From Methanothrix sp. (GTDB lineage Archaea > Halobacteriota > Methanosarcinia > Methanotrichales > Methanotrichaceae): DNA of 64,000 nucleotides. Positions within the stretch are counted from its first letter, which is position 1; each line of letters starts with the position of its first letter. The notes under the pieces are model-generated. The model did not search any database, had not been told where the DNA came from, and saw only the letters and a program-made list of their open reading frames with translations. Shown piece after piece: positions 1 to 64,000 of the stretch. The stretch lies in assembly GCA_963682135.1 (NCBI GenBank), contig OY821645.1, forward strand, positions 2,496,001 to 2,560,000. Direction: 5' to 3'. The position numbers were made by a program, and so were the translations under genes.

Positions 1-905
1 GCTGGAGAAGCCTATTTCTGATCAACGTTCCCCTGGGACTGATTCCACTGGCGCTGGGACTGTGGAAACTTAAAGGCGAGTGGGCCGGAGCCAGGGAAGA
101 CAGCTTTGATATGATCGGATCGGCAGTCTACAGCTTGATGCTCGTGGCCGTTATGTTCGGCTTCTCACTCCTTCCCGCGTGGGAAGGGGCAGCGTTGGTA
201 CTGGCGGGAATCGTGACCTTTTTCCTGTTCATCCGCTGGGAATCGGGTGTGTCCTGTCCTGTGCTGGATGTGAGACTCTTTAAAAAAAATCGCGTCTATG
301 CTTACTCCAATCTGGCGGCACTCATCAGCTACAGCGCCACCTTTGCCATAACCTTTCTGCTCAGCCTCTATCTGCAGTATATCAAGGGGCTCGCCCCCGA
401 TCAGGCCGGGCTGATCATGCTGGCCCAGCCGGCGGTGATGGCCATATTCTCACCTTTTACGGGAAAGCTCTCCGACAGAATGGAGCCACGCCTCGTGGCT
501 ACCGCAGGAATGGCACTCACATTTGTGGCCGTCTTAGCATTCGTGTCTTTAAACGGGGAGACAAGCATCTTTTTCATCGTAGGCTGTCTCATCACTCTGG
601 GATTTGGGCTGGCATTATTCACCTCGCCCAACACCAACGCCATCATGTCTTCCGTAGAGCCGCGCCACTACGGCGTAGGGTCCGCCACTCTGGGAACCAT
701 GCGTCTGGTGGGGCAGGTGGCCAGCATGAGCTTTGTCATGATGGTCTTCTCGCTGTATCTGGGGAAGGTGGAGATCACGCCCCTGTACTATCCGCAGTTT
801 CTTTCAAGCGTCAGGGTGGCCTTTGCCGTCTTCTCTGCTCTGTGCATCCTGGGCATTTTTGCCTCTCTGGCCAGGGGCAAATTGAGAAAAGGAGAACAGG
901 GATGA
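1..905 (+). CDS. MFS transporter (EmrB/QacA-like), 5' part outside the window
   Basis: Multiple TM helices, motif 'GKLSDRMEPR', 'FTSPNTNAIM'; the frame is open from the window edge. Confidence 0.9.
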   Translation, partial: WRSLFLINVPLGLIPLALGLWKLKGEWAGAREDSFDMIGSAVYSLMLVAVMFGFSLLPAWEGAALVLAGIVTFFLFIRWESGVSCPVLDVRLFKKNRVYAYSNLAALISYSATFAITFLLSLYLQYIKGLAPDQAGLIMLAQPAVMAIFSPFTGKLSDRMEPRLVATAGMALTFVAVLAFVSLNGETSIFFIVGCLITLGFGLALFTSPNTNAIMSSVEPRHYGVGSATLGTMRLVGQVASMSFVMMVFSLYLGKVEITPLYYPQFLSSVRVAFAVFSALCILGIFASLARGKLRKGEQG

Positions 906-1243
906 TGAGAAAATAGGCGAGTGTCAAATGCAATAGTAATGTACGAAAGCGGCGAAAGCAGTGGCGGAGCACCCATCACAGGAATGTCTCTCAAGCCAAT
1001 TATTTTAATAATCTAAGATTAATGGTAATAGATAAAAATGGAAAGATTTCGCTAGAGGAATGGAATCCAAATGCGATTTAAACTATGACTTTACACGATC
1101 CATGCCCAGCCGAGAAGTTAATATAAACGATCCTGATCCCAATAAACCCTGAGACAAAACCCGCTCGGCGTACCGTGGCTCACGGTAATGACAAATACAA
1201 CAGGCACGCTGGTCCGGGGTGTAAGCCATCAACAGGAGAAGAC

Positions 1244-1588
1244 ATGACACAAACACCAAATCGCCGGATCGAAGAGCTATTATGTATGTCGGAGGAGCAG
1301 CTTTTCGCCGAATTGGGAAAGGCTGCGTTCGCTGATGAGTTTCTAGACTTTGGCCAACAGGTATCACGCGGAAAGATGTGGTTTAAACAGCAACATCAGA
1401 GAGTTTACAACACATTATGCATAGATTGGCAGCTCTGTAGGCGGATTGATGAGCCAAAACTAACTGATCAAACAGTGCTTGTTTCCACGTTGGCGGATGT
1501 TTTGGGTGAGCACTATGTGGGTATTCCGCTTTTTGCGATAAGTACCCTCATAGTAAAACTTGGTGCTCGAGAGTTTTGTCATTGCTAA
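1244..1588 (+). CDS. Hypothetical 114-aa protein ending in FCHC
   Basis: ORF 1175..1588; ATG at 1244 is preceded by GGAG at 1235. Confidence 0.7.
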   Translation: MTQTPNRRIEELLCMSEEQLFAELGKAAFADEFLDFGQQVSRGKMWFKQQHQRVYNTLCIDWQLCRRIDEPKLTDQTVLVSTLADVLGEHYVGIPLFAISTLIVKLGAREFCHC

Positions 1589-1638
1589 ATATCCTAACCT
1601 CGGAGGAAAGTCAATGTCAGAATTCTGCGACTATGCTG

Positions 1639-2897
1639 CTAGTGTTTAGCTTCCAAAATAACATAGCAATATATTAATACTTGGAACTCAATCAGAGATC
1701 ATGCCATTTGTGAGTAAGCGGCCTGCTCTGCAATTAACTGAAGAAGAGCTTGAGTGCCTTAATAAAGCTAGCAAGTCAAGAACGCTCCCTGAAAGAGCAG
1801 TAGATCATTCCAAAATCCTTCTTGAGTATTATGAGGGCAAATCAATTTCGCAAATTGCACGAGACTTAGAAACCAATCGGCCTAAAATTGAGCGTACGAT
1901 TGACAAAGCCTTCGCCTATGGAATATATGCAGCATTGGAAGATCTTCCAAGAAGTGGCAGACCACGAAAAATATCCTCAGGCGCAAGAACATGGATTCGT
2001 CTCTTGCTTGCTCAAAACCACTAGACCTTGGATATTCATATGAATTATGGACACAAAGTTTATTAGCAGAACATATTCGGAACCATTGTTTAAATAATGG
2101 GTTTCCAGAATTATCAAAGTTATCTCGCGGAACCGTCTCAAAAATACTTGGCGCTAGCAACGTAAAGCCTCATAAAATTTCATCATACCTTGCTCCAATC
2201 GATCCGGAATTTGAGCCGAAGAGCGTGGTTGTACTACATACCTACAAGCAGGTAGAATTGCTTCAACAGATGTCCAAAGAAAATAAGCCGCTCGACATGG
2301 TTATCATTTCATACGATGAGAAGCCAGGAATTCAAGCTATTGAAAATAAATATCCCGATTTAATGCCTGAGTCAGGTGAATATGCCACGCTTTCTCGCGA
2401 CTATGAATATATAAGGCACGGAACAATATCCCTACTTGCAGGGATTGATCTCTTAACCGGGACTGTCCATTATAAGATATTCGACAGGCATAGAAGTAGG
2501 GAGTTCATTGAATTCTTAAAATGCGTCGATTCAGCCTATCTGAAAGATATAAAAATAATTATTATTCTTGATAATGTTCGCGTACACACATCTAAGGAAA
2601 CCAGGAGATATCTCAAAACAGTTCCGCAACGCTTTCATTTTGTCTTTACACCAAAACATGCCTCATGGCTAAACATAATCGAGAGCCTATTCAGCAAAAT
2701 GACTCGAAGCATGCTGAGAGGGATTCGTGTATCATCCAAAAAAGAGTTGAAAGATCGCATGAGTCAATATATAGACGACATGAATGAAACTCCAACAATA
2801 TTTAAATGGAAGTACAAAATGGATAAAATGGCTGGCGGGATTGTTGCTGACAAGGACGGCGGAGTATTGATATGTTAATTTAGAACTGTAATACTAG
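1639..2897 (+). mobile_element. IS630-family insertion sequence
   Basis: CTAG at both ends (1639-1642, 2894-2897); imperfect terminal inverted repeats ctagtgtttagcttccaaaataacatag vs revcomp ctagtattacagttctaaattaacatat; transposase inside. Confidence 0.93.
1701..2878 (+). CDS. IS630 transposase split in two frames (1701..2024 HTH; 1991..2878 DDE)
   Basis: 'LEDLPRSGRPRKI' HTH linker; DDE motifs 'SYDEKPGIQA', 'ILDNVRVH', 'SWLNIIE'. Confidence 0.92.
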
Positions 2898-4324
2898 TAA
2901 TAGATACGCTGCCCCAGTAACAAGTGTTTTTCTTAACCTCACTTTAGATCAGTTCGAACAGGCTCTCAATGCAAATGAAGGAGAAGATACGCGTAAAGTT
3001 TGGCATGAGATTGCTCACTTCTGGCTCTTATCTGGTACTAGTTTTGGATACCTATCGCAAGTTAACCATCAGTGGATACAGATGGCACGAGTAATCGCAA
3101 TGCTTCGCTTTTTTAAGGATGGAAGAATTAAATTACCCATTATGGACACTGAGCCTGAATTTAACGGTGGTTCGTTCAAAAAGGCAAAAAAGTATATCAC
3201 CATAGCCGATCAGTTGGCTGGAGCAAACCCAGTGCTGTCAGAAGAGACTTCTGCCGATAATTTCCAACTATTAAATGGATATTCTCCTGGACAATCCCCA
3301 TTACTAAAACTCGCTGTCGACGCTCCTGGATGCGAATTGCATGCGACACTAGGCATAAGGGCACTAGTAGAGGGTTTCGCTGAGGCGGCAACTAGGTTTT
3401 TGCTTAATGGAGACGAAAGAATAAAAAGACAAGAGCGTTTAGATCCTCCGCGACAGGATAATGGATTTACCAGTGTGGATTATATACTTGCCGAGGAGTA
3501 CTTTTTTTTTGAGTTGGGGGATATTATTTCGCCCGATCTCCGTACGATCGTGTTTCTAGAGTTGGTACGGCTCGCGTTAATGATTCAATCGTCAGATCTG
3601 ACCGAGGTTTGTAACAATCCAGGTTATCGCTTTCTTATCCTGCTGACTGCCGCCAAGACAATCGAAGGTCCTAAATCCATTGGGCAAGAATTGAGGCATT
3701 ATTTGGATCGTATATGTAAACAAGCTAATCTGTTATCCGCAAAGGATTGTCAAGAATACTGGCGTGATGTGGCTTCAAAGGATAATTTACGATTCGCAAG
3801 ATTCAAATTCATGGGATTCTCGGGAGAACGCGTTGTCAATGCATTCCATGAGTTGATGGAACCAGAACTAAGGGATTCTTGGACTTCATTCCAATTCTTA
3901 AAAGAAGGTAGACATGCTCTTTTTCGAAGAGTTCCTCCAAGGCTTGTGCATTTAAAGGATACCCTTTGGCATCCAGACATGGAACCTGAAATGGGCGCCT
4001 ACAATCCATATCCAGATCATACAGCGTTCTTGTTTTACTCAATTTGCGAGCAGCTCGGACAGCAGAAATTTGTTGAATGCCCTTACAAACGTTCACAGTC
4101 ATCGTATCTTTGTGGCTGTGATTTCGAAAAAATTGCCAACGAACGCTCTATTCAATGCTCTATTCCAACCAAGATAACGGTAGATAACGTAAAGTGCTCC
4201 TTTTTAAAGACATGGTCTCAATTGGATTTCTCCAAGAATACTAAAATACCATTTGATTTCTGATTTTCATTGTGATAGGAAAACTCAAATCTTGACATCC
4301 ATTATAGGGTATTCCGGGTACAGA

Positions 4325-4344
4325 GGAAGGACAAACGTCCTTCC
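4325..4344. terminator. Perfect 8-bp hairpin downstream of the peptidase gene
   Basis: ggaaggac-aaac-gtccttcc, with a T-rich tract shortly downstream. Confidence 0.4.
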
Positions 4345-4481
4345 ACTTGACCTTTCTTTTTCTATTGATTTCTTTGTCCAGTTTTGAGGCACCAAGTGCA
4401 ATTTCTGCTTAGTTCCTTATATACCACCATACAAACTCTAATCTGTATATGAACTGATGGTACAATGCTATCGGTCATAAT

Positions 4482-4754
4482 TTGGAGCACCGTTTAGTCC
4501 CAGAGGGTAGGTATAAAGCCCTGGCAGAGGCCGAGGCCCTCAAGCTGCGGGCCCGGCTGGAGGACCTGACCGTGTGGGAGATGAAGAAGGTCAAGCAGAG
4601 CCGTAAGGGCTCCAGGACCTACAGCTACTGGATGGCCTCCTGGCGCGAGGGCGGCAAGATGCGCAACGTGCACCTGGGGGGCAGCAGGAAGATGGATGCC
4701 GAGGCTGCCAGGCAGAAGGCCAGGGCGATGAAGGCGGAGGCGCTGGGGATATAG
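4482..4754 (+). CDS. Small basic putative DNA-binding protein (YWxxxWREGGK..VHLG type, often mobile-element associated)
   Basis: GC-rich codon usage; 'TYSYWMASWREGGKMRNVHLG'; start uncertain, possibly 5'-truncated. Confidence 0.65.
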   Translation: MEHRLVPEGRYKALAEAEALKLRARLEDLTVWEMKKVKQSRKGSRTYSYWMASWREGGKMRNVHLGGSRKMDAEAARQKARAMKAEALGI

Positions 4755-4776
4755 GCGTCGTGGTTGAGCGTATATT

Positions 4777-5244
4777 GTGATAAGAATGGAAAACATGGCG
4801 GGTAAAATAAGCAAAAGATATCAAACTCAATGGGCTGCTCAATTCTTCGTTGCTGCCGAGCTAACACGTCGAGGATACCAGGTGGCTCTAACATTAGGCA
4901 ATGCAGTATTCACAGATCTTATGGTTGAAAGCCCTAGCGGTCGCCATTTCGACGTGGATGTAAAAGGCCAGTCCACCAAAGGCTATTGGTTGATCAAGCA
5001 GCAAATGCCCGATGATAATAGGTACTATATTCTTGTCTACATCCCCCGAGACTCAACAGAAGCTCCACAATACTTCATTATCTCTTCATCAGGGATAGAC
5101 AAACTCATAATTCAAGAGATACATGATTCCCATAAAAGACTTGAAGAAAAAGGAAAAATATGGGATCCCAAAGACAATAGGTTCTCAGGAATCAAGTGGA
5201 TTAAAGCGCTTGAATACAAGGATTGGGAAATACTTCCAAAATAG
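4777..5244 (+). CDS. PD-(D/E)XK nuclease superfamily protein
   Basis: 'FFVAAELTRRGY..LTLGNA..TDL...DVDVKG' catalytic pattern; AT-rich. Confidence 0.75.
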   Translation: MIRMENMAGKISKRYQTQWAAQFFVAAELTRRGYQVALTLGNAVFTDLMVESPSGRHFDVDVKGQSTKGYWLIKQQMPDDNRYYILVYIPRDSTEAPQYFIISSSGIDKLIIQEIHDSHKRLEEKGKIWDPKDNRFSGIKWIKALEYKDWEILPK

Positions 5245-5344
5245 CCAAAGATCGATTATTGGTGATGATCTCCAAAGTGATGGATCTGAAAAGCACTCCT
5301 GCTGAAATTATGTAGGCTTGTCCTCGCATCTCCAGGGCCACCTC

Positions 5345-5780
5345 ATGAGTATGCCTCCAGCGTTCTTTGGGCTCCTGCCGTCTTGGCCTCCCTTTGCGCG
5401 GCCTGCTCACTGTAGATGCAGAACACCAGGGTTAGCCATCTCCGTCATCTTCTGCAGGTGTGGGTCCAGTGCCGGCGCGTAGAGCAGGATAGTGGCCTCC
5501 CTGGAGGTCTGCTTCAGGGCCGGGGGCCCTGGTACTCGACCATCTCGCCGGCATCCTCGTAGAGAATGGGATCGTGCTCCACGATCTGGAAGCTGTGGTG
5601 GTTCTCCTCCAGGATGGTCATGAGCTGAAAGGAGGTAAAGGCGCGGCGCACCTCAAGCTCAGTGAAGTTGCGGTTCAGCCGATTGAGGATGCGGGAGTAG
5701 TTGCCGCTGATGAAGAGGATCTTGTAGCGCTGCAATTCCAGGTGGCTGCTCTGGGCTACGGCGAGCACCTCCACGGGGGC
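5345..5780 (-). pseudogene. Frameshifted, 5'-truncated gene for a P-loop-less RecA/RadA-like protein
   Basis: 'LQRYKILFISGNYSRIL...VRRAFTSFQLMTILEE'; continues in another frame as 'KQTSREATILLYAPALDPHLQKM'; ends approximate. Confidence 0.6.
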
Positions 5781-5931
5781 GATGAGGCGGCTGTTGGTCT
5801 CAGGTGGAGGTATACGGCGGGGAGGAGTTCGATTTCCGGGGGAGAATGTCAAGGAAAACTATGTGAATAATCCATGATGATATTGTGATAAAAAGAGCCA
5901 GCTCATCGCTGGCGTTTTGAAATGGCGGTCA

Positions 5932-7626
5932 CTATTTGATATCCGTGGCCTGATAGACCTGCCTTCCGCCGACATAAGTCGCCAGAACCTTCGGATTGTC
6001 ATTGGAAAATTTATCCAATGGCACAGAGTAAAGATCCTGGTCATACACAACTATATCCGCTTTATAGCCAGGATATAGGACGCCTGTATCGTTTCTCGAC
6101 GTGGTAGCCGTACTGCCGATAGTGAAGCCGTGAACAATCTCTTTAACACTAAGAGGCAAGTGCTTTTTCGGATCTCCTCCACCAGTTACTGCAACGCCGA
6201 TCACCATCGTAGCAGGAGAATATTCTGGTGGAGAAGTGCTAAAATCGGTGCTGATTCCAACGGGGATTTCGCTGTCGATAAGCTTTTTGATGGGAAACGC
6301 TAGGGCACTTTTTTTTCCATAATAATAGGCAGTATCGTCTTCCACAGACCAAAAAGCCGGCTGGACCGTCATAGCGATATGGCCTTTGAATTTTTTGATC
6401 TTTTCGATCAACTCATCGTTCGAGAATCCCATATGTATCAGGGTGTGAACTCCGGTGAGCTTTCCTTTTTTGGCTACCACTTTATCGAGTGCATCAAGTA
6501 CTGCATCGATGGCTAGATCTCCCTGCACATGATAGTGCATGTTCATCCCGTACTCTTCAACCTTTTCGACTATGCGCGTGAGGTTTTTCTCTGGTCCGCC
6601 TGTATCATTGGTATAAATTTCCTGGAGACCGTGATTGCCTTGAAGATTTTGCCAACTGGTCCAGGCTTGGCCTCCCCCAAAAGCTCCGTCCACAAAAATT
6701 TTGCATCCCAGAAATCGCACCATGTCGGTATCATTGCCGCGGCATTTCGCAGCATCGTCCACATCGCCCAAGTTAAATATAGTATAACAGTAATTGATGC
6801 GCAACGGCAGGATCCCTTCTTTTTCCATCTCGTAAAAAAGCTCAGGTCTCATAAACCGCACACCAGGTACACCCATCAGGTCCACTGCTCCTGTGTAACC
6901 AAAAGATGCCCAGCGTTTTAGCATAAAAAGCGTACCGGCCTTTATATATCCATCTTCGAATCTGGCGAACATTTTATTTCCCGGCAGCGTCATGGCGGAT
7001 TCCCGTAGCATGCCCGTAAGCTTGCCACCTTCCATACCCATCTTTCCACCAATAGGCACTCCACTAGCAGGAGTAAGGCCCGTCAGGTTCATCGCGGCAG
7101 TATTTATAATAGTATTATGCCCAAGTTTATCACCTAAGAATGCAGGTCGGTTGCCGGTCACTTTATCTATTTTAGCGAGATCTTCAAGCGACCAATTATC
7201 GTAATCTCGAAGCGAGAAGCCAGCTCCAAGGATCTGTCCGTTTTCCGGGATGGATTTAACTTTTTCCGCCAAGACACTTGCTATGGAATCTGTATTGTTA
7301 CAGCCAATCAGGCTCGCTCCGACATAGAAGAAGTACCCTGCCTCCATCAGGTGTACGTGGCTATCGATAAAACCGGGATACGCAGCAGACCCATTTAGAT
7401 CAATAACTGTGGCATTATTATATTGCATAGTGCTGACATTTGATGCCTTAACCACCCCGTCTAATACCAAGAGGTTATCAACTTTTCGTTCTTCATCAAT
7501 GTAAATCGATCCATTAGTAAAAAGCTGAACATTGTCTTGTGTCATCGCATTTCCGAGAAAAGGCCACAAGAAAAGCGCGACCAAGACAAGACAAAAACAG
7601 CTATCGAGTTTCTTCATATTTTGCAT
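5932..7626 (-). CDS. Secreted amidohydrolase_3 (YtcJ-like) metal-dependent hydrolase
   Basis: Signal peptide; 'PGFIDSHVH', 'KIFVDG', 'HYHVQGD', 'ISTDF', 'GYKADIVV'. Confidence 0.9.
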   Translation of the reverse strand: MQNMKKLDSCFCLVLVALFLWPFLGNAMTQDNVQLFTNGSIYIDEERKVDNLLVLDGVVKASNVSTMQYNNATVIDLNGSAAYPGFIDSHVHLMEAGYFFYVGASLIGCNNTDSIASVLAEKVKSIPENGQILGAGFSLRDYDNWSLEDLAKIDKVTGNRPAFLGDKLGHNTIINTAAMNLTGLTPASGVPIGGKMGMEGGKLTGMLRESAMTLPGNKMFARFEDGYIKAGTLFMLKRWASFGYTGAVDLMGVPGVRFMRPELFYEMEKEGILPLRINYCYTIFNLGDVDDAAKCRGNDTDMVRFLGCKIFVDGAFGGGQAWTSWQNLQGNHGLQEIYTNDTGGPEKNLTRIVEKVEEYGMNMHYHVQGDLAIDAVLDALDKVVAKKGKLTGVHTLIHMGFSNDELIEKIKKFKGHIAMTVQPAFWSVEDDTAYYYGKKSALAFPIKKLIDSEIPVGISTDFSTSPPEYSPATMVIGVAVTGGGDPKKHLPLSVKEIVHGFTIGSTATTSRNDTGVLYPGYKADIVVYDQDLYSVPLDKFSNDNPKVLATYVGGRQVYQATDIK

Positions 7627-7917
7627 TGGTTCCCTCCCAGCTTACATTCTATATTTGCATTAAATGTATTTTAGCTTTTGCAGAACAATCTGTGCGGAAA
7701 GCCTCCACTCTTAAGACTTCTATCTAAAATTGTCCCGATTGCACCGGAGTACTAGCACGGATATGCGGCCTATTTTTCAGCCTACAAACAGAACGTTTAT
7801 AGCATGTAAACATAATGCTATGCATGCTTGTAGAGCTGTTCAAGACCAAGGAACGAGCCAAGGTTCTGCGCTGAATGAGATCGAGCCAGCCAAAGAGACT
7901 AACGAGGTACGCAGGAT

Positions 7918-10095
7918 GTGACGGTGATATCCATGAACATCTCTCAGGGAGTATATTCTATGGGAAATCGAGGTGCATTTGAGAATCGAAGCGTGATTAT
8001 GGGTGCAAAGTATATCGTGCTCATGCTGCTAATCATCTTATCATCATTGCTCGGAGCCACAGCTAGCGCCTCCAACGCAAGATCGAACGAGGTATTAGAT
8101 GCCAACGCATCAGAAAGCCTCCACGATTTCAAGATAGAGCAGGAATGGCTGACGATGCATGACGGCGTTCGTTTGTCTGTCACTTACTACCTTCCAATCC
8201 CAAGATCGCCATCTGAGACGTTCCCTGTGATCCTTGAAATGAATCCCTACAGAAAAGACGACCAGTCCTACATCGGTGATTACGATTATTATACCTTCTT
8301 TGCCAGGCATGGATTTGCCGGGGCAAGGGTCGATATCCGCGGCACTGGTTCATCGGAAAGCGTCACCATTTCTCACGAGTACTCTCCAATCGAGCTTTCA
8401 GACTGTGAAGAAGTCATCGCACAGATTGCCCGCCTTCCCTGGTGCAACGGCAACGTTGGAATGCTCGGCATCTCCTGGAGCGCCAACAACGCCATCATGA
8501 TGGCGCGAAGAGGGCCCCCTGCCCTAAAAGCCATCATCGTAGCTCACATGTGTGACGATCTATTCCACGACCATGCCCAGTACATCGACGGGATCAAGCA
8601 GGTGAACGAGTGGGAGGCCTACATGGAGGGCGACAACATCGCACCTCGCTCTCCTGAGTACAGGCTGGACGAGGATTATTTCCGGGATCGCTTTTTGGCA
8701 TATCCATGGTTCCTGACAAACCTCAAGCATCAGCACGAGGACTCCTTCTGGATGAACGAGTCGGTGCGCTATCACTACGAGAACCTGACCATTCCAATCT
8801 TCATTCTAGGTGGACTTCTGGACGGCTATCGAGATTCAGTCAAACGGTTGCTGGAGGGTTCTCCTGGAGTTGTGCGGGCGGAGATTGGGCCCTACAACCA
8901 TGCATTTCCTGACTACGGAGTGCCTGGCCCTAATTACGAGTGGCGCTATGATGCCCTGCGATGGTACGACCGCTGGCTGAATGGAGCTCAAAATGGCATA
9001 GAGGATGAGCCGCGATTCAAGGTCTTCGTACGCGCCGGGCATCCGCCTGATCCGATGATGAACACCACACCAGGAAAGTGGCGCTACGAGGACTGGCCCA
9101 TCAATAGGACCAGATGGACAGCATTTTATCCTTCTGCGGAAGGCCTGCTCTCTTTTCAGAAGGGAGAGCCTACCACCCACGATCTGCCATATCAGGCAGG
9201 GTCCGGGATTGAGGCATCAGGGCTTCGGTTCTGGTGGGGGGAGCCCTCTCAAGATGTCGCTGCCTCAGATGAAGGAGCCCTGGTGTATGACTCCCCTGAG
9301 ATGAATAGGTCTTTGGAGATCATTGGCTACCCTGAGGTCGCGCTCTGCACAGCGGCGGACGCGCCGCTTGCCAACTGGATAGTGCGACTTGAAGATGTGC
9401 AGCCGGACGGGAAAGTGACTCTTATAACTGGAGCCGGGCTGAGCGGAGCGCAGCGCAACTCCTCTGCAAATCCTGATGCACTTGTACCGGGGACATTCTA
9501 CAATCTCTCATTCAAGCTTCATTTCACCACCTGGACCTTCCAGCCCGGACATAAGATCCGCCTGGCGATCACCAACGCCCAGTTTCCTGCATTCTGGCCG
9601 ACTCCCTATCCAATGACAATGATGCTCAAATTGGGTGTCAATGAGACCCGCCTCGTTCTGCCGGTCATCCCCTACGAGAAGCGGCCAGTTCCTGTGTACC
9701 AGCCGCCAGAGGCCCCGAAAAATGCCCCTGATGCGAAGTCGCTTCCTGGTGGAGGGGACCCGATCTACACCCTCGTCTCCCACAATCAGGAGACAGGAAT
9801 CGTCTCAGTGGAGCAGAAGTCTGAGCACTACTTCACCGTTTTGGATCGCTCCTATTACCGGATGGACTGGCGATACTATGAGACAAATGAGGCAGATCCC
9901 GCGAATTCTCGATTTCTGGGAATCTCAGAGGGGAAAGTCACAATGAAGGAGAGATCTGTGTTGCATCGAACGAAAATTGACATGCATTCTTCAGTCAGTG
10001 ACTTCCATGTGATCATTTTGCGAAGGATCTACGAAAACGATCATCTCATGCGGGAAAAAGTCTTCGATGAGGTGATACCAAGGGACTTCCAGTGA
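7918..10095 (+). CDS. Secreted CocE/NonD family hydrolase (peptidase S15-like)
   Basis: 'MHDGVRL', 'DIRGTGSS', nucleophile motif 'GISWSA', 'GPYNH', C-terminal PepX_C-like domain; the true start may be further downstream. Confidence 0.9.
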   Translation: MTVISMNISQGVYSMGNRGAFENRSVIMGAKYIVLMLLIILSSLLGATASASNARSNEVLDANASESLHDFKIEQEWLTMHDGVRLSVTYYLPIPRSPSETFPVILEMNPYRKDDQSYIGDYDYYTFFARHGFAGARVDIRGTGSSESVTISHEYSPIELSDCEEVIAQIARLPWCNGNVGMLGISWSANNAIMMARRGPPALKAIIVAHMCDDLFHDHAQYIDGIKQVNEWEAYMEGDNIAPRSPEYRLDEDYFRDRFLAYPWFLTNLKHQHEDSFWMNESVRYHYENLTIPIFILGGLLDGYRDSVKRLLEGSPGVVRAEIGPYNHAFPDYGVPGPNYEWRYDALRWYDRWLNGAQNGIEDEPRFKVFVRAGHPPDPMMNTTPGKWRYEDWPINRTRWTAFYPSAEGLLSFQKGEPTTHDLPYQAGSGIEASGLRFWWGEPSQDVAASDEGALVYDSPEMNRSLEIIGYPEVALCTAADAPLANWIVRLEDVQPDGKVTLITGAGLSGAQRNSSANPDALVPGTFYNLSFKLHFTTWTFQPGHKIRLAITNAQFPAFWPTPYPMTMMLKLGVNETRLVLPVIPYEKRPVPVYQPPEAPKNAPDAKSLPGGGDPIYTLVSHNQETGIVSVEQKSEHYFTVLDRSYYRMDWRYYETNEADPANSRFLGISEGKVTMKERSVLHRTKIDMHSSVSDFHVIILRRIYENDHLMREKVFDEVIPRDFQ

Positions 10096-10129
10096 AGCAC
10101 AAGTGGTCCTGCATGCATCCGGTGGCCCT

Positions 10130-10490
10130 CATAGAGCCGGGGCGCCATCTTCGGGCCAGGAGGAGGGCAGCTTTGCGGGCTATCTACTATCTGCGCCGCT
10201 TCCAACGAGTGCGATCCCCTGGACCCGCAGACCGTCTACGGCCTCGCCTTCGCCTATATGGAGCTGGGCGACATGGAGCTGGCCCAGAAGCACTTTAGAC
10301 TGGTGCTGGAAATGCAGGCACCCGAGGAGCTGCGCGCTCTGGCCAGGAACGGGCTCTCGAAGATTGCGGCCCGCGAACTCAAGGCCCGTGGACCACGCAT
10401 GGACGCCGTCTTCTATCCGGCTGGGCCATGCGGCTGTTTCGCGGCAAGTCGCAGGAGGAGATCCGGGAGATCACCTTCGAGATCGGCACT
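10130..10490 (+). pseudogene. Fragmented TPR-repeat protein gene
   Basis: Three frames join as 'RAIYYLRR / DPLDPQTVYGLAFAYMELGDMELAQKHF...RMDAVFY / MRLFRGKSQEEIREITFEIG'; ends approximate. Confidence 0.65.
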
Positions 10491-10770
10491 TTTAATTACA
10501 TCGTCTGGCCAAAGCTGAAGGATTTCGTAGTCGCTTTGCTGGAATTCCAGATGCTGCGACTCGTCCCCCGCGAGGCTCTGTTCATCAAGAGCTACGGTAA
10601 CAGTGTGCTCTTCGAGAGCCTGAGGCCACAGGATGCCACGCCTACGTCCTTTTCCGCCTACAACGAGTACGGGATCCTGCTGGGCTTGCTGGACAATTAC
10701 TATACCCTGCCCAAAGGGAGCTTTCTATTGAGGATATCTTCATTCATTCCCTCGACTATTAAAATAGCCC

Positions 10771-11865
10771 TCAGCTCAGATGCCGCCTGAATACATCCTC
10801 ATAAAGCCTCTTTACGTTCTCTCGGGTCTTGGCCATCTCCGGAAAGCCCTGGAACTGCCTGGCCTCTGCCACGTCTTCGGACAGCCGGAGCTTATACTGG
10901 CTGCGTGACAAGAACCAGCCATTTCTGGCATAGTAGCGGGAGAGGTATTCTTGCTCAGTCTGGCCGGGGGTGGGTGTAAAGAGCCCATGCCTTGTCTCCA
11001 GCTCCGCCAGCTCCATCATAGTAGTATAGCCGGACCTGGCAATGATGAACCTGGCCCGGTTCATAAGCTCTGTCTTCTCCTCTGTGGAGACGTAGGAGTG
11101 CACAGTGGTGTGCTCGTCCAATTTTCGATGCGACTCCTCTTGCGGGCTTCCCAGAAGGACCACTTTCTCACCGGGCAGCTTTTGCACCTGTTTCAAGATA
11201 ATCTCCTCCAGGCGGGTCCTCTGCGGCTCGGGACCGGATGCAATTGCCAGAAAGTCCAGATCCCTGTCCACCGCCATTTTTTTGGTGCTGGTCAAAATTC
11301 CGGCGTAATAGACCCTGCGATTAGTGGCATTCACATAGGAGCGACAGAGCTTGCCGCTCAGGTTATTGCTGCCGCCATTGGGATTGATATCCGGCACAAT
11401 CACCCCTTCGAATTTGCTGTGAAAGAAGCTGTTGAAGGGCATGGTCATCATCTCAAATGGATAGAGATAGCTGGGCATGCTGTAGCGAAGCTGGTGAGAT
11501 ATGAAATAGCTGGAGACCTTGTCGCTGTAGACGCTCATGCGGTTGTCGCTGATGATCAGGTCGAATCTATTCTCTGCCAGAATCGCTTCAAACCTTTTTT
11601 TCTCCTGGGCAATAGCCCTCAGAAGGCCAGGAATGCCGGCGACAAATGTTGGCAGAAAGAATCGAGAGTCACTATAGGGCACAGGATAGTCTTTGAAGTG
11701 GATGAAATTACACTGCGGGCATTCTCTCTGCAAGAGGGCCAGAGCATTGCCGCTGGTGCCGACGGTTACCTCATGCCCCCGGCGCAAAAGTTCCTCGATG
11801 AGGGGAATGTCTCGGGTAGCGTGGCCCAGACCCCAATTGAGAGGACTTACAAAAACATGTCCCAT
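10771..11865 (-). CDS. GT-B glycosyltransferase (family 28 C-terminal / MJ1255-like)
   Basis: 'SPLNWGLGHATRD', 'IARSGYTTMMEL', 'PTPGQTEQEYL'; ATG 11865 preferred over 11952. Confidence 0.9.
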   Translation of the reverse strand: MGHVFVSPLNWGLGHATRDIPLIEELLRRGHEVTVGTSGNALALLQRECPQCNFIHFKDYPVPYSDSRFFLPTFVAGIPGLLRAIAQEKKRFEAILAENRFDLIISDNRMSVYSDKVSSYFISHQLRYSMPSYLYPFEMMTMPFNSFFHSKFEGVIVPDINPNGGSNNLSGKLCRSYVNATNRRVYYAGILTSTKKMAVDRDLDFLAIASGPEPQRTRLEEIILKQVQKLPGEKVVLLGSPQEESHRKLDEHTTVHSYVSTEEKTELMNRARFIIARSGYTTMMELAELETRHGLFTPTPGQTEQEYLSRYYARNGWFLSRSQYKLRLSEDVAEARQFQGFPEMAKTRENVKRLYEDVFRRHLS

Positions 11866-12095
11866 GAACCAGAATAGTGCAGCTAGATTGTATAAACCAT
11901 TCTCTCGGAGATGGGCTGCCCGGCAGGGGCTAGCTTGCCAAATCTTGTGCACGATGTGACGGCTTTGCTACTATCTAATCATTTCCTTGTAGCAGACCAT
12001 TCTGCCGGGATGCCGCGCGCGGGTTAGCCCGGGCACCCTCAACGCCAGGCAGGCTTGGAAACACACGCTGGAAACGATTTATGGGACTGACCTAT

Positions 12096-15000
12096 TCAGG
12101 AAATGACGGCAGTTCCCTTCTCCAGCCGCACCCCGTCTGCTCCGCCCAGCTTGACCACAGCAATTCCGGTAGAGCTGCTCATAGCCACTGTTTCCGCCTG
12201 GAATGCCTGCGGGTCCATATCCACTGAGCTCCAGGCTTCATCTCTTCTCTCCAGCGTCCTTCCCTCTCGGCTCAAGACCAGATCCACCAGATGCACCGCC
12301 GAGACTTCCCCCTGCCTTATGAACGACGTGGGATCAAACTGCAGCAGCATGGTAGCATTGCCGGCAGACAGATCGTCCTCTACGCTCGCTTCTCCCATCT
12401 CGTCACCAGCGTCATCCACAATGATTCCTTGCAGCTCATACCGACCTGGCTTGACTACAGTTACATTTACTCCGATAGCGATGGAAGTGGGGGTCGTCCT
12501 GTTCAGATACTCGTCGGGGAGATAGGCAGCAGGCGGCTGGAACTCCTTTGGCTCCCGGTTAATGATGATATCTTTGTCGAATCTATCGATGTAGCTGCCA
12601 CTTCTATCGTAGAGTATTAGATTTTGAATTCGCAGCGGCCCACACTTGCCGTATCTCCAAATATCGGTACCGCTGGCATTGACCATTATGCTGCCGCTCT
12701 CATTGAGCGCAAATCTGCGATCTATTGCCCCAATCCAGCCGCCGCTGCAATCTACCATCACCCCTTTTAGTTGAAACTCTCCCGGCGCTGTGATGTTCAG
12801 GCCGAAGCCCAAGGAAAGCACATCAAAGAGGCTGTCGTTGTCGAGGTCTATGGCCTCATCTTTTGTGAGACCTGTCAGCCTTGTGCCGGCAATGGTCACA
12901 CTCACCGGAATCTCAAAGGTGTGACTGTCCGAAGAGATTTTTATGTATCCATCCAGCCTGGGAAGCGATGTGCCTTGCGGGATGGTGAGATTGGCCTGTA
13001 CCGTCCCATTAGAGTCACTCTCCAATCGTTTTGGTCCACTGGTTGCGATCCAGCTCCAATTCTCCTCGGCATATTCCTTGATACGAACTTTAAAGGACTT
13101 TCCTTGCAAGGGAACATTGTATCCGTAAACCTTCAGCGTCCAGTTTCCCAACTCCGGATTGCTGATCTCCAAGGGACCGAGATTATCTGCCCCCAAAGCC
13201 GCATTCTCCTCACTGGCAGTGCCCCTGGGATTCTCAAAGACCAGGGCAACCTCGCTCTCGTTATTGCCATCCAAGGAACTCAACTCTGCCGAGATCTTCT
13301 TTGTGCTCTCTGTGACATTTACAGTTTTATTCCATGTCTCTTTGTATCCCACATGACCCTCAGATTCCCAGATAGCAGTATCCTCAATCATCCCGGTGTA
13401 GCTTAGGTTTTGCAGAGACAGACCGAGATTTCTTATGAAAAACTGTGTTTTGCTGCTCGTACCGGATGATGCCGACTCCAGGCTCCAGCGCATAGGAGAA
13501 GTCTCTAACTGAGATCGTTCTACCTGCAGCGTGTAGTTTGCATGGTGAGTTGCATTCTCACTGTGAACGGCAATAAGCCATCTTCCCGAAGAAGGTCCTG
13601 CGATCTTCTTATTGGCCTGCCGGATGATCGTCTCACCAGTATTCTCACCTGTGTAATACTCGCTGGTAGGAGAGAGCAGGAAGAGATCGAGGTTGGTGCC
13701 ATTGTCTTGCTTCCACTTTAAAGATGCTTCAAACTCAGTCGTTCCGGGCTGCATCTTCAGGTAGTAGTAATGCCATTCGCTCCCGTTAAGCGATCCTGTA
13801 CTATTGGCCACGCCCCGAGAGATATTTAAGGGCACGGCCACATTCACACTGATGGGAATGTGCAGAATATTCTCATTTCCGTTTGCGATCTCAATGGTGC
13901 CGTTATAAGTCCCAGGAGCGGTATCCTGCGGCACAGTTATCGATGCCGCAAAGACCTTCTGATCATTGGCCATAACAGTCTTCGGCAAGAGCTGCAGGCT
14001 TACCCAATCAGCCACCTCACCTTGCGCCGACGTTTTAAGGTCTTTTATCTCCTGATTGCAAAAGAACACAAAACGCAAGTTCCAGTCTTCATCACCAGGA
14101 GCTAACGCATATATCTTCTTTTGCGGCCTGTCTGCGCCCGTATCCAGCCCAACGTATACTCCCTTTCCCGCAGGCAGATATGCCCAGCGGCCTGCCGTCC
14201 AGCGATCCGGAATCACTGCGCAGATATTACTATTGTTTGCCAAAAGCTCATAGGAAGAGAGAGCATCCAGCATTCCTGCACCTTGATAGTACTCTTCATA
14301 ACTCTCACCCAGGGTGCTGCTCAGTTTTGCTGCGCCCCTGGTCATGGCCGCCTTGACACCTGCGGCGCTGAGGTTTCCCTCTGCCTGCAAGAGCAGCGCT
14401 GACAATCCCGCAGCCACAGGTGCGGAAAGACTGGTCCCCGACTCGCGAGAATAATAGATGTCCACGGGGCTTGGCCGTTTCACGCTGACCGGCACAATGG
14501 AGATGATATCAACGCCCGGCGCCACAACGTCCGGCTTGATCCGATCGTCCCTGGTGGGCCCCGAACCGGAAAAGCTGGCGATGTGGCCATTGGCATCTGT
14601 GGCTCCCACGGTGATTACCTTTACACCATCACCCGGAGAGTCGATCAAACCTGGCGGCAACGCCAGGACGATTGGTACGAGGAGATAATACACATCCTTT
14701 TTGGCGCTATCAGTCTGGGATAATTTGACGGGAGCCTTGTTCTGGCCAACCTGGCTGCTGGAGGTCCCTGCAACCTGGCCTCCTGTTTCGCTGCTGTTGC
14801 GATTGCCTGCCGCCACGCAGACCACGACACCGTCGCTTGCCGCATTATCGGCAGCCATGGTTATGGGCGGATTGGTCTCGCCCAGGTTTATGCCGCCCAG
14901 GCTGAGGCTGAGGACATCAGCCCCATTGTAAACGGCCCACTCAATTCCCGCTATGATATCCGATACTTTGCCGTCCCCTTTGCCATCTATCACTTTGACA

Positions 15001-15776
15001 CTGATCAGCTTTGCTCCGGGAGCAATTCCCTTGAAGCTACCATTGGAGGCCGCACCTGAGCCGGCAATTATCCCTGCCACCATTGTTCCGTGTCCCAGCA
15101 GATCGTCTGCCGTGATCTCATCCGCCAGGAAATTCTTCTCGGCTACCACCTTGCCGATCAGGTCCGGATGATTTTTGTCGATCCCGGAATCAATTACCGC
15201 CACGGTTATCCCCGTACCATTGATCCCCTTCTCCCAGAGCTTGTCTGCCTTTATAATTTGAGCAGGAGATCTATAACTTTCATAATATCTATCATATCCA
15301 TCCTGCGAGACGGAACCTTCCTTTGATAAATTAAAAGATGAATTTAAGGGTAAATCGAAAGACGAATTCCTATCGGGTGACGATACTTGAGTTATGCCAT
15401 CAAGATAAATTCCCGATACCCATTCGTTTTCCGCCATCTTTCTAATGGCTTTGCAGGTAGCTTCTCCAGCGAGACCGGGTATCAGTTGAAATCGATACTT
15501 GACAGAGAGGTCTTTGGAAATTAGATCATCAGAAATAAGACGGTCTGAGCTACTTGGGGCATCTGCATTGAACATCACAATCACAGGGACCTTTTCCCCG
15601 GGTGTCTTTTCATATTCATTGGCAGAAAGCAATTCTTCAAGCCTGGAATCTATCTTCTGGTCGGCAGCAGAAGAAAGCTTGGCAGCCTGTGCAGAAGATT
15701 CCTGGACGGATGATGAGACCGCCAGAATTATGCATGCAGCCGAAAAAATAATTAAAATATTTCTATTCATATTCAA
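12096..15776 (-). CDS. Secreted S8 subtilase with PPC-like and C-terminal beta-sandwich domains
   Basis: Signal peptide, I9-like propeptide, triad 'VIDSG', 'HGTMVAG', 'SGTSLSAP'. Confidence 0.95.
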   Translation of the reverse strand: MNMNRNILIIFSAACIILAVSSSVQESSAQAAKLSSAADQKIDSRLEELLSANEYEKTPGEKVPVIVMFNADAPSSSDRLISDDLISKDLSVKYRFQLIPGLAGEATCKAIRKMAENEWVSGIYLDGITQVSSPDRNSSFDLPLNSSFNLSKEGSVSQDGYDRYYESYRSPAQIIKADKLWEKGINGTGITVAVIDSGIDKNHPDLIGKVVAEKNFLADEITADDLLGHGTMVAGIIAGSGAASNGSFKGIAPGAKLISVKVIDGKGDGKVSDIIAGIEWAVYNGADVLSLSLGGINLGETNPPITMAADNAASDGVVVCVAAGNRNSSETGGQVAGTSSSQVGQNKAPVKLSQTDSAKKDVYYLLVPIVLALPPGLIDSPGDGVKVITVGATDANGHIASFSGSGPTRDDRIKPDVVAPGVDIISIVPVSVKRPSPVDIYYSRESGTSLSAPVAAGLSALLLQAEGNLSAAGVKAAMTRGAAKLSSTLGESYEEYYQGAGMLDALSSYELLANNSNICAVIPDRWTAGRWAYLPAGKGVYVGLDTGADRPQKKIYALAPGDEDWNLRFVFFCNQEIKDLKTSAQGEVADWVSLQLLPKTVMANDQKVFAASITVPQDTAPGTYNGTIEIANGNENILHIPISVNVAVPLNISRGVANSTGSLNGSEWHYYYLKMQPGTTEFEASLKWKQDNGTNLDLFLLSPTSEYYTGENTGETIIRQANKKIAGPSSGRWLIAVHSENATHHANYTLQVERSQLETSPMRWSLESASSGTSSKTQFFIRNLGLSLQNLSYTGMIEDTAIWESEGHVGYKETWNKTVNVTESTKKISAELSSLDGNNESEVALVFENPRGTASEENAALGADNLGPLEISNPELGNWTLKVYGYNVPLQGKSFKVRIKEYAEENWSWIATSGPKRLESDSNGTVQANLTIPQGTSLPRLDGYIKISSDSHTFEIPVSVTIAGTRLTGLTKDEAIDLDNDSLFDVLSLGFGLNITAPGEFQLKGVMVDCSGGWIGAIDRRFALNESGSIMVNASGTDIWRYGKCGPLRIQNLILYDRSGSYIDRFDKDIIINREPKEFQPPAAYLPDEYLNRTTPTSIAIGVNVTVVKPGRYELQGIIVDDAGDEMGEASVEDDLSAGNATMLLQFDPTSFIRQGEVSAVHLVDLVLSREGRTLERRDEAWSSVDMDPQAFQAETVAMSSSTGIAVVKLGGADGVRLEKGTAVIS

Positions 15777-15844
15777 CCAAACCCCATCTAACGATTTATC
15801 CCCGGGCCTATCCCAAAATCACAACTAATGAGTGCAAGTAGATA

Positions 15845-16657
15845 ATGCTAAATAAACCTGTGGTACTTGTAGGATGGATGATGCTGGAATGGCTGGTTTC
15901 CTATCTGCTCTGGATTAGTTTGGCTCTACTCCTGGCATCCGCTCTGACCGGGATCAGCCGTATTGCAGTTCCTGGATGGGCCCTCTTTGCATTATTCTGG
16001 CTCGGTCAGATCAATCACTATCTCACCATAGAGGACTACTTCAATGTGGCTCTCTTTTTAGGAGCAGGTCTCTTGAGCTTCTACATGGCCTGGATTGTGA
16101 TGAGCCGGGGCTTTTCATCAAAGGCATGCTATTGGGCGAGCTATGCCGCAGCCGTCTGCGGGATAGTCTATTTCCCATTTGCCGAAATTCCAGCTCTTCA
16201 AGTCGGATTGATTGGGCTTACCACCCAGATAACCGCAAAGATGCTGCAATTTCTCTCCGTCCCCGTGATCATGGAGAGCTGGAATATAATGAGCCTCAAC
16301 GGTCGATCGGTGCAGATCATCCTGGCCTGCACGGCCATTGAGAGCATTGCCCTGTTTGCCGGAGTGATTTTATCGGTTCAGGCGCCACGAGGTCGCAGGC
16401 TGGCAGCTCTGACCGCATCTACATTATCCATATATATCTTGAACATTGTAAGAAATGGATTTGTACTCATGGCCTACGGTTGGAGCTGGTTCGGGGAAGG
16501 CAGCTTTGATATAGCTCATAATATAATTGCGAAGATTGGATCGACAATAGCGCTCCTGGCTATATCTTACCTGGTATTTCTGCTCTTGCCGGAGCTTTTA
16601 TCAATCATTGATGAGCTTGCAGCAGAGATCAAACCAGGGAGAGGAGATACCGCATGA
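15845..16657 (+). CDS. artA: Archaeosortase A
   Basis: Multi-TM; 'IILACTAIES', 'NIVRN', 'AHNIIAK'; adjacent to psd/pssA; start may be 15878. Confidence 0.9.
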   Translation: MLNKPVVLVGWMMLEWLVSYLLWISLALLLASALTGISRIAVPGWALFALFWLGQINHYLTIEDYFNVALFLGAGLLSFYMAWIVMSRGFSSKACYWASYAAAVCGIVYFPFAEIPALQVGLIGLTTQITAKMLQFLSVPVIMESWNIMSLNGRSVQIILACTAIESIALFAGVILSVQAPRGRRLAALTASTLSIYILNIVRNGFVLMAYGWSWFGEGSFDIAHNIIAKIGSTIALLAISYLVFLLLPELLSIIDELAAEIKPGRGDTA

Positions 16658-17241
16658 AGCTGGCGAAAAATTCCACGGCATGGGTAATGGCGCCCATTTT
16701 TCTCACTGCAGGCCTCGCCGCCGCAGGAATTTGGCTATTGTCAGCCGTGGCTTTGGCGGGCTTTGTTTTCATGATCTTTTTTCATAGGGACCCGGATCGC
16801 CTTCCCAGAGGGGATGGCATGCTTTCGCCGGCAGACGGAAAGATCATCCAGGCCATGCCTGACAGAATCAGCATCTTTATGAGTCCTTCCAATGTGCACG
16901 TTAACCGGGCTCCCCTGGATGGATTTGTACGCAATATCGAATACAGGAAGGGCACCCATTTGCCTGCTTTCATGGGACGGGCATGCAAGAATCAGCAGAA
17001 CAGGATGTATTTAGAAACAGATGACGGAGACATGGAGCTGCGCCAGATTACGGGAACTCTGGTCAGGGAGATCGTCTGCTACGTTCACCCCGGAGATCAG
17101 GTGTCGCGAGGGGAAAGAATCGGCATGATCCGCTTCGGCTCAAGGGTAGAAATCAGCATTCCCGCGGGCTACAGTCTGCGAGTAAATAAGGGCGACAAGG
17201 TTCGAGCCGGAGAGACGGTGGTTGCGGTGAGGAATTCATGA
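16654..17241 (+). CDS. psd: Archaetidylserine/phosphatidylserine decarboxylase proenzyme
   Basis: 'FFHRDPDR', 'SPADGK', 'VHVNRAP', self-cleavage site 'RFGSRV'. Confidence 0.95.
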   Translation: MKLAKNSTAWVMAPIFLTAGLAAAGIWLLSAVALAGFVFMIFFHRDPDRLPRGDGMLSPADGKIIQAMPDRISIFMSPSNVHVNRAPLDGFVRNIEYRKGTHLPAFMGRACKNQQNRMYLETDDGDMELRQITGTLVREIVCYVHPGDQVSRGERIGMIRFGSRVEISIPAGYSLRVNKGDKVRAGETVVAVRNS

Positions 17242-17912
17242 ATGTCTTCCGGGTTATCCGGCTGCCGGACTTATTCACGCTTTTAAACGTCGTTTTCGGA
17301 TTCCTGGCACTTCTTGCCGCGGGCGGGGCCTGGGGCGCTATTTATCCCCAGTATGCCGTAGTGTTCATCCTCCTGGCGGCAATGGCCGACGGCCTGGATG
17401 GGTTCCTGGCGAGAAAAGTGGGCGGCAGCCCCCTGGGAGCCAACCTTGACTCGTTAGCTGACCTGATATCCTTTGGAACGGCACCTGTCTTTCTGGCCAT
17501 CACTGCCTTTCACCTGCCGCCTCACATCTGGCTGCTGGGCATCTTATTCCTGCTATGCGGAACGTTACGTCTGGCCAGATTCAACGTGATCTCTGGAAAA
17601 AGCGATGCTTTCTTTGAGGGGCTCCCCATTCCTGCCGCCGGCATAGCTCTTTCTGCCAGCGTTCTCCTGGGCAGGCCGCCGCTCACCATCGCGCTCATGC
17701 TCTTCTTAGCACTGCTCATGGTAAGCAGCATCTCCTATCCCAAAATCAGAGACCTTCGCGTCATGATAATACTGGGCAGCATTTTTCTTGTGGTGGGATT
17801 GTTCCTCTTTCGCCAGCACGATATTCTAGAGGCCACCCTTGTGGTCATAGTTCTTATCACCCTTTATCTCACCAGTCCGGTGGTGATCTCACGCCTACGA
17901 AAAAAGAGATAG
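17238..17912 (+). CDS. pssA: Archaetidylserine synthase (CDP-alcohol phosphatidyltransferase)
   Basis: 'DGLDGFLAR...GANLDSLAD', 'LRLARFN', 'FEGLPIP'. Confidence 0.95.
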   Translation: MNVFRVIRLPDLFTLLNVVFGFLALLAAGGAWGAIYPQYAVVFILLAAMADGLDGFLARKVGGSPLGANLDSLADLISFGTAPVFLAITAFHLPPHIWLLGILFLLCGTLRLARFNVISGKSDAFFEGLPIPAAGIALSASVLLGRPPLTIALMLFLALLMVSSISYPKIRDLRVMIILGSIFLVVGLFLFRQHDILEATLVVIVLITLYLTSPVVISRLRKKR

Positions 17913-18226
17913 CCGCTTTTGAGGCGGGAATCAAGCTGGGAGCGCTCTACCATCAGTTCGTGGGAGCGCCTGTAAGCCTGAAGACGGCAGCCAGCCTGGA
18001 AGAGGCCATGGAGAAGAGCATCTCCCTCCAGCCTTATGTGAAAAAGGTAAGCGTTCGCATAGACCGAGAGAGGCTGTTGGAGAACTGTTTTGGCTATGGC
18101 GAGCTGGAGGGGCGCATGATAATCGCCCAGGTGCAGATAGATTATGAGGGCGAGGTCGTGAACGCCAAATTGGAGTACGACGCAGAAAAAAAATATCCGC
18201 TTATGAGCTTAGTGGACTCCGATTAA
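17891..18226 (+). CDS. mptD: Archaeal dihydroneopterin aldolase (DUF381/DUF372), probable ACG start
   Basis: In-frame 'TPTKKEIAAFEAGIKLGALYHQFVG' upstream of the GTG at 17960; C-terminal 'YPLM'. Confidence 0.85.
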   Translation, partial: TPTKKEIAAFEAGIKLGALYHQFVGAPVSLKTAASLEEAMEKSISLQPYVKKVSVRIDRERLLENCFGYGELEGRMIIAQVQIDYEGEVVNAKLEYDAEKKYPLMSLVDSD

Positions 18227-18258
18227 CTTAAGGTCGATGGTACCCATAACGAACTCCG

Positions 18259-19185
18259 TCAATATCTTGACGCTTTCGCTCTATTTTTGGATACATTCAC
18301 CCAGAGATGCAGATCCCTGTAAGGACCGGTGAAGTTTCCATCCCTGTAAAGCAAAAACTCCAGCTTCTGGCGATCGCCGGTATGATTGAGGACATAAGAT
18401 ACCGGCTTTTCCCATGTCTCGTTATGGACAAGCGTTAGATTCATGCTCATAAGAGTATTATTCAGAGGAGTGTTGTTCAGAGAAAGGCTCATGGTATAGT
18501 TAACGAGCGCATATTCATGATTTACCACGCCCACAATAACGGTGCTATGATTTCCTGCCTGAACGCTTGTCGGGTAGTCATAGGCTTTGCCTCCCGGGCC
18601 CAGGATATAAAACTCAGTGAATTTCTCGCCCTGCTTGGGGGTTACTATCACATATACCAGAGCGGCAATAGATAATAGGATAGTTATTATTAAAATAATA
18701 GATAGGGCCTTATCAAGCCGGCTCTTATCGTCCTGCAGAATTTCTCCCTTCCAGGTGATTATAGTCTCGCGAAATTGGATAGAGAACCTCTCCGCGGCAG
18801 GCAGACTCATCCGCCGCCAATAGGCCGCCGCAGCCATGACCATGGTGAATATAGCCAGAGAGACTACCACCGGAGTCAGTCTGATTCCCCAAGGTGTGTA
18901 ATTGAGGCCAAGGCCAATGAGTGGCACCACGGCTATGGAAAGACCAAAGGAGAGAGCCGTCCTCTCGATTCCCTCTAAATCAGCCTTCTTGGGAAAAAGG
19001 GCTGCGATGAGAGTGTAGCCCGGCACAAATAGCACCATAAGCAGACCTAGAGGTATGCGCACAGGGAGAATTGAAAGAGGTGTCAGGGTAAAGAGCAGTA
19101 TAGCTAACGCTAAAATTACTGCGGCTAACAGGTCGGACGGAATTTTCATGATCTTATCAAACATCTTCATCTCTCTACCGTTCAC
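18259..19185 (-). CDS. DUF1616 family membrane protein
   Basis: 'LFVPGYTLIAALFP', 'ERTALSFGLSIA', 'EKFTEFYILG...YP', 'YRDLHLWV'. Confidence 0.9.
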   Translation of the reverse strand: MNGREMKMFDKIMKIPSDLLAAVILALAILLFTLTPLSILPVRIPLGLLMVLFVPGYTLIAALFPKKADLEGIERTALSFGLSIAVVPLIGLGLNYTPWGIRLTPVVVSLAIFTMVMAAAAYWRRMSLPAAERFSIQFRETIITWKGEILQDDKSRLDKALSIILIITILLSIAALVYVIVTPKQGEKFTEFYILGPGGKAYDYPTSVQAGNHSTVIVGVVNHEYALVNYTMSLSLNNTPLNNTLMSMNLTLVHNETWEKPVSYVLNHTGDRQKLEFLLYRDGNFTGPYRDLHLWVNVSKNRAKASRY

Positions 19186-19458
19186 AGCTACAATAGCCGC
19201 ATACCTGGCAGTCCCCCAATCTAATCAGCGACTTTGCGAATGGGCTGTTCCATCTCTGCGATGAGTATGTTCCTGGAAGCATTGTAGTCTCGATCGCATG
19301 AGAATTTGCAATCTTATCAGCTTTCGACCCAGCACTTTGAGCCTCGTAAGAACGCATGAATATTAACTATGACCGGGATTCATCTTGTTTGGGAGAATGG
19401 GATACTTGTAGCTGATCATCATACGAATACTGATATGCATGCCTATTATTTATATAGG

Positions 19459-19671
19459 TTGAGGGCGGCGCGAAAGTAATCATGGTAAAGGGCTTTGGCT
19501 TTCATCCGTTGCGACTGCATCGCAACTCCCGCAGACTCTGCGCAGTTAGCTGGATCACCCTGAAGGATGGGAACTTACCGATGTTTTGACTTCTCGGTCG
19601 AAACTCTCGCGGACGCGCGGTCAGCAAGATCAGACCTTGGCGATCCCACAAGCTAAAAAGCCGCCACTCGG
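19459..19671 (+). ncRNA. Candidate structured RNA or MITE-like palindromic element
   Basis: Nested helices 19459-69/19660-71, 19481-88/19575-83, 19500-07/19565-72; hairpins 19508-26, 19530-42, 19584-603; G-U pairs favour the + strand. Confidence 0.4.
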
Positions 19672-19726
19672 CACGGACTTTCCAAAACGTCAAGTTTTTA
19701 TATTTCGCATCTTGATAAAGAGATAC

Positions 19727-21490
19727 ATGAGCACCTGGACCATATCCACAATTTTAATCTTTTTATTCTTTATTTCTACACCCAGTACCCTGGCGATAGC
19801 AGTTGAAGAGAACATCGAGCCCGATATTCCAACTTGCAGTCAGCTAGACACGTTAGCGTCCCTGAATTATACGGTTACTATAGGTCCGGATATATCCACA
19901 GCCAGCTTTGCTCTCAACTGGAAAAATGAGGCCGGCAAAATCAAGATGGATCTTCAGACACCAGGGGGCCAATGGATAAGATCTGAAGGAAATTCATTTG
20001 CGATCTACAAAGAGAGCAATACATCCTTGACATATTTGATAGAAAGGCCCGCCACAGGTAGATGGGTCATGAGGATTAGCCCTGGAAATCAACAAACCGT
20101 GCATGAGGACTACTGTATCACCGCACATCTTGTGAAAATGAAGAGCGCTGATCAGTACACGGCTCGATTTAGTGGACTATTCAGCGACAATGCGAGAGAC
20201 GAAGATAAGGATGGGATCGACGACCACATAGCTATTGAAGCAAGCGTCAGCGTTAAGGCCGCAGAAAAATATTCCGCAATGGGAGTTCTCGTCAATGTGC
20301 AAAATGGAGAAAAGATCCGGATCAATAATGCAGCTTTCTTGAATATTGGCGCCCATAATATCAGGTTTGATCTCTTTGATTTGAAATCCCCTGGACCATA
20401 CCGTATTGAGAGCCTATCACTCTATGATGAAAACGGAAATGAGATCGATAAATTTGTAGGAGATTATATAACTAAAATATATAAAACTAACAATGATAAT
20501 CGTACTGCATCAGGCCAGAGGGCCAAGCTCACAGGCAGAAACTCTGATTACGGATCAGACATAAATAACGATGGGCTCTTCGAATACCTGACCGTAGATG
20601 TGGGAGTTATGGTTTATGATCCTGGAAACTATAGCGTAATGGGATATTTATACGACGAAAATGGCAAAGATGTGGTCTGGTCCTTAGGATCTGGAATTTT
20701 GCCGATAGGGTCCAATACCTTGCATATGGATTTTGACGGTAAGAGCATTGAACGGCACAAATTCAATGGCACTTACCGCCTCAAAGAGCTGCAACTTGTA
20801 AGAGGAGACTCGGCCATAGAGAATCTATCAATGGTGGATATTATGATGGATGCAACAATCACCCACCCCTATGATTATAGAGAGTTCGTGGATCCGGTGT
20901 GGCCAGAAAAAAGCCTTTCAGGGGACGGGAAGGGAGAGATACTTCTTACAATCCAGGTTAGTAGCATACTTCCGGTCTTTCATGGCAGATACAGTATGGA
21001 TATTGTAGGTGCCAGTATGCCACCGATATCATCTAACTGGACGGTTACGGGAACAGAGAAGGGATACAGCTACGATCTTCCAGGAATTCATATGCCAAGC
21101 AAACCCAACAACTTTACAATACAAGCAAGCAATGTGAAGAACCTCAATGTTGGCGTAAAAAAAGACCCAGTGGAAGGCAGGTCCAATATTACACGAACCT
21201 GGATTTCAACTCGAGCAAATGCTGACAAGGATGGAATAGCGAGAATCGATAATGATATGATCTCACCAGGAAGATATCAGTTCAAGATATTTGGAGATGC
21301 AATCGATAATGCTACCCAGGTTGCCCTAGAGATGAAAGTGGTCAAGAAGCTGTTGATCAACGGTAGATTCGATCTGGCCCTGAACACAAGTGGATTTCCT
21401 ACCAGCAACTATTCTATCAATGCCAAAGCAATCAATGAATCCGTTCGCTTCGACGAGATAAATCTGAACGGGCCTTCAAGTGGTTTCTAA
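19727..21490 (+). CDS. Secreted multidomain protein (PPC-like domain, two DxDxDG-led beta-sandwich repeats, C-terminal domain)
   Basis: ATG 19727 gives a signal peptide; 'DEDKDGIDD', 'DINNDGLFEYLTVDV'. Confidence 0.8.
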   Translation: MSTWTISTILIFLFFISTPSTLAIAVEENIEPDIPTCSQLDTLASLNYTVTIGPDISTASFALNWKNEAGKIKMDLQTPGGQWIRSEGNSFAIYKESNTSLTYLIERPATGRWVMRISPGNQQTVHEDYCITAHLVKMKSADQYTARFSGLFSDNARDEDKDGIDDHIAIEASVSVKAAEKYSAMGVLVNVQNGEKIRINNAAFLNIGAHNIRFDLFDLKSPGPYRIESLSLYDENGNEIDKFVGDYITKIYKTNNDNRTASGQRAKLTGRNSDYGSDINNDGLFEYLTVDVGVMVYDPGNYSVMGYLYDENGKDVVWSLGSGILPIGSNTLHMDFDGKSIERHKFNGTYRLKELQLVRGDSAIENLSMVDIMMDATITHPYDYREFVDPVWPEKSLSGDGKGEILLTIQVSSILPVFHGRYSMDIVGASMPPISSNWTVTGTEKGYSYDLPGIHMPSKPNNFTIQASNVKNLNVGVKKDPVEGRSNITRTWISTRANADKDGIARIDNDMISPGRYQFKIFGDAIDNATQVALEMKVVKKLLINGRFDLALNTSGFPTSNYSINAKAINESVRFDEINLNGPSSGF

Positions 21491-21524
21491 GCATTTTCAT
21501 ATTAGGGCGGGATAAAAAGAGATT

Positions 21525-21543
21525 GAAGGGCGATTCGCCCTTC
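21525..21543. terminator. Hairpin between convergent genes
   Basis: gaagggcg-att-cgcccttc. Confidence 0.55.
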
Positions 21544-21557
21544 TTCGATAGTTGCAT

Positions 21558-24104
21558 CTACGAGACAAGGGTGTTGCCAGTTACTTGCGTTACTGGATTG
21601 AAACCACCAGTAATTGTCGGTATTCCTGAATTGATGTATACCCCCCATCCTTGATACCAACTTAATTCGTTTGGTGACGGCTGGCTTGCCCGGTTAGATG
21701 TAACGAGAACTTGTGGGCCATCAAATGTAACATGCGAGTTGGTGGAGAACAACCCGCCACCATTGCCTGCAACGTTCCCGGTTATGCTAACATCGTTAAG
21801 GTGCACGGTGCCATCCCAGTTGTAAATACCGCCGCCGTTGCCTGCTGTATTTCCTGTCAATAAGATGCCAGTTAGATCCAGCGTGCCTTTGTTCAAAATG
21901 CCGCCACCATTCAGAGCATTACCGTTCTCAATGGTCATATCCAACAGGCTTACATGCGCGGAGGGATTATTGAGGCCGACGGTGAACACCGAACCGGCTA
22001 GCTGGCCATTAACTATTGTATTAGCTTTCCCAGCTCCCTTCACAGTCAACGACTTGTCTATTTGCACATTCTCATCGTAGGTTCCACTGAGCACCTTCAC
22101 TATTCCGCCTGCGCTTATTGCATCTACTGCAGACTGGATCTTATTATAGTCGCAGGCAAAGGAACCAACAAGAGTTGTAGGTGTGGCGCCAATTCCAACC
22201 GTGTTGACCCACAATCCATTATCTCCTCCAACTGCCGCCACATGCAGTTTTCCTTCCTTATCCCGGATCGCGTTGGGATTGGATTTGATGAATCCACCCA
22301 AGTTATACCATGCGCCACCCGCATTATCCCATAGACCGCCATCGCCGCCCCGCACGAAGTTATGTAACACACCATCAGTATCCACAACGGGTGCTGGATT
22401 GCCCTGAATAAATCCACTCAGACCGGTCCAGGTTGCAGTGCCCAAAGTTGTATCCAGGGTATTGTACCACAAAGATCCGTCACCGCCTCGAACAGAGGTA
22501 TAGATTAAATCGGGATTAAATGGGTCCAAAACCGGCATGACATCGGATGTTATGTAACCACCCAGGCTGCGCCAATCTCCTTCATAAAAGTGAGCGTCTT
22601 TCTTAATCAAATTGAGGTCCCATACAGCGCCGTCGCCTCCTCGGGCAAATGTGTGCATATTTCCCTGACTATCAAAGACTATTTGTGGATTGGAGGTGAT
22701 ATATCCAGAGCCAGAATACCAGTCACCAGACATATCTGCCGTATCGAGCTCTCTGGCCCAGAGCCCGTTGTCACCACCACGAACAACGATATACATATAT
22801 CCATTTGGTGATGATTCGACTGCTGCACTGGGATTTGAGGTTATTATTCCCCCGAGGTTCCACCAGCTACCACCAAAGACTCTATCCCATAAGCCTCCAT
22901 CACTTCCTTTGACAAGAATATGGATCTTGCCTTGAGCGTCTTCTAATGCAAAGGGGTCCGAGGCAATTATGCCACCCAATCCCTGCCAGTCTCCGTCTAC
23001 GTTATCCCACAATCCGTTATCGCCACCTTTTGCGAAGATATGCTTCTTGCCATCAGCCTGCAGCTGATACGGATTAGATGTTAAAACGCCTCCAAATCCA
23101 TTCCATACCCATGAACCGGGAGTAGGGATAAAGCCAGCCGTTGAACCCTGAAGATCGCCCACGAGATTGGTATCTACGACGGCCGGGCTTCCAGCCGATG
23201 CTGACATACTGCCCGAAACGCTCTCCCCTTCGACATCATAACTTTCGGAAGAAGAATCATCAGAGGTGCTGGATGCATATATCCTTACATCTCCATTTGC
23301 ATCTAATTCCTGGTTTGAGGTCACATGGCCGTTAGCACTACCAGTCATGCTCGATTCCAGATGACCAGCAGAGGAAAGGTAGGAATATGCATCTCCATCT
23401 GCAGAAGTAGACTTAACCGCAGAATATGCCTTCGATTCAAGGCTATCTGCCTGGAAAGATCCAGAAGCGCTAACACCATCGGATGCAGTAGTATCTAGGA
23501 AGCCGCTCATGCCTCCCACGCCGTTCAATCCACTAGTTAGATGGACGATATTATCTGAGGATTGGACCACGCCATCCACATATCCCAGAGCCCCGGCTAA
23601 ATTCGTGGCTTGGAAAGCGTTAACCGTGCCAGATCCGGCCGTTATCATCTGGGATGACGTCATGTATCCCTCCAGTATACCTGCATTCTGAGTGGTAGAG
23701 ACAGAACCGCTCGCGCCTGAAACAGAACTATCCGATTGGCCGGAGGATTGGAGATTCTGTCCCACTCGAACGATATCTGAAGAAGCATAGCTGGATGCAG
23801 TTGAGCTCATTGCACCTATTGAGTTAATGCTGCTCGAAACGCTAGCCTTTTCGTTGCCAGCCGTCTGATCAATTTTGTTGCTGCCATCGCCTTCCACTGA
23901 TAGGCTCGATGAGATCCAACCGTCACCAAGAGTCAGTCTCTGGGCCAGATCAGTGTCGATCTCTACTTCATATTTCGCGCTGACTGAGGATGCTCCTTTG
24001 TCGTCACCTGATGAACTGCTGACGTATACAGCAGCAGCTGAGACATTTGTTAAAAAAAAAATCAGTATGATGAGTTTACAAATGGTATTTTGCTTCCTAT
24101 TCAT
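21558..24104 (-). CDS. Secreted protein: Ser-rich N-domain, PLL/tectonin-like beta-propeller, pectin-lyase-like beta-helix
   Basis: Repeats 'W..LGG.I.S.P...D..G..H.F.RGGD.GLW'; 'IQSAVDAISAGGIVKVLSGTYDENV', 'GGGIYN'. Confidence 0.85.
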   Translation of the reverse strand: MNRKQNTICKLIILIFFLTNVSAAAVYVSSSSGDDKGASSVSAKYEVEIDTDLAQRLTLGDGWISSSLSVEGDGSNKIDQTAGNEKASVSSSINSIGAMSSTASSYASSDIVRVGQNLQSSGQSDSSVSGASGSVSTTQNAGILEGYMTSSQMITAGSGTVNAFQATNLAGALGYVDGVVQSSDNIVHLTSGLNGVGGMSGFLDTTASDGVSASGSFQADSLESKAYSAVKSTSADGDAYSYLSSAGHLESSMTGSANGHVTSNQELDANGDVRIYASSTSDDSSSESYDVEGESVSGSMSASAGSPAVVDTNLVGDLQGSTAGFIPTPGSWVWNGFGGVLTSNPYQLQADGKKHIFAKGGDNGLWDNVDGDWQGLGGIIASDPFALEDAQGKIHILVKGSDGGLWDRVFGGSWWNLGGIITSNPSAAVESSPNGYMYIVVRGGDNGLWARELDTADMSGDWYSGSGYITSNPQIVFDSQGNMHTFARGGDGAVWDLNLIKKDAHFYEGDWRSLGGYITSDVMPVLDPFNPDLIYTSVRGGDGSLWYNTLDTTLGTATWTGLSGFIQGNPAPVVDTDGVLHNFVRGGDGGLWDNAGGAWYNLGGFIKSNPNAIRDKEGKLHVAAVGGDNGLWVNTVGIGATPTTLVGSFACDYNKIQSAVDAISAGGIVKVLSGTYDENVQIDKSLTVKGAGKANTIVNGQLAGSVFTVGLNNPSAHVSLLDMTIENGNALNGGGILNKGTLDLTGILLTGNTAGNGGGIYNWDGTVHLNDVSITGNVAGNGGGLFSTNSHVTFDGPQVLVTSNRASQPSPNELSWYQGWGVYINSGIPTITGGFNPVTQVTGNTLVS

Positions 24105-24601
24105 ATTTGTTCTTCCTCAGTTATAGTCATTAATGTTGTTATAAATAGTTTATGTCGATAATTTATAAGATATAAATGATTATCATAAAAACATTTATTT
24201 TAGATCTATAATTGGCATTAATTCAAGCTGCACAGCCTGAGAGATAATACGTAGATCTTGCCAAGGACTTAATAGATTCTAGAAAAACACATCAACTATA
24301 AGATTATATCATAAATATTATAATACTTAATATGAACTCCGCCTTGAATTATCATATCAATAGAAATTGTTACATAATTTGATAATGCCGCACATGCGTC
24401 TCGAAATGATCTATAGCTCGATACAGATCTCTTATTAATGAGAAGGCCCTATGGATAAACATAGGTGGGGAAAGTTTCTTATATCTAGAAAGAATAAGAC
24501 GTACTAACATTTTAGTTGGAGAGATAGCAGTAAAACTGAATTATGGGCAAGCATCAATTGCGCCTAATGTCATCGATCTAGGAGATTAATGCTGCAAGGC
24601 G

Positions 24602-25036
24602 ATGAGGGATATGGTTGTGAAATTGGGACAAGAAGGCAAGACAATCGGTAGAATATTCATTGTCCTAATGATGGTTCTCTTGATTATCTTCTTGGCAACT
24701 CCTTCGAGTGCAATATCTTTTGGGAGAAATTCCAAGACGATCGATAATTGTGAAGTTAAATGCACGAAATTCGAGAAAGTCATAGATTATAATTATAAAA
24801 ATGAAAGAACTATCGTGATATATTCTTTCATCGTGGGTGGGATAAAGAAGAACCTCTATGTCAAATACGCTCAAGACTGCAAGGATGGGCATTATAGCAG
24901 AACTTGCACCCCATTTGCCCGGTGCAGTGTAAACAAGTTATGTGAGCAAAGTGGCCCTATTAGAACAGAATCCAAAGGCTATTGGAATGAGTGTGGCAGA
25001 TGGGATATTATAGACATTTGGGTGGCTACAGCCTAA
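24602..25036 (+). CDS. Small secreted Cys-rich hypothetical protein
   Basis: Hydrophobic signal ending 'TPSSA'; 7 Cys in the mature part. Confidence 0.65.
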   Translation: MRDMVVKLGQEGKTIGRIFIVLMMVLLIIFLATPSSAISFGRNSKTIDNCEVKCTKFEKVIDYNYKNERTIVIYSFIVGGIKKNLYVKYAQDCKDGHYSRTCTPFARCSVNKLCEQSGPIRTESKGYWNECGRWDIIDIWVATA

Positions 25037-25051
25037 GAGTTCTGATAATAA

Positions 25052-25549
25052 ATGATATATCCAAGATTAATGCTGGCCATGGTATTGGTAATCAGCAGTC
25101 TATCTAGTTCTTTTGCGGCGGAAAATGCCGGAAATTTGCCGGAAATATCGACATATATTCCTGAGAGCGGACAGATACATGCCAAGCAGACAATATTGTC
25201 GAATGCAACTATTGAGACCAATATATCATCCTTTTTATTTGTTTTGACCTGGCTTAATGCCACAAGCAACCTGGAAGCTGCCTTGATCGCCCCCAATGGC
25301 GCCAGGATAGACTCGACTGCTCAATCGCCAGTTATCTACGGCGTGAATAAGAGCCTGATATTCTATATCCTACCAAATGCAGAGGTAGGAAAATGGACTG
25401 CGGTGATAACTGCAAAAGATGTGCCGGATGTGGGTGAGTCTTATTGGGCCCTATTTAGCACGATTCCAGAAAATGAATATACAAACCAAGATCTGAACGA
25501 TTTGGAGAACACCGACGAAGAGTGCCAAAACTGCGCAGAAAAAAGTTAA
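25052..25549 (+). CDS. Secreted PPC-like single-domain protein
   Basis: Signal peptide; 'FVLTWLNATSNLEAALIAPNG', 'GKWTAVI'; C-terminal CQNC. Confidence 0.75.
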   Translation: MIYPRLMLAMVLVISSLSSSFAAENAGNLPEISTYIPESGQIHAKQTILSNATIETNISSFLFVLTWLNATSNLEAALIAPNGARIDSTAQSPVIYGVNKSLIFYILPNAEVGKWTAVITAKDVPDVGESYWALFSTIPENEYTNQDLNDLENTDEECQNCAEKS

Positions 25550-25558
25550 TAATATGCT

Positions 25559-26518
25559 TTATATTATCAGAACCTCGCTCTGTTTTATACCCAGCAAACC
25601 CTTTCCTGGGGAATATATCCCCCCAGTCAAGATGTATTCACCCTTCTCCCAGGATTGATCCGGCAAGAGGATAAGGTCGACACCCTGTTGAGTTGATTCC
25701 TGCAGGCCGATTGCACTGTTTGCCGGCAGAAGGGGCAGCAGATCCATGAGAAGCTCGCTGGAAATTTTGAGAGGACCATCTATCTGTAACGATTTAGAGC
25801 CCAGGGACAGAGTAATATCAAAACTGTTTGTCGTCTCATTCTTGGCTACACCCAAGCTGGCGTTTTCATAATCATTCCGAGAGATCAGAATTGCCGCAAA
25901 GAATTTGTTCTGATTGCCTGGCACAGTTGTATTCATCACCACCTGAATGAACGGCTCTTCCGCTTCTACAATACTTGGCACCTGCAGGACTGTTTGTCCT
26001 TCTGTTATCAGCAATGGCATAGAGATGAGCAATGATTTTTTTTCATCAAAGAAATTCAGTGAATGCAGGCCGCTACTGGTTATAGATAGCAGGAAAGATC
26101 TACAATTGGTGCCATTGAGGTCATTGGCGTTAATGGTATAATTGCTGCCATATAACGCGAGATTTTTTTTTGCGCAATCTTTACCACTAAAGCCGGTTCC
26201 ATGATAGTCGGAAAGGTAGAATGAGAGATCGAATGGAGATGTGCACACAGAGATATTGGATGCGTCTGCTTGGAGAGGAGAGAGAAAAGCGCCAACAATT
26301 GATTGGTTGATGGAATAAACCGGAATAAGGTCAAAAAGATCTATCCTACCAGCTCCCTCTGGAAAGCTCATCTTCGGCATTAATAGAGTATCATTTCCAT
26401 CAAGGCTGATTGAACACTTTCCGGAAGAGTCCCCAAAAAATGCCGCCGATGAGTTGCCCAATGCGGTCACATTAACAGGAAAGATAAGGAGCAAAAGCAG
26501 AATAATTATGCCAACCAT
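25559..26518 (-). CDS. Secreted methanogen extracellular-domain protein (TIGR04279-like)
   Basis: Signal peptide; C-terminal 'GEYILTGGIYSPGKGLLGIKQ'; family recalled, not searched. Confidence 0.6.
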   Translation of the reverse strand: MVGIIILLLLLIFPVNVTALGNSSAAFFGDSSGKCSISLDGNDTLLMPKMSFPEGAGRIDLFDLIPVYSINQSIVGAFLSPLQADASNISVCTSPFDLSFYLSDYHGTGFSGKDCAKKNLALYGSNYTINANDLNGTNCRSFLLSITSSGLHSLNFFDEKKSLLISMPLLITEGQTVLQVPSIVEAEEPFIQVVMNTTVPGNQNKFFAAILISRNDYENASLGVAKNETTNSFDITLSLGSKSLQIDGPLKISSELLMDLLPLLPANSAIGLQESTQQGVDLILLPDQSWEKGEYILTGGIYSPGKGLLGIKQSEVLII

Positions 26519-26630
26519 AGCTTCGTAAAAGAGATTATGAAAGTATATATGGCTTTTCCGTCATGGAAAAGAGCTTAGATACTACGAGGGGAAGCTATTA
26601 GATCTGTAAGGAGAACGGGTCTGGATTAGG

Positions 26631-27482
26631 ATGAACACAAAGGATATTACAAGATATAACCTTGATCTTATACTTCCGGTAATCTTGATTCTTCTGGCAG
26701 AGTCTCTTATCTATCTAGGCAAACCAAATGCAGCAATGCCCATTCATGCTGTGAACTTGATCTTCCTAATTCTATCATCTATTTTTATAAATAACAGAAT
26801 ATACCCCGCATTAATGCTTTTACCTCTTTTCCGTCTTTTAAATGTTGCTATGCCCGTTTTTTTCAATTTAACCCTGTACTCCTATTCCATGGTTTACGCC
26901 CCTATGTTCATACCCATCTATTTTCTTGTGAAGGATGGTTTTATAAGCCGCTCAGAAGCGGGAATGACCTTTAAAAGTTTCTTGTATTATTTTCCTCTGG
27001 CGATTGCTGTTGGCTTCGCCCTGGGTTGGGGCGAATATAATGTGATACATCCCCAAATTCTGACACCGAGCGCCAATATCAAAGATGTCTTTATTCTTAC
27101 TGTGACCATGATATTCTTTGTCGGAATTGTGGAGGAGTTTATCTTCCGATCGTCTCTGCAAACCGTACTGGAAGAAAGACTGGGCTCAATTGCAGGACTT
27201 CTATTAGCAAGCATAATATTCGGATTCATGCATAGCGGCTACCAAATGCCCCTGGAGCTTCTTTATGTCTCTTTTGCAGGAGTTGTCTTCGGACTGCTCT
27301 TCTGGCTAACAAAAAGCCTGCCGATCATCTCTCTCGCGCACGGCGTTACTAATATCTCTCTATTTCTGGTGGTACCTATGAAACCCGAGATCTTGATTTA
27401 TTTCGTCTCGGTCCCGGCTCTTATCTTTGTGTTCTACGCCTATGTTTTCAAGCGAAAATCCGGCGTAGGTGGGAGCGATTAG
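26631..27482 (+). CDS. CPBP (CAAX/Abi-type) intramembrane glutamic endopeptidase
   Basis: 'VEEFIFR', 'FGFMH', 'AHGVTN'. Confidence 0.93.
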   Translation: MNTKDITRYNLDLILPVILILLAESLIYLGKPNAAMPIHAVNLIFLILSSIFINNRIYPALMLLPLFRLLNVAMPVFFNLTLYSYSMVYAPMFIPIYFLVKDGFISRSEAGMTFKSFLYYFPLAIAVGFALGWGEYNVIHPQILTPSANIKDVFILTVTMIFFVGIVEEFIFRSSLQTVLEERLGSIAGLLLASIIFGFMHSGYQMPLELLYVSFAGVVFGLLFWLTKSLPIISLAHGVTNISLFLVVPMKPEILIYFVSVPALIFVFYAYVFKRKSGVGGSD

Positions 27483-27564
27483 GTATAAGATTCTGATTGG
27501 CATTGCTGCTTTGAAAAGACCAAAAACCGCGCGAGCTAAAAGCTCAATTTGAAATTATAGGCAC

Positions 27565-27891
27565 TTATCTGCCTACAACATCGATGACTTTGTAGCCTAC
27601 AATCAGGAAGAATGTGAGTACCATTGGCACAATGGCCAAGTTCAACATGGTTGACAGGCGCTTATTCCATTGTGATGAAGCCGACAAAATTTCTGAGGCA
27701 CTGAGCAGAACAATAAGACAGATGACACTTATAACACTGATTTCGGAGACACCGACAGTAGCAAAAGTGGTAACCACTGATGTCGTGCTGGCCGCGCTCA
27801 TGGTGCTAGCTGCGCTCATGGTGCTAGCTGCGCTCATGGTGCTGGCTGCGCTCATGGTGCTACTTACCGTACTCAACATTGAGGATAACAT
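27565..27891 (-). CDS. Small 2-TM membrane protein with Ser/Thr-rich repeated N-terminus
   Basis: (STMSAA)x4, then two hydrophobic helices 'ISVICLIVLLSASEIL' and 'LAIVPMVLTFFLIVGYKV'. Confidence 0.8.
   Translation of the reverse strand: MLSSMLSTVSSTMSAASTMSAASTMSAASTMSAASTTSVVTTFATVGVSEISVISVICLIVLLSASEILSASSQWNKRLSTMLNLAIVPMVLTFFLIVGYKVIDVVGR
27785..27862. repeat. 18-bp coding tandem repeat, about 4.3 copies
   Basis: gtgct(g/a)gc(c/t)gcgctcatg x4 plus gtgcta. Confidence 0.95.
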
Positions 27892-28136
27892 GATTACTCT
27901 CTGATAATTTATTCTAGACCCTTATTAGAGTAAATCCTTATCTATGTTCTACTTGCATGTCATATTTATAGATGTCCCATTTAAAATTAGGACTGATATT
28001 ATTTAAGTTACTAAATGTGCGGATCAATCCTGGAAATCGGTTTTGGATTGATCTCCCTCTAAGTTCCCATTTTGATTGCGCAGATGATGCTAAACATTAT
28101 GGAATCGCTTAATGCCTTAATAGCCGAAGCCTCTTG

Positions 28137-28481
28137 CTAGTGGTAGAATTGCCTGAATGGTTTTCGGTACTCATCCTGCAGCTCGTATTTTAATACTATC
28201 TTTTCCGGCATAATTTGAACCTCTCTTATCGACTGTGTGAAGAGATACCAGATAAAGCCCCTGTCCGGGAGCCTATACCTATCCGGCAAGGTCTGTGTAA
28301 ACTCAGATTGGCCCATGATATAAGTTCTAAGCATCTCGCTTCCCGATGCAAAGAGGAAGGGGAAGCTTACGTTTTCAATCTCTCGCTGGCAGTTGCCCTG
28401 CAGGCGCAGGCGCTGGGCCAGAAATACCAGGTATTCTTCTTTGGTTACCACCAACTCTCTGTACTCGCTCATTGCAGTCAC
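28137..28481 (-). CDS. Hypothetical protein
   Basis: 114-aa ORF with normal composition, downstream of aroD. Confidence 0.7.
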   Translation of the reverse strand: MTAMSEYRELVVTKEEYLVFLAQRLRLQGNCQREIENVSFPFLFASGSEMLRTYIMGQSEFTQTLPDRYRLPDRGFIWYLFTQSIREVQIMPEKIVLKYELQDEYRKPFRQFYH

Positions 28482-28552
28482 GCCTATTTTAACGCCAGAT
28501 GGTGAGATAAAAGTTGTCGTCGCTTGAATTGCAATCGATTATTTAGAACTAT

Positions 28553-29203
28553 TCAAGATATCAGCTTTCTTGCCAGGCATAACTCAGACAGGCTCATCTG
28601 TCCTGGAGCCGTGCTCTGTGTGACAAAGCCGTAGGTAAGAGCCGAGCCATAGAGAGGAGCCACAGCACGCATATGCCGCCCCATCCGGCCCATGGCGATC
28701 ATGCAAAGGGGCATATCAGCATCCAGCAAGAACTTCAATATCCTCAAATTATCATGGAGGCTCTTGGGCGTCACGGCAATCTTGGCAATAGCAGCTTTTG
28801 TCTTCTTCATATCCTCGTAGATACCAATCAATTGTGACTGCTCGGGCATTCCCTGAAAGTCATGATAAGAGACTATCACCGGTTTCATTATTTTGGATAT
28901 GGCATAATCTCTCTGATCCGCCAAGAGTTCCATATCCACGTAGTCGGCATAGTAGGCGGCTTTGATGAGCAGATCAATTCTCTCTCTTTCGCTGCCCTGG
29001 AACATTCCCCCTTCAGTCCGGAGGCGAGCTGTAGCGATGATCGGCTTGGCGGTGGCCTTTCGCACAGCCTTTATGGTTTGCAGGGGATCGCTTGCAGAGA
29101 GCAGGTCCAGTCGTAGCTCGATCATATCTGCATCGCCTGTGGCCTGGACATCATTTTCTGCATCCCTTCCCAGTACGGCTACTATGCGCGACTTGTGATT
29201 CAT
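28553..29203 (-). CDS. aroD: Type I 3-dehydroquinate dehydratase
   Basis: 'DMIELRLD', 'EGG', 'IVSYHDF', 'IAKIA', 'APGQ'; ATG 29203. Confidence 0.95.
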   Translation of the reverse strand: MNHKSRIVAVLGRDAENDVQATGDADMIELRLDLLSASDPLQTIKAVRKATAKPIIATARLRTEGGMFQGSERERIDLLIKAAYYADYVDMELLADQRDYAISKIMKPVIVSYHDFQGMPEQSQLIGIYEDMKKTKAAIAKIAVTPKSLHDNLRILKFLLDADMPLCMIAMGRMGRHMRAVAPLYGSALTYGFVTQSTAPGQMSLSELCLARKLIS

Positions 29204-29207
29204 AGTA

Positions 29208-30329
29208 TTACTGCTCCACAATGCTCTCCTCAATCTTCATTCCGAAGTGGCGGGCCGTCTCTTCCAGATGCACCAGCACCTCGTTGCCGGCCTTGAGATC
29301 AGTCACTGGCTTTGGTAAACCATCGGAGCCTACCAGCTTTATGGTCTCGGCATTTTGCAGCAGAGTGCTTATCTTCAGTCCATTGGCCTCCGCCTCAATG
29401 AGGATCATGGGCCTCTTCTCGATCTTGGCCCGGCCAACTATGGCCGTTCTGGCCAGCCCCTCCTTGCTGACTATGGTAACCTCATCTCCCGATTTTAGCT
29501 CGGAGAGGTAACGCGTCTTCTCTCCCACCCGGATGTAAGCGTGCACCGCGCCGGCATTCACCCGGAAGGGGCGCGCTGCCACGTAGGGGCTGTCTTCCGA
29601 CTCGCTGTGAACCAGGAAGAATCCTTTTGCCTGAGAGCCGATGAGCATGCCCTCTCCCAGAGACATCATGCTGGCTGTGTCCACGCATACCCGATCGCCC
29701 ATACCCACGGCCTTGACGGCAGTCACCTTCGCTGAAATCAGCTCTATTCGACCTTTTTGAGACTGATCGACAGCATCCATGACCCTCTTGACCTCAGAAG
29801 GATCATTGCTTTCCAGCAGCACACCGTCTGATCCCTTTTCCAGAGTAGCCAGTGCTAAACGCGTCTCCTCAGCCGTCTTGACACCGCTTATAATCATAAC
29901 TCGCGCACCCTGTAATCCGGCAATCATGTTCTCCAGGGGAATGACCTTCCAGTCCGTGCCGATGACGAGAAGATAGTCAACAATCTTGCCCATCTCCACA
30001 GCGAACTCTTCATACTTCTTGTTGGCAATAACCACATAAGCTGCCTTTGTTCCGGAAACAGTCTTGGCGAGAGCCCCGTCTAGAGAGCTGCCCTGCTCTT
30101 TAGGAAGAGCTACAGTCCCATCGCCTTCTCCGCCCTTGCCCACAACGAAAATATCCTCAGTCCCTCTCCCTACACCAAAGCAGGCCACCTTGATCTTGCC
30201 CAGTTCTCTCACCCGCTCGATGTTCTCTCTGTCTACCAGCACGCAGTCGAAGCCAGACTCGAGAGCGGTAGTGATCATGGGCTTGATCTCCTGCCAAGGC
30301 CCTTGTGCCATGAGCCACTTCTCTTTCAT
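29208..30329 (-). CDS. aroB: 3-dehydroquinate synthase II (archaeal AroB')
   Basis: 'DWKVIPLEN', 'GDRVCVDT', 'RPFRVNAGAVH', 'QNAETI', 'RHFG'. Confidence 0.95.
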   Translation of the reverse strand: MKEKWLMAQGPWQEIKPMITTALESGFDCVLVDRENIERVRELGKIKVACFGVGRGTEDIFVVGKGGEGDGTVALPKEQGSSLDGALAKTVSGTKAAYVVIANKKYEEFAVEMGKIVDYLLVIGTDWKVIPLENMIAGLQGARVMIISGVKTAEETRLALATLEKGSDGVLLESNDPSEVKRVMDAVDQSQKGRIELISAKVTAVKAVGMGDRVCVDTASMMSLGEGMLIGSQAKGFFLVHSESEDSPYVAARPFRVNAGAVHAYIRVGEKTRYLSELKSGDEVTIVSKEGLARTAIVGRAKIEKRPMILIEAEANGLKISTLLQNAETIKLVGSDGLPKPVTDLKAGNEVLVHLEETARHFGMKIEESIVEQ

Positions 30330-30402
30330 GTGCTACACCAGGGCATTCCATTACTAATCTCTTATGCTTAAAAAATTTATACAAGGAGCTGAGAATGAGT
30401 CT

Positions 30403-31110
30403 ATGGGAAATCGATTGGTTTATAGCCCTGTAAGCTTGCTCTTTATGCTACTACTTGCATTCTTGCTCTTTGCTGTGGTGGGCTTTCTATTTCTGGACCT
30501 GGCCAGGACGGCCTTCACCAAGATAGGCTTCTCCTGGAGCCAGGCGCTCTTTGTCCTGCTCGCCTCACTCCTGGGCAGCAGCATCAATATACCTCTGACC
30601 AATCTGCAGTGCAGCACTCCAATGGTGCAGGAGCGACAGATAAGGGCCTTCGGCATCAGTTACCGGGTGCCTGTGGTGGAGGTCGTAAGCTGCCATACAC
30701 TGCTGGCAGTCAACCTGGGCGGAGCGGTGATACCATCTCTGATATCCATAGCGCTAATCCACCGCTTCCCGGAGTCTCTAAATTATGCCCTCATGGGTAT
30801 CGCTTTCGTGACCATCTTAACCAATCTTGTAGCCAAGCCCGTTAAAGGTTTGGGAATTGTTACACCCGCTCTTCTTCCGCCTCTAGCTGCGGCGTTGGCC
30901 GCGATCCTGCTCGTTTATTTTGGGGGAGCGCCGCATGATCTCATCTTTCTCATTGCCTATGTGAGCGGAACTTTGGGGGCGCTCATTGGCGCTGATATCT
31001 TGAACCTCAACAAGATCCGTGATCTTGGGGCGCCAGTGGCCAGCATAGGCGGAGCCGGGACCTTTGACGGTGTCTTCCTGTCCGGCCTGATCGCAGTCTT
31101 GCTGCTGTGA
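30403..31110 (+). CDS. DUF1614 family membrane protein
   Basis: 'GSSINIP', 'AVNLGGAVIP', 'ASIGGAGTFDGVFLSG'. Confidence 0.9.
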   Translation: MGNRLVYSPVSLLFMLLLAFLLFAVVGFLFLDLARTAFTKIGFSWSQALFVLLASLLGSSINIPLTNLQCSTPMVQERQIRAFGISYRVPVVEVVSCHTLLAVNLGGAVIPSLISIALIHRFPESLNYALMGIAFVTILTNLVAKPVKGLGIVTPALLPPLAAALAAILLVYFGGAPHDLIFLIAYVSGTLGALIGADILNLNKIRDLGAPVASIGGAGTFDGVFLSGLIAVLLL

Positions 31111-31150
31111 ATGGAAAAAAGCTTTAAGATAGACGTTAGGGAGGTAAAGC

Positions 31151-32410
31151 ATGAGCTTTAGGGGTTTCCTGGAGGACCTGGAGAAGGACGGGCTGCTAAA
31201 AAATGTGCATGAATCCGTATCTCCCATCCATGAGGTTACGGATCGTGCCTGGGGAAAAGGCCCCATATTATTTGATAATGTAGATGGCCATAAGTGCTGC
31301 CTGAATATCCTGGGAACGCGCCCTCTGCTGGCACGAGCCCTGGGAATTGCGGCTCATGATATGGTCACTCATCTCGCCACCGTCGGCTACGAGGGGCCCG
31401 TTCGCGAGGTGGACTGCGCGCCCTTTATGGAGTGCGCGAGCATTCCCGATCTCTCCCGGCTGCCCGTTCTCACTCATTTCAAGGGGGATGGCGGGCCTTA
31501 CATCACCTCTGCAGTAGTTGTAAGCCAGTTTGCTGGGAAATTCAATGCCTGCGTGCACCGTCTTCAGGTACTGGGAAAAGATCGTCTGGCGGCACGTCTC
31601 GTTCCTGGAAGGCATACTCATCAGTTCTACCAGGCGGCAGTGGCCAAGGGAGTAGAGGTGCCGGTGGCCATTGCCATAGGAGTGGACCCGCTGCTGCTCA
31701 TAGCTGCATCCACGCGCGTTCCCCCGGAGAAGGAGTTTTCCTATGCTGCGGCTCTGCGAGGCTCTCCCGTGGAGCTGGTGCGCCTGGAGAACGGCTCTTT
31801 AGCCCCCCATGCCGAGATAGTGCTGGAGGGCTACATTACCGGCGAGCGGGCCAGCGAAGGGCCGTTTGTGGATATTACCGGTACTGCTGATCTCGTACGG
31901 CAGGAGCCTGTCATCCGGCTGACCAGGATGATGACCCGCGAGGATCCCATCTACCACGGCCTGCTTCCCGCGGGCGGCGAGCACAAGATGCTCATGGGCG
32001 TGCCCTACGAGCCGCTAATTTACAAAGAAGCCGCAAAGGTTGCCAGGGTCAAGAATGTCATCCTGACGGACGGAGGATGCAATTATTTCCATGCCGTGGT
32101 GCAGATAGAGAAGGAGACGGAGCAGGACGCGAGAAGAGTCATCGAGGCCGCCTTTCAGGCACACGGCTCGCTTAAGCATGTCCTGGTCGTCGACTCGGAC
32201 ATAGATGTCTACGATCCCTGCGACCTGGAGTTTGCCATTGCCACGCGCATGCGAGCCGATGAGGATCTCGTCATCCATCCCAATGTGCGGGGCAGCACCC
32301 TTGATCCGCGCAGCCGAGAGGGCATCACCACCAAGATGGGAGTGGACGCCACAGCCAGGCTGGAGCGGCTCTGGAAGTTTCAGAGGGTGACGCCCAAGGG
32401 GCAGGGCTAA
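31151..32410 (+). CDS. UbiD-family decarboxylase, likely anhydromevalonate phosphate decarboxylase
   Basis: 'DGGPYIT', 'EGPFVDITG', 'VVDSDID', 'KMGVDAT'; AcnX subunits present in the same window. Confidence 0.85.
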   Translation: MSFRGFLEDLEKDGLLKNVHESVSPIHEVTDRAWGKGPILFDNVDGHKCCLNILGTRPLLARALGIAAHDMVTHLATVGYEGPVREVDCAPFMECASIPDLSRLPVLTHFKGDGGPYITSAVVVSQFAGKFNACVHRLQVLGKDRLAARLVPGRHTHQFYQAAVAKGVEVPVAIAIGVDPLLLIAASTRVPPEKEFSYAAALRGSPVELVRLENGSLAPHAEIVLEGYITGERASEGPFVDITGTADLVRQEPVIRLTRMMTREDPIYHGLLPAGGEHKMLMGVPYEPLIYKEAAKVARVKNVILTDGGCNYFHAVVQIEKETEQDARRVIEAAFQAHGSLKHVLVVDSDIDVYDPCDLEFAIATRMRADEDLVIHPNVRGSTLDPRSREGITTKMGVDATARLERLWKFQRVTPKGQG

Positions 32411-32518
32411 AGAGCCCTACTGCTCTTTAGATCTCCAGATAGAGGCGAATGCTAAATACGACGCCCACAGCAAGGACTATTGATAGCATCAAGGCCAGGA
32501 CCTGCAACATTATCTCGC

Positions 32519-33577
32519 TCATTTTATCATATCTATCTTAGCATGCTTCTGGCCTATCTGCTTTTCTCTTCGCGGCCCGGATTGCCGGTACTGTGGGGAC
32601 GCCAGAACCTGGGCCGATTTCACCCCTGTAATTATGGCCATCAGCCTCACCTTTCCTGTAAAATCGGGACGAATCCTCGCTCCCCAGATGACATTGGCCT
32701 TGGGGTCCAACTCCTGGGTTAGGGCCCCGGCGATGGCGGCTGCCTCTTTCATGGTCATATCCGGCCCGCCGGTCATGTGCAGAAGGCAGGCTGTGGCTCC
32801 GCGATAGTCCACATCGAGCAGCGGATTTTTCAAGGCTGTGCGCACGATCTTCTCAGGGCTGCTCTTCATCTTGCCCTCACCCACAAACATGAAGGATGCG
32901 CCACCGGAGCTCATGATGGTGCAAACATCGGCAAAGTCCAGGTTGATGAGAGAAGGACTTGTCAGGGTCTCGCAGATGCCCTGCACGATCTCGGCGATGA
33001 TCTGGTCGACAACAAAAAAGGCCTGCTGGAAAGGCAGATGAGGTGCGCATTCCAGGAGGCGGTTGTTGTCCATGACAATTGATGTATCGGCATAGCCAGA
33101 GAGCGCCTCCAGTCCCTCCTCTGCTACAAAGATGCGTGCCCTCTCCAGGTGGAAAGGTGTGGTTACCATGGCCACTACAATTGCGCCCCGTTCTTTGGCC
33201 AGACGGGCCACGACCGGAGCCGATCCCGTGCCCGTGCCCCCTCCCAGGCCCGCGATCACAAAGACCAGGTCGGCCCCCCGCAGCATGCTCTCCAGCTCGG
33301 CTGCCGCCATCTCCGCCGCCTTTCGGCCCACCTCGGGATCGCCGCCCGCGCCCATGCCCCTGGTGAGCGTCTGGCCGATGAGAATCTTCTCATCCGCCTG
33401 GGCAGTGTTTAGATGCTGGTTGTCTGTGTTGACGGCCACGGTCTTTGCGCCTGTTAGGCCCATCCTGGCCAGCCGGCTCACAGTGTTATTGCCTGCTCCC
33501 CCGCAGCCGACGACCAGGATCTTGGGCATGCCAAAACCCTCTTCATATTCTTTGGACTCACGTAGATCTGACTGCAA
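32519..33577 (-). CDS. ftsZ: Cell division GTPase FtsZ
   Basis: 'VGCGGAGNN', 'NTD', 'GLGGGTGTG', 'INLDFADV'. Confidence 0.97.
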
Positions 33578-33770
33578 CTCTCTATTTCCCCCTCATTGCT
33601 AGCTAATTAAATCGTGATATAAGTTAATAATTATTGCGGACAAGTGCTTGAACGCATGAGGATCGTTTGTGGACGATGATAAAAACGACTCATCTACGCC
33701 CCTCAGCTTTCCAACGACGCCTCTAATCCCTTAGGTTTAAATCTTTTAAAGACCCAATACATAACCTGAT

Positions 33771-34025
33771 ATGTTCTGTGAATACATTCATGCGGCGCTG
33801 TGCAAAGCAACTTATGAGATCATTGATGACGAAGAGCCATTTTATGGTGAGATAACAGAACTGCGAGGAGTTTGGGCCATAGGAAGAACTCTTGAAGAAT
33901 GCCGGGAAAATCTAAAAGGCGTTGTCGAAGGATGGATTGCTCTGAGATTGAGTTTGGGTCTGGCAATTCCTCCTGTCGGCGGGCATACCATAGAAACACC
34001 CAGCAGGGCTACCGCAGTTGTCTAG
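33771..34025 (+). CDS. hicB: HicB-family antitoxin
   Basis: 'FYGEITELRGVWAIGRTLEECRENL..V.EGWI...L..G..IP'. Confidence 0.88.
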   Translation: MFCEYIHAALCKATYEIIDDEEPFYGEITELRGVWAIGRTLEECRENLKGVVEGWIALRLSLGLAIPPVGGHTIETPSRATAVV

Positions 34026-34093
34026 GATTACAAATGTCTCAGATCTTGAAACAAGCAGAAGTGAGTCGCGAAGAGTGGCTTTCTACTGGGTGA
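34018..34093 (+). pseudogene. hicA: HicA toxin remnant with internal deletion
   Basis: TTG start 'MSRITNVS' overlapping the hicB stop, joined out of frame to 'SQILKQAEVSREEW'. Confidence 0.65.
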
Positions 34094-34126
34094 AAATCGC
34101 AAGGTGCTTTTTTTCGCGAGGTTTCG

Positions 34127-34537
34127 ATGTCAATATTACGGGGCGCAGATGATCTGGCACAGTTCATCGCCGCGAACTACTCGGGCCGCGTGGTCGAGGT
34201 AGGGGCAGGCTTTGCCGCGGAGGTAGCCTTAGGCCTGCAAGCGCGCGGCCTGGATGTGGTGCTCACCGATAAAGAGGAGCGGCTCCTGGGCTGCCTGCGG
34301 GTGGAGAAGGATGACATATTCTTGCCCCGCCTGGAGCTGTACCGGGGAGCAAGCCTGATCTACTCCATCCGCCCGCCTCTGGAGATGCAACTGGCCATGG
34401 GCCTGCTCGCTTTGCGGATCGGCGCGGATGTCCTGGTCCGGCCGCTGATGGATGAGGTGACTATCCTACAGGGCTTTGCCCGGCGGCTGGTCAATAGCGG
34501 GGAGGCGAGGTTCTACCTGTTTAAGGCGAGGGCGTAG
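34127..34537 (+). CDS. UPF0146 family protein
   Basis: 'VVEVGAG', 'DDIF.P....Y..A.LIYSIRPP.E'. Confidence 0.9.
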   Translation: MSILRGADDLAQFIAANYSGRVVEVGAGFAAEVALGLQARGLDVVLTDKEERLLGCLRVEKDDIFLPRLELYRGASLIYSIRPPLEMQLAMGLLALRIGADVLVRPLMDEVTILQGFARRLVNSGEARFYLFKARA

Positions 34538-34601
34538 TTAGCTGCTTTTCCCCAAGAAAGCTAACAAAACGGTAAGATAATAGATGGTTAATCCGTGGGC
34601 C

Positions 34602-34658
34602 ATGAAAATCGCTCTCGTTGGTGGAACGGGTGATATCGACACCCAGGAATTGCCATAG
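34602..34658 (+). pseudogene. N-terminal remnant resembling F420-dependent NADP reductase (NpdG/Fno)
   Basis: MKIALVGGTGDIDTQELP*; the first 12 residues match the NpdG Rossmann start. Confidence 0.5.
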
Positions 34659-34706
34659 TTTCCGAGCGGATTAGCTAAGTAAAAAAGAGTTGCATTTTTT
34701 CGTCTA

Positions 34707-35126
34707 TCACGGGTTTTTTCTGCTCCTTCCCAGCACCATCTGCTTGGTGGCCCTATCCGACTCAATATTGCGCCGGCAGACCGGGCAGACCCGGATCCAC
34801 TCCAGGCCTTCGGAGTCTTTCTGCAAATTGACAGGAATAACGGACTCAATCCTGCGCAGCATGGGCTCTGTGGCATAGCGCGATTTGCAGATCTTGCAGG
34901 CTACCATATCAAAGGAAATATCCGGCTCAGGTACGGCCTCATCGAAGGCCACCAAGGTTAGAGCATGGCCTGGGCAAAACTCTACGCATAGATCGCACTC
35001 CTCTTTGCACCTCTTCCAGTGGATGCTGCGCTTCTCTTCCGTCTCGATACGGACAATATTTTGACTGGGACAGACATTGGAGCAAGACCGGCAGCCCAGG
35101 CATAGACTGGTATCAACTTTGATCAT
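34707..35126 (-). CDS. 4Fe-4S ferredoxin-like protein
   Basis: CxxCxxCxxxCP, 'CKEECDLCVEFCP', plus CxxC...CPxC. Confidence 0.9.
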   Translation of the reverse strand: MIKVDTSLCLGCRSCSNVCPSQNIVRIETEEKRSIHWKRCKEECDLCVEFCPGHALTLVAFDEAVPEPDISFDMVACKICKSRYATEPMLRRIESVIPVNLQKDSEGLEWIRVCPVCRRNIESDRATKQMVLGRSRKNP

Positions 35127-35560
35127 CTTCTACCTCCCTGGGCAGCAGCCCGAGCAGCGCGTGCCCGCGTCCGGCGAGACGCCAGCTCAAAATCAGTGGA
35201 TAGAGCATTGGCAGGACAGGTTTTAACACAGGTGGGCTCATCTTTGCCCTCACAGAGATCACACTTATGAGCAATCTTATCCGTCCAGACCACTCCGAAG
35301 GGACAAGCCAACTGGCAGAGACCGCATCCGGTGCACTTTTCCACATCAAAAGCCGTGCGTTCTCCCTCTTTATGCAGAGCGCCGCTAAAGCAGGCGATAG
35401 TGCAGTTTGCCTCCTCACAATGATGACAGAAAAGGGGAACGGAGGCATAGTCTCCTACAAAATGCACATTAATGTGTCCGCTACCAGCATGCACTCTCTG
35501 GCAGGCCACCTCGCAAGAACGGCAGCCAATACATCTGCTGATGTCAATATAAACGGGCAT
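35123..35560 (-). CDS. Four-cluster Fe-S electron-transfer subunit (HycB/DmsB-like)
   Basis: 'CIGCRSCEVAC', 'CHHCEEANC', 'CTGCGLCQLACP', 'KCDLC...CVKTCP'. Confidence 0.92.
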   Translation of the reverse strand: MPVYIDISRCIGCRSCEVACQRVHAGSGHINVHFVGDYASVPLFCHHCEEANCTIACFSGALHKEGERTAFDVEKCTGCGLCQLACPFGVVWTDKIAHKCDLCEGKDEPTCVKTCPANALSTDFELASRRTRARAARAAAQGGRR

Positions 35561-37603
35561 TTAATCCCTCCGGGAAATCTTGCAGGCCGAGACCTTGAAC
35601 TCCGGTATCTTGGCATCCGGATCAGTTATATCTGCGGTAAGTATATTGGTTCCAGGGAAATGGAAGGGCATGAATACCACACCCTTTTTTACTCTATCGG
35701 TGAGACGGGCATAGGCCTGGGTTTCACCTCGGGGCGTAGTTATGGTCACCTCATCTCCATCGGCCACCTTCAACCTTAACGCATCATCAGTGTTGATCTC
35801 CACATATAAATCAGGTTCTCGCTCTATTAGAGAGGGGCTTCTCCGGGTCATGGACCCTGCGTTGTGGTGCACGGCAACCCGTCCGGTGGTCAGGATTAAG
35901 GGATAATCCCAGCTGGTGTCCTCTGCCGCCGGACGATATAGAACCGGAACAATAGCGGCGCGTCCCTCGGCCAGCTTGAAGCCTGCGCTGTGAAGTATGG
36001 GCGTTCCCGGATGATCGATGCTGGGGCAGGGCCAAACCAGACCAAATCCGCCCAGCCGTTCCCGGGTTATGCCGGCATATTGCGGAACGAATCGGTTGAT
36101 CTCCGCCAGAACACTGGCCGCATCAGGATAGAAAAGATCTATTCCCAGGCTCCTGCCAACTTTGCATACGATCTCCAGATCAGATAGAGCCGCCCCCGGT
36201 GGCTCAATGGCTTTATGGCTCCACTGCACACGCCTTTCCGTATTGGTGAAGCTTCCTTCCTTCTCCGCCCAGGCAGCTGCCGGTAAAACAACATCAGCAA
36301 GCTGAGAAGTCGCCGTCATGAATATATCCTGCACTACCAAGAAATCCAGGCTCTCCAGAGCTTTCCGAGTATGATCACTGCTGGGATCGGAGTTGGCCGG
36401 ATCTTCGCCCACAATATACATGGCTTTAACCTCTCCAGAGGCGGCTGCATCGATCATCTCCGTGGCTGTAAGGCCAGGTCCCAGCGGCAGGCATTCCGCC
36501 CCCCAGGCAGAAGAGAAGTAATTGATGGTATTTGGATCGTCCGCCTTTTTGTAGCCGGGATAAAATTCAGCCAGCGCCCCCATATCACAGGCGCCCTGCA
36601 CATTGTTCTGACCGCGCAAAGGCATGACCCCTGTGCCCGGCTTTCCCAGATGCCCACAGATGAGAGCCAGGTTGGAAATTGCCTGCACATTGTCCGTGCC
36701 CGTGCTGTGCTGCGTAATCCCCATGGAATAGAGAATACAAGAGGCTGGTGATATGGCGTAAGAGCGCGCCGCTCTCACAATATCGCCTGCTGCCACTCCT
36801 GTGATCTCTGCCGCCTTTTCCGGAGTGTAATCTTTGAGTGATTCTCGATACTCTTCAAAACCCCTGGTCCATTGGGAGATGTAATCAATATCAATCAGGC
36901 CCTCTTTGATTATGACATGAGCCATGCCGTTCAAGAGAGCTACATCAGTTCCTGGCTTAAGTTGCAGGAAGACATCCGCCATCCAGGAGGTATGGGTCGC
37001 GCGCGGATCGGCTACGATTACTACCGCACCTACATCCTTAGCCCTGTGAATCCAACGAGTGATAACAGGATGATTTTCTGCTAAATTTGATCCGATGATG
37101 AATATGCACCGAGAGTTGGCGATATCCGGTATGGGATTGGTCATTCCTGCTGCACCCAGGGTACGGTTCAATCCCACCACGGAAGGAGCGTGACACAACC
37201 TTGCGCAGTTGTCCACATTGGGCGTGCCCAAAAGGCGAGCCAATTTCTCGATCAGATAATTCTCCTCGTTGCTGCATTTGGAAGAGGAAAGAATGGCAAT
37301 ACTGTCGGGACCATAATTCTTGACGGCATCGCATAGTCCCCGAGCCACCAGCTGCATAGCCTCCTCCCAGGATATCCTGGAAAAGCCTTCTCCTTTTCTC
37401 TTGAGGGGAGAATTAAGCCTCTCCCGGTGGTAGAGGATCTCCAAAGCCGCGTTTCCTTTAGAGCACAAAGCCCCCTCACTCACAGGATGGTTGGGCATAT
37501 ATTCTATCCCGATGGCGCGCTCTTTCTCGGCTTCAATGAATAATCCGCAGCCCGCACCACAATATGGACAGACGGTTGGAACAAGCACTTTTGTCATCTT
37601 CAT
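35561..37603 (-). CDS. fdhA: Formate dehydrogenase alpha subunit (Mo/W-bisPGD, Cys ligand)
   Basis: 'CPYCGAGC', 'LCSKG', 'CARLCHAPS', 'PLRGQNNVQG', 'KIPEFK'. Confidence 0.92.
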   Translation of the reverse strand: MKMTKVLVPTVCPYCGAGCGLFIEAEKERAIGIEYMPNHPVSEGALCSKGNAALEILYHRERLNSPLKRKGEGFSRISWEEAMQLVARGLCDAVKNYGPDSIAILSSSKCSNEENYLIEKLARLLGTPNVDNCARLCHAPSVVGLNRTLGAAGMTNPIPDIANSRCIFIIGSNLAENHPVITRWIHRAKDVGAVVIVADPRATHTSWMADVFLQLKPGTDVALLNGMAHVIIKEGLIDIDYISQWTRGFEEYRESLKDYTPEKAAEITGVAAGDIVRAARSYAISPASCILYSMGITQHSTGTDNVQAISNLALICGHLGKPGTGVMPLRGQNNVQGACDMGALAEFYPGYKKADDPNTINYFSSAWGAECLPLGPGLTATEMIDAAASGEVKAMYIVGEDPANSDPSSDHTRKALESLDFLVVQDIFMTATSQLADVVLPAAAWAEKEGSFTNTERRVQWSHKAIEPPGAALSDLEIVCKVGRSLGIDLFYPDAASVLAEINRFVPQYAGITRERLGGFGLVWPCPSIDHPGTPILHSAGFKLAEGRAAIVPVLYRPAAEDTSWDYPLILTTGRVAVHHNAGSMTRRSPSLIEREPDLYVEINTDDALRLKVADGDEVTITTPRGETQAYARLTDRVKKGVVFMPFHFPGTNILTADITDPDAKIPEFKVSACKISRRD

Positions 37604-37607
37604 CCCT

Positions 37608-38432
37608 TTAGTAAGCGTAGAGATTGCTGTAGGGCCTCTTCGACCTGGGCCTGAGCCTGAAGAACTGAGATGTCATTATTTCTTTCTGGCTCTTGCCAAT
37701 TTCTGGAAAGCGCTCCACGAACCTGGAGATATATCGCTCCAATACGGCCCTGTCGGCCTCATCTATGGGAGAGACGTCCACCTGTCCGCCCAACTGATGC
37801 GGCTCTACATGGCCTCGCAGATAGATCACGCCACCATGCATGCCTGTGCCTATGAAGTTGGCTTTGTGAGTCTGGCCGAGCAGGTCAAGGATTATAACAA
37901 TTCCGCCGGACATGTACTCGCCCAAAAAGTCCTGCGTATGGCCCCCTACTACCAGAACAGGCTTCTTCTCCTCATACTCCTTCATGTGCAGAGCTGTTCT
38001 ATAGCCGCAATTATCCCGCACATAAATCTCGCCCCCCCGCATGGAAAAACCCAGGACATCTCCGGCCCTTCCTTTCACGACTATCTCCCCGTCATCCATT
38101 GTGTTTCCCACGCCATCCTGGGCATTACCATGCACAGTTATCTTATGGCCATAGAGAAAGGCTGCCAGGTCATTACCGGGAGTGCCGAATATCTCGATCT
38201 CCATTTTAAGATGCTCGGGTGTGTAGAGGCGGGTGCCGATGTACCTCTGGCCGAAGACATTTCTGATGTTGACCTTTTTTACGCCGGAGAGCATCAAATT
38301 CCTGATCCTTTCATTTAGTTCTTTTGTCTTAAGGTCTGTGGCATCGATCTCTACAGCAATTATCCTCTCATCAACTTGATCTGCCTCGATACTGGTTTGG
38401 GATGCAATAGCGTTCGCCATTTCCGGCCTCAC
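37608..38432 (-). CDS. gltB: Glutamate synthase GXGXG subunit (GltB3)
   Basis: 'GQRYIG', 'GTPGNDL', 'GNAQDGVGNTM', 'FLGEYMSGG'. Confidence 0.92.
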   Translation of the reverse strand: MRPEMANAIASQTSIEADQVDERIIAVEIDATDLKTKELNERIRNLMLSGVKKVNIRNVFGQRYIGTRLYTPEHLKMEIEIFGTPGNDLAAFLYGHKITVHGNAQDGVGNTMDDGEIVVKGRAGDVLGFSMRGGEIYVRDNCGYRTALHMKEYEEKKPVLVVGGHTQDFLGEYMSGGIVIILDLLGQTHKANFIGTGMHGGVIYLRGHVEPHQLGGQVDVSPIDEADRAVLERYISRFVERFPEIGKSQKEIMTSQFFRLRPRSKRPYSNLYAY

Positions 38433-39943
38433 TCTCCCGCGCCCTTGATCCCCAGAACATCAAGCTCCCACTCGTATAGCCCCACGCCCCGCAGATGGTC
38501 CCGGTTGCCGCGCAGGCTTTCTAAGGCGTTGATGCCCATGCCGCCCAGCATCTCGGCAATCTCATGCGACCAGGCTGATATGAGATTGGACAGCCTCTGC
38601 GAGGCGATATCCACATTCAACCGGCCTGACAGGCGCGGATCCTGGGTGCATATTCCCCAGTTGCATTTACCAGTATAGCATTTCTGGCAGAGGGTGCATC
38701 CCATGGCGATCAATGCTGCAGATCCGATATAGACGGCATCTGCACCTAAGGCTATGGCCTTGATTACGTCGCTGCTGCATCTAATTCCACCAGCGGCAAT
38801 GATGGAGCATCTGTTTCTGATGCCTTCACTACGCAGGCGTCGATCCAATGATGATATGGCAAGCTCTGTAGGTATGCCCACATTGTCCCGGATGGCTTTA
38901 GGAGCTGCTCCCGTTCCGCCTCGCAGGCCGTCAATGGCGATTATGTCCGCACCGGCGCGCACTATTCCCGAAGCTATAGCGGCAAAGTTATGCACGGCAG
39001 CGATCTTGACGGATATGGGCTTTTCGTAGTTGGTGGCTTCCTTCAGAGCTGAGATCAGCATGGAAAGATCTTCGATAGAGTAGATATCATGATGCGGAGC
39101 TGGTGAGATGGCATCTGTACCCATGGGAATCATGCGTGTCTTTGCCACAGCAGCTGAGACCTTCTCGCCTGGTAAATGGCCGCCGATTCCTGGTTTTGCT
39201 CCCTGACCTACCTTGATCTCCACTGCCTGAGCGCAGTTCAGGTACTCGGCATCAATGCCGAAGCGGCCTGAAGCCACCTGCACAATGGCGCATCTTCCAA
39301 ACTCCTCTCTCATCTCGCGGGGAAGGCCTCCTTCTCCGGTGTTGAAGTAGGTTCCTGACCTACAGGCTGCCGTCGCCAGGGAGCGGAAGGCGTTGTAGCT
39401 TATGGCTCCGTAGGACATGGCCGAGAAAAGAATGGGCGTTTGTACCATCAGATTTGGCGAGAGATTGGTCTTGATCTCTACATCTCCATCCTTTACTGAG
39501 ATATCCATTATGTCGGGTTTAGCCCCCAGGAAGGTGCGCAGCTCCATCGGTTCTCGTAAGGGATCGATGGACGGGTTGGTGACCTGAGAGGCATTGAGCA
39601 CAATGTGGTCCCAGTAGATGCGAAATGGCTTGTCGTTACCCGATCCGGTAAGGATCACTCCACCAGTCTCGGCCTGTTTCTTCAGATCCTCCAGCTTCTC
39701 GCGTGACCATGAAGCATTGGGTCGGTAGAACGAAGGTGTGGGCCGGACTACGATGGCATTTTTAGGACAGAAGACGACACATCTCTGGCACCCGGCGCAC
39801 TTGTAGTCTTCGGATATCAGCCGATCAGCTACCGGATCGTAGGTGTGGGTGCCAAAAGCACACTGCCTTTCGCAACCTCTACACTGGCCGCATTTCTCTT
39901 CGTCCCTTATGATCTGAAACTCTGGAAAGACGAATGATTTCAT
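38429..39943 (-). CDS. gltB: Glutamate synthase FMN subunit (GltB2) with N-terminal 2x[4Fe-4S]
   Basis: 'AMSYGA', 'NTGEGG', 'QVASGRFG', 'KVGQGAKPGIGGHLPGEKV', 'CTLCQKCYTGKC'. Confidence 0.96.
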   Translation of the reverse strand: MKSFVFPEFQIIRDEEKCGQCRGCERQCAFGTHTYDPVADRLISEDYKCAGCQRCVVFCPKNAIVVRPTPSFYRPNASWSREKLEDLKKQAETGGVILTGSGNDKPFRIYWDHIVLNASQVTNPSIDPLREPMELRTFLGAKPDIMDISVKDGDVEIKTNLSPNLMVQTPILFSAMSYGAISYNAFRSLATAACRSGTYFNTGEGGLPREMREEFGRCAIVQVASGRFGIDAEYLNCAQAVEIKVGQGAKPGIGGHLPGEKVSAAVAKTRMIPMGTDAISPAPHHDIYSIEDLSMLISALKEATNYEKPISVKIAAVHNFAAIASGIVRAGADIIAIDGLRGGTGAAPKAIRDNVGIPTELAISSLDRRLRSEGIRNRCSIIAAGGIRCSSDVIKAIALGADAVYIGSAALIAMGCTLCQKCYTGKCNWGICTQDPRLSGRLNVDIASQRLSNLISAWSHEIAEMLGGMGINALESLRGNRDHLRGVGLYEWELDVLGIKGAGE

Positions 39944-41085
39944 TGCAAAACCTTCCTCGTGCTATTTAATTCGCCGATAACCGGTTCTCCACCATTGGGC
40001 GTCCAGACCCGATCAAGATTTGGCGAAATAAGTCTGATGGATGCTTCCTCTGAGGAGAGGTAGAACATATCTCCTCTTGTAGCAGCAGTAATAGGCCGAA
40101 GCCTGATTCTGTCTGTAAGGCCGATCATCCTGTTCGTCTGGCCGATGATTATTGCAAAAGGCCCGTTCATAAGCAGGGGGGCATATACCATCCTCAGTGT
40201 GGTGAGCAGTCTCTTCTCCGACTCATTCATGCGGTCGATGGCATTCCAGATGGGCGGGGCGAGAATTTTGGCCACAATCTCAATGGGGAGATTCTGCCTT
40301 CTCATAAGCAGGTCTGCTGCATAGGCTATGACCTCTGTATCAGTCTGCAAGGTGCAGGCATAGCCGTACATCTCCAGATACCATCGATTGGTACCGTAAG
40401 AAGAGATCTCGCCGTTATGGACGATGGTCGTATCCAGGAGACTGAAGGGATGAGCTCCGCCCCACCAAGCCTGAGTGTTGGTGGGAAATCGACCGTGCAC
40501 CGTCCAGGTATAGGCTTTGTAGAGCTCATCCAGCATGAAGTACTCTCCGATATCCTCGGGATAACCCACGCCTTTGAAGCAGCCCATATTCTTGCCGGAC
40601 GAGAAGACATGAGCATTCTCGATCCTGGTGTTCACCCACATGATCTTGCTCACGACGTAATCTTCGTCAGAGAGCAATGCCTCTTCACCCTGCTTTTTGG
40701 GAAGGATGAAGTAGCGCCAGACCAGAGGAGGATCGCTTATTGTTGCCACATCTCTATGAGGGATCTCTTCATCGAAAACCACATCGAAGCTCCGGCAGAG
40801 AAAGTCATCCAGCTCCTTTTTTGCAGATACTTTATCCTGATAGCTCTTGCCGGTGAACATAAGGTGGAATGCATAGTAATCCTTGTAATGCGGGTATATG
40901 CCGTAGGCTGCAAACCCCCCACCCAGACCATTGCCGCGAACATGCATATTGGCAATGGCTATCATGACGCCTTCTCCGGTGAAGCGCTCACCCTCTTTGT
41001 TCATGGCACCGAAGATAGAGCAGGCACAGATCTCTTTATTGTATAGCTCCCTTCTTATCCTTGGCATAGTAATCTTGGACTCCAT
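39940..41085 (-). CDS. gltB: Glutamate synthase glutamine amidotransferase subunit (GltB1)
   Basis: Ntn Cys 'ACSIFG', 'RGNGLGGG', 'HGRFPTNT', 'HNGEI', 'TDTE'. Confidence 0.94.
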   Translation of the reverse strand: MESKITMPRIRRELYNKEICACSIFGAMNKEGERFTGEGVMIAIANMHVRGNGLGGGFAAYGIYPHYKDYYAFHLMFTGKSYQDKVSAKKELDDFLCRSFDVVFDEEIPHRDVATISDPPLVWRYFILPKKQGEEALLSDEDYVVSKIMWVNTRIENAHVFSSGKNMGCFKGVGYPEDIGEYFMLDELYKAYTWTVHGRFPTNTQAWWGGAHPFSLLDTTIVHNGEISSYGTNRWYLEMYGYACTLQTDTEVIAYAADLLMRRQNLPIEIVAKILAPPIWNAIDRMNESEKRLLTTLRMVYAPLLMNGPFAIIIGQTNRMIGLTDRIRLRPITAATRGDMFYLSSEEASIRLISPNLDRVWTPNGGEPVIGELNSTRKVLQ

Positions 41086-41172
41086 CCATCGACCTTTCTA
41101 TTGGTTTAATGCTAACCTGACTGCTGCAAGTCTTGCTCGACTATGGTGTGTGGGCAAGAATTGATCTCAATA

Positions 41173-41200
41173 AATGTTTTATATCTATTTAAGAAACATT
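41173..41200 (-). promoter_or_regulatory. TATA box (CTTAAATA, minus strand) inside an AATGTTT-N14-AAACATT palindrome
   Basis: About 90-115 nt upstream of gltB1. Confidence 0.45.
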
Positions 41201-41316
41201 CATAATACTTATGATCGAAGCCGGTCGACGCAGGCATATTCCTCTCCACGATTTTTCCCCGCTATTATTACAGGATGATTTCCTTGATGGAATGCTAACA
41301 GCAAAAATAAAAGGGT

Positions 41317-41335
41317 GAGCCCAAAGAAAGGGCTC
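41317..41335 (-). terminator. Hairpin plus T-rich tract after glnA
   Basis: gagccc-aaagaaa-gggctc, followed on the minus strand by ctttatttttg. Confidence 0.5.
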
Positions 41336-42669
41336 TAGAGCAGTGGTAAATACCGATTCATCTCCCATTGGGTGACGTTGATGCGATAGGCATCCCACTC
41401 TGCTTTCTTGTTAGCGATGAATGCTTTGAAGACGTGCTCGCCCAGTGCCTCGCGAATGAGCTTGCTTCCTTCAGTTAGCTGTATGGCATCGTTCAAGCTT
41501 CCCGGCAGAGAAGTAATTCCAGCCTTCTTCCTCTCCTCATCACTCATATGATAGATGTCCTGCTCCTGTGGGGCAGGCAGATCGTACTTGTTGGCAATTC
41601 CTGCAAGGCCTGCGGCCAGCATCACGGAGAATGCCAGGTAGGGGTTGGTAGCTGGATCGGGGCTTCTGAACTCGACTCTTGTGGCAGCCTCCTTTCCGGG
41701 CTTGTACATGGGCACTCTGACCAGAGCAGATCTGTTTCTTCTCGCCCAGCAGATATAGACGGGAGCCTCATATCCGGGGACCAGGCGCTTATAGGAATTT
41801 ACCCACTGATTGGTAACCGCCGTGATCTCGGGCGCGTGCTTGAGAAGACCGGCAATGTAGTACTTGCCATCATCAGAGAGATGATATTTATCACCGGCAT
41901 CGAACATCACATTTCTCTTTCCCTGGAAGAGAGACTGGTGTACGTGCATTCCGCTTCCGTTTTGACCGAAGATGGGTTTGGGCATGAAACTGGCGTGGTA
42001 GCCATACCGGCGAGCAATCTCCTTGACGGTGATCTTGTAGGTCATCACCGTATCGGCCATACTCAGAGCATCCTTGTAGCGCAGATCGATCTCATGCTGG
42101 GAAGGAGCAACCTCATGATGGCTGTACTCTACATCTATGCCCATAGAGTCCAGGGCAAGGATGGTATCGCGTCGCAGATCGGAGGCGTTGTCGGCAGTGG
42201 TCAGATCGAAGTATCCGCCATTGTCCAGGACCTCTGTGCTGTTCTCATTCTTGAAGTAGAAGAACTCGAGCTCCGGGCCTACCAGGAAGCTGTATCCTTT
42301 ATCCTTGATGCGCTCCAGATTTCTCTTCAAGACATTCCGGGGATCGCCCTCATAGGGGCTGCCGTCAGGATTCTGAATGTCGCAGAACATCCGGGCCACG
42401 CCGTTCTCCTGCTGTCTCCAGGGGATAAGTTGGAAGGTGGTTGGGTCCGGCTTGGCAACCATGTCGGATTCGTGAATTCTGGCAAAGCCCTCGATAGAGG
42501 AGCCGTCAAAGCCCATGCCCTCAGAAAATGCTCCTTCCAGCTCGTTGGGATTAATGGCAAAGCTCTTGGGAACACCCAGAATATCAGTAAACCAAATTCT
42601 GACAAATCTTACATTATATTTGTCAATTGCTTCAAAGACTTCATCTTTTGTTTTTGTTTGCATGGCCAT
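41335..42669 (-). CDS. glnA: Glutamine synthetase type I
   Basis: 'FDGSSI', 'GPELEFF', 'HHEVAPSQHE', 'NGSGMH', 'KRLVPGYEAP', 'RVEFRSPD'; GGAGG before ATG 42669. Confidence 0.98.
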   Translation of the reverse strand: MAMQTKTKDEVFEAIDKYNVRFVRIWFTDILGVPKSFAINPNELEGAFSEGMGFDGSSIEGFARIHESDMVAKPDPTTFQLIPWRQQENGVARMFCDIQNPDGSPYEGDPRNVLKRNLERIKDKGYSFLVGPELEFFYFKNENSTEVLDNGGYFDLTTADNASDLRRDTILALDSMGIDVEYSHHEVAPSQHEIDLRYKDALSMADTVMTYKITVKEIARRYGYHASFMPKPIFGQNGSGMHVHQSLFQGKRNVMFDAGDKYHLSDDGKYYIAGLLKHAPEITAVTNQWVNSYKRLVPGYEAPVYICWARRNRSALVRVPMYKPGKEAATRVEFRSPDPATNPYLAFSVMLAAGLAGIANKYDLPAPQEQDIYHMSDEERKKAGITSLPGSLNDAIQLTEGSKLIREALGEHVFKAFIANKKAEWDAYRINVTQWEMNRYLPLL

Positions 42670-43160
42670 ATCACTAGCCTCCAAAAGCCAAAGGGCCATG
42701 TTGATTATTTATAGATATTTAAGAGCAGGTCTTAAAAGTTATGAAAAATTATGATCAGGGAATCTATCAACCCATAATTGAATAATTTTGATTTCTAAGA
42801 ATACGGGAGTTCGCCGGCATCAAGAATGGTCGCAATTATCAAGTAATATTTAGTAATACAAAGAGTAAATTTAACATTGGCATACTCAGTGATAAATTGC
42901 TACACCAATTAAAAATTACAGATGTACCTACTAATGCACATCTGTTTTCATTTGCTTGATGGAGTTAAGTGGTTAGTTAAGATCTATTTAATATATAAAT
43001 TTGTCGATTAGGTATGATTATATTGACACTCAGATTGAATAAATAACATGTAAAATGAAATTTATAAAAAATTATTCTGTTTATTCATACTAGAAAAGGA
43101 TTAAATATTACTATGTACAAATTGGCTTCGTTTAATAGCGAGTGTAGAAGAGGGATTGAT

Positions 43161-44150
43161 ATGAGACATTATATCGTAGGAATAGGATCAGTGCTAATTC
43201 TGCTTCTAATAACGGCAGGCGTTTGCTGGGCCACGGACTTCGACTTCAACCCGGGCCAAGAGTCAGTGAAGCATAAGCATGACATGACAAGTGATGTCAG
43301 CGGAACAGGTTATACTATGGAATATATGAAGGTCAATACCAATAACCTATCCATGCTGGAGTATGCTCACGGAAGCGGCACCATGGACTATGCAGATATA
43401 CTCTATGACGAACAGAAGTCGGTTGTCAGCTCAGATAATTACTACTGGATAATTGATCTGACAACAGGACAATGGAAGAAAAAGTATGCAAGCGCCAACA
43501 GCGCGATCACATATACCAAGCAATACGACAACATCCAGTCCCCAGTCGCATTTGCCTATGGAACAGGATGGTATGCTTCTCACCCCGTGGGATACAATTC
43601 ACTATTAAAGGACAAAAATGAGGCCAAGAGCTATCAGGAGTCAGCCTCAATGCATAGGCAAGTGGAATATGCGCGAGCCCTCAAGGGCGATATAGCTATT
43701 GAGATCAACTGCACCGGACCCAATGATGTGGCTGATGGCAAAGGTTTTCTGAAGATGAAGATTGACGACGATGTAACCCAGGGTACGCTGCATATTGGAG
43801 AGCTCTTATCTATGCCCATGAAAAAGACCAATACACCAAAGTTCACGAACAAACAGGGCTGGAAGAGCAGTATAATTGAGATTGATAGCAACTATGTGGG
43901 AGACTTCCAGGTCCAGAAGACTATGACCCTTGACATAAAGAAATCCAAATCTACCTGGGGAGAAGACTGGCTGCCCTGCTGCAGCGGCGGCTTCTTTGAC
44001 GTTCCTTCCAAGAATTTCAATGCGGATTTCGGCAGCCAGAAGGGCATATTCGACTGCACCTGCCGCAACACCTCTATATCCACAATGAAGCCGGCCTGGA
44101 ACGCCAGCATGGCTCAATTCCCCACGGAGAAGTACAAGAAGATACCGTGA
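43161..44150 (+). CDS. Secreted beta-rich hypothetical protein with C-terminal 'DWLPCCSGG...FDCTC'
   Basis: Signal peptide from ATG 43161. Confidence 0.8.
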   Translation: MRHYIVGIGSVLILLLITAGVCWATDFDFNPGQESVKHKHDMTSDVSGTGYTMEYMKVNTNNLSMLEYAHGSGTMDYADILYDEQKSVVSSDNYYWIIDLTTGQWKKKYASANSAITYTKQYDNIQSPVAFAYGTGWYASHPVGYNSLLKDKNEAKSYQESASMHRQVEYARALKGDIAIEINCTGPNDVADGKGFLKMKIDDDVTQGTLHIGELLSMPMKKTNTPKFTNKQGWKSSIIEIDSNYVGDFQVQKTMTLDIKKSKSTWGEDWLPCCSGGFFDVPSKNFNADFGSQKGIFDCTCRNTSISTMKPAWNASMAQFPTEKYKKIP

Positions 44151-44310
44151 TCAATGAATTGAGTTACTATTTTTTAAAAATATTTTTGCCTCGGAATCCG
44201 CAAATCAACCATGTTCTCTGTTGTGATCTCTTGCACTGCAATATCTCATGGCTTCAATTAGGCCCGGCTGTACTAGATAGCTTCAAGAGGCTTTTTGTTG
44301 AGAACAGGGA

Positions 44311-45699
44311 TCAGGCTGTGTATCCCAGCTTCTTTGCCTTTTCCAGAGCATCATTTGCCTCCGGATCGCGGCCGGCCAATTTAAGTGCATTGCTCTTATT
44401 GACCCATGCAGGCATGCATTTGGGATCAATCTTTATGGCCATATCAAAGCTTTTGAGCGCCTCGACATAATCCTCGTACCCCATTATCTGAGCAATTCCC
44501 CGGTTATTCCAGGGCTCCAGATAATTGGCATCCAGCTCGATGGCCTTATCATAGGCTTTTATTGCCTCGCTGAACAGGTCCAACTTGGCCAGAGACAGCC
44601 CCAGGCGATTCCAGCACACGGCGCATTCGGGATGAAGTTCTAAAGATCTTCTCAGAACAGCAACGGCTCCGCTGTAATTTTCCATTTCATTGAGAACGAT
44701 GGCTTTATTATAATAAAATCCAATCTCCTCAGGCTCTATTTCAATGGCCCGGTCGAACATGCCCAGAGACATATTGTAGTCTTTCAATTCTGCATAGGCA
44801 AGAGCCTCTCCGTTCCAGGCAGCCGCATTTGCAGGGTCCAGCTCGAGGCTCTTGTTGTAGGCGGCGATGCAGTCGCTGTATCTTCCCGACAGGCGCAAAG
44901 CCAGTGCATTGCTCCGCCAGGCATCGGCGTTCTTCGGCTCAATCTTGAGAGATTTCTCGAATGCCTCGATGGACTCAGAGTATCTGCTCAGTGCAAAGAG
45001 AGCCTCCCCTTTCTTTACCCAGGCAAGAGCATTTATCGGATTCAAATCAGTGACATTATTGAATGCATCGAAGGCATCGCTAAAATCTCCCCGGTTTGTG
45101 AAAGCCAGACCCAGGTTGAACCAGGCGTCTTCATTTTCAGAGTCCAGATCTACCGTCTTTTTCAGGGCTTGCAAGGATTCATTATTACTGCCCAAATCAG
45201 CACATATGAGGGCCTTGCTGTACCATGCACCCGCCAGTTTCCTATCCAGCTCAATGGCTTTATCGAGGGCCAGCAGAGATTCGTTATACTTTCCCTGGTT
45301 TGCCAGAGCAATTCCCCTGCCATACCAGGATAAAGCGGCCCTGGGATGCAGCTTAATCGCTTCGTCAAAGGCTGCAATTGACTCATTATAAAGGCTCAAG
45401 TGTGCATAGGCAAGACCTTTGGCGTACCAGGCCTCCCCCAATTTAGGGTCCAAGCGGATTGACTCATTGTAAGCAGAGAGTGCATCATCATAACTTTCCA
45501 TGTCGCTCAACGCCTGGCCTTTCTTCATCCAGGAGGTGGCATTTGTGCCGTCCAATTGGATGGATTTATTATAGCAATCCAGGGCGATATCAAAGGATTG
45601 AATCTGCATGAATTCATCTCCCTTTTGCTGCCAATAGTTTGCAGTGTACTCTTTTCCGCAAGCAAACATGAAGTTTGATATCAGGATAAGTAGAATCAA
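44311..45699 (-). CDS. TPR-repeat protein with N-terminal signal
   Basis: About 12 TPRs (W..KG..L...A...Y..A..L.P). Confidence 0.93.
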   Translation of the reverse strand: MILLILISNFMFACGKEYTANYWQQKGDEFMQIQSFDIALDCYNKSIQLDGTNATSWMKKGQALSDMESYDDALSAYNESIRLDPKLGEAWYAKGLAYAHLSLYNESIAAFDEAIKLHPRAALSWYGRGIALANQGKYNESLLALDKAIELDRKLAGAWYSKALICADLGSNNESLQALKKTVDLDSENEDAWFNLGLAFTNRGDFSDAFDAFNNVTDLNPINALAWVKKGEALFALSRYSESIEAFEKSLKIEPKNADAWRSNALALRLSGRYSDCIAAYNKSLELDPANAAAWNGEALAYAELKDYNMSLGMFDRAIEIEPEEIGFYYNKAIVLNEMENYSGAVAVLRRSLELHPECAVCWNRLGLSLAKLDLFSEAIKAYDKAIELDANYLEPWNNRGIAQIMGYEDYVEALKSFDMAIKIDPKCMPAWVNKSNALKLAGRDPEANDALEKAKKLGYTA

Positions 45700-45754
45700 G
45701 ATAATTTTTGCATTAATGGCAATCCCTCTATGATTGATGTTAAAAAAAGGACAG

Positions 45755-46177
45755 CTAGAGTTCTTTGCCCAGCGAAGTCGTCGTCAATTTGACGTGCTTA
45801 ACACCCTTCAAGGACATCATCCTCTCAGCTGCTTTTCTCACATCCTGCCCCTCGCCCCTGAGCACTACGACCTCCAGACAATTATCATGATCCAAATGGA
45901 CGTGCAGACTGGACTGAATTAGGCCGCCAAATTCATGTTGGATCTCAGTAAGGTTATCTTCCAGGCCTCTTTGAGAATGGGCATAGACAATGGTAATCAC
46001 ACCCACCCGTTCTCCTTGGACATCGCTCATCCATTCGAAGTTTACAATGTAACTTCTTATGGCATCCCTGACACCTTCTGAGCGCGAAGAATAGCCTCGA
46101 TGCAGGATGATTTCATCAAACTTATTCAGCAGATTTTCTGGCAGCGAGATGCCTACCCTCATTAATTCTTGGTCCAT
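45755..46177 (-). CDS. nikR: Nickel-responsive regulator
   Basis: RHH domain 'RVGISLP...GYSSRSE..RDAIR'; Ni site 'HVHLDHDNC'. Confidence 0.97.
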
Positions 46178-46179
46178 AT

Positions 46180-46207
46180 GTAGTCTCGATTCATATTGAA
46201 ATGCTAC
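46180..46207. promoter_or_regulatory. Candidate NikR operator GTAGTC-N16-TGCTAC
   Basis: Between the nikR start and its AT-rich promoter; spacing matches E. coli GTATGA-N16-TCATAC. Confidence 0.35.
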
Positions 46208-46257
46208 TTAGTATTAAACTTTTTGGATCATAGCCCATACAAAGGCACCATTAATGA

Positions 46258-47970
46258 TCAACAGAATCGTTTCATGGCGAAGGATTCCTCCAAAGGATCC
46301 GTCTCGCCATCTTCTTTCTCATGTATCCCGCAAGCACAATTTACGAGCCTTCTGGTATAGTGATGCTGGGGATGGATGAGAATCTCATTTGTCGCACCCA
46401 CTTCAACGATCCGTCCCTTGCGCATCACCGCCATCTGATCGCTTACCTTCCTGGCCAGAGCTATGTCGTGGGTAATGAATACTATAGCCAATCCCATCTT
46501 CTCCTGCAGATTCATGAGGAGCTTCAATATCTTAGCCTGAACACTCGGGTCCAGGGCTGAGGTGGGCTCATCAGCAATCAGCAGCTTGGGGCCGAGGACC
46601 AGTGCCCGGGCGATGGCCACCCGCTGCACCTCGCCTCCGCTTAGCTCATGCGGATACCTCTGGAGAAAATCATCATCAATCGGCAGCTCGACCCGCTCCA
46701 GAACCTCTTTTGCCCTTCTATGCCTCTCCTCTGGACTGCCCTTCTTCTGTACTTGCAGGGGCTCGAGCACAGCATCCAGCACATTCATGCGATGGCTGAC
46801 CGACTCCTTAGGATTTTGGAAGATCATCTGCACCCGGCTGTAAAATGCGCCGTCCCATTTTGTAACCATCTTGCCTTCCAAGACGACTGAACCGCCATTC
46901 GCTTCATAAATGCCCATAATGACCTTCGAAAGAGTAGTCTTTCCCGAGCCGCTCTCACCCACCAGGGCCAAAGTCTCACCCTCGTAGAGTGAGAGAGAGA
47001 TATCATCTAAGGCTGAATACGAATTAAAGTTCAGGCTGAGATCCTCTATTTCAAGCAGGGGCACAATGCCGCCTCTGTGGCAGGCAATGATCCTGCCTTC
47101 TTTTTCCTGCGGCAACGCAACCTGCCTGCTACAAATATCTATACTCTGAGTGCAGCGCCCGTGAAATGGACAGCCCGACAGGCCATGATCCATGCGTCCG
47201 GGAATGCCCTGCAGGTCTTTGGTGGCGGTCATTGACGGATAAGAACGAATCAGGCCTCGGGTATAGGGATGGCGAGGTGCTCTTATCAGGTCCTGAGCAC
47301 TTCCCATCTCTACAATGCGACCGGCATAAAGGACTGCCATCTTATCTGCCAGAGATGCTGCCAGGGAGATGTCATGCGTTATGACAATGCAGATCCTTCC
47401 TAGAATAGCGGATCGAAATAACCTTATGATATCTGCCTTGGTGAGCGCATCAAGGGAAGCCGTTGGCTCATCGAGTATCAGCAGATCGGGATCATTGACC
47501 AGGGCCAGGGCAATAAGCACCCTTTGCTTTTCTCCACCACTGAGCTGATGGGGATACATCCTGGCTTTTTCGCTATTTAGACCCACGAAAAGAAGATGCT
47601 TTAGAGCTATGTCCTTCGCACTCTTGGCGCTGATGCTGCGATGGACAATTATTCCTTCTGCAATCTGATCCATTATGCGCTGCACCGGGTCCAGTGCATC
47701 TTCAACATTTTGAAAGACCATGGCCATTTCTTTGCCTCTCAGTTGGCGAAGTTCTTCCTCAGAGATAGCTAGAAGATTCTTTTCCTGAAAAAGGATCTCT
47801 CCAGTTGTCAATCCTTTGGCCAGCCCCATGATGGACAGACCCAGTGTTGTCTTTCCGGCGCCCGACTCTCCTACCAGGGCAAGGCATTCTCCTCTCTCCA
47901 GACAGAGGTCAATGCCCCTCAAAATATGCCTCTTGCCGAAAGATACCTTCAGGTCCCTAATAGAGAGCAT
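46258..47970 (-). CDS. Fused double-domain ABC ATPase (NikDE/DppDF-like)
   Basis: Two Walker A motifs (GESGAGKT, GESGSGKT); ATG 47970 overlaps the permease stop. Confidence 0.92.
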   Translation of the reverse strand: MLSIRDLKVSFGKRHILRGIDLCLERGECLALVGESGAGKTTLGLSIMGLAKGLTTGEILFQEKNLLAISEEELRQLRGKEMAMVFQNVEDALDPVQRIMDQIAEGIIVHRSISAKSAKDIALKHLLFVGLNSEKARMYPHQLSGGEKQRVLIALALVNDPDLLILDEPTASLDALTKADIIRLFRSAILGRICIVITHDISLAASLADKMAVLYAGRIVEMGSAQDLIRAPRHPYTRGLIRSYPSMTATKDLQGIPGRMDHGLSGCPFHGRCTQSIDICSRQVALPQEKEGRIIACHRGGIVPLLEIEDLSLNFNSYSALDDISLSLYEGETLALVGESGSGKTTLSKVIMGIYEANGGSVVLEGKMVTKWDGAFYSRVQMIFQNPKESVSHRMNVLDAVLEPLQVQKKGSPEERHRRAKEVLERVELPIDDDFLQRYPHELSGGEVQRVAIARALVLGPKLLIADEPTSALDPSVQAKILKLLMNLQEKMGLAIVFITHDIALARKVSDQMAVMRKGRIVEVGATNEILIHPQHHYTRRLVNCACGIHEKEDGETDPLEESFAMKRFC

Positions 47971-48821
47971 TATCGCAACCTCGCATTGCCTTTTCCCAGC
48001 CTCGGGTCCATGGCAGTCTCCAGGCTGAAGGAGAGAAAGCTGATACCTATTAGTGTAGCTGAGAGAGCAAGACCAGTGGGAACCAGCCACCACTGCCAGA
48101 CATCCAGGTAGGTGAAAGCCAGAGCCTGATGCATCATTTTTCCCCAGCTGATGACCATTGGATCGGACACTCCCAGAAATGCCAGTCCTGCCTCCATAAA
48201 GACCGCTCTTCTCGCATCCTGCATCATCAGGGAGGAGATGATGGGAGAGAGTTCCGGTAAGATGTGAGTGAAGATAATATGTCTCTTGCCGGCGCCAAAG
48301 GTCCGGGAGGCATTGATATGCACTCTCTCCTTTAAAGAGAGAACCTGGGAACGAACAATCCTGGCACCACCCGGCCAGGAAAAGGCGGATATGAGCAGTA
48401 TTAAGAGCAGCAGGCTGGGCTGAAGATAGGCAGCCACCAGAATCATCACGATGACTGTGGGAAGAGAGGTTATGGCATCCACAATTCTCATGCAAAGGCG
48501 CTCATAATAGCCACCTGCAAGTGCAGCCGTAGCTCCCACAAGCACGCTCAATGTGGAGGAAAGGAGTGCCACTGCCCCGGCAACTATGAGTGAAGTCCTG
48601 GCCCCGTAAAGAAGCCTCACCCATATGTCTTGGCCCATTGAATCCGTTCCCAGGGGATGATCCATATCAGGTGGGCTGAAGATTTTGCCGGTGTAGTCAT
48701 GCGGCGAATAATTGGATAGCAGGGGAGCAAAGATCGCCAGGAGTGTTATTATGGCCAGCATGAACAATCCCGTTTTTGCCAGCGGGTCTTCTGAGATCTC
48801 TCCTAGTGGATCAATGTGCAT
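47970..48821 (-). CDS. Ni/peptide ABC permease (NikC/DppC-like)
   Basis: 'HPLGTDSMGQD', 'ARIVRSQVLSLKE', 'FLGV...SWG'. Confidence 0.93.
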   Translation of the reverse strand: MHIDPLGEISEDPLAKTGLFMLAIITLLAIFAPLLSNYSPHDYTGKIFSPPDMDHPLGTDSMGQDIWVRLLYGARTSLIVAGAVALLSSTLSVLVGATAALAGGYYERLCMRIVDAITSLPTVIVMILVAAYLQPSLLLLILLISAFSWPGGARIVRSQVLSLKERVHINASRTFGAGKRHIIFTHILPELSPIISSLMMQDARRAVFMEAGLAFLGVSDPMVISWGKMMHQALAFTYLDVWQWWLVPTGLALSATLIGISFLSFSLETAMDPRLGKGNARLR

Positions 48822-49848
48822 ATCTCACCCTCGGATCAAGTCTGATATAGAGAAGGTCCACCAGAAAATTAACAGTCAACACCGTCAGGGTGACTACGAG
48901 AAGTATTCCCTGAATGAGCGGATAGTCGCGGGCAGAAATTGCAGTGTTGAGGAGCGAGCCAATACCCGGATAAGAGAAGACAATTTCGATGAAGAGGACG
49001 CGAGTGATCAGATGAGGGATAACCATGCCCGTGGCGGTGGTCACCGGCAGAAGTGAGTTCCTGCCGGCATGAGCATATTTTATGAGACTCTCCGGACAGC
49101 CCTTGGCCCGGGCGGTTAGGATGAATGACTCACCAAGCAAGGTGACGACTGTATTTCTTGTCAAGAGGAAGATGCTCCCCAGCTGCACCAGGACCATAGA
49201 GGCCAAAGGAAGAGCCAGATGTCTCAGAACATCGAAGACATATGACAGGCCCTCATATCCGGCATAAGGAGAAATCGCTCCGGATAGTGGCAACACATCC
49301 AGGCTTACGGCAAATATGAGGAGCAGCAGAACGCCGATGAAAAAATCCGGAAAGCCGCTCAGGAACATGAGGAACGCCACCAGGCAGCGGTCCAGAGAAG
49401 AGCCGCGATTGTATCCGGATTCAATTCCCAGAATTATGCCTATTGCCGTGGCGATGATCAGGGCAAGGCCAACGAGAAGAAGCGTCCAGGGCAGAGCACC
49501 TATTATGACCTGCGATACCTGTTCTCGGTAGTAGTAGGAAAAACCGAGGTCGCCTTGCAAAAGGCCCGTGACATAGGCCAGCATTTGATCCCACCAGGAC
49601 TTATCCAGGGAAAACTGTCTGATCAACTGGGCCTGCATCTCGTCGGTCATGGCCACCAGGGCCTCATCACCATAGATGGCATGCAGAGGATCGCCGGGCA
49701 TGAGCCTGGGAAGGATGAAGTTAAGGGAGAAGATGGCCCCCAATGCGATAAGGTAATTGAGAAGCCTTTCCGGAATAAAGCGAGCCGCCTTCCCTTTCTT
49801 GGAGTGGAGCGAGCCTTCCTCTATTGAGATGCACCATTTCGCGCTCAT
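48811..49848 (-). CDS. Ni/peptide ABC permease (NikB/DppB-like)
   Basis: 'RLMPGDP', 'GDLGFS', 'TARAKG', 'RDYPLIQG', 'LDPRVR'. Confidence 0.93.
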   Translation of the reverse strand: MSAKWCISIEEGSLHSKKGKAARFIPERLLNYLIALGAIFSLNFILPRLMPGDPLHAIYGDEALVAMTDEMQAQLIRQFSLDKSWWDQMLAYVTGLLQGDLGFSYYYREQVSQVIIGALPWTLLLVGLALIIATAIGIILGIESGYNRGSSLDRCLVAFLMFLSGFPDFFIGVLLLLIFAVSLDVLPLSGAISPYAGYEGLSYVFDVLRHLALPLASMVLVQLGSIFLLTRNTVVTLLGESFILTARAKGCPESLIKYAHAGRNSLLPVTTATGMVIPHLITRVLFIEIVFSYPGIGSLLNTAISARDYPLIQGILLVVTLTVLTVNFLVDLLYIRLDPRVRYAH

Positions 49849-49896
49849 ATTCGTCACCTGGACCAAGAAAGCAGCATCTATCTGCCTTACCAAAGC

Positions 49897-50370
49897 TCAA
49901 TCGCCAGCAGGAGAGCTATCCTCCTGCCAGGCGATCTTGGCCTGGGGGATGCAGTCAATCCCAGTCGAATAGGGCTTGATATCGAGCAATAGGGATCCAT
50001 CCAGGGCATCCATACCCCTTACCGTCAGTCGATTGCCGTTGACCTGCAATAGGTCTACCACATCAAGTGCCAGGGGATTGGGACGGTTTGGAGAGCGGGT
50101 GGCAAAGACTCCATGCTCTCTGCCATCCTGCTTTGGAGTGGCCGTCAGTCGGCTCCTGTCCGCCTGATGCAGCCAGAAGATGACGAAGAGGTGTGTGCAT
50201 TGCTCGATGTCCTTGAGGGCAGGGGCAAATTCAGGAAAGACCTCTATCTCACATAACTCATGAGAAAGCCTTCCCTGACGGGGGATATCCTCTCGACGGG
50301 CATAAGGGGTGTGAATTACACCGATCGGCCTAACGAGATAGGAACTTATTTCTTCTGCTATTATCATCAT
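49897..50370 (-). CDS. tsaA: TsaA/TrmO-like SAM-binding protein
   Basis: 'PIGVIHTPY', 'GVFATRSPNRPNP', 'DALDGSLLLDIKPY'. Confidence 0.9.
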   Translation of the reverse strand: MMIIAEEISSYLVRPIGVIHTPYARREDIPRQGRLSHELCEIEVFPEFAPALKDIEQCTHLFVIFWLHQADRSRLTATPKQDGREHGVFATRSPNRPNPLALDVVDLLQVNGNRLTVRGMDALDGSLLLDIKPYSTGIDCIPQAKIAWQEDSSPAGD

Positions 50371-50541
50371 CTCCAATGTATTTAATGATAAATATCGGTG
50401 GCAAATCCAATAAGGTAATAATATTACTGAATAAAGGTCTATCATTTAAGACTCTTTCGCATGAGGTTGTTGGAAAAAATTAAATATAAAATTATAAAAA
50501 ACCAGACTGCGGCCCGAACACCACAGTCATCTCTTCAACCA

Positions 50542-52122
50542 TCAAACGAAGATCATCTTGTTCAAAGCTATGGGAACTCCGCTTCCCACACCGCCATAGG
50601 TGTAGTAGTAGTTGACCTTGTTATCGGATGCCCAGAAGGAGTCCGCATAGTAGAGTGGTAGAGCAGGCAGATCCTGGGATATCAGCTCCTGAGCCGATTT
50701 CACCAGATCCATTCTCTTGGCAGGGTCCATCTCCTCCAACTGGCTTTCCAACAGATCATTCAGCGTCTTGTCTTCATCGTAGCGGGCGCTGTTGAAGCTC
50801 TTTTGATCCAGAATAAGCTTGTTTAAGATTGCCGGATCGCCACCCAGACCGCCGTGACTGTTCATAGTAAGATCGAACTGCCAGGCAAGAACAAGGCTGT
50901 CGAGTGTCTTGGCATCGACGGTGCGCAGGTTGACTAGGATCCCGGCGGCATCAAGCTGCTTGGCAACAAGCTCACCTTGCCTTTCAGTGGTGGCGGTGGC
51001 CAAAAGTTCGATGGTCAGAGGTTCGCCGGCTTTTGAGTAATACTGGCTGCCATCTTTCTTCTCGTATCCCAGTTCTTCGAGAAGCTGACCGGCCTTTGCC
51101 GGATCGAAGGAATACTCCTTCTGATCAGCATTGTACCACTGGTTATCTGAGGCGTATAGACCGGGGCAACCTTCCAGGGCGTAGCCGCGAAGGCCCGTCT
51201 CCACCAACTCCTCGCGGTCGATGGCATAGTAGAGAGCCTGGCGGAACTTGATATCCGAGAATGGAGCCTTCATATGGTTGACCATGATCTTGACCACCGA
51301 GTCATGAGTGCTCTTCACCACCTCAAAGCCCTTATTCTCCAGACCATCCACGGTCTCGCCGGGAACAGTCGCCGCGTCCACATCGCCTTTCTCAAGAGCT
51401 GCAGCCGACATCTCCAGGCTGACCTTCACAAACTTGATCTGCTTTACCTTCGGGGCTTCCTGGTAATATTTCTCATTGGCCTCGTAAAGGTATGTTCCCT
51501 GCGTCTTGTCGTAATTGACCAGCTTGAAGGGTCCTGTGCCGATCAGCGCCGAGTCGTCATTAAAATTGGCCGGATCGCTCACATCCTTGTAGATATGCTC
51601 GGGCAGGATTGGCAAGGTGCCGGCCAACTGGTCAAGGAAAGGCGCATAGTCCTTCTTGAGGGTGATCTTGACGGTGCTGTCATCGATGTCCTCTGCCCCC
51701 TCGACAATGCTCGAGTCTACCCATTGGTAGGGATGGTCCTGGATGTACTGCACCGTAAAAGCGACATCTTGGGCAGTGAAAGGCTGGCCGTCGTTCCAGG
51801 TCACGCCCGAGCGCAGGTGGAAGAGATAGGCCTTCTCATCGGGCAAGAACTCCCACTTCTCAGCGAGAGCCGACACGAACCCGTTTTCGTCTTTCCAGAG
51901 CAAGGTATCAAAGATCAGACTCATGCGGATGTAGCCCGGGCCGCGCGAGTAGTGGCCGTAGGGCGAGGGAAAGCCCCAGTCGCCTGTGGCATCCGCAATG
52001 GTGAGCACGTCTACGGTTTCATCCGCCGCCTGTGCGCTGCAGAGGACAAGTAGCAGCAAGCAGGCAGCGGCAAAGCCGAGCAGGGGGAGGCGGCTCATGA
52101 GAGGGGCCTCCGGGTATGGCAA
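50542..52122 (-). CDS. ABC substrate-binding protein family 5 (NikA/DppA-like)
   Basis: Signal peptide, 'LAEKWE...LRSGVTWNDGQPFTAQDV', 'GTGPFK'. Confidence 0.93.
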   Translation of the reverse strand: MPYPEAPLMSRLPLLGFAAACLLLLVLCSAQAADETVDVLTIADATGDWGFPSPYGHYSRGPGYIRMSLIFDTLLWKDENGFVSALAEKWEFLPDEKAYLFHLRSGVTWNDGQPFTAQDVAFTVQYIQDHPYQWVDSSIVEGAEDIDDSTVKITLKKDYAPFLDQLAGTLPILPEHIYKDVSDPANFNDDSALIGTGPFKLVNYDKTQGTYLYEANEKYYQEAPKVKQIKFVKVSLEMSAAALEKGDVDAATVPGETVDGLENKGFEVVKSTHDSVVKIMVNHMKAPFSDIKFRQALYYAIDREELVETGLRGYALEGCPGLYASDNQWYNADQKEYSFDPAKAGQLLEELGYEKKDGSQYYSKAGEPLTIELLATATTERQGELVAKQLDAAGILVNLRTVDAKTLDSLVLAWQFDLTMNSHGGLGGDPAILNKLILDQKSFNSARYDEDKTLNDLLESQLEEMDPAKRMDLVKSAQELISQDLPALPLYYADSFWASDNKVNYYYTYGGVGSGVPIALNKMIFV

Positions 52123-52407
52123 ATGTCAATTTTTTTGTGCATATTAAATTCTCCTATTATTGGTAGATAGAAAGGCTTATTTTAAGAACTTTTCTAGTTA
52201 TAGTATGATTAAAGGATTAATTAGTTGATAGTAACTCGTGTTAATTAGCAATTGTCCAGAGAAAAAGAAGAATTTCAGGGCAAGGGACTCTAGAGGCAGC
52301 AAAGAGTCGTAAATCTCTGGAGTGACCAAAGTTGAACGCCCCGGGAATTGCTATGTCCAAGCTACTTGCCCTAGTACCTCAAGGAATGGCTGGCCCTTAC
52401 TTGCTCA

Positions 52408-53283
52408 CTACAGACTCGGGTCTTTCTCCCACCACATCTTGACCCGGATCGACGATCCGGGCATCACCAGCGCCCCATCCACCTCCCGCAAAGCTGTCTG
52501 CAAGTATTCCTGCAATATCGTCTTCTGCTCCGCCGTCTCCGCCTGAGCCTGGGGGGCGAGCGTTTGCATGGCCTCATCCAGATTCGAGTACCTCTGATTA
52601 TGCTCCAGCGGGAAGGTCATGACATTCGGATAGATGCCCATCTGGTAGAGGACATTGTAGAGCACATCGCTCTTGGGGCCTGGGCAGTAAGCCCGCCCGT
52701 GCAGCTTCTGCCACAGCTCCTGCCACTGCATGTCCCACGAGGTCGGCCCGGCAAAGTGATAGAGATATACATACCGAGAGGATGCCTGCTGCATCTTCTC
52801 TATGGCTGATCGGATGTCTTGCATGCCTAAAGAGAAAGAGGCGATCACGACATCGTAAGGTGCTGCCAGGTCGGCGGCCACATCCACGTCCTCCCAGCGC
52901 TTCTGCACAATGTCGATGTTGCTCGCCCCATACTCAGCCATCTTCTCTCGCATCACGCTGCGCATGCCCTCCGCCGGTTCCACGGCGGTGACGTGGGCCA
53001 CCTTTTGGGCGAAGGGAATGGCCAGAGTACCAGGCCCGGCTCCGATGTCCAGGATGCGGGAATCTGCGGTTATATCCGTTCCCCGGATGACCGCCTCCGT
53101 TCTATGATAATTCGTCTGACACATATTCCAGAAGCGCAGCGCGCTCTCTCGGCTCTCCCAGATACGAGCGCAATCCCGTCCGGGACTGGACGCACGGTTG
53201 CCCTTCGTTTGGCTCTTCCAGACCTCGTTCCAGTCGATGTCCAACAATGGATCTATCATGTTAACAGCCTCACAGCTTCTCAT
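52408..53283 (-). CDS. Class I SAM-dependent methyltransferase
   Basis: 'ILDIGAGPGTL', 'VTAVEP', 'YDVVIAS'. Confidence 0.92.
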   Translation of the reverse strand: MRSCEAVNMIDPLLDIDWNEVWKSQTKGNRASSPGRDCARIWESRESALRFWNMCQTNYHRTEAVIRGTDITADSRILDIGAGPGTLAIPFAQKVAHVTAVEPAEGMRSVMREKMAEYGASNIDIVQKRWEDVDVAADLAAPYDVVIASFSLGMQDIRSAIEKMQQASSRYVYLYHFAGPTSWDMQWQELWQKLHGRAYCPGPKSDVLYNVLYQMGIYPNVMTFPLEHNQRYSNLDEAMQTLAPQAQAETAEQKTILQEYLQTALREVDGALVMPGSSIRVKMWWEKDPSL

Positions 53284-53287
53284 TCTT

Positions 53288-53821
53288 TCAGCATTGGGGC
53301 GTTACCGGTCCGGCCGCATATTTGTCGCTCTTTCCTGTGAAGACGGGGCGGACAAATTGCATCCCATTCGCTTCTGAGAAGAACCGGTCGTCCGCCTCCA
53401 GGTGCACCACCTTACCGACGATGAGCACATATTTCTCCCTGGCAATCTCCTCCTCAAGGGTGCACTCCGTCCAGGCCAGGCAGCCCTCGATGCCGGGAGG
53501 TTTAACGGCAAAGCTGTTCCGGGGCACGAGGCCCGCCTTCTCCAGCTCATCCACCTCAGGAGGAAAGTTCTTGGCGCAGATCATGACCGCCTCCTCCATG
53601 CCAGCCGGGGGCACGTTGATCACGAACTCCCCGGTCTGGCGGATGTTTTCCAGGGTATCCCTCTCGGGCCAGGAGGCGATTAATATCTCGTCGAGTGGCC
53701 GGAGCACAGGCGTTACGCAAGACCATGGTGCTGCATTGTAGATATCGCTGCGGGAGATCGTAGATATGAGCACTACCGGAAGGGGCATGATCTGGCCCCT
53801 TTGGCTTGGCTTGAGGATCAT
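53288..53821 (-). CDS. Flavin reductase-like (flavoredoxin) protein, paralog with ~17-aa deletion
   Basis: 'PLPVVLIST...NAAPWS', 'DTLENIRQTGEFVIN'. Confidence 0.85.
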   Translation of the reverse strand: MILKPSQRGQIMPLPVVLISTISRSDIYNAAPWSCVTPVLRPLDEILIASWPERDTLENIRQTGEFVINVPPAGMEEAVMICAKNFPPEVDELEKAGLVPRNSFAVKPPGIEGCLAWTECTLEEEIAREKYVLIVGKVVHLEADDRFFSEANGMQFVRPVFTGKSDKYAAGPVTPQC

Positions 53822-53850
53822 TCTTCTACCACCATATTCCTTCAGAATCA

Positions 53851-54597
53851 CTATGCTAGAAGTCGGTCCACGATATCTTTCATCTCTTTGATCTCCGGCA
53901 CTTTTTCGCCTTTCAAGCAGGCTTTGAATACACCCGTATCAAAGGGAAGAGTGCCCACGATTCTCTCCTTATCTACCAGATCCCTCAGCTCCAAAGCGTC
54001 CTCATTCATCCGGTTGAGTACAAAGTAGACCGGCTTATTGATCTTGGCTCCCATCTCCATGATCTTCTGAGATAGCTGCACCGACTCGAAGCTAGGGTCT
54101 ATTACTACTACTATCTTGTCGCAGCCCGCCTCCACGCCTCTGCCAAAGTGCTCGATGCCGGCGTCCGTATCCACAATCACCTGCATGCCGTCGGCCTTCA
54201 GCTTCTGGATAAACTCCCGGGCCAGAGCGCCCATGGGACAGGCACAGCCTTCGCCAAAGTCATGAATCTTGCCTATGGCCACCAGCTTGATGCCATCCTC
54301 GCCTACAATCAGCTCCGCAGGAATATCCTCCAGTGAGAAATCCTCCAGAATGCTCAGCTTCTCTTTGCCTTCCGATCTCATGAATTTCCTCATCCTCTCC
54401 CCAAGTCCCTTCTTGCCGCCAACACTTTCCATGAAGTCCTTGGGCTGCTCAAGGCCAAGATGCTTGTAAAGCCCGAAGTTGGATTCATCAGTGTCTACCA
54501 CGAGCACCCTATCTCCCCTGGTCGTCATCTCCCGGGCCATCAAAGCCGAGACCGTGCTCTTTCCGCATCCACCCTTGCCACAGATTACTAATTTCAT
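53851..54597 (-). CDS. cooC: CooC/AcsF-type nickel-insertion ATPase
   Basis: 'GKGGCGKST', 'GEGCACP', 'DTDAGIEHFGRG'. Confidence 0.88.
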   Translation of the reverse strand: MKLVICGKGGCGKSTVSALMAREMTTRGDRVLVVDTDESNFGLYKHLGLEQPKDFMESVGGKKGLGERMRKFMRSEGKEKLSILEDFSLEDIPAELIVGEDGIKLVAIGKIHDFGEGCACPMGALAREFIQKLKADGMQVIVDTDAGIEHFGRGVEAGCDKIVVVIDPSFESVQLSQKIMEMGAKINKPVYFVLNRMNEDALELRDLVDKERIVGTLPFDTGVFKACLKGEKVPEIKEMKDIVDRLLA

Positions 54598-54776
54598 CTT
54601 TTTTAGCCTCCTAACAAGATAAAGATAAGCAGATATAATTTTGCATTATCATCTGGAGCGACATGTAGCATTTTATCTTAAAAGACTTTACGGTAGTAAT
54701 ATTAAGTAGGATATCTGCAAAATAAATAGAAAAATTAGAACTTCTAATGCAGCCGCTATGCATGATGTCTGATTAT

Positions 54777-55373
54777 TTACGGCCTTTGCGGTGCATGAGA
54801 GTTCAGGAACATCTCCCTGTAATCGGCATACCTGCCGGAAAAAGCCGGATATGTGAAGCTCATGCCGTCTTTGCCCAGCATTGCCGATAGTGGCTTTGCC
54901 CTTTGAAAGTCCATGCTTCCATCTGCATTGAAGAACCGGTCATCGGCCTCCAGATGCACCACCCGGCCTACGATGAGCACGAACTTTTCCCTGGCCAGCT
55001 CTTCTTCCAGGACGCACTCCGCCCAGGCCAGGCATCCTTCGATTCCTGGAGCACTGACCTTCGCAGATGGCCGGGATTTGAGCCCCGCTTCTAAGAACTC
55101 GTCCTCCTCTGGAGGATAATTCCGGGCGCAGATCATAATCGCATCTTCCATGCCTACAGGCGGAATATTCACCACGAACTCTCCCGTCTGACGGATGTTT
55201 TCCAGGGTGTCTCGCTTGATCCAGGAAGCGAGGACAACCTCCTCCAGAGGGCGTAGAACTGGCGTGAAATTTGACCACGGGGCTGCATTTCTCACTCCAT
55301 CTTTCGAGACGGTGGAGATGAGCACTACGGGAAGAGGGAGGATGTTCTCCCTCTGATTGGGTTTTAGTATCAT
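54777..55373 (-). CDS. Flavin reductase-like (flavoredoxin) protein
   Basis: 'PLPVVLISTVSKDGVRNAAPWS', 'DTLENIRQTGEFVVN'. Confidence 0.92.
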   Translation of the reverse strand: MILKPNQRENILPLPVVLISTVSKDGVRNAAPWSNFTPVLRPLEEVVLASWIKRDTLENIRQTGEFVVNIPPVGMEDAIMICARNYPPEEDEFLEAGLKSRPSAKVSAPGIEGCLAWAECVLEEELAREKFVLIVGRVVHLEADDRFFNADGSMDFQRAKPLSAMLGKDGMSFTYPAFSGRYADYREMFLNSHAPQRP

Positions 55374-55396
55374 GGCATCCTCTTTGCAGTATTACT

Positions 55397-56420
55397 TCAC
55401 TTTACAAAGGACAGCTTGTTTTGAGCGATGGGTATGCCATTGGCAATTCCCTGCTTGGTGTAGTACATATCTACCCTGTCGTCATGAGCCCAGTATGAAT
55501 CCGAATAGTAGAGAGGCAAGGCGGGCAGATCCTGGGCATAGACCGTCTGGACCTCATTTACCAGCTCTTTTCGCTTGTCTGGGTCCATCTCCGAGACCTC
55601 CTGGCTCAAAAGATCATCAAGTCTCTGGTCAGCTGTGTAGCGGGCACTGTTGAAAGTGTATCCTTCACCAATGATCCTGTTAAGGATCTCGGGATCGCCA
55701 CCCATTCCACCATGGCCGTTTAGAGCCAGGTCGAAGTTCCACTCACCAACCAGACTGTCCAGGGTCTTGGAGTCAACGCTTTTCAATGTTACCTTGAATC
55801 CGGCCTGCTCCAGATACTGTCTAATCAGCTCCCCTGCACGCTCGTTTGCAGATGTGACCAGCATCTCCATCTCCAGAGGCCGGCCATCTTTGGAGAAGTA
55901 TTGACCATCTTTGGTGTAGCCCAACTCACCGAGAAGCTCACCAGTCTTTGCCGGGTCGTAAGCATACTCCTCCACATGGGGATTATACCATTCGCTGTCC
56001 GGGGCAAAGAGGCCGGGGCTAGCGATGATGCCGTAGCTGCGCAAGGCTGTATCGACAAGAGCCTGCCTATCAATGGCATAATAAAGGGCCTGCCTTAACC
56101 TGACATCGGTGAAGGGCTTCTTCTTATGGTTGACCATGATTTTGGTGATGCCGTCGTGGGACCCCAACAGAATCGCAAATCCTTTGCCCTTCAGGCTATC
56201 GGCCATCTCCGGCGGCACGCCGGCCGCGTCAACATCGCCATTCTCCAGAGCAGTGGCTGACATCTCACTGCTGACCTTCACGAACTTGAGCTGTTTGACT
56301 TTGGGAGCACCCAAGTAGTAGTGATGTGCTGCATAATAACAGGAACATCAAGCCTGCAACTGCAAATCGAGAAAGAAGGATTTGCCTCCGTCCCATGTTT
56401 GCGCCATTTTTTCCTGGCAT
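55397..56420 (-). pseudogene. Second family-5 SBP with an internal frameshifting deletion
   Basis: GGAG + ATG 56420 encodes a signal peptide that joins out of frame to 'YYLGAPKVKQLK', homologous to the middle of the 50542..52122 SBP. Confidence 0.85.
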
Positions 56421-56468
56421 CTAAATTTCTCCTGAATTAATATTTTGCAATTTTGCGGCAGAGAAAAA

Positions 56469-56499
56469 ATAGGCAGACGCCTCAAGGCAGTCCGCCTAT
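56469..56499 (-). terminator. Hairpin plus T-tract downstream of the FmdE-like gene
   Basis: ataggcagacgcctcaaggcagtccgcctat, followed on the minus strand by ttttt. Confidence 0.55.
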
Positions 56500-56522
56500 G
56501 GTGGCCGATTTTATCTCATGGC

Positions 56523-57623
56523 TTACATCACGCCGGCAACCTTGAGAGGATGCATGCCTGCATTCTGCATCTGGGCCAGCATCACGGCATCTACCTTGAA
56601 CTCTTTGAGCACAGTTATGAAGGCCTCAGGGTTATCCGCATAGTCCATGAGCACAACATCCTGGTACAGCTTGGACCCCCAGGCCGGCCCTTTCCAGGTG
56701 GGCAGAGCCACTGCACTGAAGTTATAGGCAAGAGCCAGAGCATCGCCCGACTTTGCGGTATCATTCCAGCGGATGTAAATTCCGGCAATATTGGGCACTG
56801 CCTTCTTTTCTGCATCCGTCAGGGCCATGACAAACATGCCGCTCTTTCCAGGAGTAGCATCCCAGCGCATCTGGAAGAGATCTTCCTTACACCAGTTGGG
56901 GCAGGAGATGACCTTGTAGCTCTCTGTGGTGATGTTGTTGATGGGCAGCTTCTCCTCTACGAACGTGGCCAGGAACTGGCCGCTGGTAACGCCCGGACAG
57001 AGATGATCATGGAAGCAGGTGGCCTGTATGAAGTCAAAAGATCCTCCCCGCGCCCAGACATTGGAGATGCCTGCCAACGAGAATTCATTGCCGGCGAAGG
57101 CCTTGCCGTTAAATGTGGCGTTGCCCTCATCGGTATGGTTCCTCAGATAATCGATATCCACATTGCCCTTGGAGATCTTGCTGAATACCTGATCATCCGG
57201 GAGAGCCTTGAACTCCTCCAGGCTGCTGTTTAAAGCCTTGCTGTTCGCCTGCATGAATACTGCCTCTCCATCTGCCTTATCAAAGAAGTAGAACCAGACA
57301 GGCTTCCAGTAGGGGCGCAGAACCTGGAAGAGGTTTGCGTCGCCTATGCTATTTCCGCTCTCAGCCATCAGTCCTTTGATTGCGCCCTGAGTCGTCTGGC
57401 CGTTGACGATAGCATGTCCGGCGCTGGTCAGTATGAGAACATTTGCATCTGCTTTCTCGACCTTCAGATCTTGCATGGCAGTCTTGGCTGCCTTGGAGCC
57501 CAGCTCCTCCATAACCGCATTGTCCGCCAGGGCCAATCCTGGAAGCAATGCCAGGAGAAGGACCATGGTGATTAACTCGCATTTAGTATTCGTTTGAATT
57601 CCTCCGTTAATTCCAAGCATCAT
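56523..57623 (-). CDS. Secreted FmdE-family protein
   Basis: Signal peptide; 'FHDHLCPGVTSG', 'WCKED'; true start probably 57593 (ACG) or 57566. Confidence 0.85.
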   Translation of the reverse strand: MMLGINGGIQTNTKCELITMVLLLALLPGLALADNAVMEELGSKAAKTAMQDLKVEKADANVLILTSAGHAIVNGQTTQGAIKGLMAESGNSIGDANLFQVLRPYWKPVWFYFFDKADGEAVFMQANSKALNSSLEEFKALPDDQVFSKISKGNVDIDYLRNHTDEGNATFNGKAFAGNEFSLAGISNVWARGGSFDFIQATCFHDHLCPGVTSGQFLATFVEEKLPINNITTESYKVISCPNWCKEDLFQMRWDATPGKSGMFVMALTDAEKKAVPNIAGIYIRWNDTAKSGDALALAYNFSAVALPTWKGPAWGSKLYQDVVLMDYADNPEAFITVLKEFKVDAVMLAQMQNAGMHPLKVAGVM

Positions 57624-57913
57624 GTATATCTATATTTAAGATTTTCTCTTTAATTTGTATTACTGAAATTGTGTATATAATCATTATCGTCATATTAACT
57701 ATATCATTATCTTTTTTAATATAATTTGAATTTTTAGTTTATTAGTATGATTCCAACGTAACTGACTCAAATCAAACAGGTTAATATAAAAAATTAATAA
57801 CGAAAAGTCTTAAATATAGCAGATTATTTAACACAAATAAAGTAGGATATATTTGAGATATGCTACACAAACAGCATGTGGATCTATAATATAAAATAAT
57901 TGGAGAGGAATGA

Positions 57914-59053
57914 ATGCATAAATGCAATTGGATGAATAGGACGATGCTAGCATTATTGATATGCTCGGTATTATTTACCAGCATCACGGCGATGGCATCT
58001 TACCCCAAGACATTTACCGATACACAAGGCAGAGAAATCACATTGGATAAAGCTGTAGAGAGGATAGTCACCCGATCTCCGGATGAAGCCAGGATTGTGG
58101 TTGCCCTGGGCTACGGCGATAAGCTGGTGGCAGGAGAGCAGGCCACCAAGTCCTGCCTCTGTCCCATGACCTTCGACAACACAACTGAAGGGTGCAAAGG
58201 ATGTTACGAGACCATCATCGATGGTCGCATGCCCGACCTACCCGAGATCAGCACCAGATACGACATATATTTTGAGCAGATAGCCGCACTCAAGCCGGAT
58301 ATAATCTTTTGCGGAAATTTGAAAGATGCCGAAGCTTTTGAGGATAAGATCGGCTGCCCAGTGGTGGTGCTGGGCGGACAGGGCTGGAATTTTGGTGATG
58401 ACGGATACTTCAACAGCATCCGCGTAGCCGGGAAGGCTCTGGATGTGGAAAGCAAGTCCGATGAGTTGATTGCCTTTGTCAAGGGCAAAGTGGACATGGT
58501 AAAATCAGTAACGGATAGCAAAAAACCGGAAGATAAGCCCACGGTCTACTTCGCCTCCCGAGGCGCAAGCAACGCCTTTTATGATCCCAAAGAGGGCAGG
58601 GACTTCACTCGCACTGAGCCCAAATATGATCCCCTGACTATGGCTGGCGGCATCAACGCAGCCTCCGAGATCAACGGTTCGACGGTCAATGTAGCTTTGG
58701 AGCAGATCATCGCCTGGAATCCAGATTTCATTTTCATTTCCAATAGCGATGCAGGAAACAACACCGGCCTGGATTTCATTAAAAACAGCTCCGAACTGGC
58801 CTCTATTAACGCCATAAAAAACGACAATGTCTACAATTGCTTTTATCCCCACTGCCGGGGCACTCCTCCCGACAGAAACCTATTGAACATGTTATACATG
58901 GCCAAGATGCTTTATCCGGATGATTTCAAAGATCTCGATCTGGAAAAAGAGGGCAATGAAATATTCAAGGCCTTCTTGGGCGTGGACGGCGTCTTTACCG
59001 AATATGCAGACTATTTGGTCTGGCCCAGAGAGTACCTGGACAGCCTGAAGTAG
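57914..59053 (+). CDS. Class III (Fe-siderophore/cobalamin-type) ABC substrate-binding protein
   Basis: 'FTDTQGREITL...ERIV', 'EQIAALKPDII', 'EQIIAWNPDFI', 'INAIKNDNVY'. Confidence 0.92.
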   Translation: MHKCNWMNRTMLALLICSVLFTSITAMASYPKTFTDTQGREITLDKAVERIVTRSPDEARIVVALGYGDKLVAGEQATKSCLCPMTFDNTTEGCKGCYETIIDGRMPDLPEISTRYDIYFEQIAALKPDIIFCGNLKDAEAFEDKIGCPVVVLGGQGWNFGDDGYFNSIRVAGKALDVESKSDELIAFVKGKVDMVKSVTDSKKPEDKPTVYFASRGASNAFYDPKEGRDFTRTEPKYDPLTMAGGINAASEINGSTVNVALEQIIAWNPDFIFISNSDAGNNTGLDFIKNSSELASINAIKNDNVYNCFYPHCRGTPPDRNLLNMLYMAKMLYPDDFKDLDLEKEGNEIFKAFLGVDGVFTEYADYLVWPREYLDSLK

Positions 59054-59064
59054 GAGACGAGACC

Positions 59065-59922
59065 ATGCCGGGAATTATTAATTGGGACGAACTGTGGAAG
59101 GCCACCCATGCGGGTGGCTTTCAGCACCACGGCAAAGACCTGGCTGCCCACTGGGACAGCCGGGCCAGGCTGTTCAATAAACGAGTCATGAAGAACAAGG
59201 CGAGGTCGAACAGCCAGGCGGCGCTCCTCGGTCTTACCTCCTGCGAGACGGTGCTGGATGTGGGAGCCGGCACAGGCAGACTGGCTTTGCCCATGGCCCG
59301 CCTGGCCAAAAGCGTGACTGCTCTTGATCAATCGGCAGGAATGCTCACCTGTCTGCAGGAGAATATGGCAGAAGAGGGCCTAGAGAACATCCGCTGCATC
59401 CAGAAGAGCTGGCAGGACATAATTCCCGGAGAGCTGCAGCCGCACGATGTGGTGCTCTCGTCCAACTCCCTGGGCGTCTACGATCTAAAAGAGGCCCTGA
59501 GCAAGATGGATGCCCTGGCCAAAAGAGCGGTCTACATATTCACCTTTTCCGACGGCAAGAGAGATGACGGCTTTAGACAGTTCCTGAGAGAAGGCAAAGA
59601 AGGCGGAGATGGAGGACATGGCCGGCACAAAAGGCATGAGGCGGGTCCGGCTGGCTATCTTGTTATCTACAATCTGCTCGCGGATATGGGTATTCTCGCC
59701 GACATCAAGTTCATGAATTGGCAGTCTGATGAGCATTACGCCAGCCTTGATGAAGCCGTGGCCGAGTGGAAGCAGATGCATGAGGTGCCCGACGAAAAGG
59801 AGCCACAGCTGCGGGAGTTTCTCTCGCTCAGGCTGGTCAAAGATGAAACGGGACTGTGCATGCATCGCAGCCATAAGCAGGTCTTGATCTCCTGGCAGAA
59901 AGACAGGCCCCTACCGGCCTGA
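59065..59922 (+). CDS. Class I SAM-dependent methyltransferase
   Basis: 'VLDVGAGTGRL', 'TALDQS', 'HDVVLSS'. Confidence 0.92.
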   Translation: MPGIINWDELWKATHAGGFQHHGKDLAAHWDSRARLFNKRVMKNKARSNSQAALLGLTSCETVLDVGAGTGRLALPMARLAKSVTALDQSAGMLTCLQENMAEEGLENIRCIQKSWQDIIPGELQPHDVVLSSNSLGVYDLKEALSKMDALAKRAVYIFTFSDGKRDDGFRQFLREGKEGGDGGHGRHKRHEAGPAGYLVIYNLLADMGILADIKFMNWQSDEHYASLDEAVAEWKQMHEVPDEKEPQLREFLSLRLVKDETGLCMHRSHKQVLISWQKDRPLPA

Positions 59923-59935
59923 GGAGGATGCAAAA

Positions 59936-60718
59936 ATGGTTTCCTTCCCTCTTCTGGCCGGGTCGGCCCTCTTATTGGGACTTCTGGCCTTATCCATACG
60001 GGTGATCAGACAGTACGAGCGAGCAGTCATATTTCGCCTGGGAAAGATCAAAAAGGAGAGAGGACCGGGCCTCTTTCCCCTCATACCCTTAGTGGATAAA
60101 ATGGTGCGAGTGGACATGAGGGTAAGAGAGCTGGATGTTCCCAAGCAGACGGTCATCTCTCGTGACAATGTGACACTCGAGGTAGATGCGGTCATTTACT
60201 ACAAGGTAGTAGACGCCACGAGGGCCATCGTGGTGGTGGAAGACTTCGAAGCAGCCACTCTTCTCCTGGCGCAGACCACTCTTCGAGATATCCTGGGCCA
60301 AAACGAGCTGGATACCATCCTTTCCGATAGAGACGACCTTAACAAAAGGATCAAGGAGATACTGGACAGCACTACCGGGCCCTGGGGTATGCATGTGGTG
60401 ATGGTGACCATGAGAGACGTCTCCCTGCCCGAGAATATGCTGCGCGCCATCGCCCGGCAAGCAGAGGCTGAGAGGGAGAAGAGAGCCCGCATAATTTTGG
60501 CGGAAGGAGAGTTTCAGGCCTCCAAGATGATGAACGAGGCAGCAGATATGTATGAGAACAAGCCCAGCGCTCTTAAGCTGCGCGAGTTTCAGACTCTGAC
60601 CGAGATCGCCAAGGAGAAAAACCTCATTGTGGTCTCGATCGGATCAGATGAAGGGAACAGGAATTCGGACATCCCTCTTCTTATGGGGCTGGCCAAGGCG
60701 GCTGCGGGTAATAAATGA
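59936..60718 (+). CDS. SPFH/stomatin (slipin) protein
   Basis: 'QYERAVIFRLG', 'SRDNV', 'LAQTTLR', 'QAEAEREKRA'. Confidence 0.96.
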   Translation: MVSFPLLAGSALLLGLLALSIRVIRQYERAVIFRLGKIKKERGPGLFPLIPLVDKMVRVDMRVRELDVPKQTVISRDNVTLEVDAVIYYKVVDATRAIVVVEDFEAATLLLAQTTLRDILGQNELDTILSDRDDLNKRIKEILDSTTGPWGMHVVMVTMRDVSLPENMLRAIARQAEAEREKRARIILAEGEFQASKMMNEAADMYENKPSALKLREFQTLTEIAKEKNLIVVSIGSDEGNRNSDIPLLMGLAKAAAGNK

Positions 60719-61845
60719 CCAGCTTTAGGACCATCTTCTTTTCTGGGAGGCCCAATGACAATTCCTCCAAAAGGAGGAGAGCAGGCAAGAAGAGCAATCA
60801 GGAGATGGCTCACGAGAGATTCAAGTTCATCAGAATCTTCTTCGTGCTGGGCATCGTCGGCCTGCTAGTCCTGCTCACCGGAGTCATAATAACGCTTGGG
60901 CCCCTGAATATATCCGTAACAGATTCCTATTCTGCGCTCTTAGCCCGCTTCTGGCCGGACTACTTCACCGTGGATGCTCTTACCTCTCGTGTGGTCTGGA
61001 ACATTCGCTTTCCCCGGATTTTAGGGGGGATTATGGCAGGATTCGGCCTGGGAATATGCGGCTGCGTGATGCAAGCTGTGCTCAAGAATCCTCTGGCCAG
61101 CCCTTTTACCCTGGGCATCACCGCGGGAGCGCAGTTCGGCATCTCCATTGCCGCCGTTATCGGCTTTTCCATTCTGGGAGGGCCCTACTTCATAATCGGC
61201 AATGCCTTTGTCTGCGCCCTTCTCTGCTCACTCTTCATCATAGGTCTCGCGGCCATCAAGGGGGCTTCCTCTGAGAATTTGGTGTTAGCAGGCATCGCCG
61301 TGAACTATTTCTTCACAGCCATGAGTTCGCTTCTCAAGTATTTCGCCAGCGATGAGCAGCTTCGCCTCATGACCAACTGGGGCATGGGAGATCTGGCCGC
61401 ATTCTCCTGGACCAACTCACAGCTGCTGCTGGTCATATTCGTCATCTGCATTCCGCTGCTCATGACCAAATGCTGGGACCTGAATATCATGACTGCCGGC
61501 GATGAGACCGCCAAGAGCATTGGCGTGAATGCCGAGATGACGCGCATATTCATCATGGTGGTCAGCAGCCTGCTCGTCGCCACCATTGTCTGCTTCATGG
61601 GAACCATCGCCTTTGTGGGACTGGTAGCACCTCATATGGCCCGCATGGTCATAGGCGGAGATCATCGCTTTTTAATTCCCGCCTCCGGAGTGCTGGGTGC
61701 ACTGGTACTCATGTCGGCGGATGCCGTTGGAATGAATCTGATAGCACCTACCATCATACCCACTGGGATCATGACCTCTATTGTGGGAGTTCCCTTCTTC
61801 ATGTATCTCATGATGAAGGGCAAGAGAAAGGAGTTTTGGACATGA
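60715..61845 (+). CDS. FecCD/BtuC-family ABC permease
   Basis: 'IRFPRIL', 'MQAVLKNPLASPFTLG', 'FVGLVAPHMAR'. Confidence 0.95.
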   Translation: MTSFRTIFFSGRPNDNSSKRRRAGKKSNQEMAHERFKFIRIFFVLGIVGLLVLLTGVIITLGPLNISVTDSYSALLARFWPDYFTVDALTSRVVWNIRFPRILGGIMAGFGLGICGCVMQAVLKNPLASPFTLGITAGAQFGISIAAVIGFSILGGPYFIIGNAFVCALLCSLFIIGLAAIKGASSENLVLAGIAVNYFFTAMSSLLKYFASDEQLRLMTNWGMGDLAAFSWTNSQLLLVIFVICIPLLMTKCWDLNIMTAGDETAKSIGVNAEMTRIFIMVVSSLLVATIVCFMGTIAFVGLVAPHMARMVIGGDHRFLIPASGVLGALVLMSADAVGMNLIAPTIIPTGIMTSIVGVPFFMYLMMKGKRKEFWT

Positions 61846-62633
61846 TGATCAAGCTTCAGGCCAAGAATATTGTCTTCGGCTACACCAGTAATCCCATTCT
61901 GGACAACGTGAACTTTGAGATCGCCCCCTCCAAGCTGGTCACCATTGTGGGGCCGAACGGCTCAGGAAAGTCGACATTGATCAAGTGCGTTGATCGGATT
62001 GCAGCTCCTCAGGGGGGCAGCATTCTTATTGACCGCAAGGATGTAACCCGCATGAGCAGGATGGATATGGCCAGATACCTGTCCTATGTGCCGCAAAGCT
62101 CGGTGCGCATCTTTCCTACCAATGTCTTTGATACCATTCTGATGGGCAGAAGGCCTCATATCGGATGGCTGGGAAGCGACAAGGACGAGAAGAAGGTCTG
62201 GGAAGTTCTGAGGCTTCTTGATATCGAGAAGCTGGCTATGAGCAACTTCGCCGAGCTTTCCGGCGGCCAGCAGCAGAAGATCCTGATTGCCAGAGCGCTG
62301 GTTCAGGAGGCGGAGGTGATGCTTCTCGATGAGCCCACCAGCAACCTGGATATCTGGCATCAACTGGATGTTATGAACATAATTCGGGATGTAGTCAAGA
62401 AGAAGGAGATCACTGCCATCATGGCACTGCATGATCTAAACCTGGCCTCATATTACTCGGATCGGATCATCATGATGAAGAAGGGAAAGATTGTGGCCGC
62501 CGGCGATCCTCATTCGGTGATCACTGAGGAGAACATAGCGTCCGTTTACAGAGTAGAAGCGGCTGTGAGAAGCCTTTCCGATCGCCCCATGATCATGCCC
62601 TTGCGGCAGATCCGGGAGGCGAAAGCCTACTAG
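61836..62633 (+). CDS. FecE/BtuD-family ABC ATPase
   Basis: 'GPNGSGKST', 'LSGGQQQ', 'LLDEPTSNLD', 'LHDLN'. Confidence 0.95.
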   Translation: MDMMIKLQAKNIVFGYTSNPILDNVNFEIAPSKLVTIVGPNGSGKSTLIKCVDRIAAPQGGSILIDRKDVTRMSRMDMARYLSYVPQSSVRIFPTNVFDTILMGRRPHIGWLGSDKDEKKVWEVLRLLDIEKLAMSNFAELSGGQQQKILIARALVQEAEVMLLDEPTSNLDIWHQLDVMNIIRDVVKKKEITAIMALHDLNLASYYSDRIIMMKKGKIVAAGDPHSVITEENIASVYRVEAAVRSLSDRPMIMPLRQIREAKAY

Positions 62634-62823
62634 ATCTGCCGCAGATCACCTTACCCACACGGATAGCGACGACAAATATGCTATCACCCGGCCAATCGAT
62701 TCTGACATCAGCATAAAGATGCTCAGCATGGCCGTACCCTGCCAGCCAGAGGGGTGCCTGAGCCCTGCAAAATGCAAGGGCTGCAGAGAAGGCCCAATCC
62801 AGCCCTGGTGCAGGTCGAGTCCA

Positions 62824-63228
62824 TCAGTCTACTCCGAAAATCCTGATCCACCCCACAGCAGCATCAACCTCCACCACTGTACCGTTCTTCGTCTGCAATA
62901 TCTCCTCCTGCACTCTGTCCACCAGAGGAATGCCGCTGATGATGGCCCCCACTGCCACGATCGGCTCGGAGCGGATATTGATCATAGCGGCAGGAGCCAG
63001 TCCCTTCTTTTTGAGTTGATAGATGACGTAGGATCCGACGGTGGAGCCCTTGCCTCCGGGAAAGATGAGCACCTTTCCGGCGATGCACTGGCCGAAGAGC
63101 TCGTGCGCCGGATCTACCACCACCCCAGTTGCAGCATCGATATTACCCAGAAACGATATGGCCTCCTTTGTCACCAGCGCCTCTCCCCGAGCCCAGCCGC
63201 AGGCAACTCTGTGGCATTTCATCTCCAT
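62824..63228 (-). CDS. Phosphomevalonate dehydratase small subunit (AcnX swivel domain, DUF126)
   Basis: 'GEALV...ISFLG', 'GKGSTVGS', 'EPIVAVGA'. Confidence 0.9.
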   Translation of the reverse strand: MEMKCHRVACGWARGEALVTKEAISFLGNIDAATGVVVDPAHELFGQCIAGKVLIFPGGKGSTVGSYVIYQLKKKGLAPAAMINIRSEPIVAVGAIISGIPLVDRVQEEILQTKNGTVVEVDAAVGWIRIFGVD

Positions 63229-63230
63229 GT

Positions 63231-64000
63231 TTACCGCCTCCCCAGAGCTACATCGATGCATTCCTCAAGGCTTCCCAGGCCCGCCTTGACACCGGCCAAA
63301 CCGGGCAGGTAGGCCAGTGCCTTGCCGGAACTGGTCATCATCCTGGAAAAGCGTTCCGTGGCCGGGGAGACGACCATGCAGGTATCGCAAAAGACCCGAG
63401 CCCCGCTTTCCTCGATGGATGCCACCAGGTGGGGGTGCGCCTCTGCGATCTTGCGGGCGGTGCAGACCCACAGCTCCTTTTTCACCTTCTGGCCTTGCAG
63501 CAGTCCGGCAATCTTCTCCAGTTCCTCTGCCGAGCAGTGTGGGCATCCCAGAGCCACAGCATCAGCGCCGCCCCCTGGGTATTGGGCATAGACCTCATCG
63601 ATATCCTTTCGATCGATGCTGATCCTCTCTTCCTCCTGCCGGGCGGGCGGTGCGGGTGTGACATCTTCCACGTAGTAAAGAGCCACCGAGCCGCTGGCAG
63701 CCATGGCCGCTCCCAGGGCCTTGAGTTCATCCCTGGCGGGCCGCAGGCCCTGCAGCCGGAAGAAAGGCACTCCGTCCTTTACAATTCTGCCCACCAGAAA
63801 TCCCAGGGCTCCGTAGTCCGAGCCCTGCAGATCCGCTTCGACCTCCACCACATGGGTAGGCCTGCGAGACTCATCCAGATGGTAGCCGTAAAGAGCGGTC
63901 TTGCCCACCAGCGCCGCCGCCAGGGCGGAGGGCCCCCCCTCCCGGTTGGTGCGCGCCCCAATGACCGAGTTGGCATAAGAGACGGCGGAGGACTCGCTCC
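63231..64000 (-). CDS. Phosphomevalonate dehydratase large subunit (AcnX, DUF521), 5' part outside the window
   Basis: 'ANSVIGARTNREGGPSAL', 'GCPHCS', 'DTCMVVSP', 'SGKA'. Confidence 0.9.
   Translation of the reverse strand, partial: SESSAVSYANSVIGARTNREGGPSALAAALVGKTALYGYHLDESRRPTHVVEVEADLQGSDYGALGFLVGRIVKDGVPFFRLQGLRPARDELKALGAAMAASGSVALYYVEDVTPAPPARQEEERISIDRKDIDEVYAQYPGGGADAVALGCPHCSAEELEKIAGLLQGQKVKKELWVCTARKIAEAHPHLVASIEESGARVFCDTCMVVSPATERFSRMMTSSGKALAYLPGLAGVKAGLGSLEECIDVALGRR

Follow-up and report, generated by a model that had tools for sequence, protein, structure and literature searches.

Gene organisation of the locus

The window analysed here is a stretch of 64,000 nucleotides from the genome of Methanothrix sp., and window positions are used below unless genome coordinates are indicated. 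It contains a six-gene unit on the minus strand (41085-34707), in which three glutamate synthase (GOGAT) genes are followed by a gene for a formate dehydrogenase catalytic subunit and by two genes for small iron-sulfur proteins, referred to here as Fe145 and Fe139. Gene calls and profile matches confirmed the gene content and order given in a preliminary description of this DNA. Together with the upstream neighbour glnA, the features are as follows:

glnA, 41335..42699, minus strand: type I glutamine synthetase (TIGR00653, 548 bits against a cut-off of 429)
gltB1, 39940..41085, minus strand: glutamine amidotransferase subunit (GATase_2, PF00310, E 3.3e-13)
gltB2, 38429..39943, minus strand: FMN/synthase subunit (Glu_synthase, PF01645, 477 bits)
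gltB3, 37608..38432, minus strand: GXGXG beta-helix subunit (PF01493, 108 bits)
fdhA, 35561..37603, minus strand: catalytic subunit of a cytoplasmic Mo/W-bisPGD formate dehydrogenase, Cys type (TIGR01591, 822 bits)
Fe145, 35123..35560, minus strand: 145 aa with 16 Cys, HycB-like electron-transfer subunit, 4x[4Fe-4S]
Fe139, 34707..35126, minus strand: 139 aa, HycF-like, with two [4Fe-4S] motifs and an invariant CxxC...CxxC site

Each of the five junctions within the unit is either a 4-nt overlap or a gap of 0-4 nt. An ATGA overlap joins gltB1 to gltB2 (at 39940) and another joins Fe145 to Fe139 (at 35123), with gaps of 4 nt between gltB3 and fdhA and of 0 nt between fdhA and Fe145, all as first described. 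The junction at 38429, which had been taken for a third ATGA, reads GTGA, with gltB3 starting at GTG and the first ATG lying 10 nt past the gltB2 stop. T-runs are found at the locus only 3' of glnA and 3' of the Fe139 stop. The tightness of this arrangement is apparent from the sequence itself, and the genes from gltB1 to Fe139 would be expected to be co-transcribed. With regard to glnA, the unit had been placed directly downstream of it; glnA is indeed the upstream neighbour, but it lies 249 nt away. This spacer contains a short stem and T-runs followed by an AT-rich stretch, and glnA is therefore probably a separate transcription unit, with a transcript of its own predicted from the spacer.

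The glutamate synthase and its electron-input slot

Glutamate synthases convert glutamine and 2-oxoglutarate, with two electrons, into two molecules of glutamate. The amidotransferase, FMN/synthase and GXGXG domains (PF00310, PF01645 and PF01493) are carried here by three consecutive genes and, on the basis of this domain content, gltB1-gltB2-gltB3 is assigned as the archaeal three-piece glutamate synthase. Orthologues of gltB1 occupy the same position in relatives, with 72-95% identity. The locus is the only GOGAT of this 99.9%-complete genome, in which gltB2 is unique. Furthermore, GltB2 presents an N-terminal 2x[4Fe-4S] ferredoxin domain, with Fer4 matches across residues 11-64. These N-terminal clusters had been described as extra ones; they are present, but they are not extra, as the eight residues Cys 18, 21, 24, 28, 49, 52, 55 and 59 are invariant in 26/26 aligned GltB2 sequences, including the Methanosarcinaceae-like ones.

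Neither a GltD gene nor an FrhB-family gene is found in the GOGAT operon, as had been noted from the outset, but the statement does not extend to the genome, which contains three FrhB-family genes (at 0.61, 0.67 and 3.02 Mb) and a single Fer4_20/GltD-like gene at genome 988198-988521, beside other fdhA genes. None of the FrhB-family genes adjoins any of the five FdhA paralogues of the genome, and the best genomic match to the FrhB-like GOGAT gene of relatives has 34% identity and lies 1.86 Mb off. The gene after gltB2/gltB3 is FrhB-like in four of the five Methanosarcinaceae-like loci read (one of these, L016, lacks a gltB3 call), and the fdhA-Fe145-Fe139 trio fills the slot that this FrhB-like F420 subunit occupies there. 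Elsewhere in the genome, a formate channel gene, FocA/FdhC-like as judged by eye, is located at 980108-981022.

The formate dehydrogenase and its iron-sulfur proteins

The match of FdhA to TIGR01591 exceeds the cut-off of 666 bits and covers residues 10-676 of 680. An identity as a NasC-type nitrate reductase was rejected (534 bits against a cut-off of 1100). The best solved relatives are the F420-dependent formate dehydrogenase chain 9t1s_L, followed by FdhF of the hydrogen-dependent CO2 reductase HDCR (7qv7_S, 646 bits). The preliminary description held that the catalytic Cys-His, Arg and Lys are kept, and all of them align with solved formate dehydrogenases: the C-H pairs with X-H (Sec) in 9t1s_L and with C-H in 7qv7_S, the Arg lies within a PLRGQNNVQG motif that is identical in both chains, and the Lys follows the fourth of the cluster Cys. 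The dN/dS of fdhA amounts to 0.07-0.10, for dS values reaching about 2, and is similar to that of GltB1. From these patterns, FdhA appears to be catalytically intact and under strong purifying selection wherever it is retained.

The sixteen Cys of Fe145 are invariant in 29 sequences. Its best solved relatives are HDCR HycB4 (7qv7_B, E 4.6e-24), a hydrogenase Fe-S subunit, HycB of the formate hydrogenlyase FHL (7z0s_B) and HycB3, and its best NCBIfam matches are to AegA/YgfT (82 and 76 bits, far under the cut-offs). Fe139 has twelve conserved Cys: eight (C9, C12, C15, C51, C77, C80, C114 and C117) show no substitution in any of the 37 sequences, and at least 90% of the sequences also have C19, C40, C44 and C47. 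Its AF2 model (pLDDT 90.5) finds its best fold match in E. coli HycF (7z0t_F, E 5.8e-8, TM 0.72/0.74) along the whole length, whereas the match to NuoI chains reaches a TM of just 0.30-0.37; the sequence match to PRK12387 (42 bits) is under the cut-off of 204. A profile search of the operon returned no hydrogenase catalytic subunit. Judged by these homologies, fdhA-Fe145-Fe139 corresponds to the whole soluble arm, FdhH-HycB-HycF, through which electrons enter formate hydrogenlyase, but no hydrogenase accompanies it; this assignment is new here. By analogy with the HDCR and FHL subunits that it matches in sequence and fold, the trio would be a proven kind of wire.

The acceptor at the end of such a wire might be sought in the membrane. 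As a HycF/NuoI homologue, Fe139 might dock the Fdh arm on the Fpo complex instead of FpoI, resulting in a hydrogenase-free, FHL-like, energy-conserving formate:methanophenazine oxidoreductase. The whole-length match to HycF is in keeping with this, HycF being said to contact NuoB/NuoD-like subunits in the FHL structure, as are the only NuoD-like gene of the genome (2785412-2786134), which is presumably FpoD, and the presence of the Fe145-Fe139 pair in 92 of 105 Methanotrichaceae genomes regardless of whether GOGAT is present. However, the operon is unlinked to the NuoD-like locus, which lies 0.25 Mb away, and the soluble cooS-cooF contexts described below favour soluble partners, which leaves docking on Fpo highly doubtful.

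Linkage of the modules in the Methanotrichaceae

GltB2 is present in 83 of the 105 Methanotrichaceae genomes searched, and in 47 of these 83, belonging to five genera, it is adjoined by an FdhA orthologue (at least 65% identity, within 2.5 kb of GltB2). In named records, which largely represent the same species set, gltB lies upstream in 28 of 32 FdhA orthologue loci, the others being three loci cut by contig ends and one with a decayed GOGAT. The linkage recurs, then, among the relatives, and in part of the family the genes are unlinked. Thirteen of the 83 genomes have gltB123-Fe145-Fe139 without fdhA, with fdhA remnants in two of the eight such loci read, and gltB123 stands alone in six loci read. 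The reverse is also seen: in a 99%-complete genome (G104), gltB3 fragments and then an intact trio come after glnA, the GOGAT having decayed, and in another (G048, locus L025) the trio is alone. The Fe145-Fe139 pair occurs without any GOGAT gene in eight loci read, with fdhA either absent or reduced to a C-terminal remnant (L042, L045); in one of these loci (L048), tblastn still finds glnA, in three pieces. A second fdhA, of the F2 type, lies within about 40 nt 3' of Fe139, in the same operon, in harundinacea/Methanocrinis-type loci. Given these GOGAT-less loci and the second fdhA, the pair may simply constitute the beta/gamma subunits of Fdh isoenzymes.

This free separation of GOGAT, fdhA and the Fe-S pair in relatives, with GltB123 or the trio found by itself and a second fdhA joined to the pair, supports a view in which FdhA-Fe145-Fe139 is an autonomous formate:ferredoxin oxidoreductase or CO2 reductase that exchanges with the general ferredoxin pool. 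Such a module would either consume formate from the environment by oxidation or supply formate to purine and ribonucleotide synthesis, with the GOGAT being fed by free ferredoxin via its own N-terminal clusters and the operon reflecting co-expression at most. A biosynthetic role is in line with the text consulted of Kaster et al. 2011 (PMC3087415), where methanogens that cannot grow on formate are said to require Fdh as a source of formate for purines and for class III ribonucleotide reductase. On the other hand, the four FdhA paralogues besides that of the operon could serve biosynthesis, and an autonomous module leaves unexplained why, in 47 genomes, the trio sits in the GOGAT donor slot at 0-4 nt spacing. 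Moreover, all other contexts read show the trio sharing its operon with a catalytic partner. We regard the autonomous module as a serious contender, nearly as likely as a GOGAT fed by formate.

With regard to these other contexts, the trio is found behind cooS-cooF in other Methanotrichaceae genera and in one Methanosarcinaceae-like genus, and its closest bacterial relatives are in FHL-type operons, joined to hydrogenase modules. Since the trio or its relatives are joined to a hydrogenase, to cooS-cooF or to GOGAT, it would appear to be a plug for a catalytic partner encoded in the same operon. In the FdhA tree, the GOGAT-linked FdhAs nest inside the CooS/CooF-linked ones, and the linkage of FdhA to GOGAT is confined to a single family. 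Most of the 47 linked cases might go back to a single rearrangement passed on by descent, kin not being independent. Of 1227 long FdhA relatives, the best 120 include no fusion of GltB with FdhA.

The nesting of the tree, the restriction to one family, the repeated loss or pseudogenisation of fdhA and the presence of cooS-cooF without the trio about 28 kb off in the same genome (genome 2565425-2567821) could all be the traces of a historical accident. The trio would have moved once, ancestrally, from behind cooS-cooF to behind gltB3 and then been handed down, fdhA would have decayed in many lines, and the adjacency would be functionally meaningless. This seems decidedly unlikely in view of the strong purifying selection on the retained FdhA, the tight junctions kept in five genera and an operon that has no room for an internal promoter.

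A proposed formate-fed glutamate synthase

The best single reading of the operon, held tentatively, is that the GOGAT is fed by formate, as the preliminary description had proposed. The tight unit, the sole GOGAT of the genome, the intact FdhA and the linkage in 47 of 83 genomes argue for it, and the separation of the modules in relatives and the confinement to one family argue against it. Formate would be oxidised at the Mo/W centre of FdhA, and the electrons would pass from the [4Fe-4S] cluster of FdhA through the four clusters of Fe145 to those of Fe139. From there, they would enter GltB2 at its two N-terminal [4Fe-4S] clusters and go on to its C-terminal cluster and finally the FMN, where 2-iminoglutarate, arising from 2-oxoglutarate and glutamine-derived ammonia, would be reduced to glutamate. 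That the trio makes contact with GltB2 and that electrons flow in this direction is what we infer from the arrangement of the genes, and delivery might take place within a docked complex or by Fe139/Fe145 acting as dissociable carriers. Many relatives run the same GOGAT without FdhA, which would accordingly be an optional input rather than an obligatory subunit.

Other classes of glutamate synthase depend on NAD(P)H, ferredoxin or F420. A more far-reaching form of the formate-fed reading, which we consider unlikely, would add a fourth, formate-dependent class, in which GltB has taken the place of the hydrogenase on the FHL arm, the docking site being the N-terminal clusters of GltB2. A literature search of openly available main texts and excerpts found no paper linking fdh to a GOGAT operon.

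Methanothrix is among the main acetate-consuming producers of methane and is counted as an obligate acetate user. Its use of formate has been called controversial (Nobu et al. 2020, PMC7382037, as excerpted), and, according to the relevant passage of Kaster et al. 2011 (PMC3087415), no purification has established which electron donor the archaeal split GOGAT uses. These two questions meet in this operon, which suggests, without proving, that formate can pay for nitrogen assimilation. If a formate-dependent GOGAT were true, Methanothrix would have, in nitrogen assimilation, a dedicated use for syntrophic formate, and the FHL arm would be a portable plug for unrelated acceptors, namely hydrogenase, CO dehydrogenase and GOGAT. 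An FdhH-HycB-HycF arm that lacks a hydrogenase and has different partners in different operons also bears on the evolution of modular redox enzymes.

Comparison with known systems

In the F420-dependent glutamate synthase (FGltS) of methanogens, the three GltB genes likewise follow glnA in this order, GltB2 carries the N-terminal 2x[4Fe-4S] domain as well, and an electron-input gene comes right after gltB3. In FGltS, however, that gene is FrhB-like and the donor would be F420H2, whereas the Methanothrix operon has fdhA with HycB-like and HycF-like genes, and its donor would be formate. In the text consulted of Kaster et al. 2011 (PMC3087415), the FrhB-like protein is 'subunit 4' of an F420-dependent GOGAT that 'remains to be proven by purification'; FGltS is also treated in the part seen of PMC9012536.

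In E. coli FHL (FdhH-HycB-HycF-HycG-HycE; 7Z0S/7Z0T), FdhH, HycB and HycF correspond one to one to FdhA, Fe145 and Fe139, but the HycE/HycG hydrogenase and the membrane subunits are not encoded with the Methanothrix trio, whose neighbour is GOGAT. HDCR (FdhF-HycB3-HycB4-HydA2; 7QV7) is likewise a soluble complex in which Fdh is wired to a second catalytic subunit via small HycB-type proteins. It differs in that its second module is an [FeFe] hydrogenase, where that of Methanothrix would be a GOGAT flavoenzyme, and in that its small proteins are HycB-like, while one of the two in Methanothrix is HycF-like. The cooS-cooF-fdhA-hycB-hycF clusters contain the nearest relatives of the trio, among which the GOGAT-linked FdhAs are nested, although the partner there is a Ni-CO dehydrogenase with a CooF ferredoxin and not GOGAT. 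Finally, E. coli AegA/YgfT have an N-terminal HycB-like four-cluster domain that resembles Fe145, fused to a GltD-like flavoprotein; unlike the Methanothrix system, they are bacterial fusion proteins with another acceptor enzyme and without GltB, and they take part in formate-dependent uric acid utilisation (Iwadate and Kato 2019, as referenced in the part seen of PMC8097209).

Layout of the operon

The genome is a single contig of 3,043,341 bp (50% G+C, 99.87% complete), of which the window covers bases 2496001-2560000. The genes concerned are all on the minus strand.

Genes of the glutamate synthase (GOGAT) region (window positions)
42699-41335, minus: glnA
41085-39940, minus: gltB1, GATase_2 domain
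39943-38429, minus: gltB2, Glu_synthase domain (477 bits), N-terminal 2x[4Fe-4S]
38432-37608, minus: gltB3, GXGXG domain
37603-35561, minus: fdhA, TIGR01591 822 bits (cut-off 666)
35560-35123, minus: Fe145, HycB-like 145-aa Fe-S protein, 16 invariant Cys
35126-34707, minus: Fe139, HycF-like 139-aa Fe-S protein, 12 conserved Cys

Reading the junctions in the sequence bore out the ATGA overlaps of gltB1 with gltB2 and of Fe145 with Fe139 that the preliminary description had reported, as well as the gaps of 4 nt between gltB3 and fdhA and of 0 nt between fdhA and Fe145; the overlap of gltB2 with gltB3, also given as ATGA, is actually GTGA, unless gltB3 starts at an ATG 10 nt later. Upstream, glnA is separated from gltB1 by 249 nt, with a short stem and T-runs at its 3’ side followed by an AT-rich stretch, and a T-run is also found 3’ of Fe139. 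The spacing suggests two transcription units, glnA alone and gltB1 to Fe139 together.

Of the sampled words, fractions of 0.21 and 0.17 occur in two wetland metatranscriptomes, the runs recorded as RNA, whose contigs are only 150-280 nt long. Among the 32 listed of 569 pieces, one from RNA run X2 spans the gltB2/gltB3 junction and no RNA piece spans gltB3/fdhA or fdhA/Fe145, the contigs being fragmentary. Two pieces of run X7, which is not on record as RNA and has no bearing on transcripts, cover 37248-37731, across gltB3/fdhA, and 35121-35563, ending three bases inside fdhA. GGAA-N6-TTCC is a nitrogen operator motif from work on Methanococcus; it gave 30 matches against 32 expected, the spacers upstream of gltB1 and of glnA having none, and this Methanococcus consensus may not be that of the host.

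With regard to the neighbourhood, a NikR-type nickel regulator (45755-46177, minus) and a 462-aa TPR protein (44311-45699, minus) are encoded upstream of glnA, beside which lies a divergent 345-aa gene with no Pfam match (43113-44150, plus). Just downstream of the operon are a UPF0146 gene (34127-34537, plus), convergent with Fe139, and ftsZ (32519-33577, minus). Further away, a 1226-aa protein (12096-15776, minus) has a subtilase (Peptidase_S8) domain within its N-terminal 500 residues and no Pfam match beyond them.

Identity of the subunits

The three gltB genes encode a three-piece archaeal GOGAT, whose GltB2 is the sole copy in the genome. The N-terminal clusters of GltB2 had been regarded as extra, which they are not: all 26 GltB2 proteins aligned, Methanosarcinaceae-like ones included, have the eight cysteines without exception, and, judged from this alignment, the 2x[4Fe-4S] domain is the norm for archaeal GltB2 rather than an addition.

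The catalytic residues of FdhA are kept, as first described, with the metal-ligand Cys then His and the Arg-bearing motif in place when aligned with solved enzymes. A nitrate reductase was discarded: the NasC and NasA models both score far too low to reach their cut-offs, and the protein has the Cys-His motif of an Fdh. A formylmethanofuran dehydrogenase, composed of FwdC-like GXGXG and FwdB-like proteins, was likewise rejected (GltB3 67 bits against a FwdC cut-off of 131; FdhA 90 against a FwdB cut-off of 328; no FwdA). In four pairs with unsaturated dS, dN/dS is 0.07-0.10 for fdhA, 0.03-0.06 for gltB2 and 0.15 for gltB3, and fdhA is under purifying selection where retained.

Of 1227 long FdhA relatives (~1350 aa), the best 120 are mostly fusions to a GltD-like module (Fer4_20 + Pyr_redox_2), many of them in Chloroflexota/Dehalococcoidia records, and the bacterial GOGAT small subunit is therefore a common Fdh partner. 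No GltB domain, and thus no GltB-FdhA fusion, was present among these 120.

The best solved relatives of Fe145 are HycB4 of the hydrogen-dependent CO2 reductase (HDCR), a hydrogenase Fe-S subunit, HycB of formate hydrogenlyase (FHL) and HDCR HycB3. In Fe139, 8 of the 12 conserved cysteines are invariant in all 37 aligned proteins and at least 90% of these proteins have the other four, C19, C40, C44 and C47; together the 12 make up a pair of cluster motifs plus a CxxC...CxxC site. The Fe139 model (pLDDT 90.5) matches E. coli HycF (7z0t_F) over its full length (TM 0.72/0.74), and NuoI chains at a TM of only 0.30-0.37. By these subunit homologies, what follows gltB3 is the FdhH-HycB-HycF arm of FHL, an identity confirmed by the closest bacterial relatives of the fdhA-Fe145-Fe139 trio: genes resembling all three occur together in six bacterial loci, five of which have HycE-like, NuoB-like or HyfB-like genes (Pfam) adjoining the trio. 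A single NuoD-like gene is found in the window’s genome, 0.25 Mb from the operon. Docking of the Fdh arm on the Fpo complex appears improbable. A complex prediction for GltB2, Fe145 and Fe139 (alignments of 26, 29 and 37 rows) scored 0.00 in two runs, which speaks neither for nor against binding.

Distribution in Methanotrichaceae

Loci and paralogues compared (G, genomes; L, individual loci; C1, contig of the window’s genome, G000)
L042-L047 (G015, G076, G086, G012, G077, G095): PyrK-like gene, then Fe145-Fe139; glnA, the three gltB genes and fdhA deleted
L081, L083, L086, L090, ~8930-11400: F2-type fdhA after Fe139; named Methanothrix / M. harundinacea records
G000:C1:2938721-2940760: F2, orphan FdhA paralogue, 59% identity
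Within G000:C1:980108-989553: two tandem NuoG-type fdhA genes (916 and 917 aa), PyrK-like and FocA/FdhC-like neighbours
L023:7541-13101 (G042), L030:6869-11709 (G111), L074:8419-13850 (G324), also L055, L056, L057: cooS to HycF-like, five-gene clusters
L139:5378-13940 (Methanocaldococcus sp. 16A, CP187551.1), also L128: carbonic anhydrase, fdhA, nadE, DUF2254, gltB1, gltB2, gltB3 on one strand

In 105 Methanotrichaceae genomes, GltB2 was found in 83, an FdhA orthologue (at least 65% identity) in 58 and Fe139 in 92. The proposed linkage of fdhA to GOGAT stood in part: an FdhA orthologue lies within 2.5 kb of GltB2 on the same contig in 47 of the 83 GltB2-bearing genomes, but the modules are found apart in other relatives. 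Thirteen of the 83 have Fe139 1.3-2.7 kb from GltB2 without the orthologue, contig ends interrupt 3, another 5 carry a 70-72% identical FdhA on a different contig and 15 lack any orthologue. The 47 cases are related and could stem from one event, which weakens the case for a formate-fed GOGAT; historical accident as the explanation of the adjacency appears unlikely. Among named public records, Methanothrix, Methanocrinis and ‘Methanotrichaceae archaeon’ assemblies come closest; those in which the operon is complete include a Candidatus Methanocrinis natronophilus strain (L096) and several M. harundinacea assemblies (L083, L090, L094).

Reading of the loci by tblastn revealed eight genomes with the three gltB genes and Fe145-Fe139 without fdhA, in two of which (L060, L061) fdhA fragments persist, and six with the gltB genes alone. 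Conversely, G104, which is 99% complete, lacks gltB1 and gltB2 and carries glnA, two pieces of gltB3 and, after them, the fdhA-Fe145-Fe139 trio intact (L022:7843-12756, same as L085), and is thus a natural GOGAT knockout that retains the Fdh arm. In eight further loci an intact Fe145-Fe139 has no GOGAT gene, fdhA being absent or a C-terminal remnant (L042, L045) and glnA kept in L048 as three tblastn pieces. Six of these eight have a PyrK-like gene directly 5’ of the pair on the same strand, whose product (NAD-binding and DHODB Fe-S domains) is 87-92% identical to a copy upstream of glnA in G011; the PyrK-like gene of the window’s genome lies elsewhere (2795248-2796108). The harundinacea/Methanocrinis-type loci have an F2-type fdhA 3’ of Fe139, after ~40 nt in L081, L086 and L090 and ~490 nt in L083, giving a seven-gene unit in which two fdhA genes flank one Fe-S pair.

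Besides the operon fdhA, the window’s genome has four FdhA paralogues. One is the orphan F2; the tandem NuoG-type genes, which have beside them the sole GltD-like gene of the genome and what by eye is a FocA/FdhC-like channel, look like an NAD(P)-linked formate dehydrogenase locus; the last has AsrA/AsrB-like neighbours, also identified by eye. None of the three FrhB-family genes is beside an fdhA, and the best match to the GOGAT-type FrhB of relatives is only 34% identical.

Origin of the trio

Several Methanotrichaceae genera and a Methanosarcinaceae-like genus possess hydrogenase-free clusters of cooS, cooF-like, fdhA, HycB-like and HycF-like genes; on paper, these would wire CO dehydrogenase to formate dehydrogenase and turn CO and water into formate. 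The order cooS-cooF-fdhA-Fe145(-Fe139) is seen in G042, G111 and the Methanosarcinaceae-like genus, and the window’s genome has a cooS-cooF without the trio ~28 kb from the GOGAT operon. In a maximum-likelihood tree of 25 FdhAs, the GOGAT-linked ones are nested inside those linked to CooS/CooF (support 83-100 at the relevant forks), and the trio accordingly has the look of a module relocated from cooS-cooF to gltB3. Of the 389 phylum-sample genomes from outside Methanotrichaceae, only 3 contained an Fe139-like gene, each time in a cooS context.

Methanocaldococcus also has gltB1-3 and, 2.4 kb upstream of them and on their strand, a Sec-type fdhA; nadE and a DUF2254 gene intervene, and this was taken as a neighbourhood rather than an operon and not counted as support. 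In L139 the reading frame of fdhA is interrupted at a point that, judged by eye, could hold a selenocysteine codon, and no FdhB lies beside it.

Comparison with known systems

That the operon specifically supplies electrons from formate to GOGAT is a tentative reading of the gene content, the likeliest of those weighed but held at somewhat below even chances. It is favoured by the tight operon around the sole GOGAT of the genome, by the trio occupying the electron-donor slot, by the recurrence of the link in 47 genomes, by the selection acting on fdhA and by the trio having a catalytic partner within its own operon in every other context read. On the other hand, each part is able to exist without the others, and the Fe-S pair may merely serve Fdh isoenzymes. 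An autonomous formate:ferredoxin or CO2-reductase module, merely co-located with GOGAT, is only slightly less probable. Were the coupling of formate to GOGAT real, it would represent a new glutamate synthase variant and put the FHL arm to a new use; otherwise, the operon still clearly exemplifies an FHL arm that a methanogen keeps under selection with no hydrogenase.

Published work describes formate use by Methanothrix as controversial and proposes that a different fdhA cluster, with hdrABC, feeds methanogenesis (PMC7382037); for one cultured relative, no hydrogenase genes except an FrhB gene are reported (PMC12072023). All the parts are members of known families, and a GOGAT with a swapped electron-input subunit (GltD, FrhB-like) is a known theme; the literature searched, which did not extend to subscription journals and supplements, yielded no GOGAT combined with an FHL arm. 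Compared with FHL, the FdhH-HycB-HycF arm is the same, but no hydrogenase is encoded in the GOGAT operon. Four of the five Methanosarcinaceae-like loci read, from the sister family, have the order (glnA-)gltB1-gltB2-(gltB3)-FrhB-like, including L016, where glnA is downstream on the opposite strand and gltB3 is not called. In the literature, this FrhB-like subunit 4 is part of an ‘F420-dependent glutamate synthase’ for which proof by purification is still awaited (PMC3087415; PMC9012536). Unlike that enzyme, the operon described here has the Fdh trio in the slot held there by the FrhB-like subunit.
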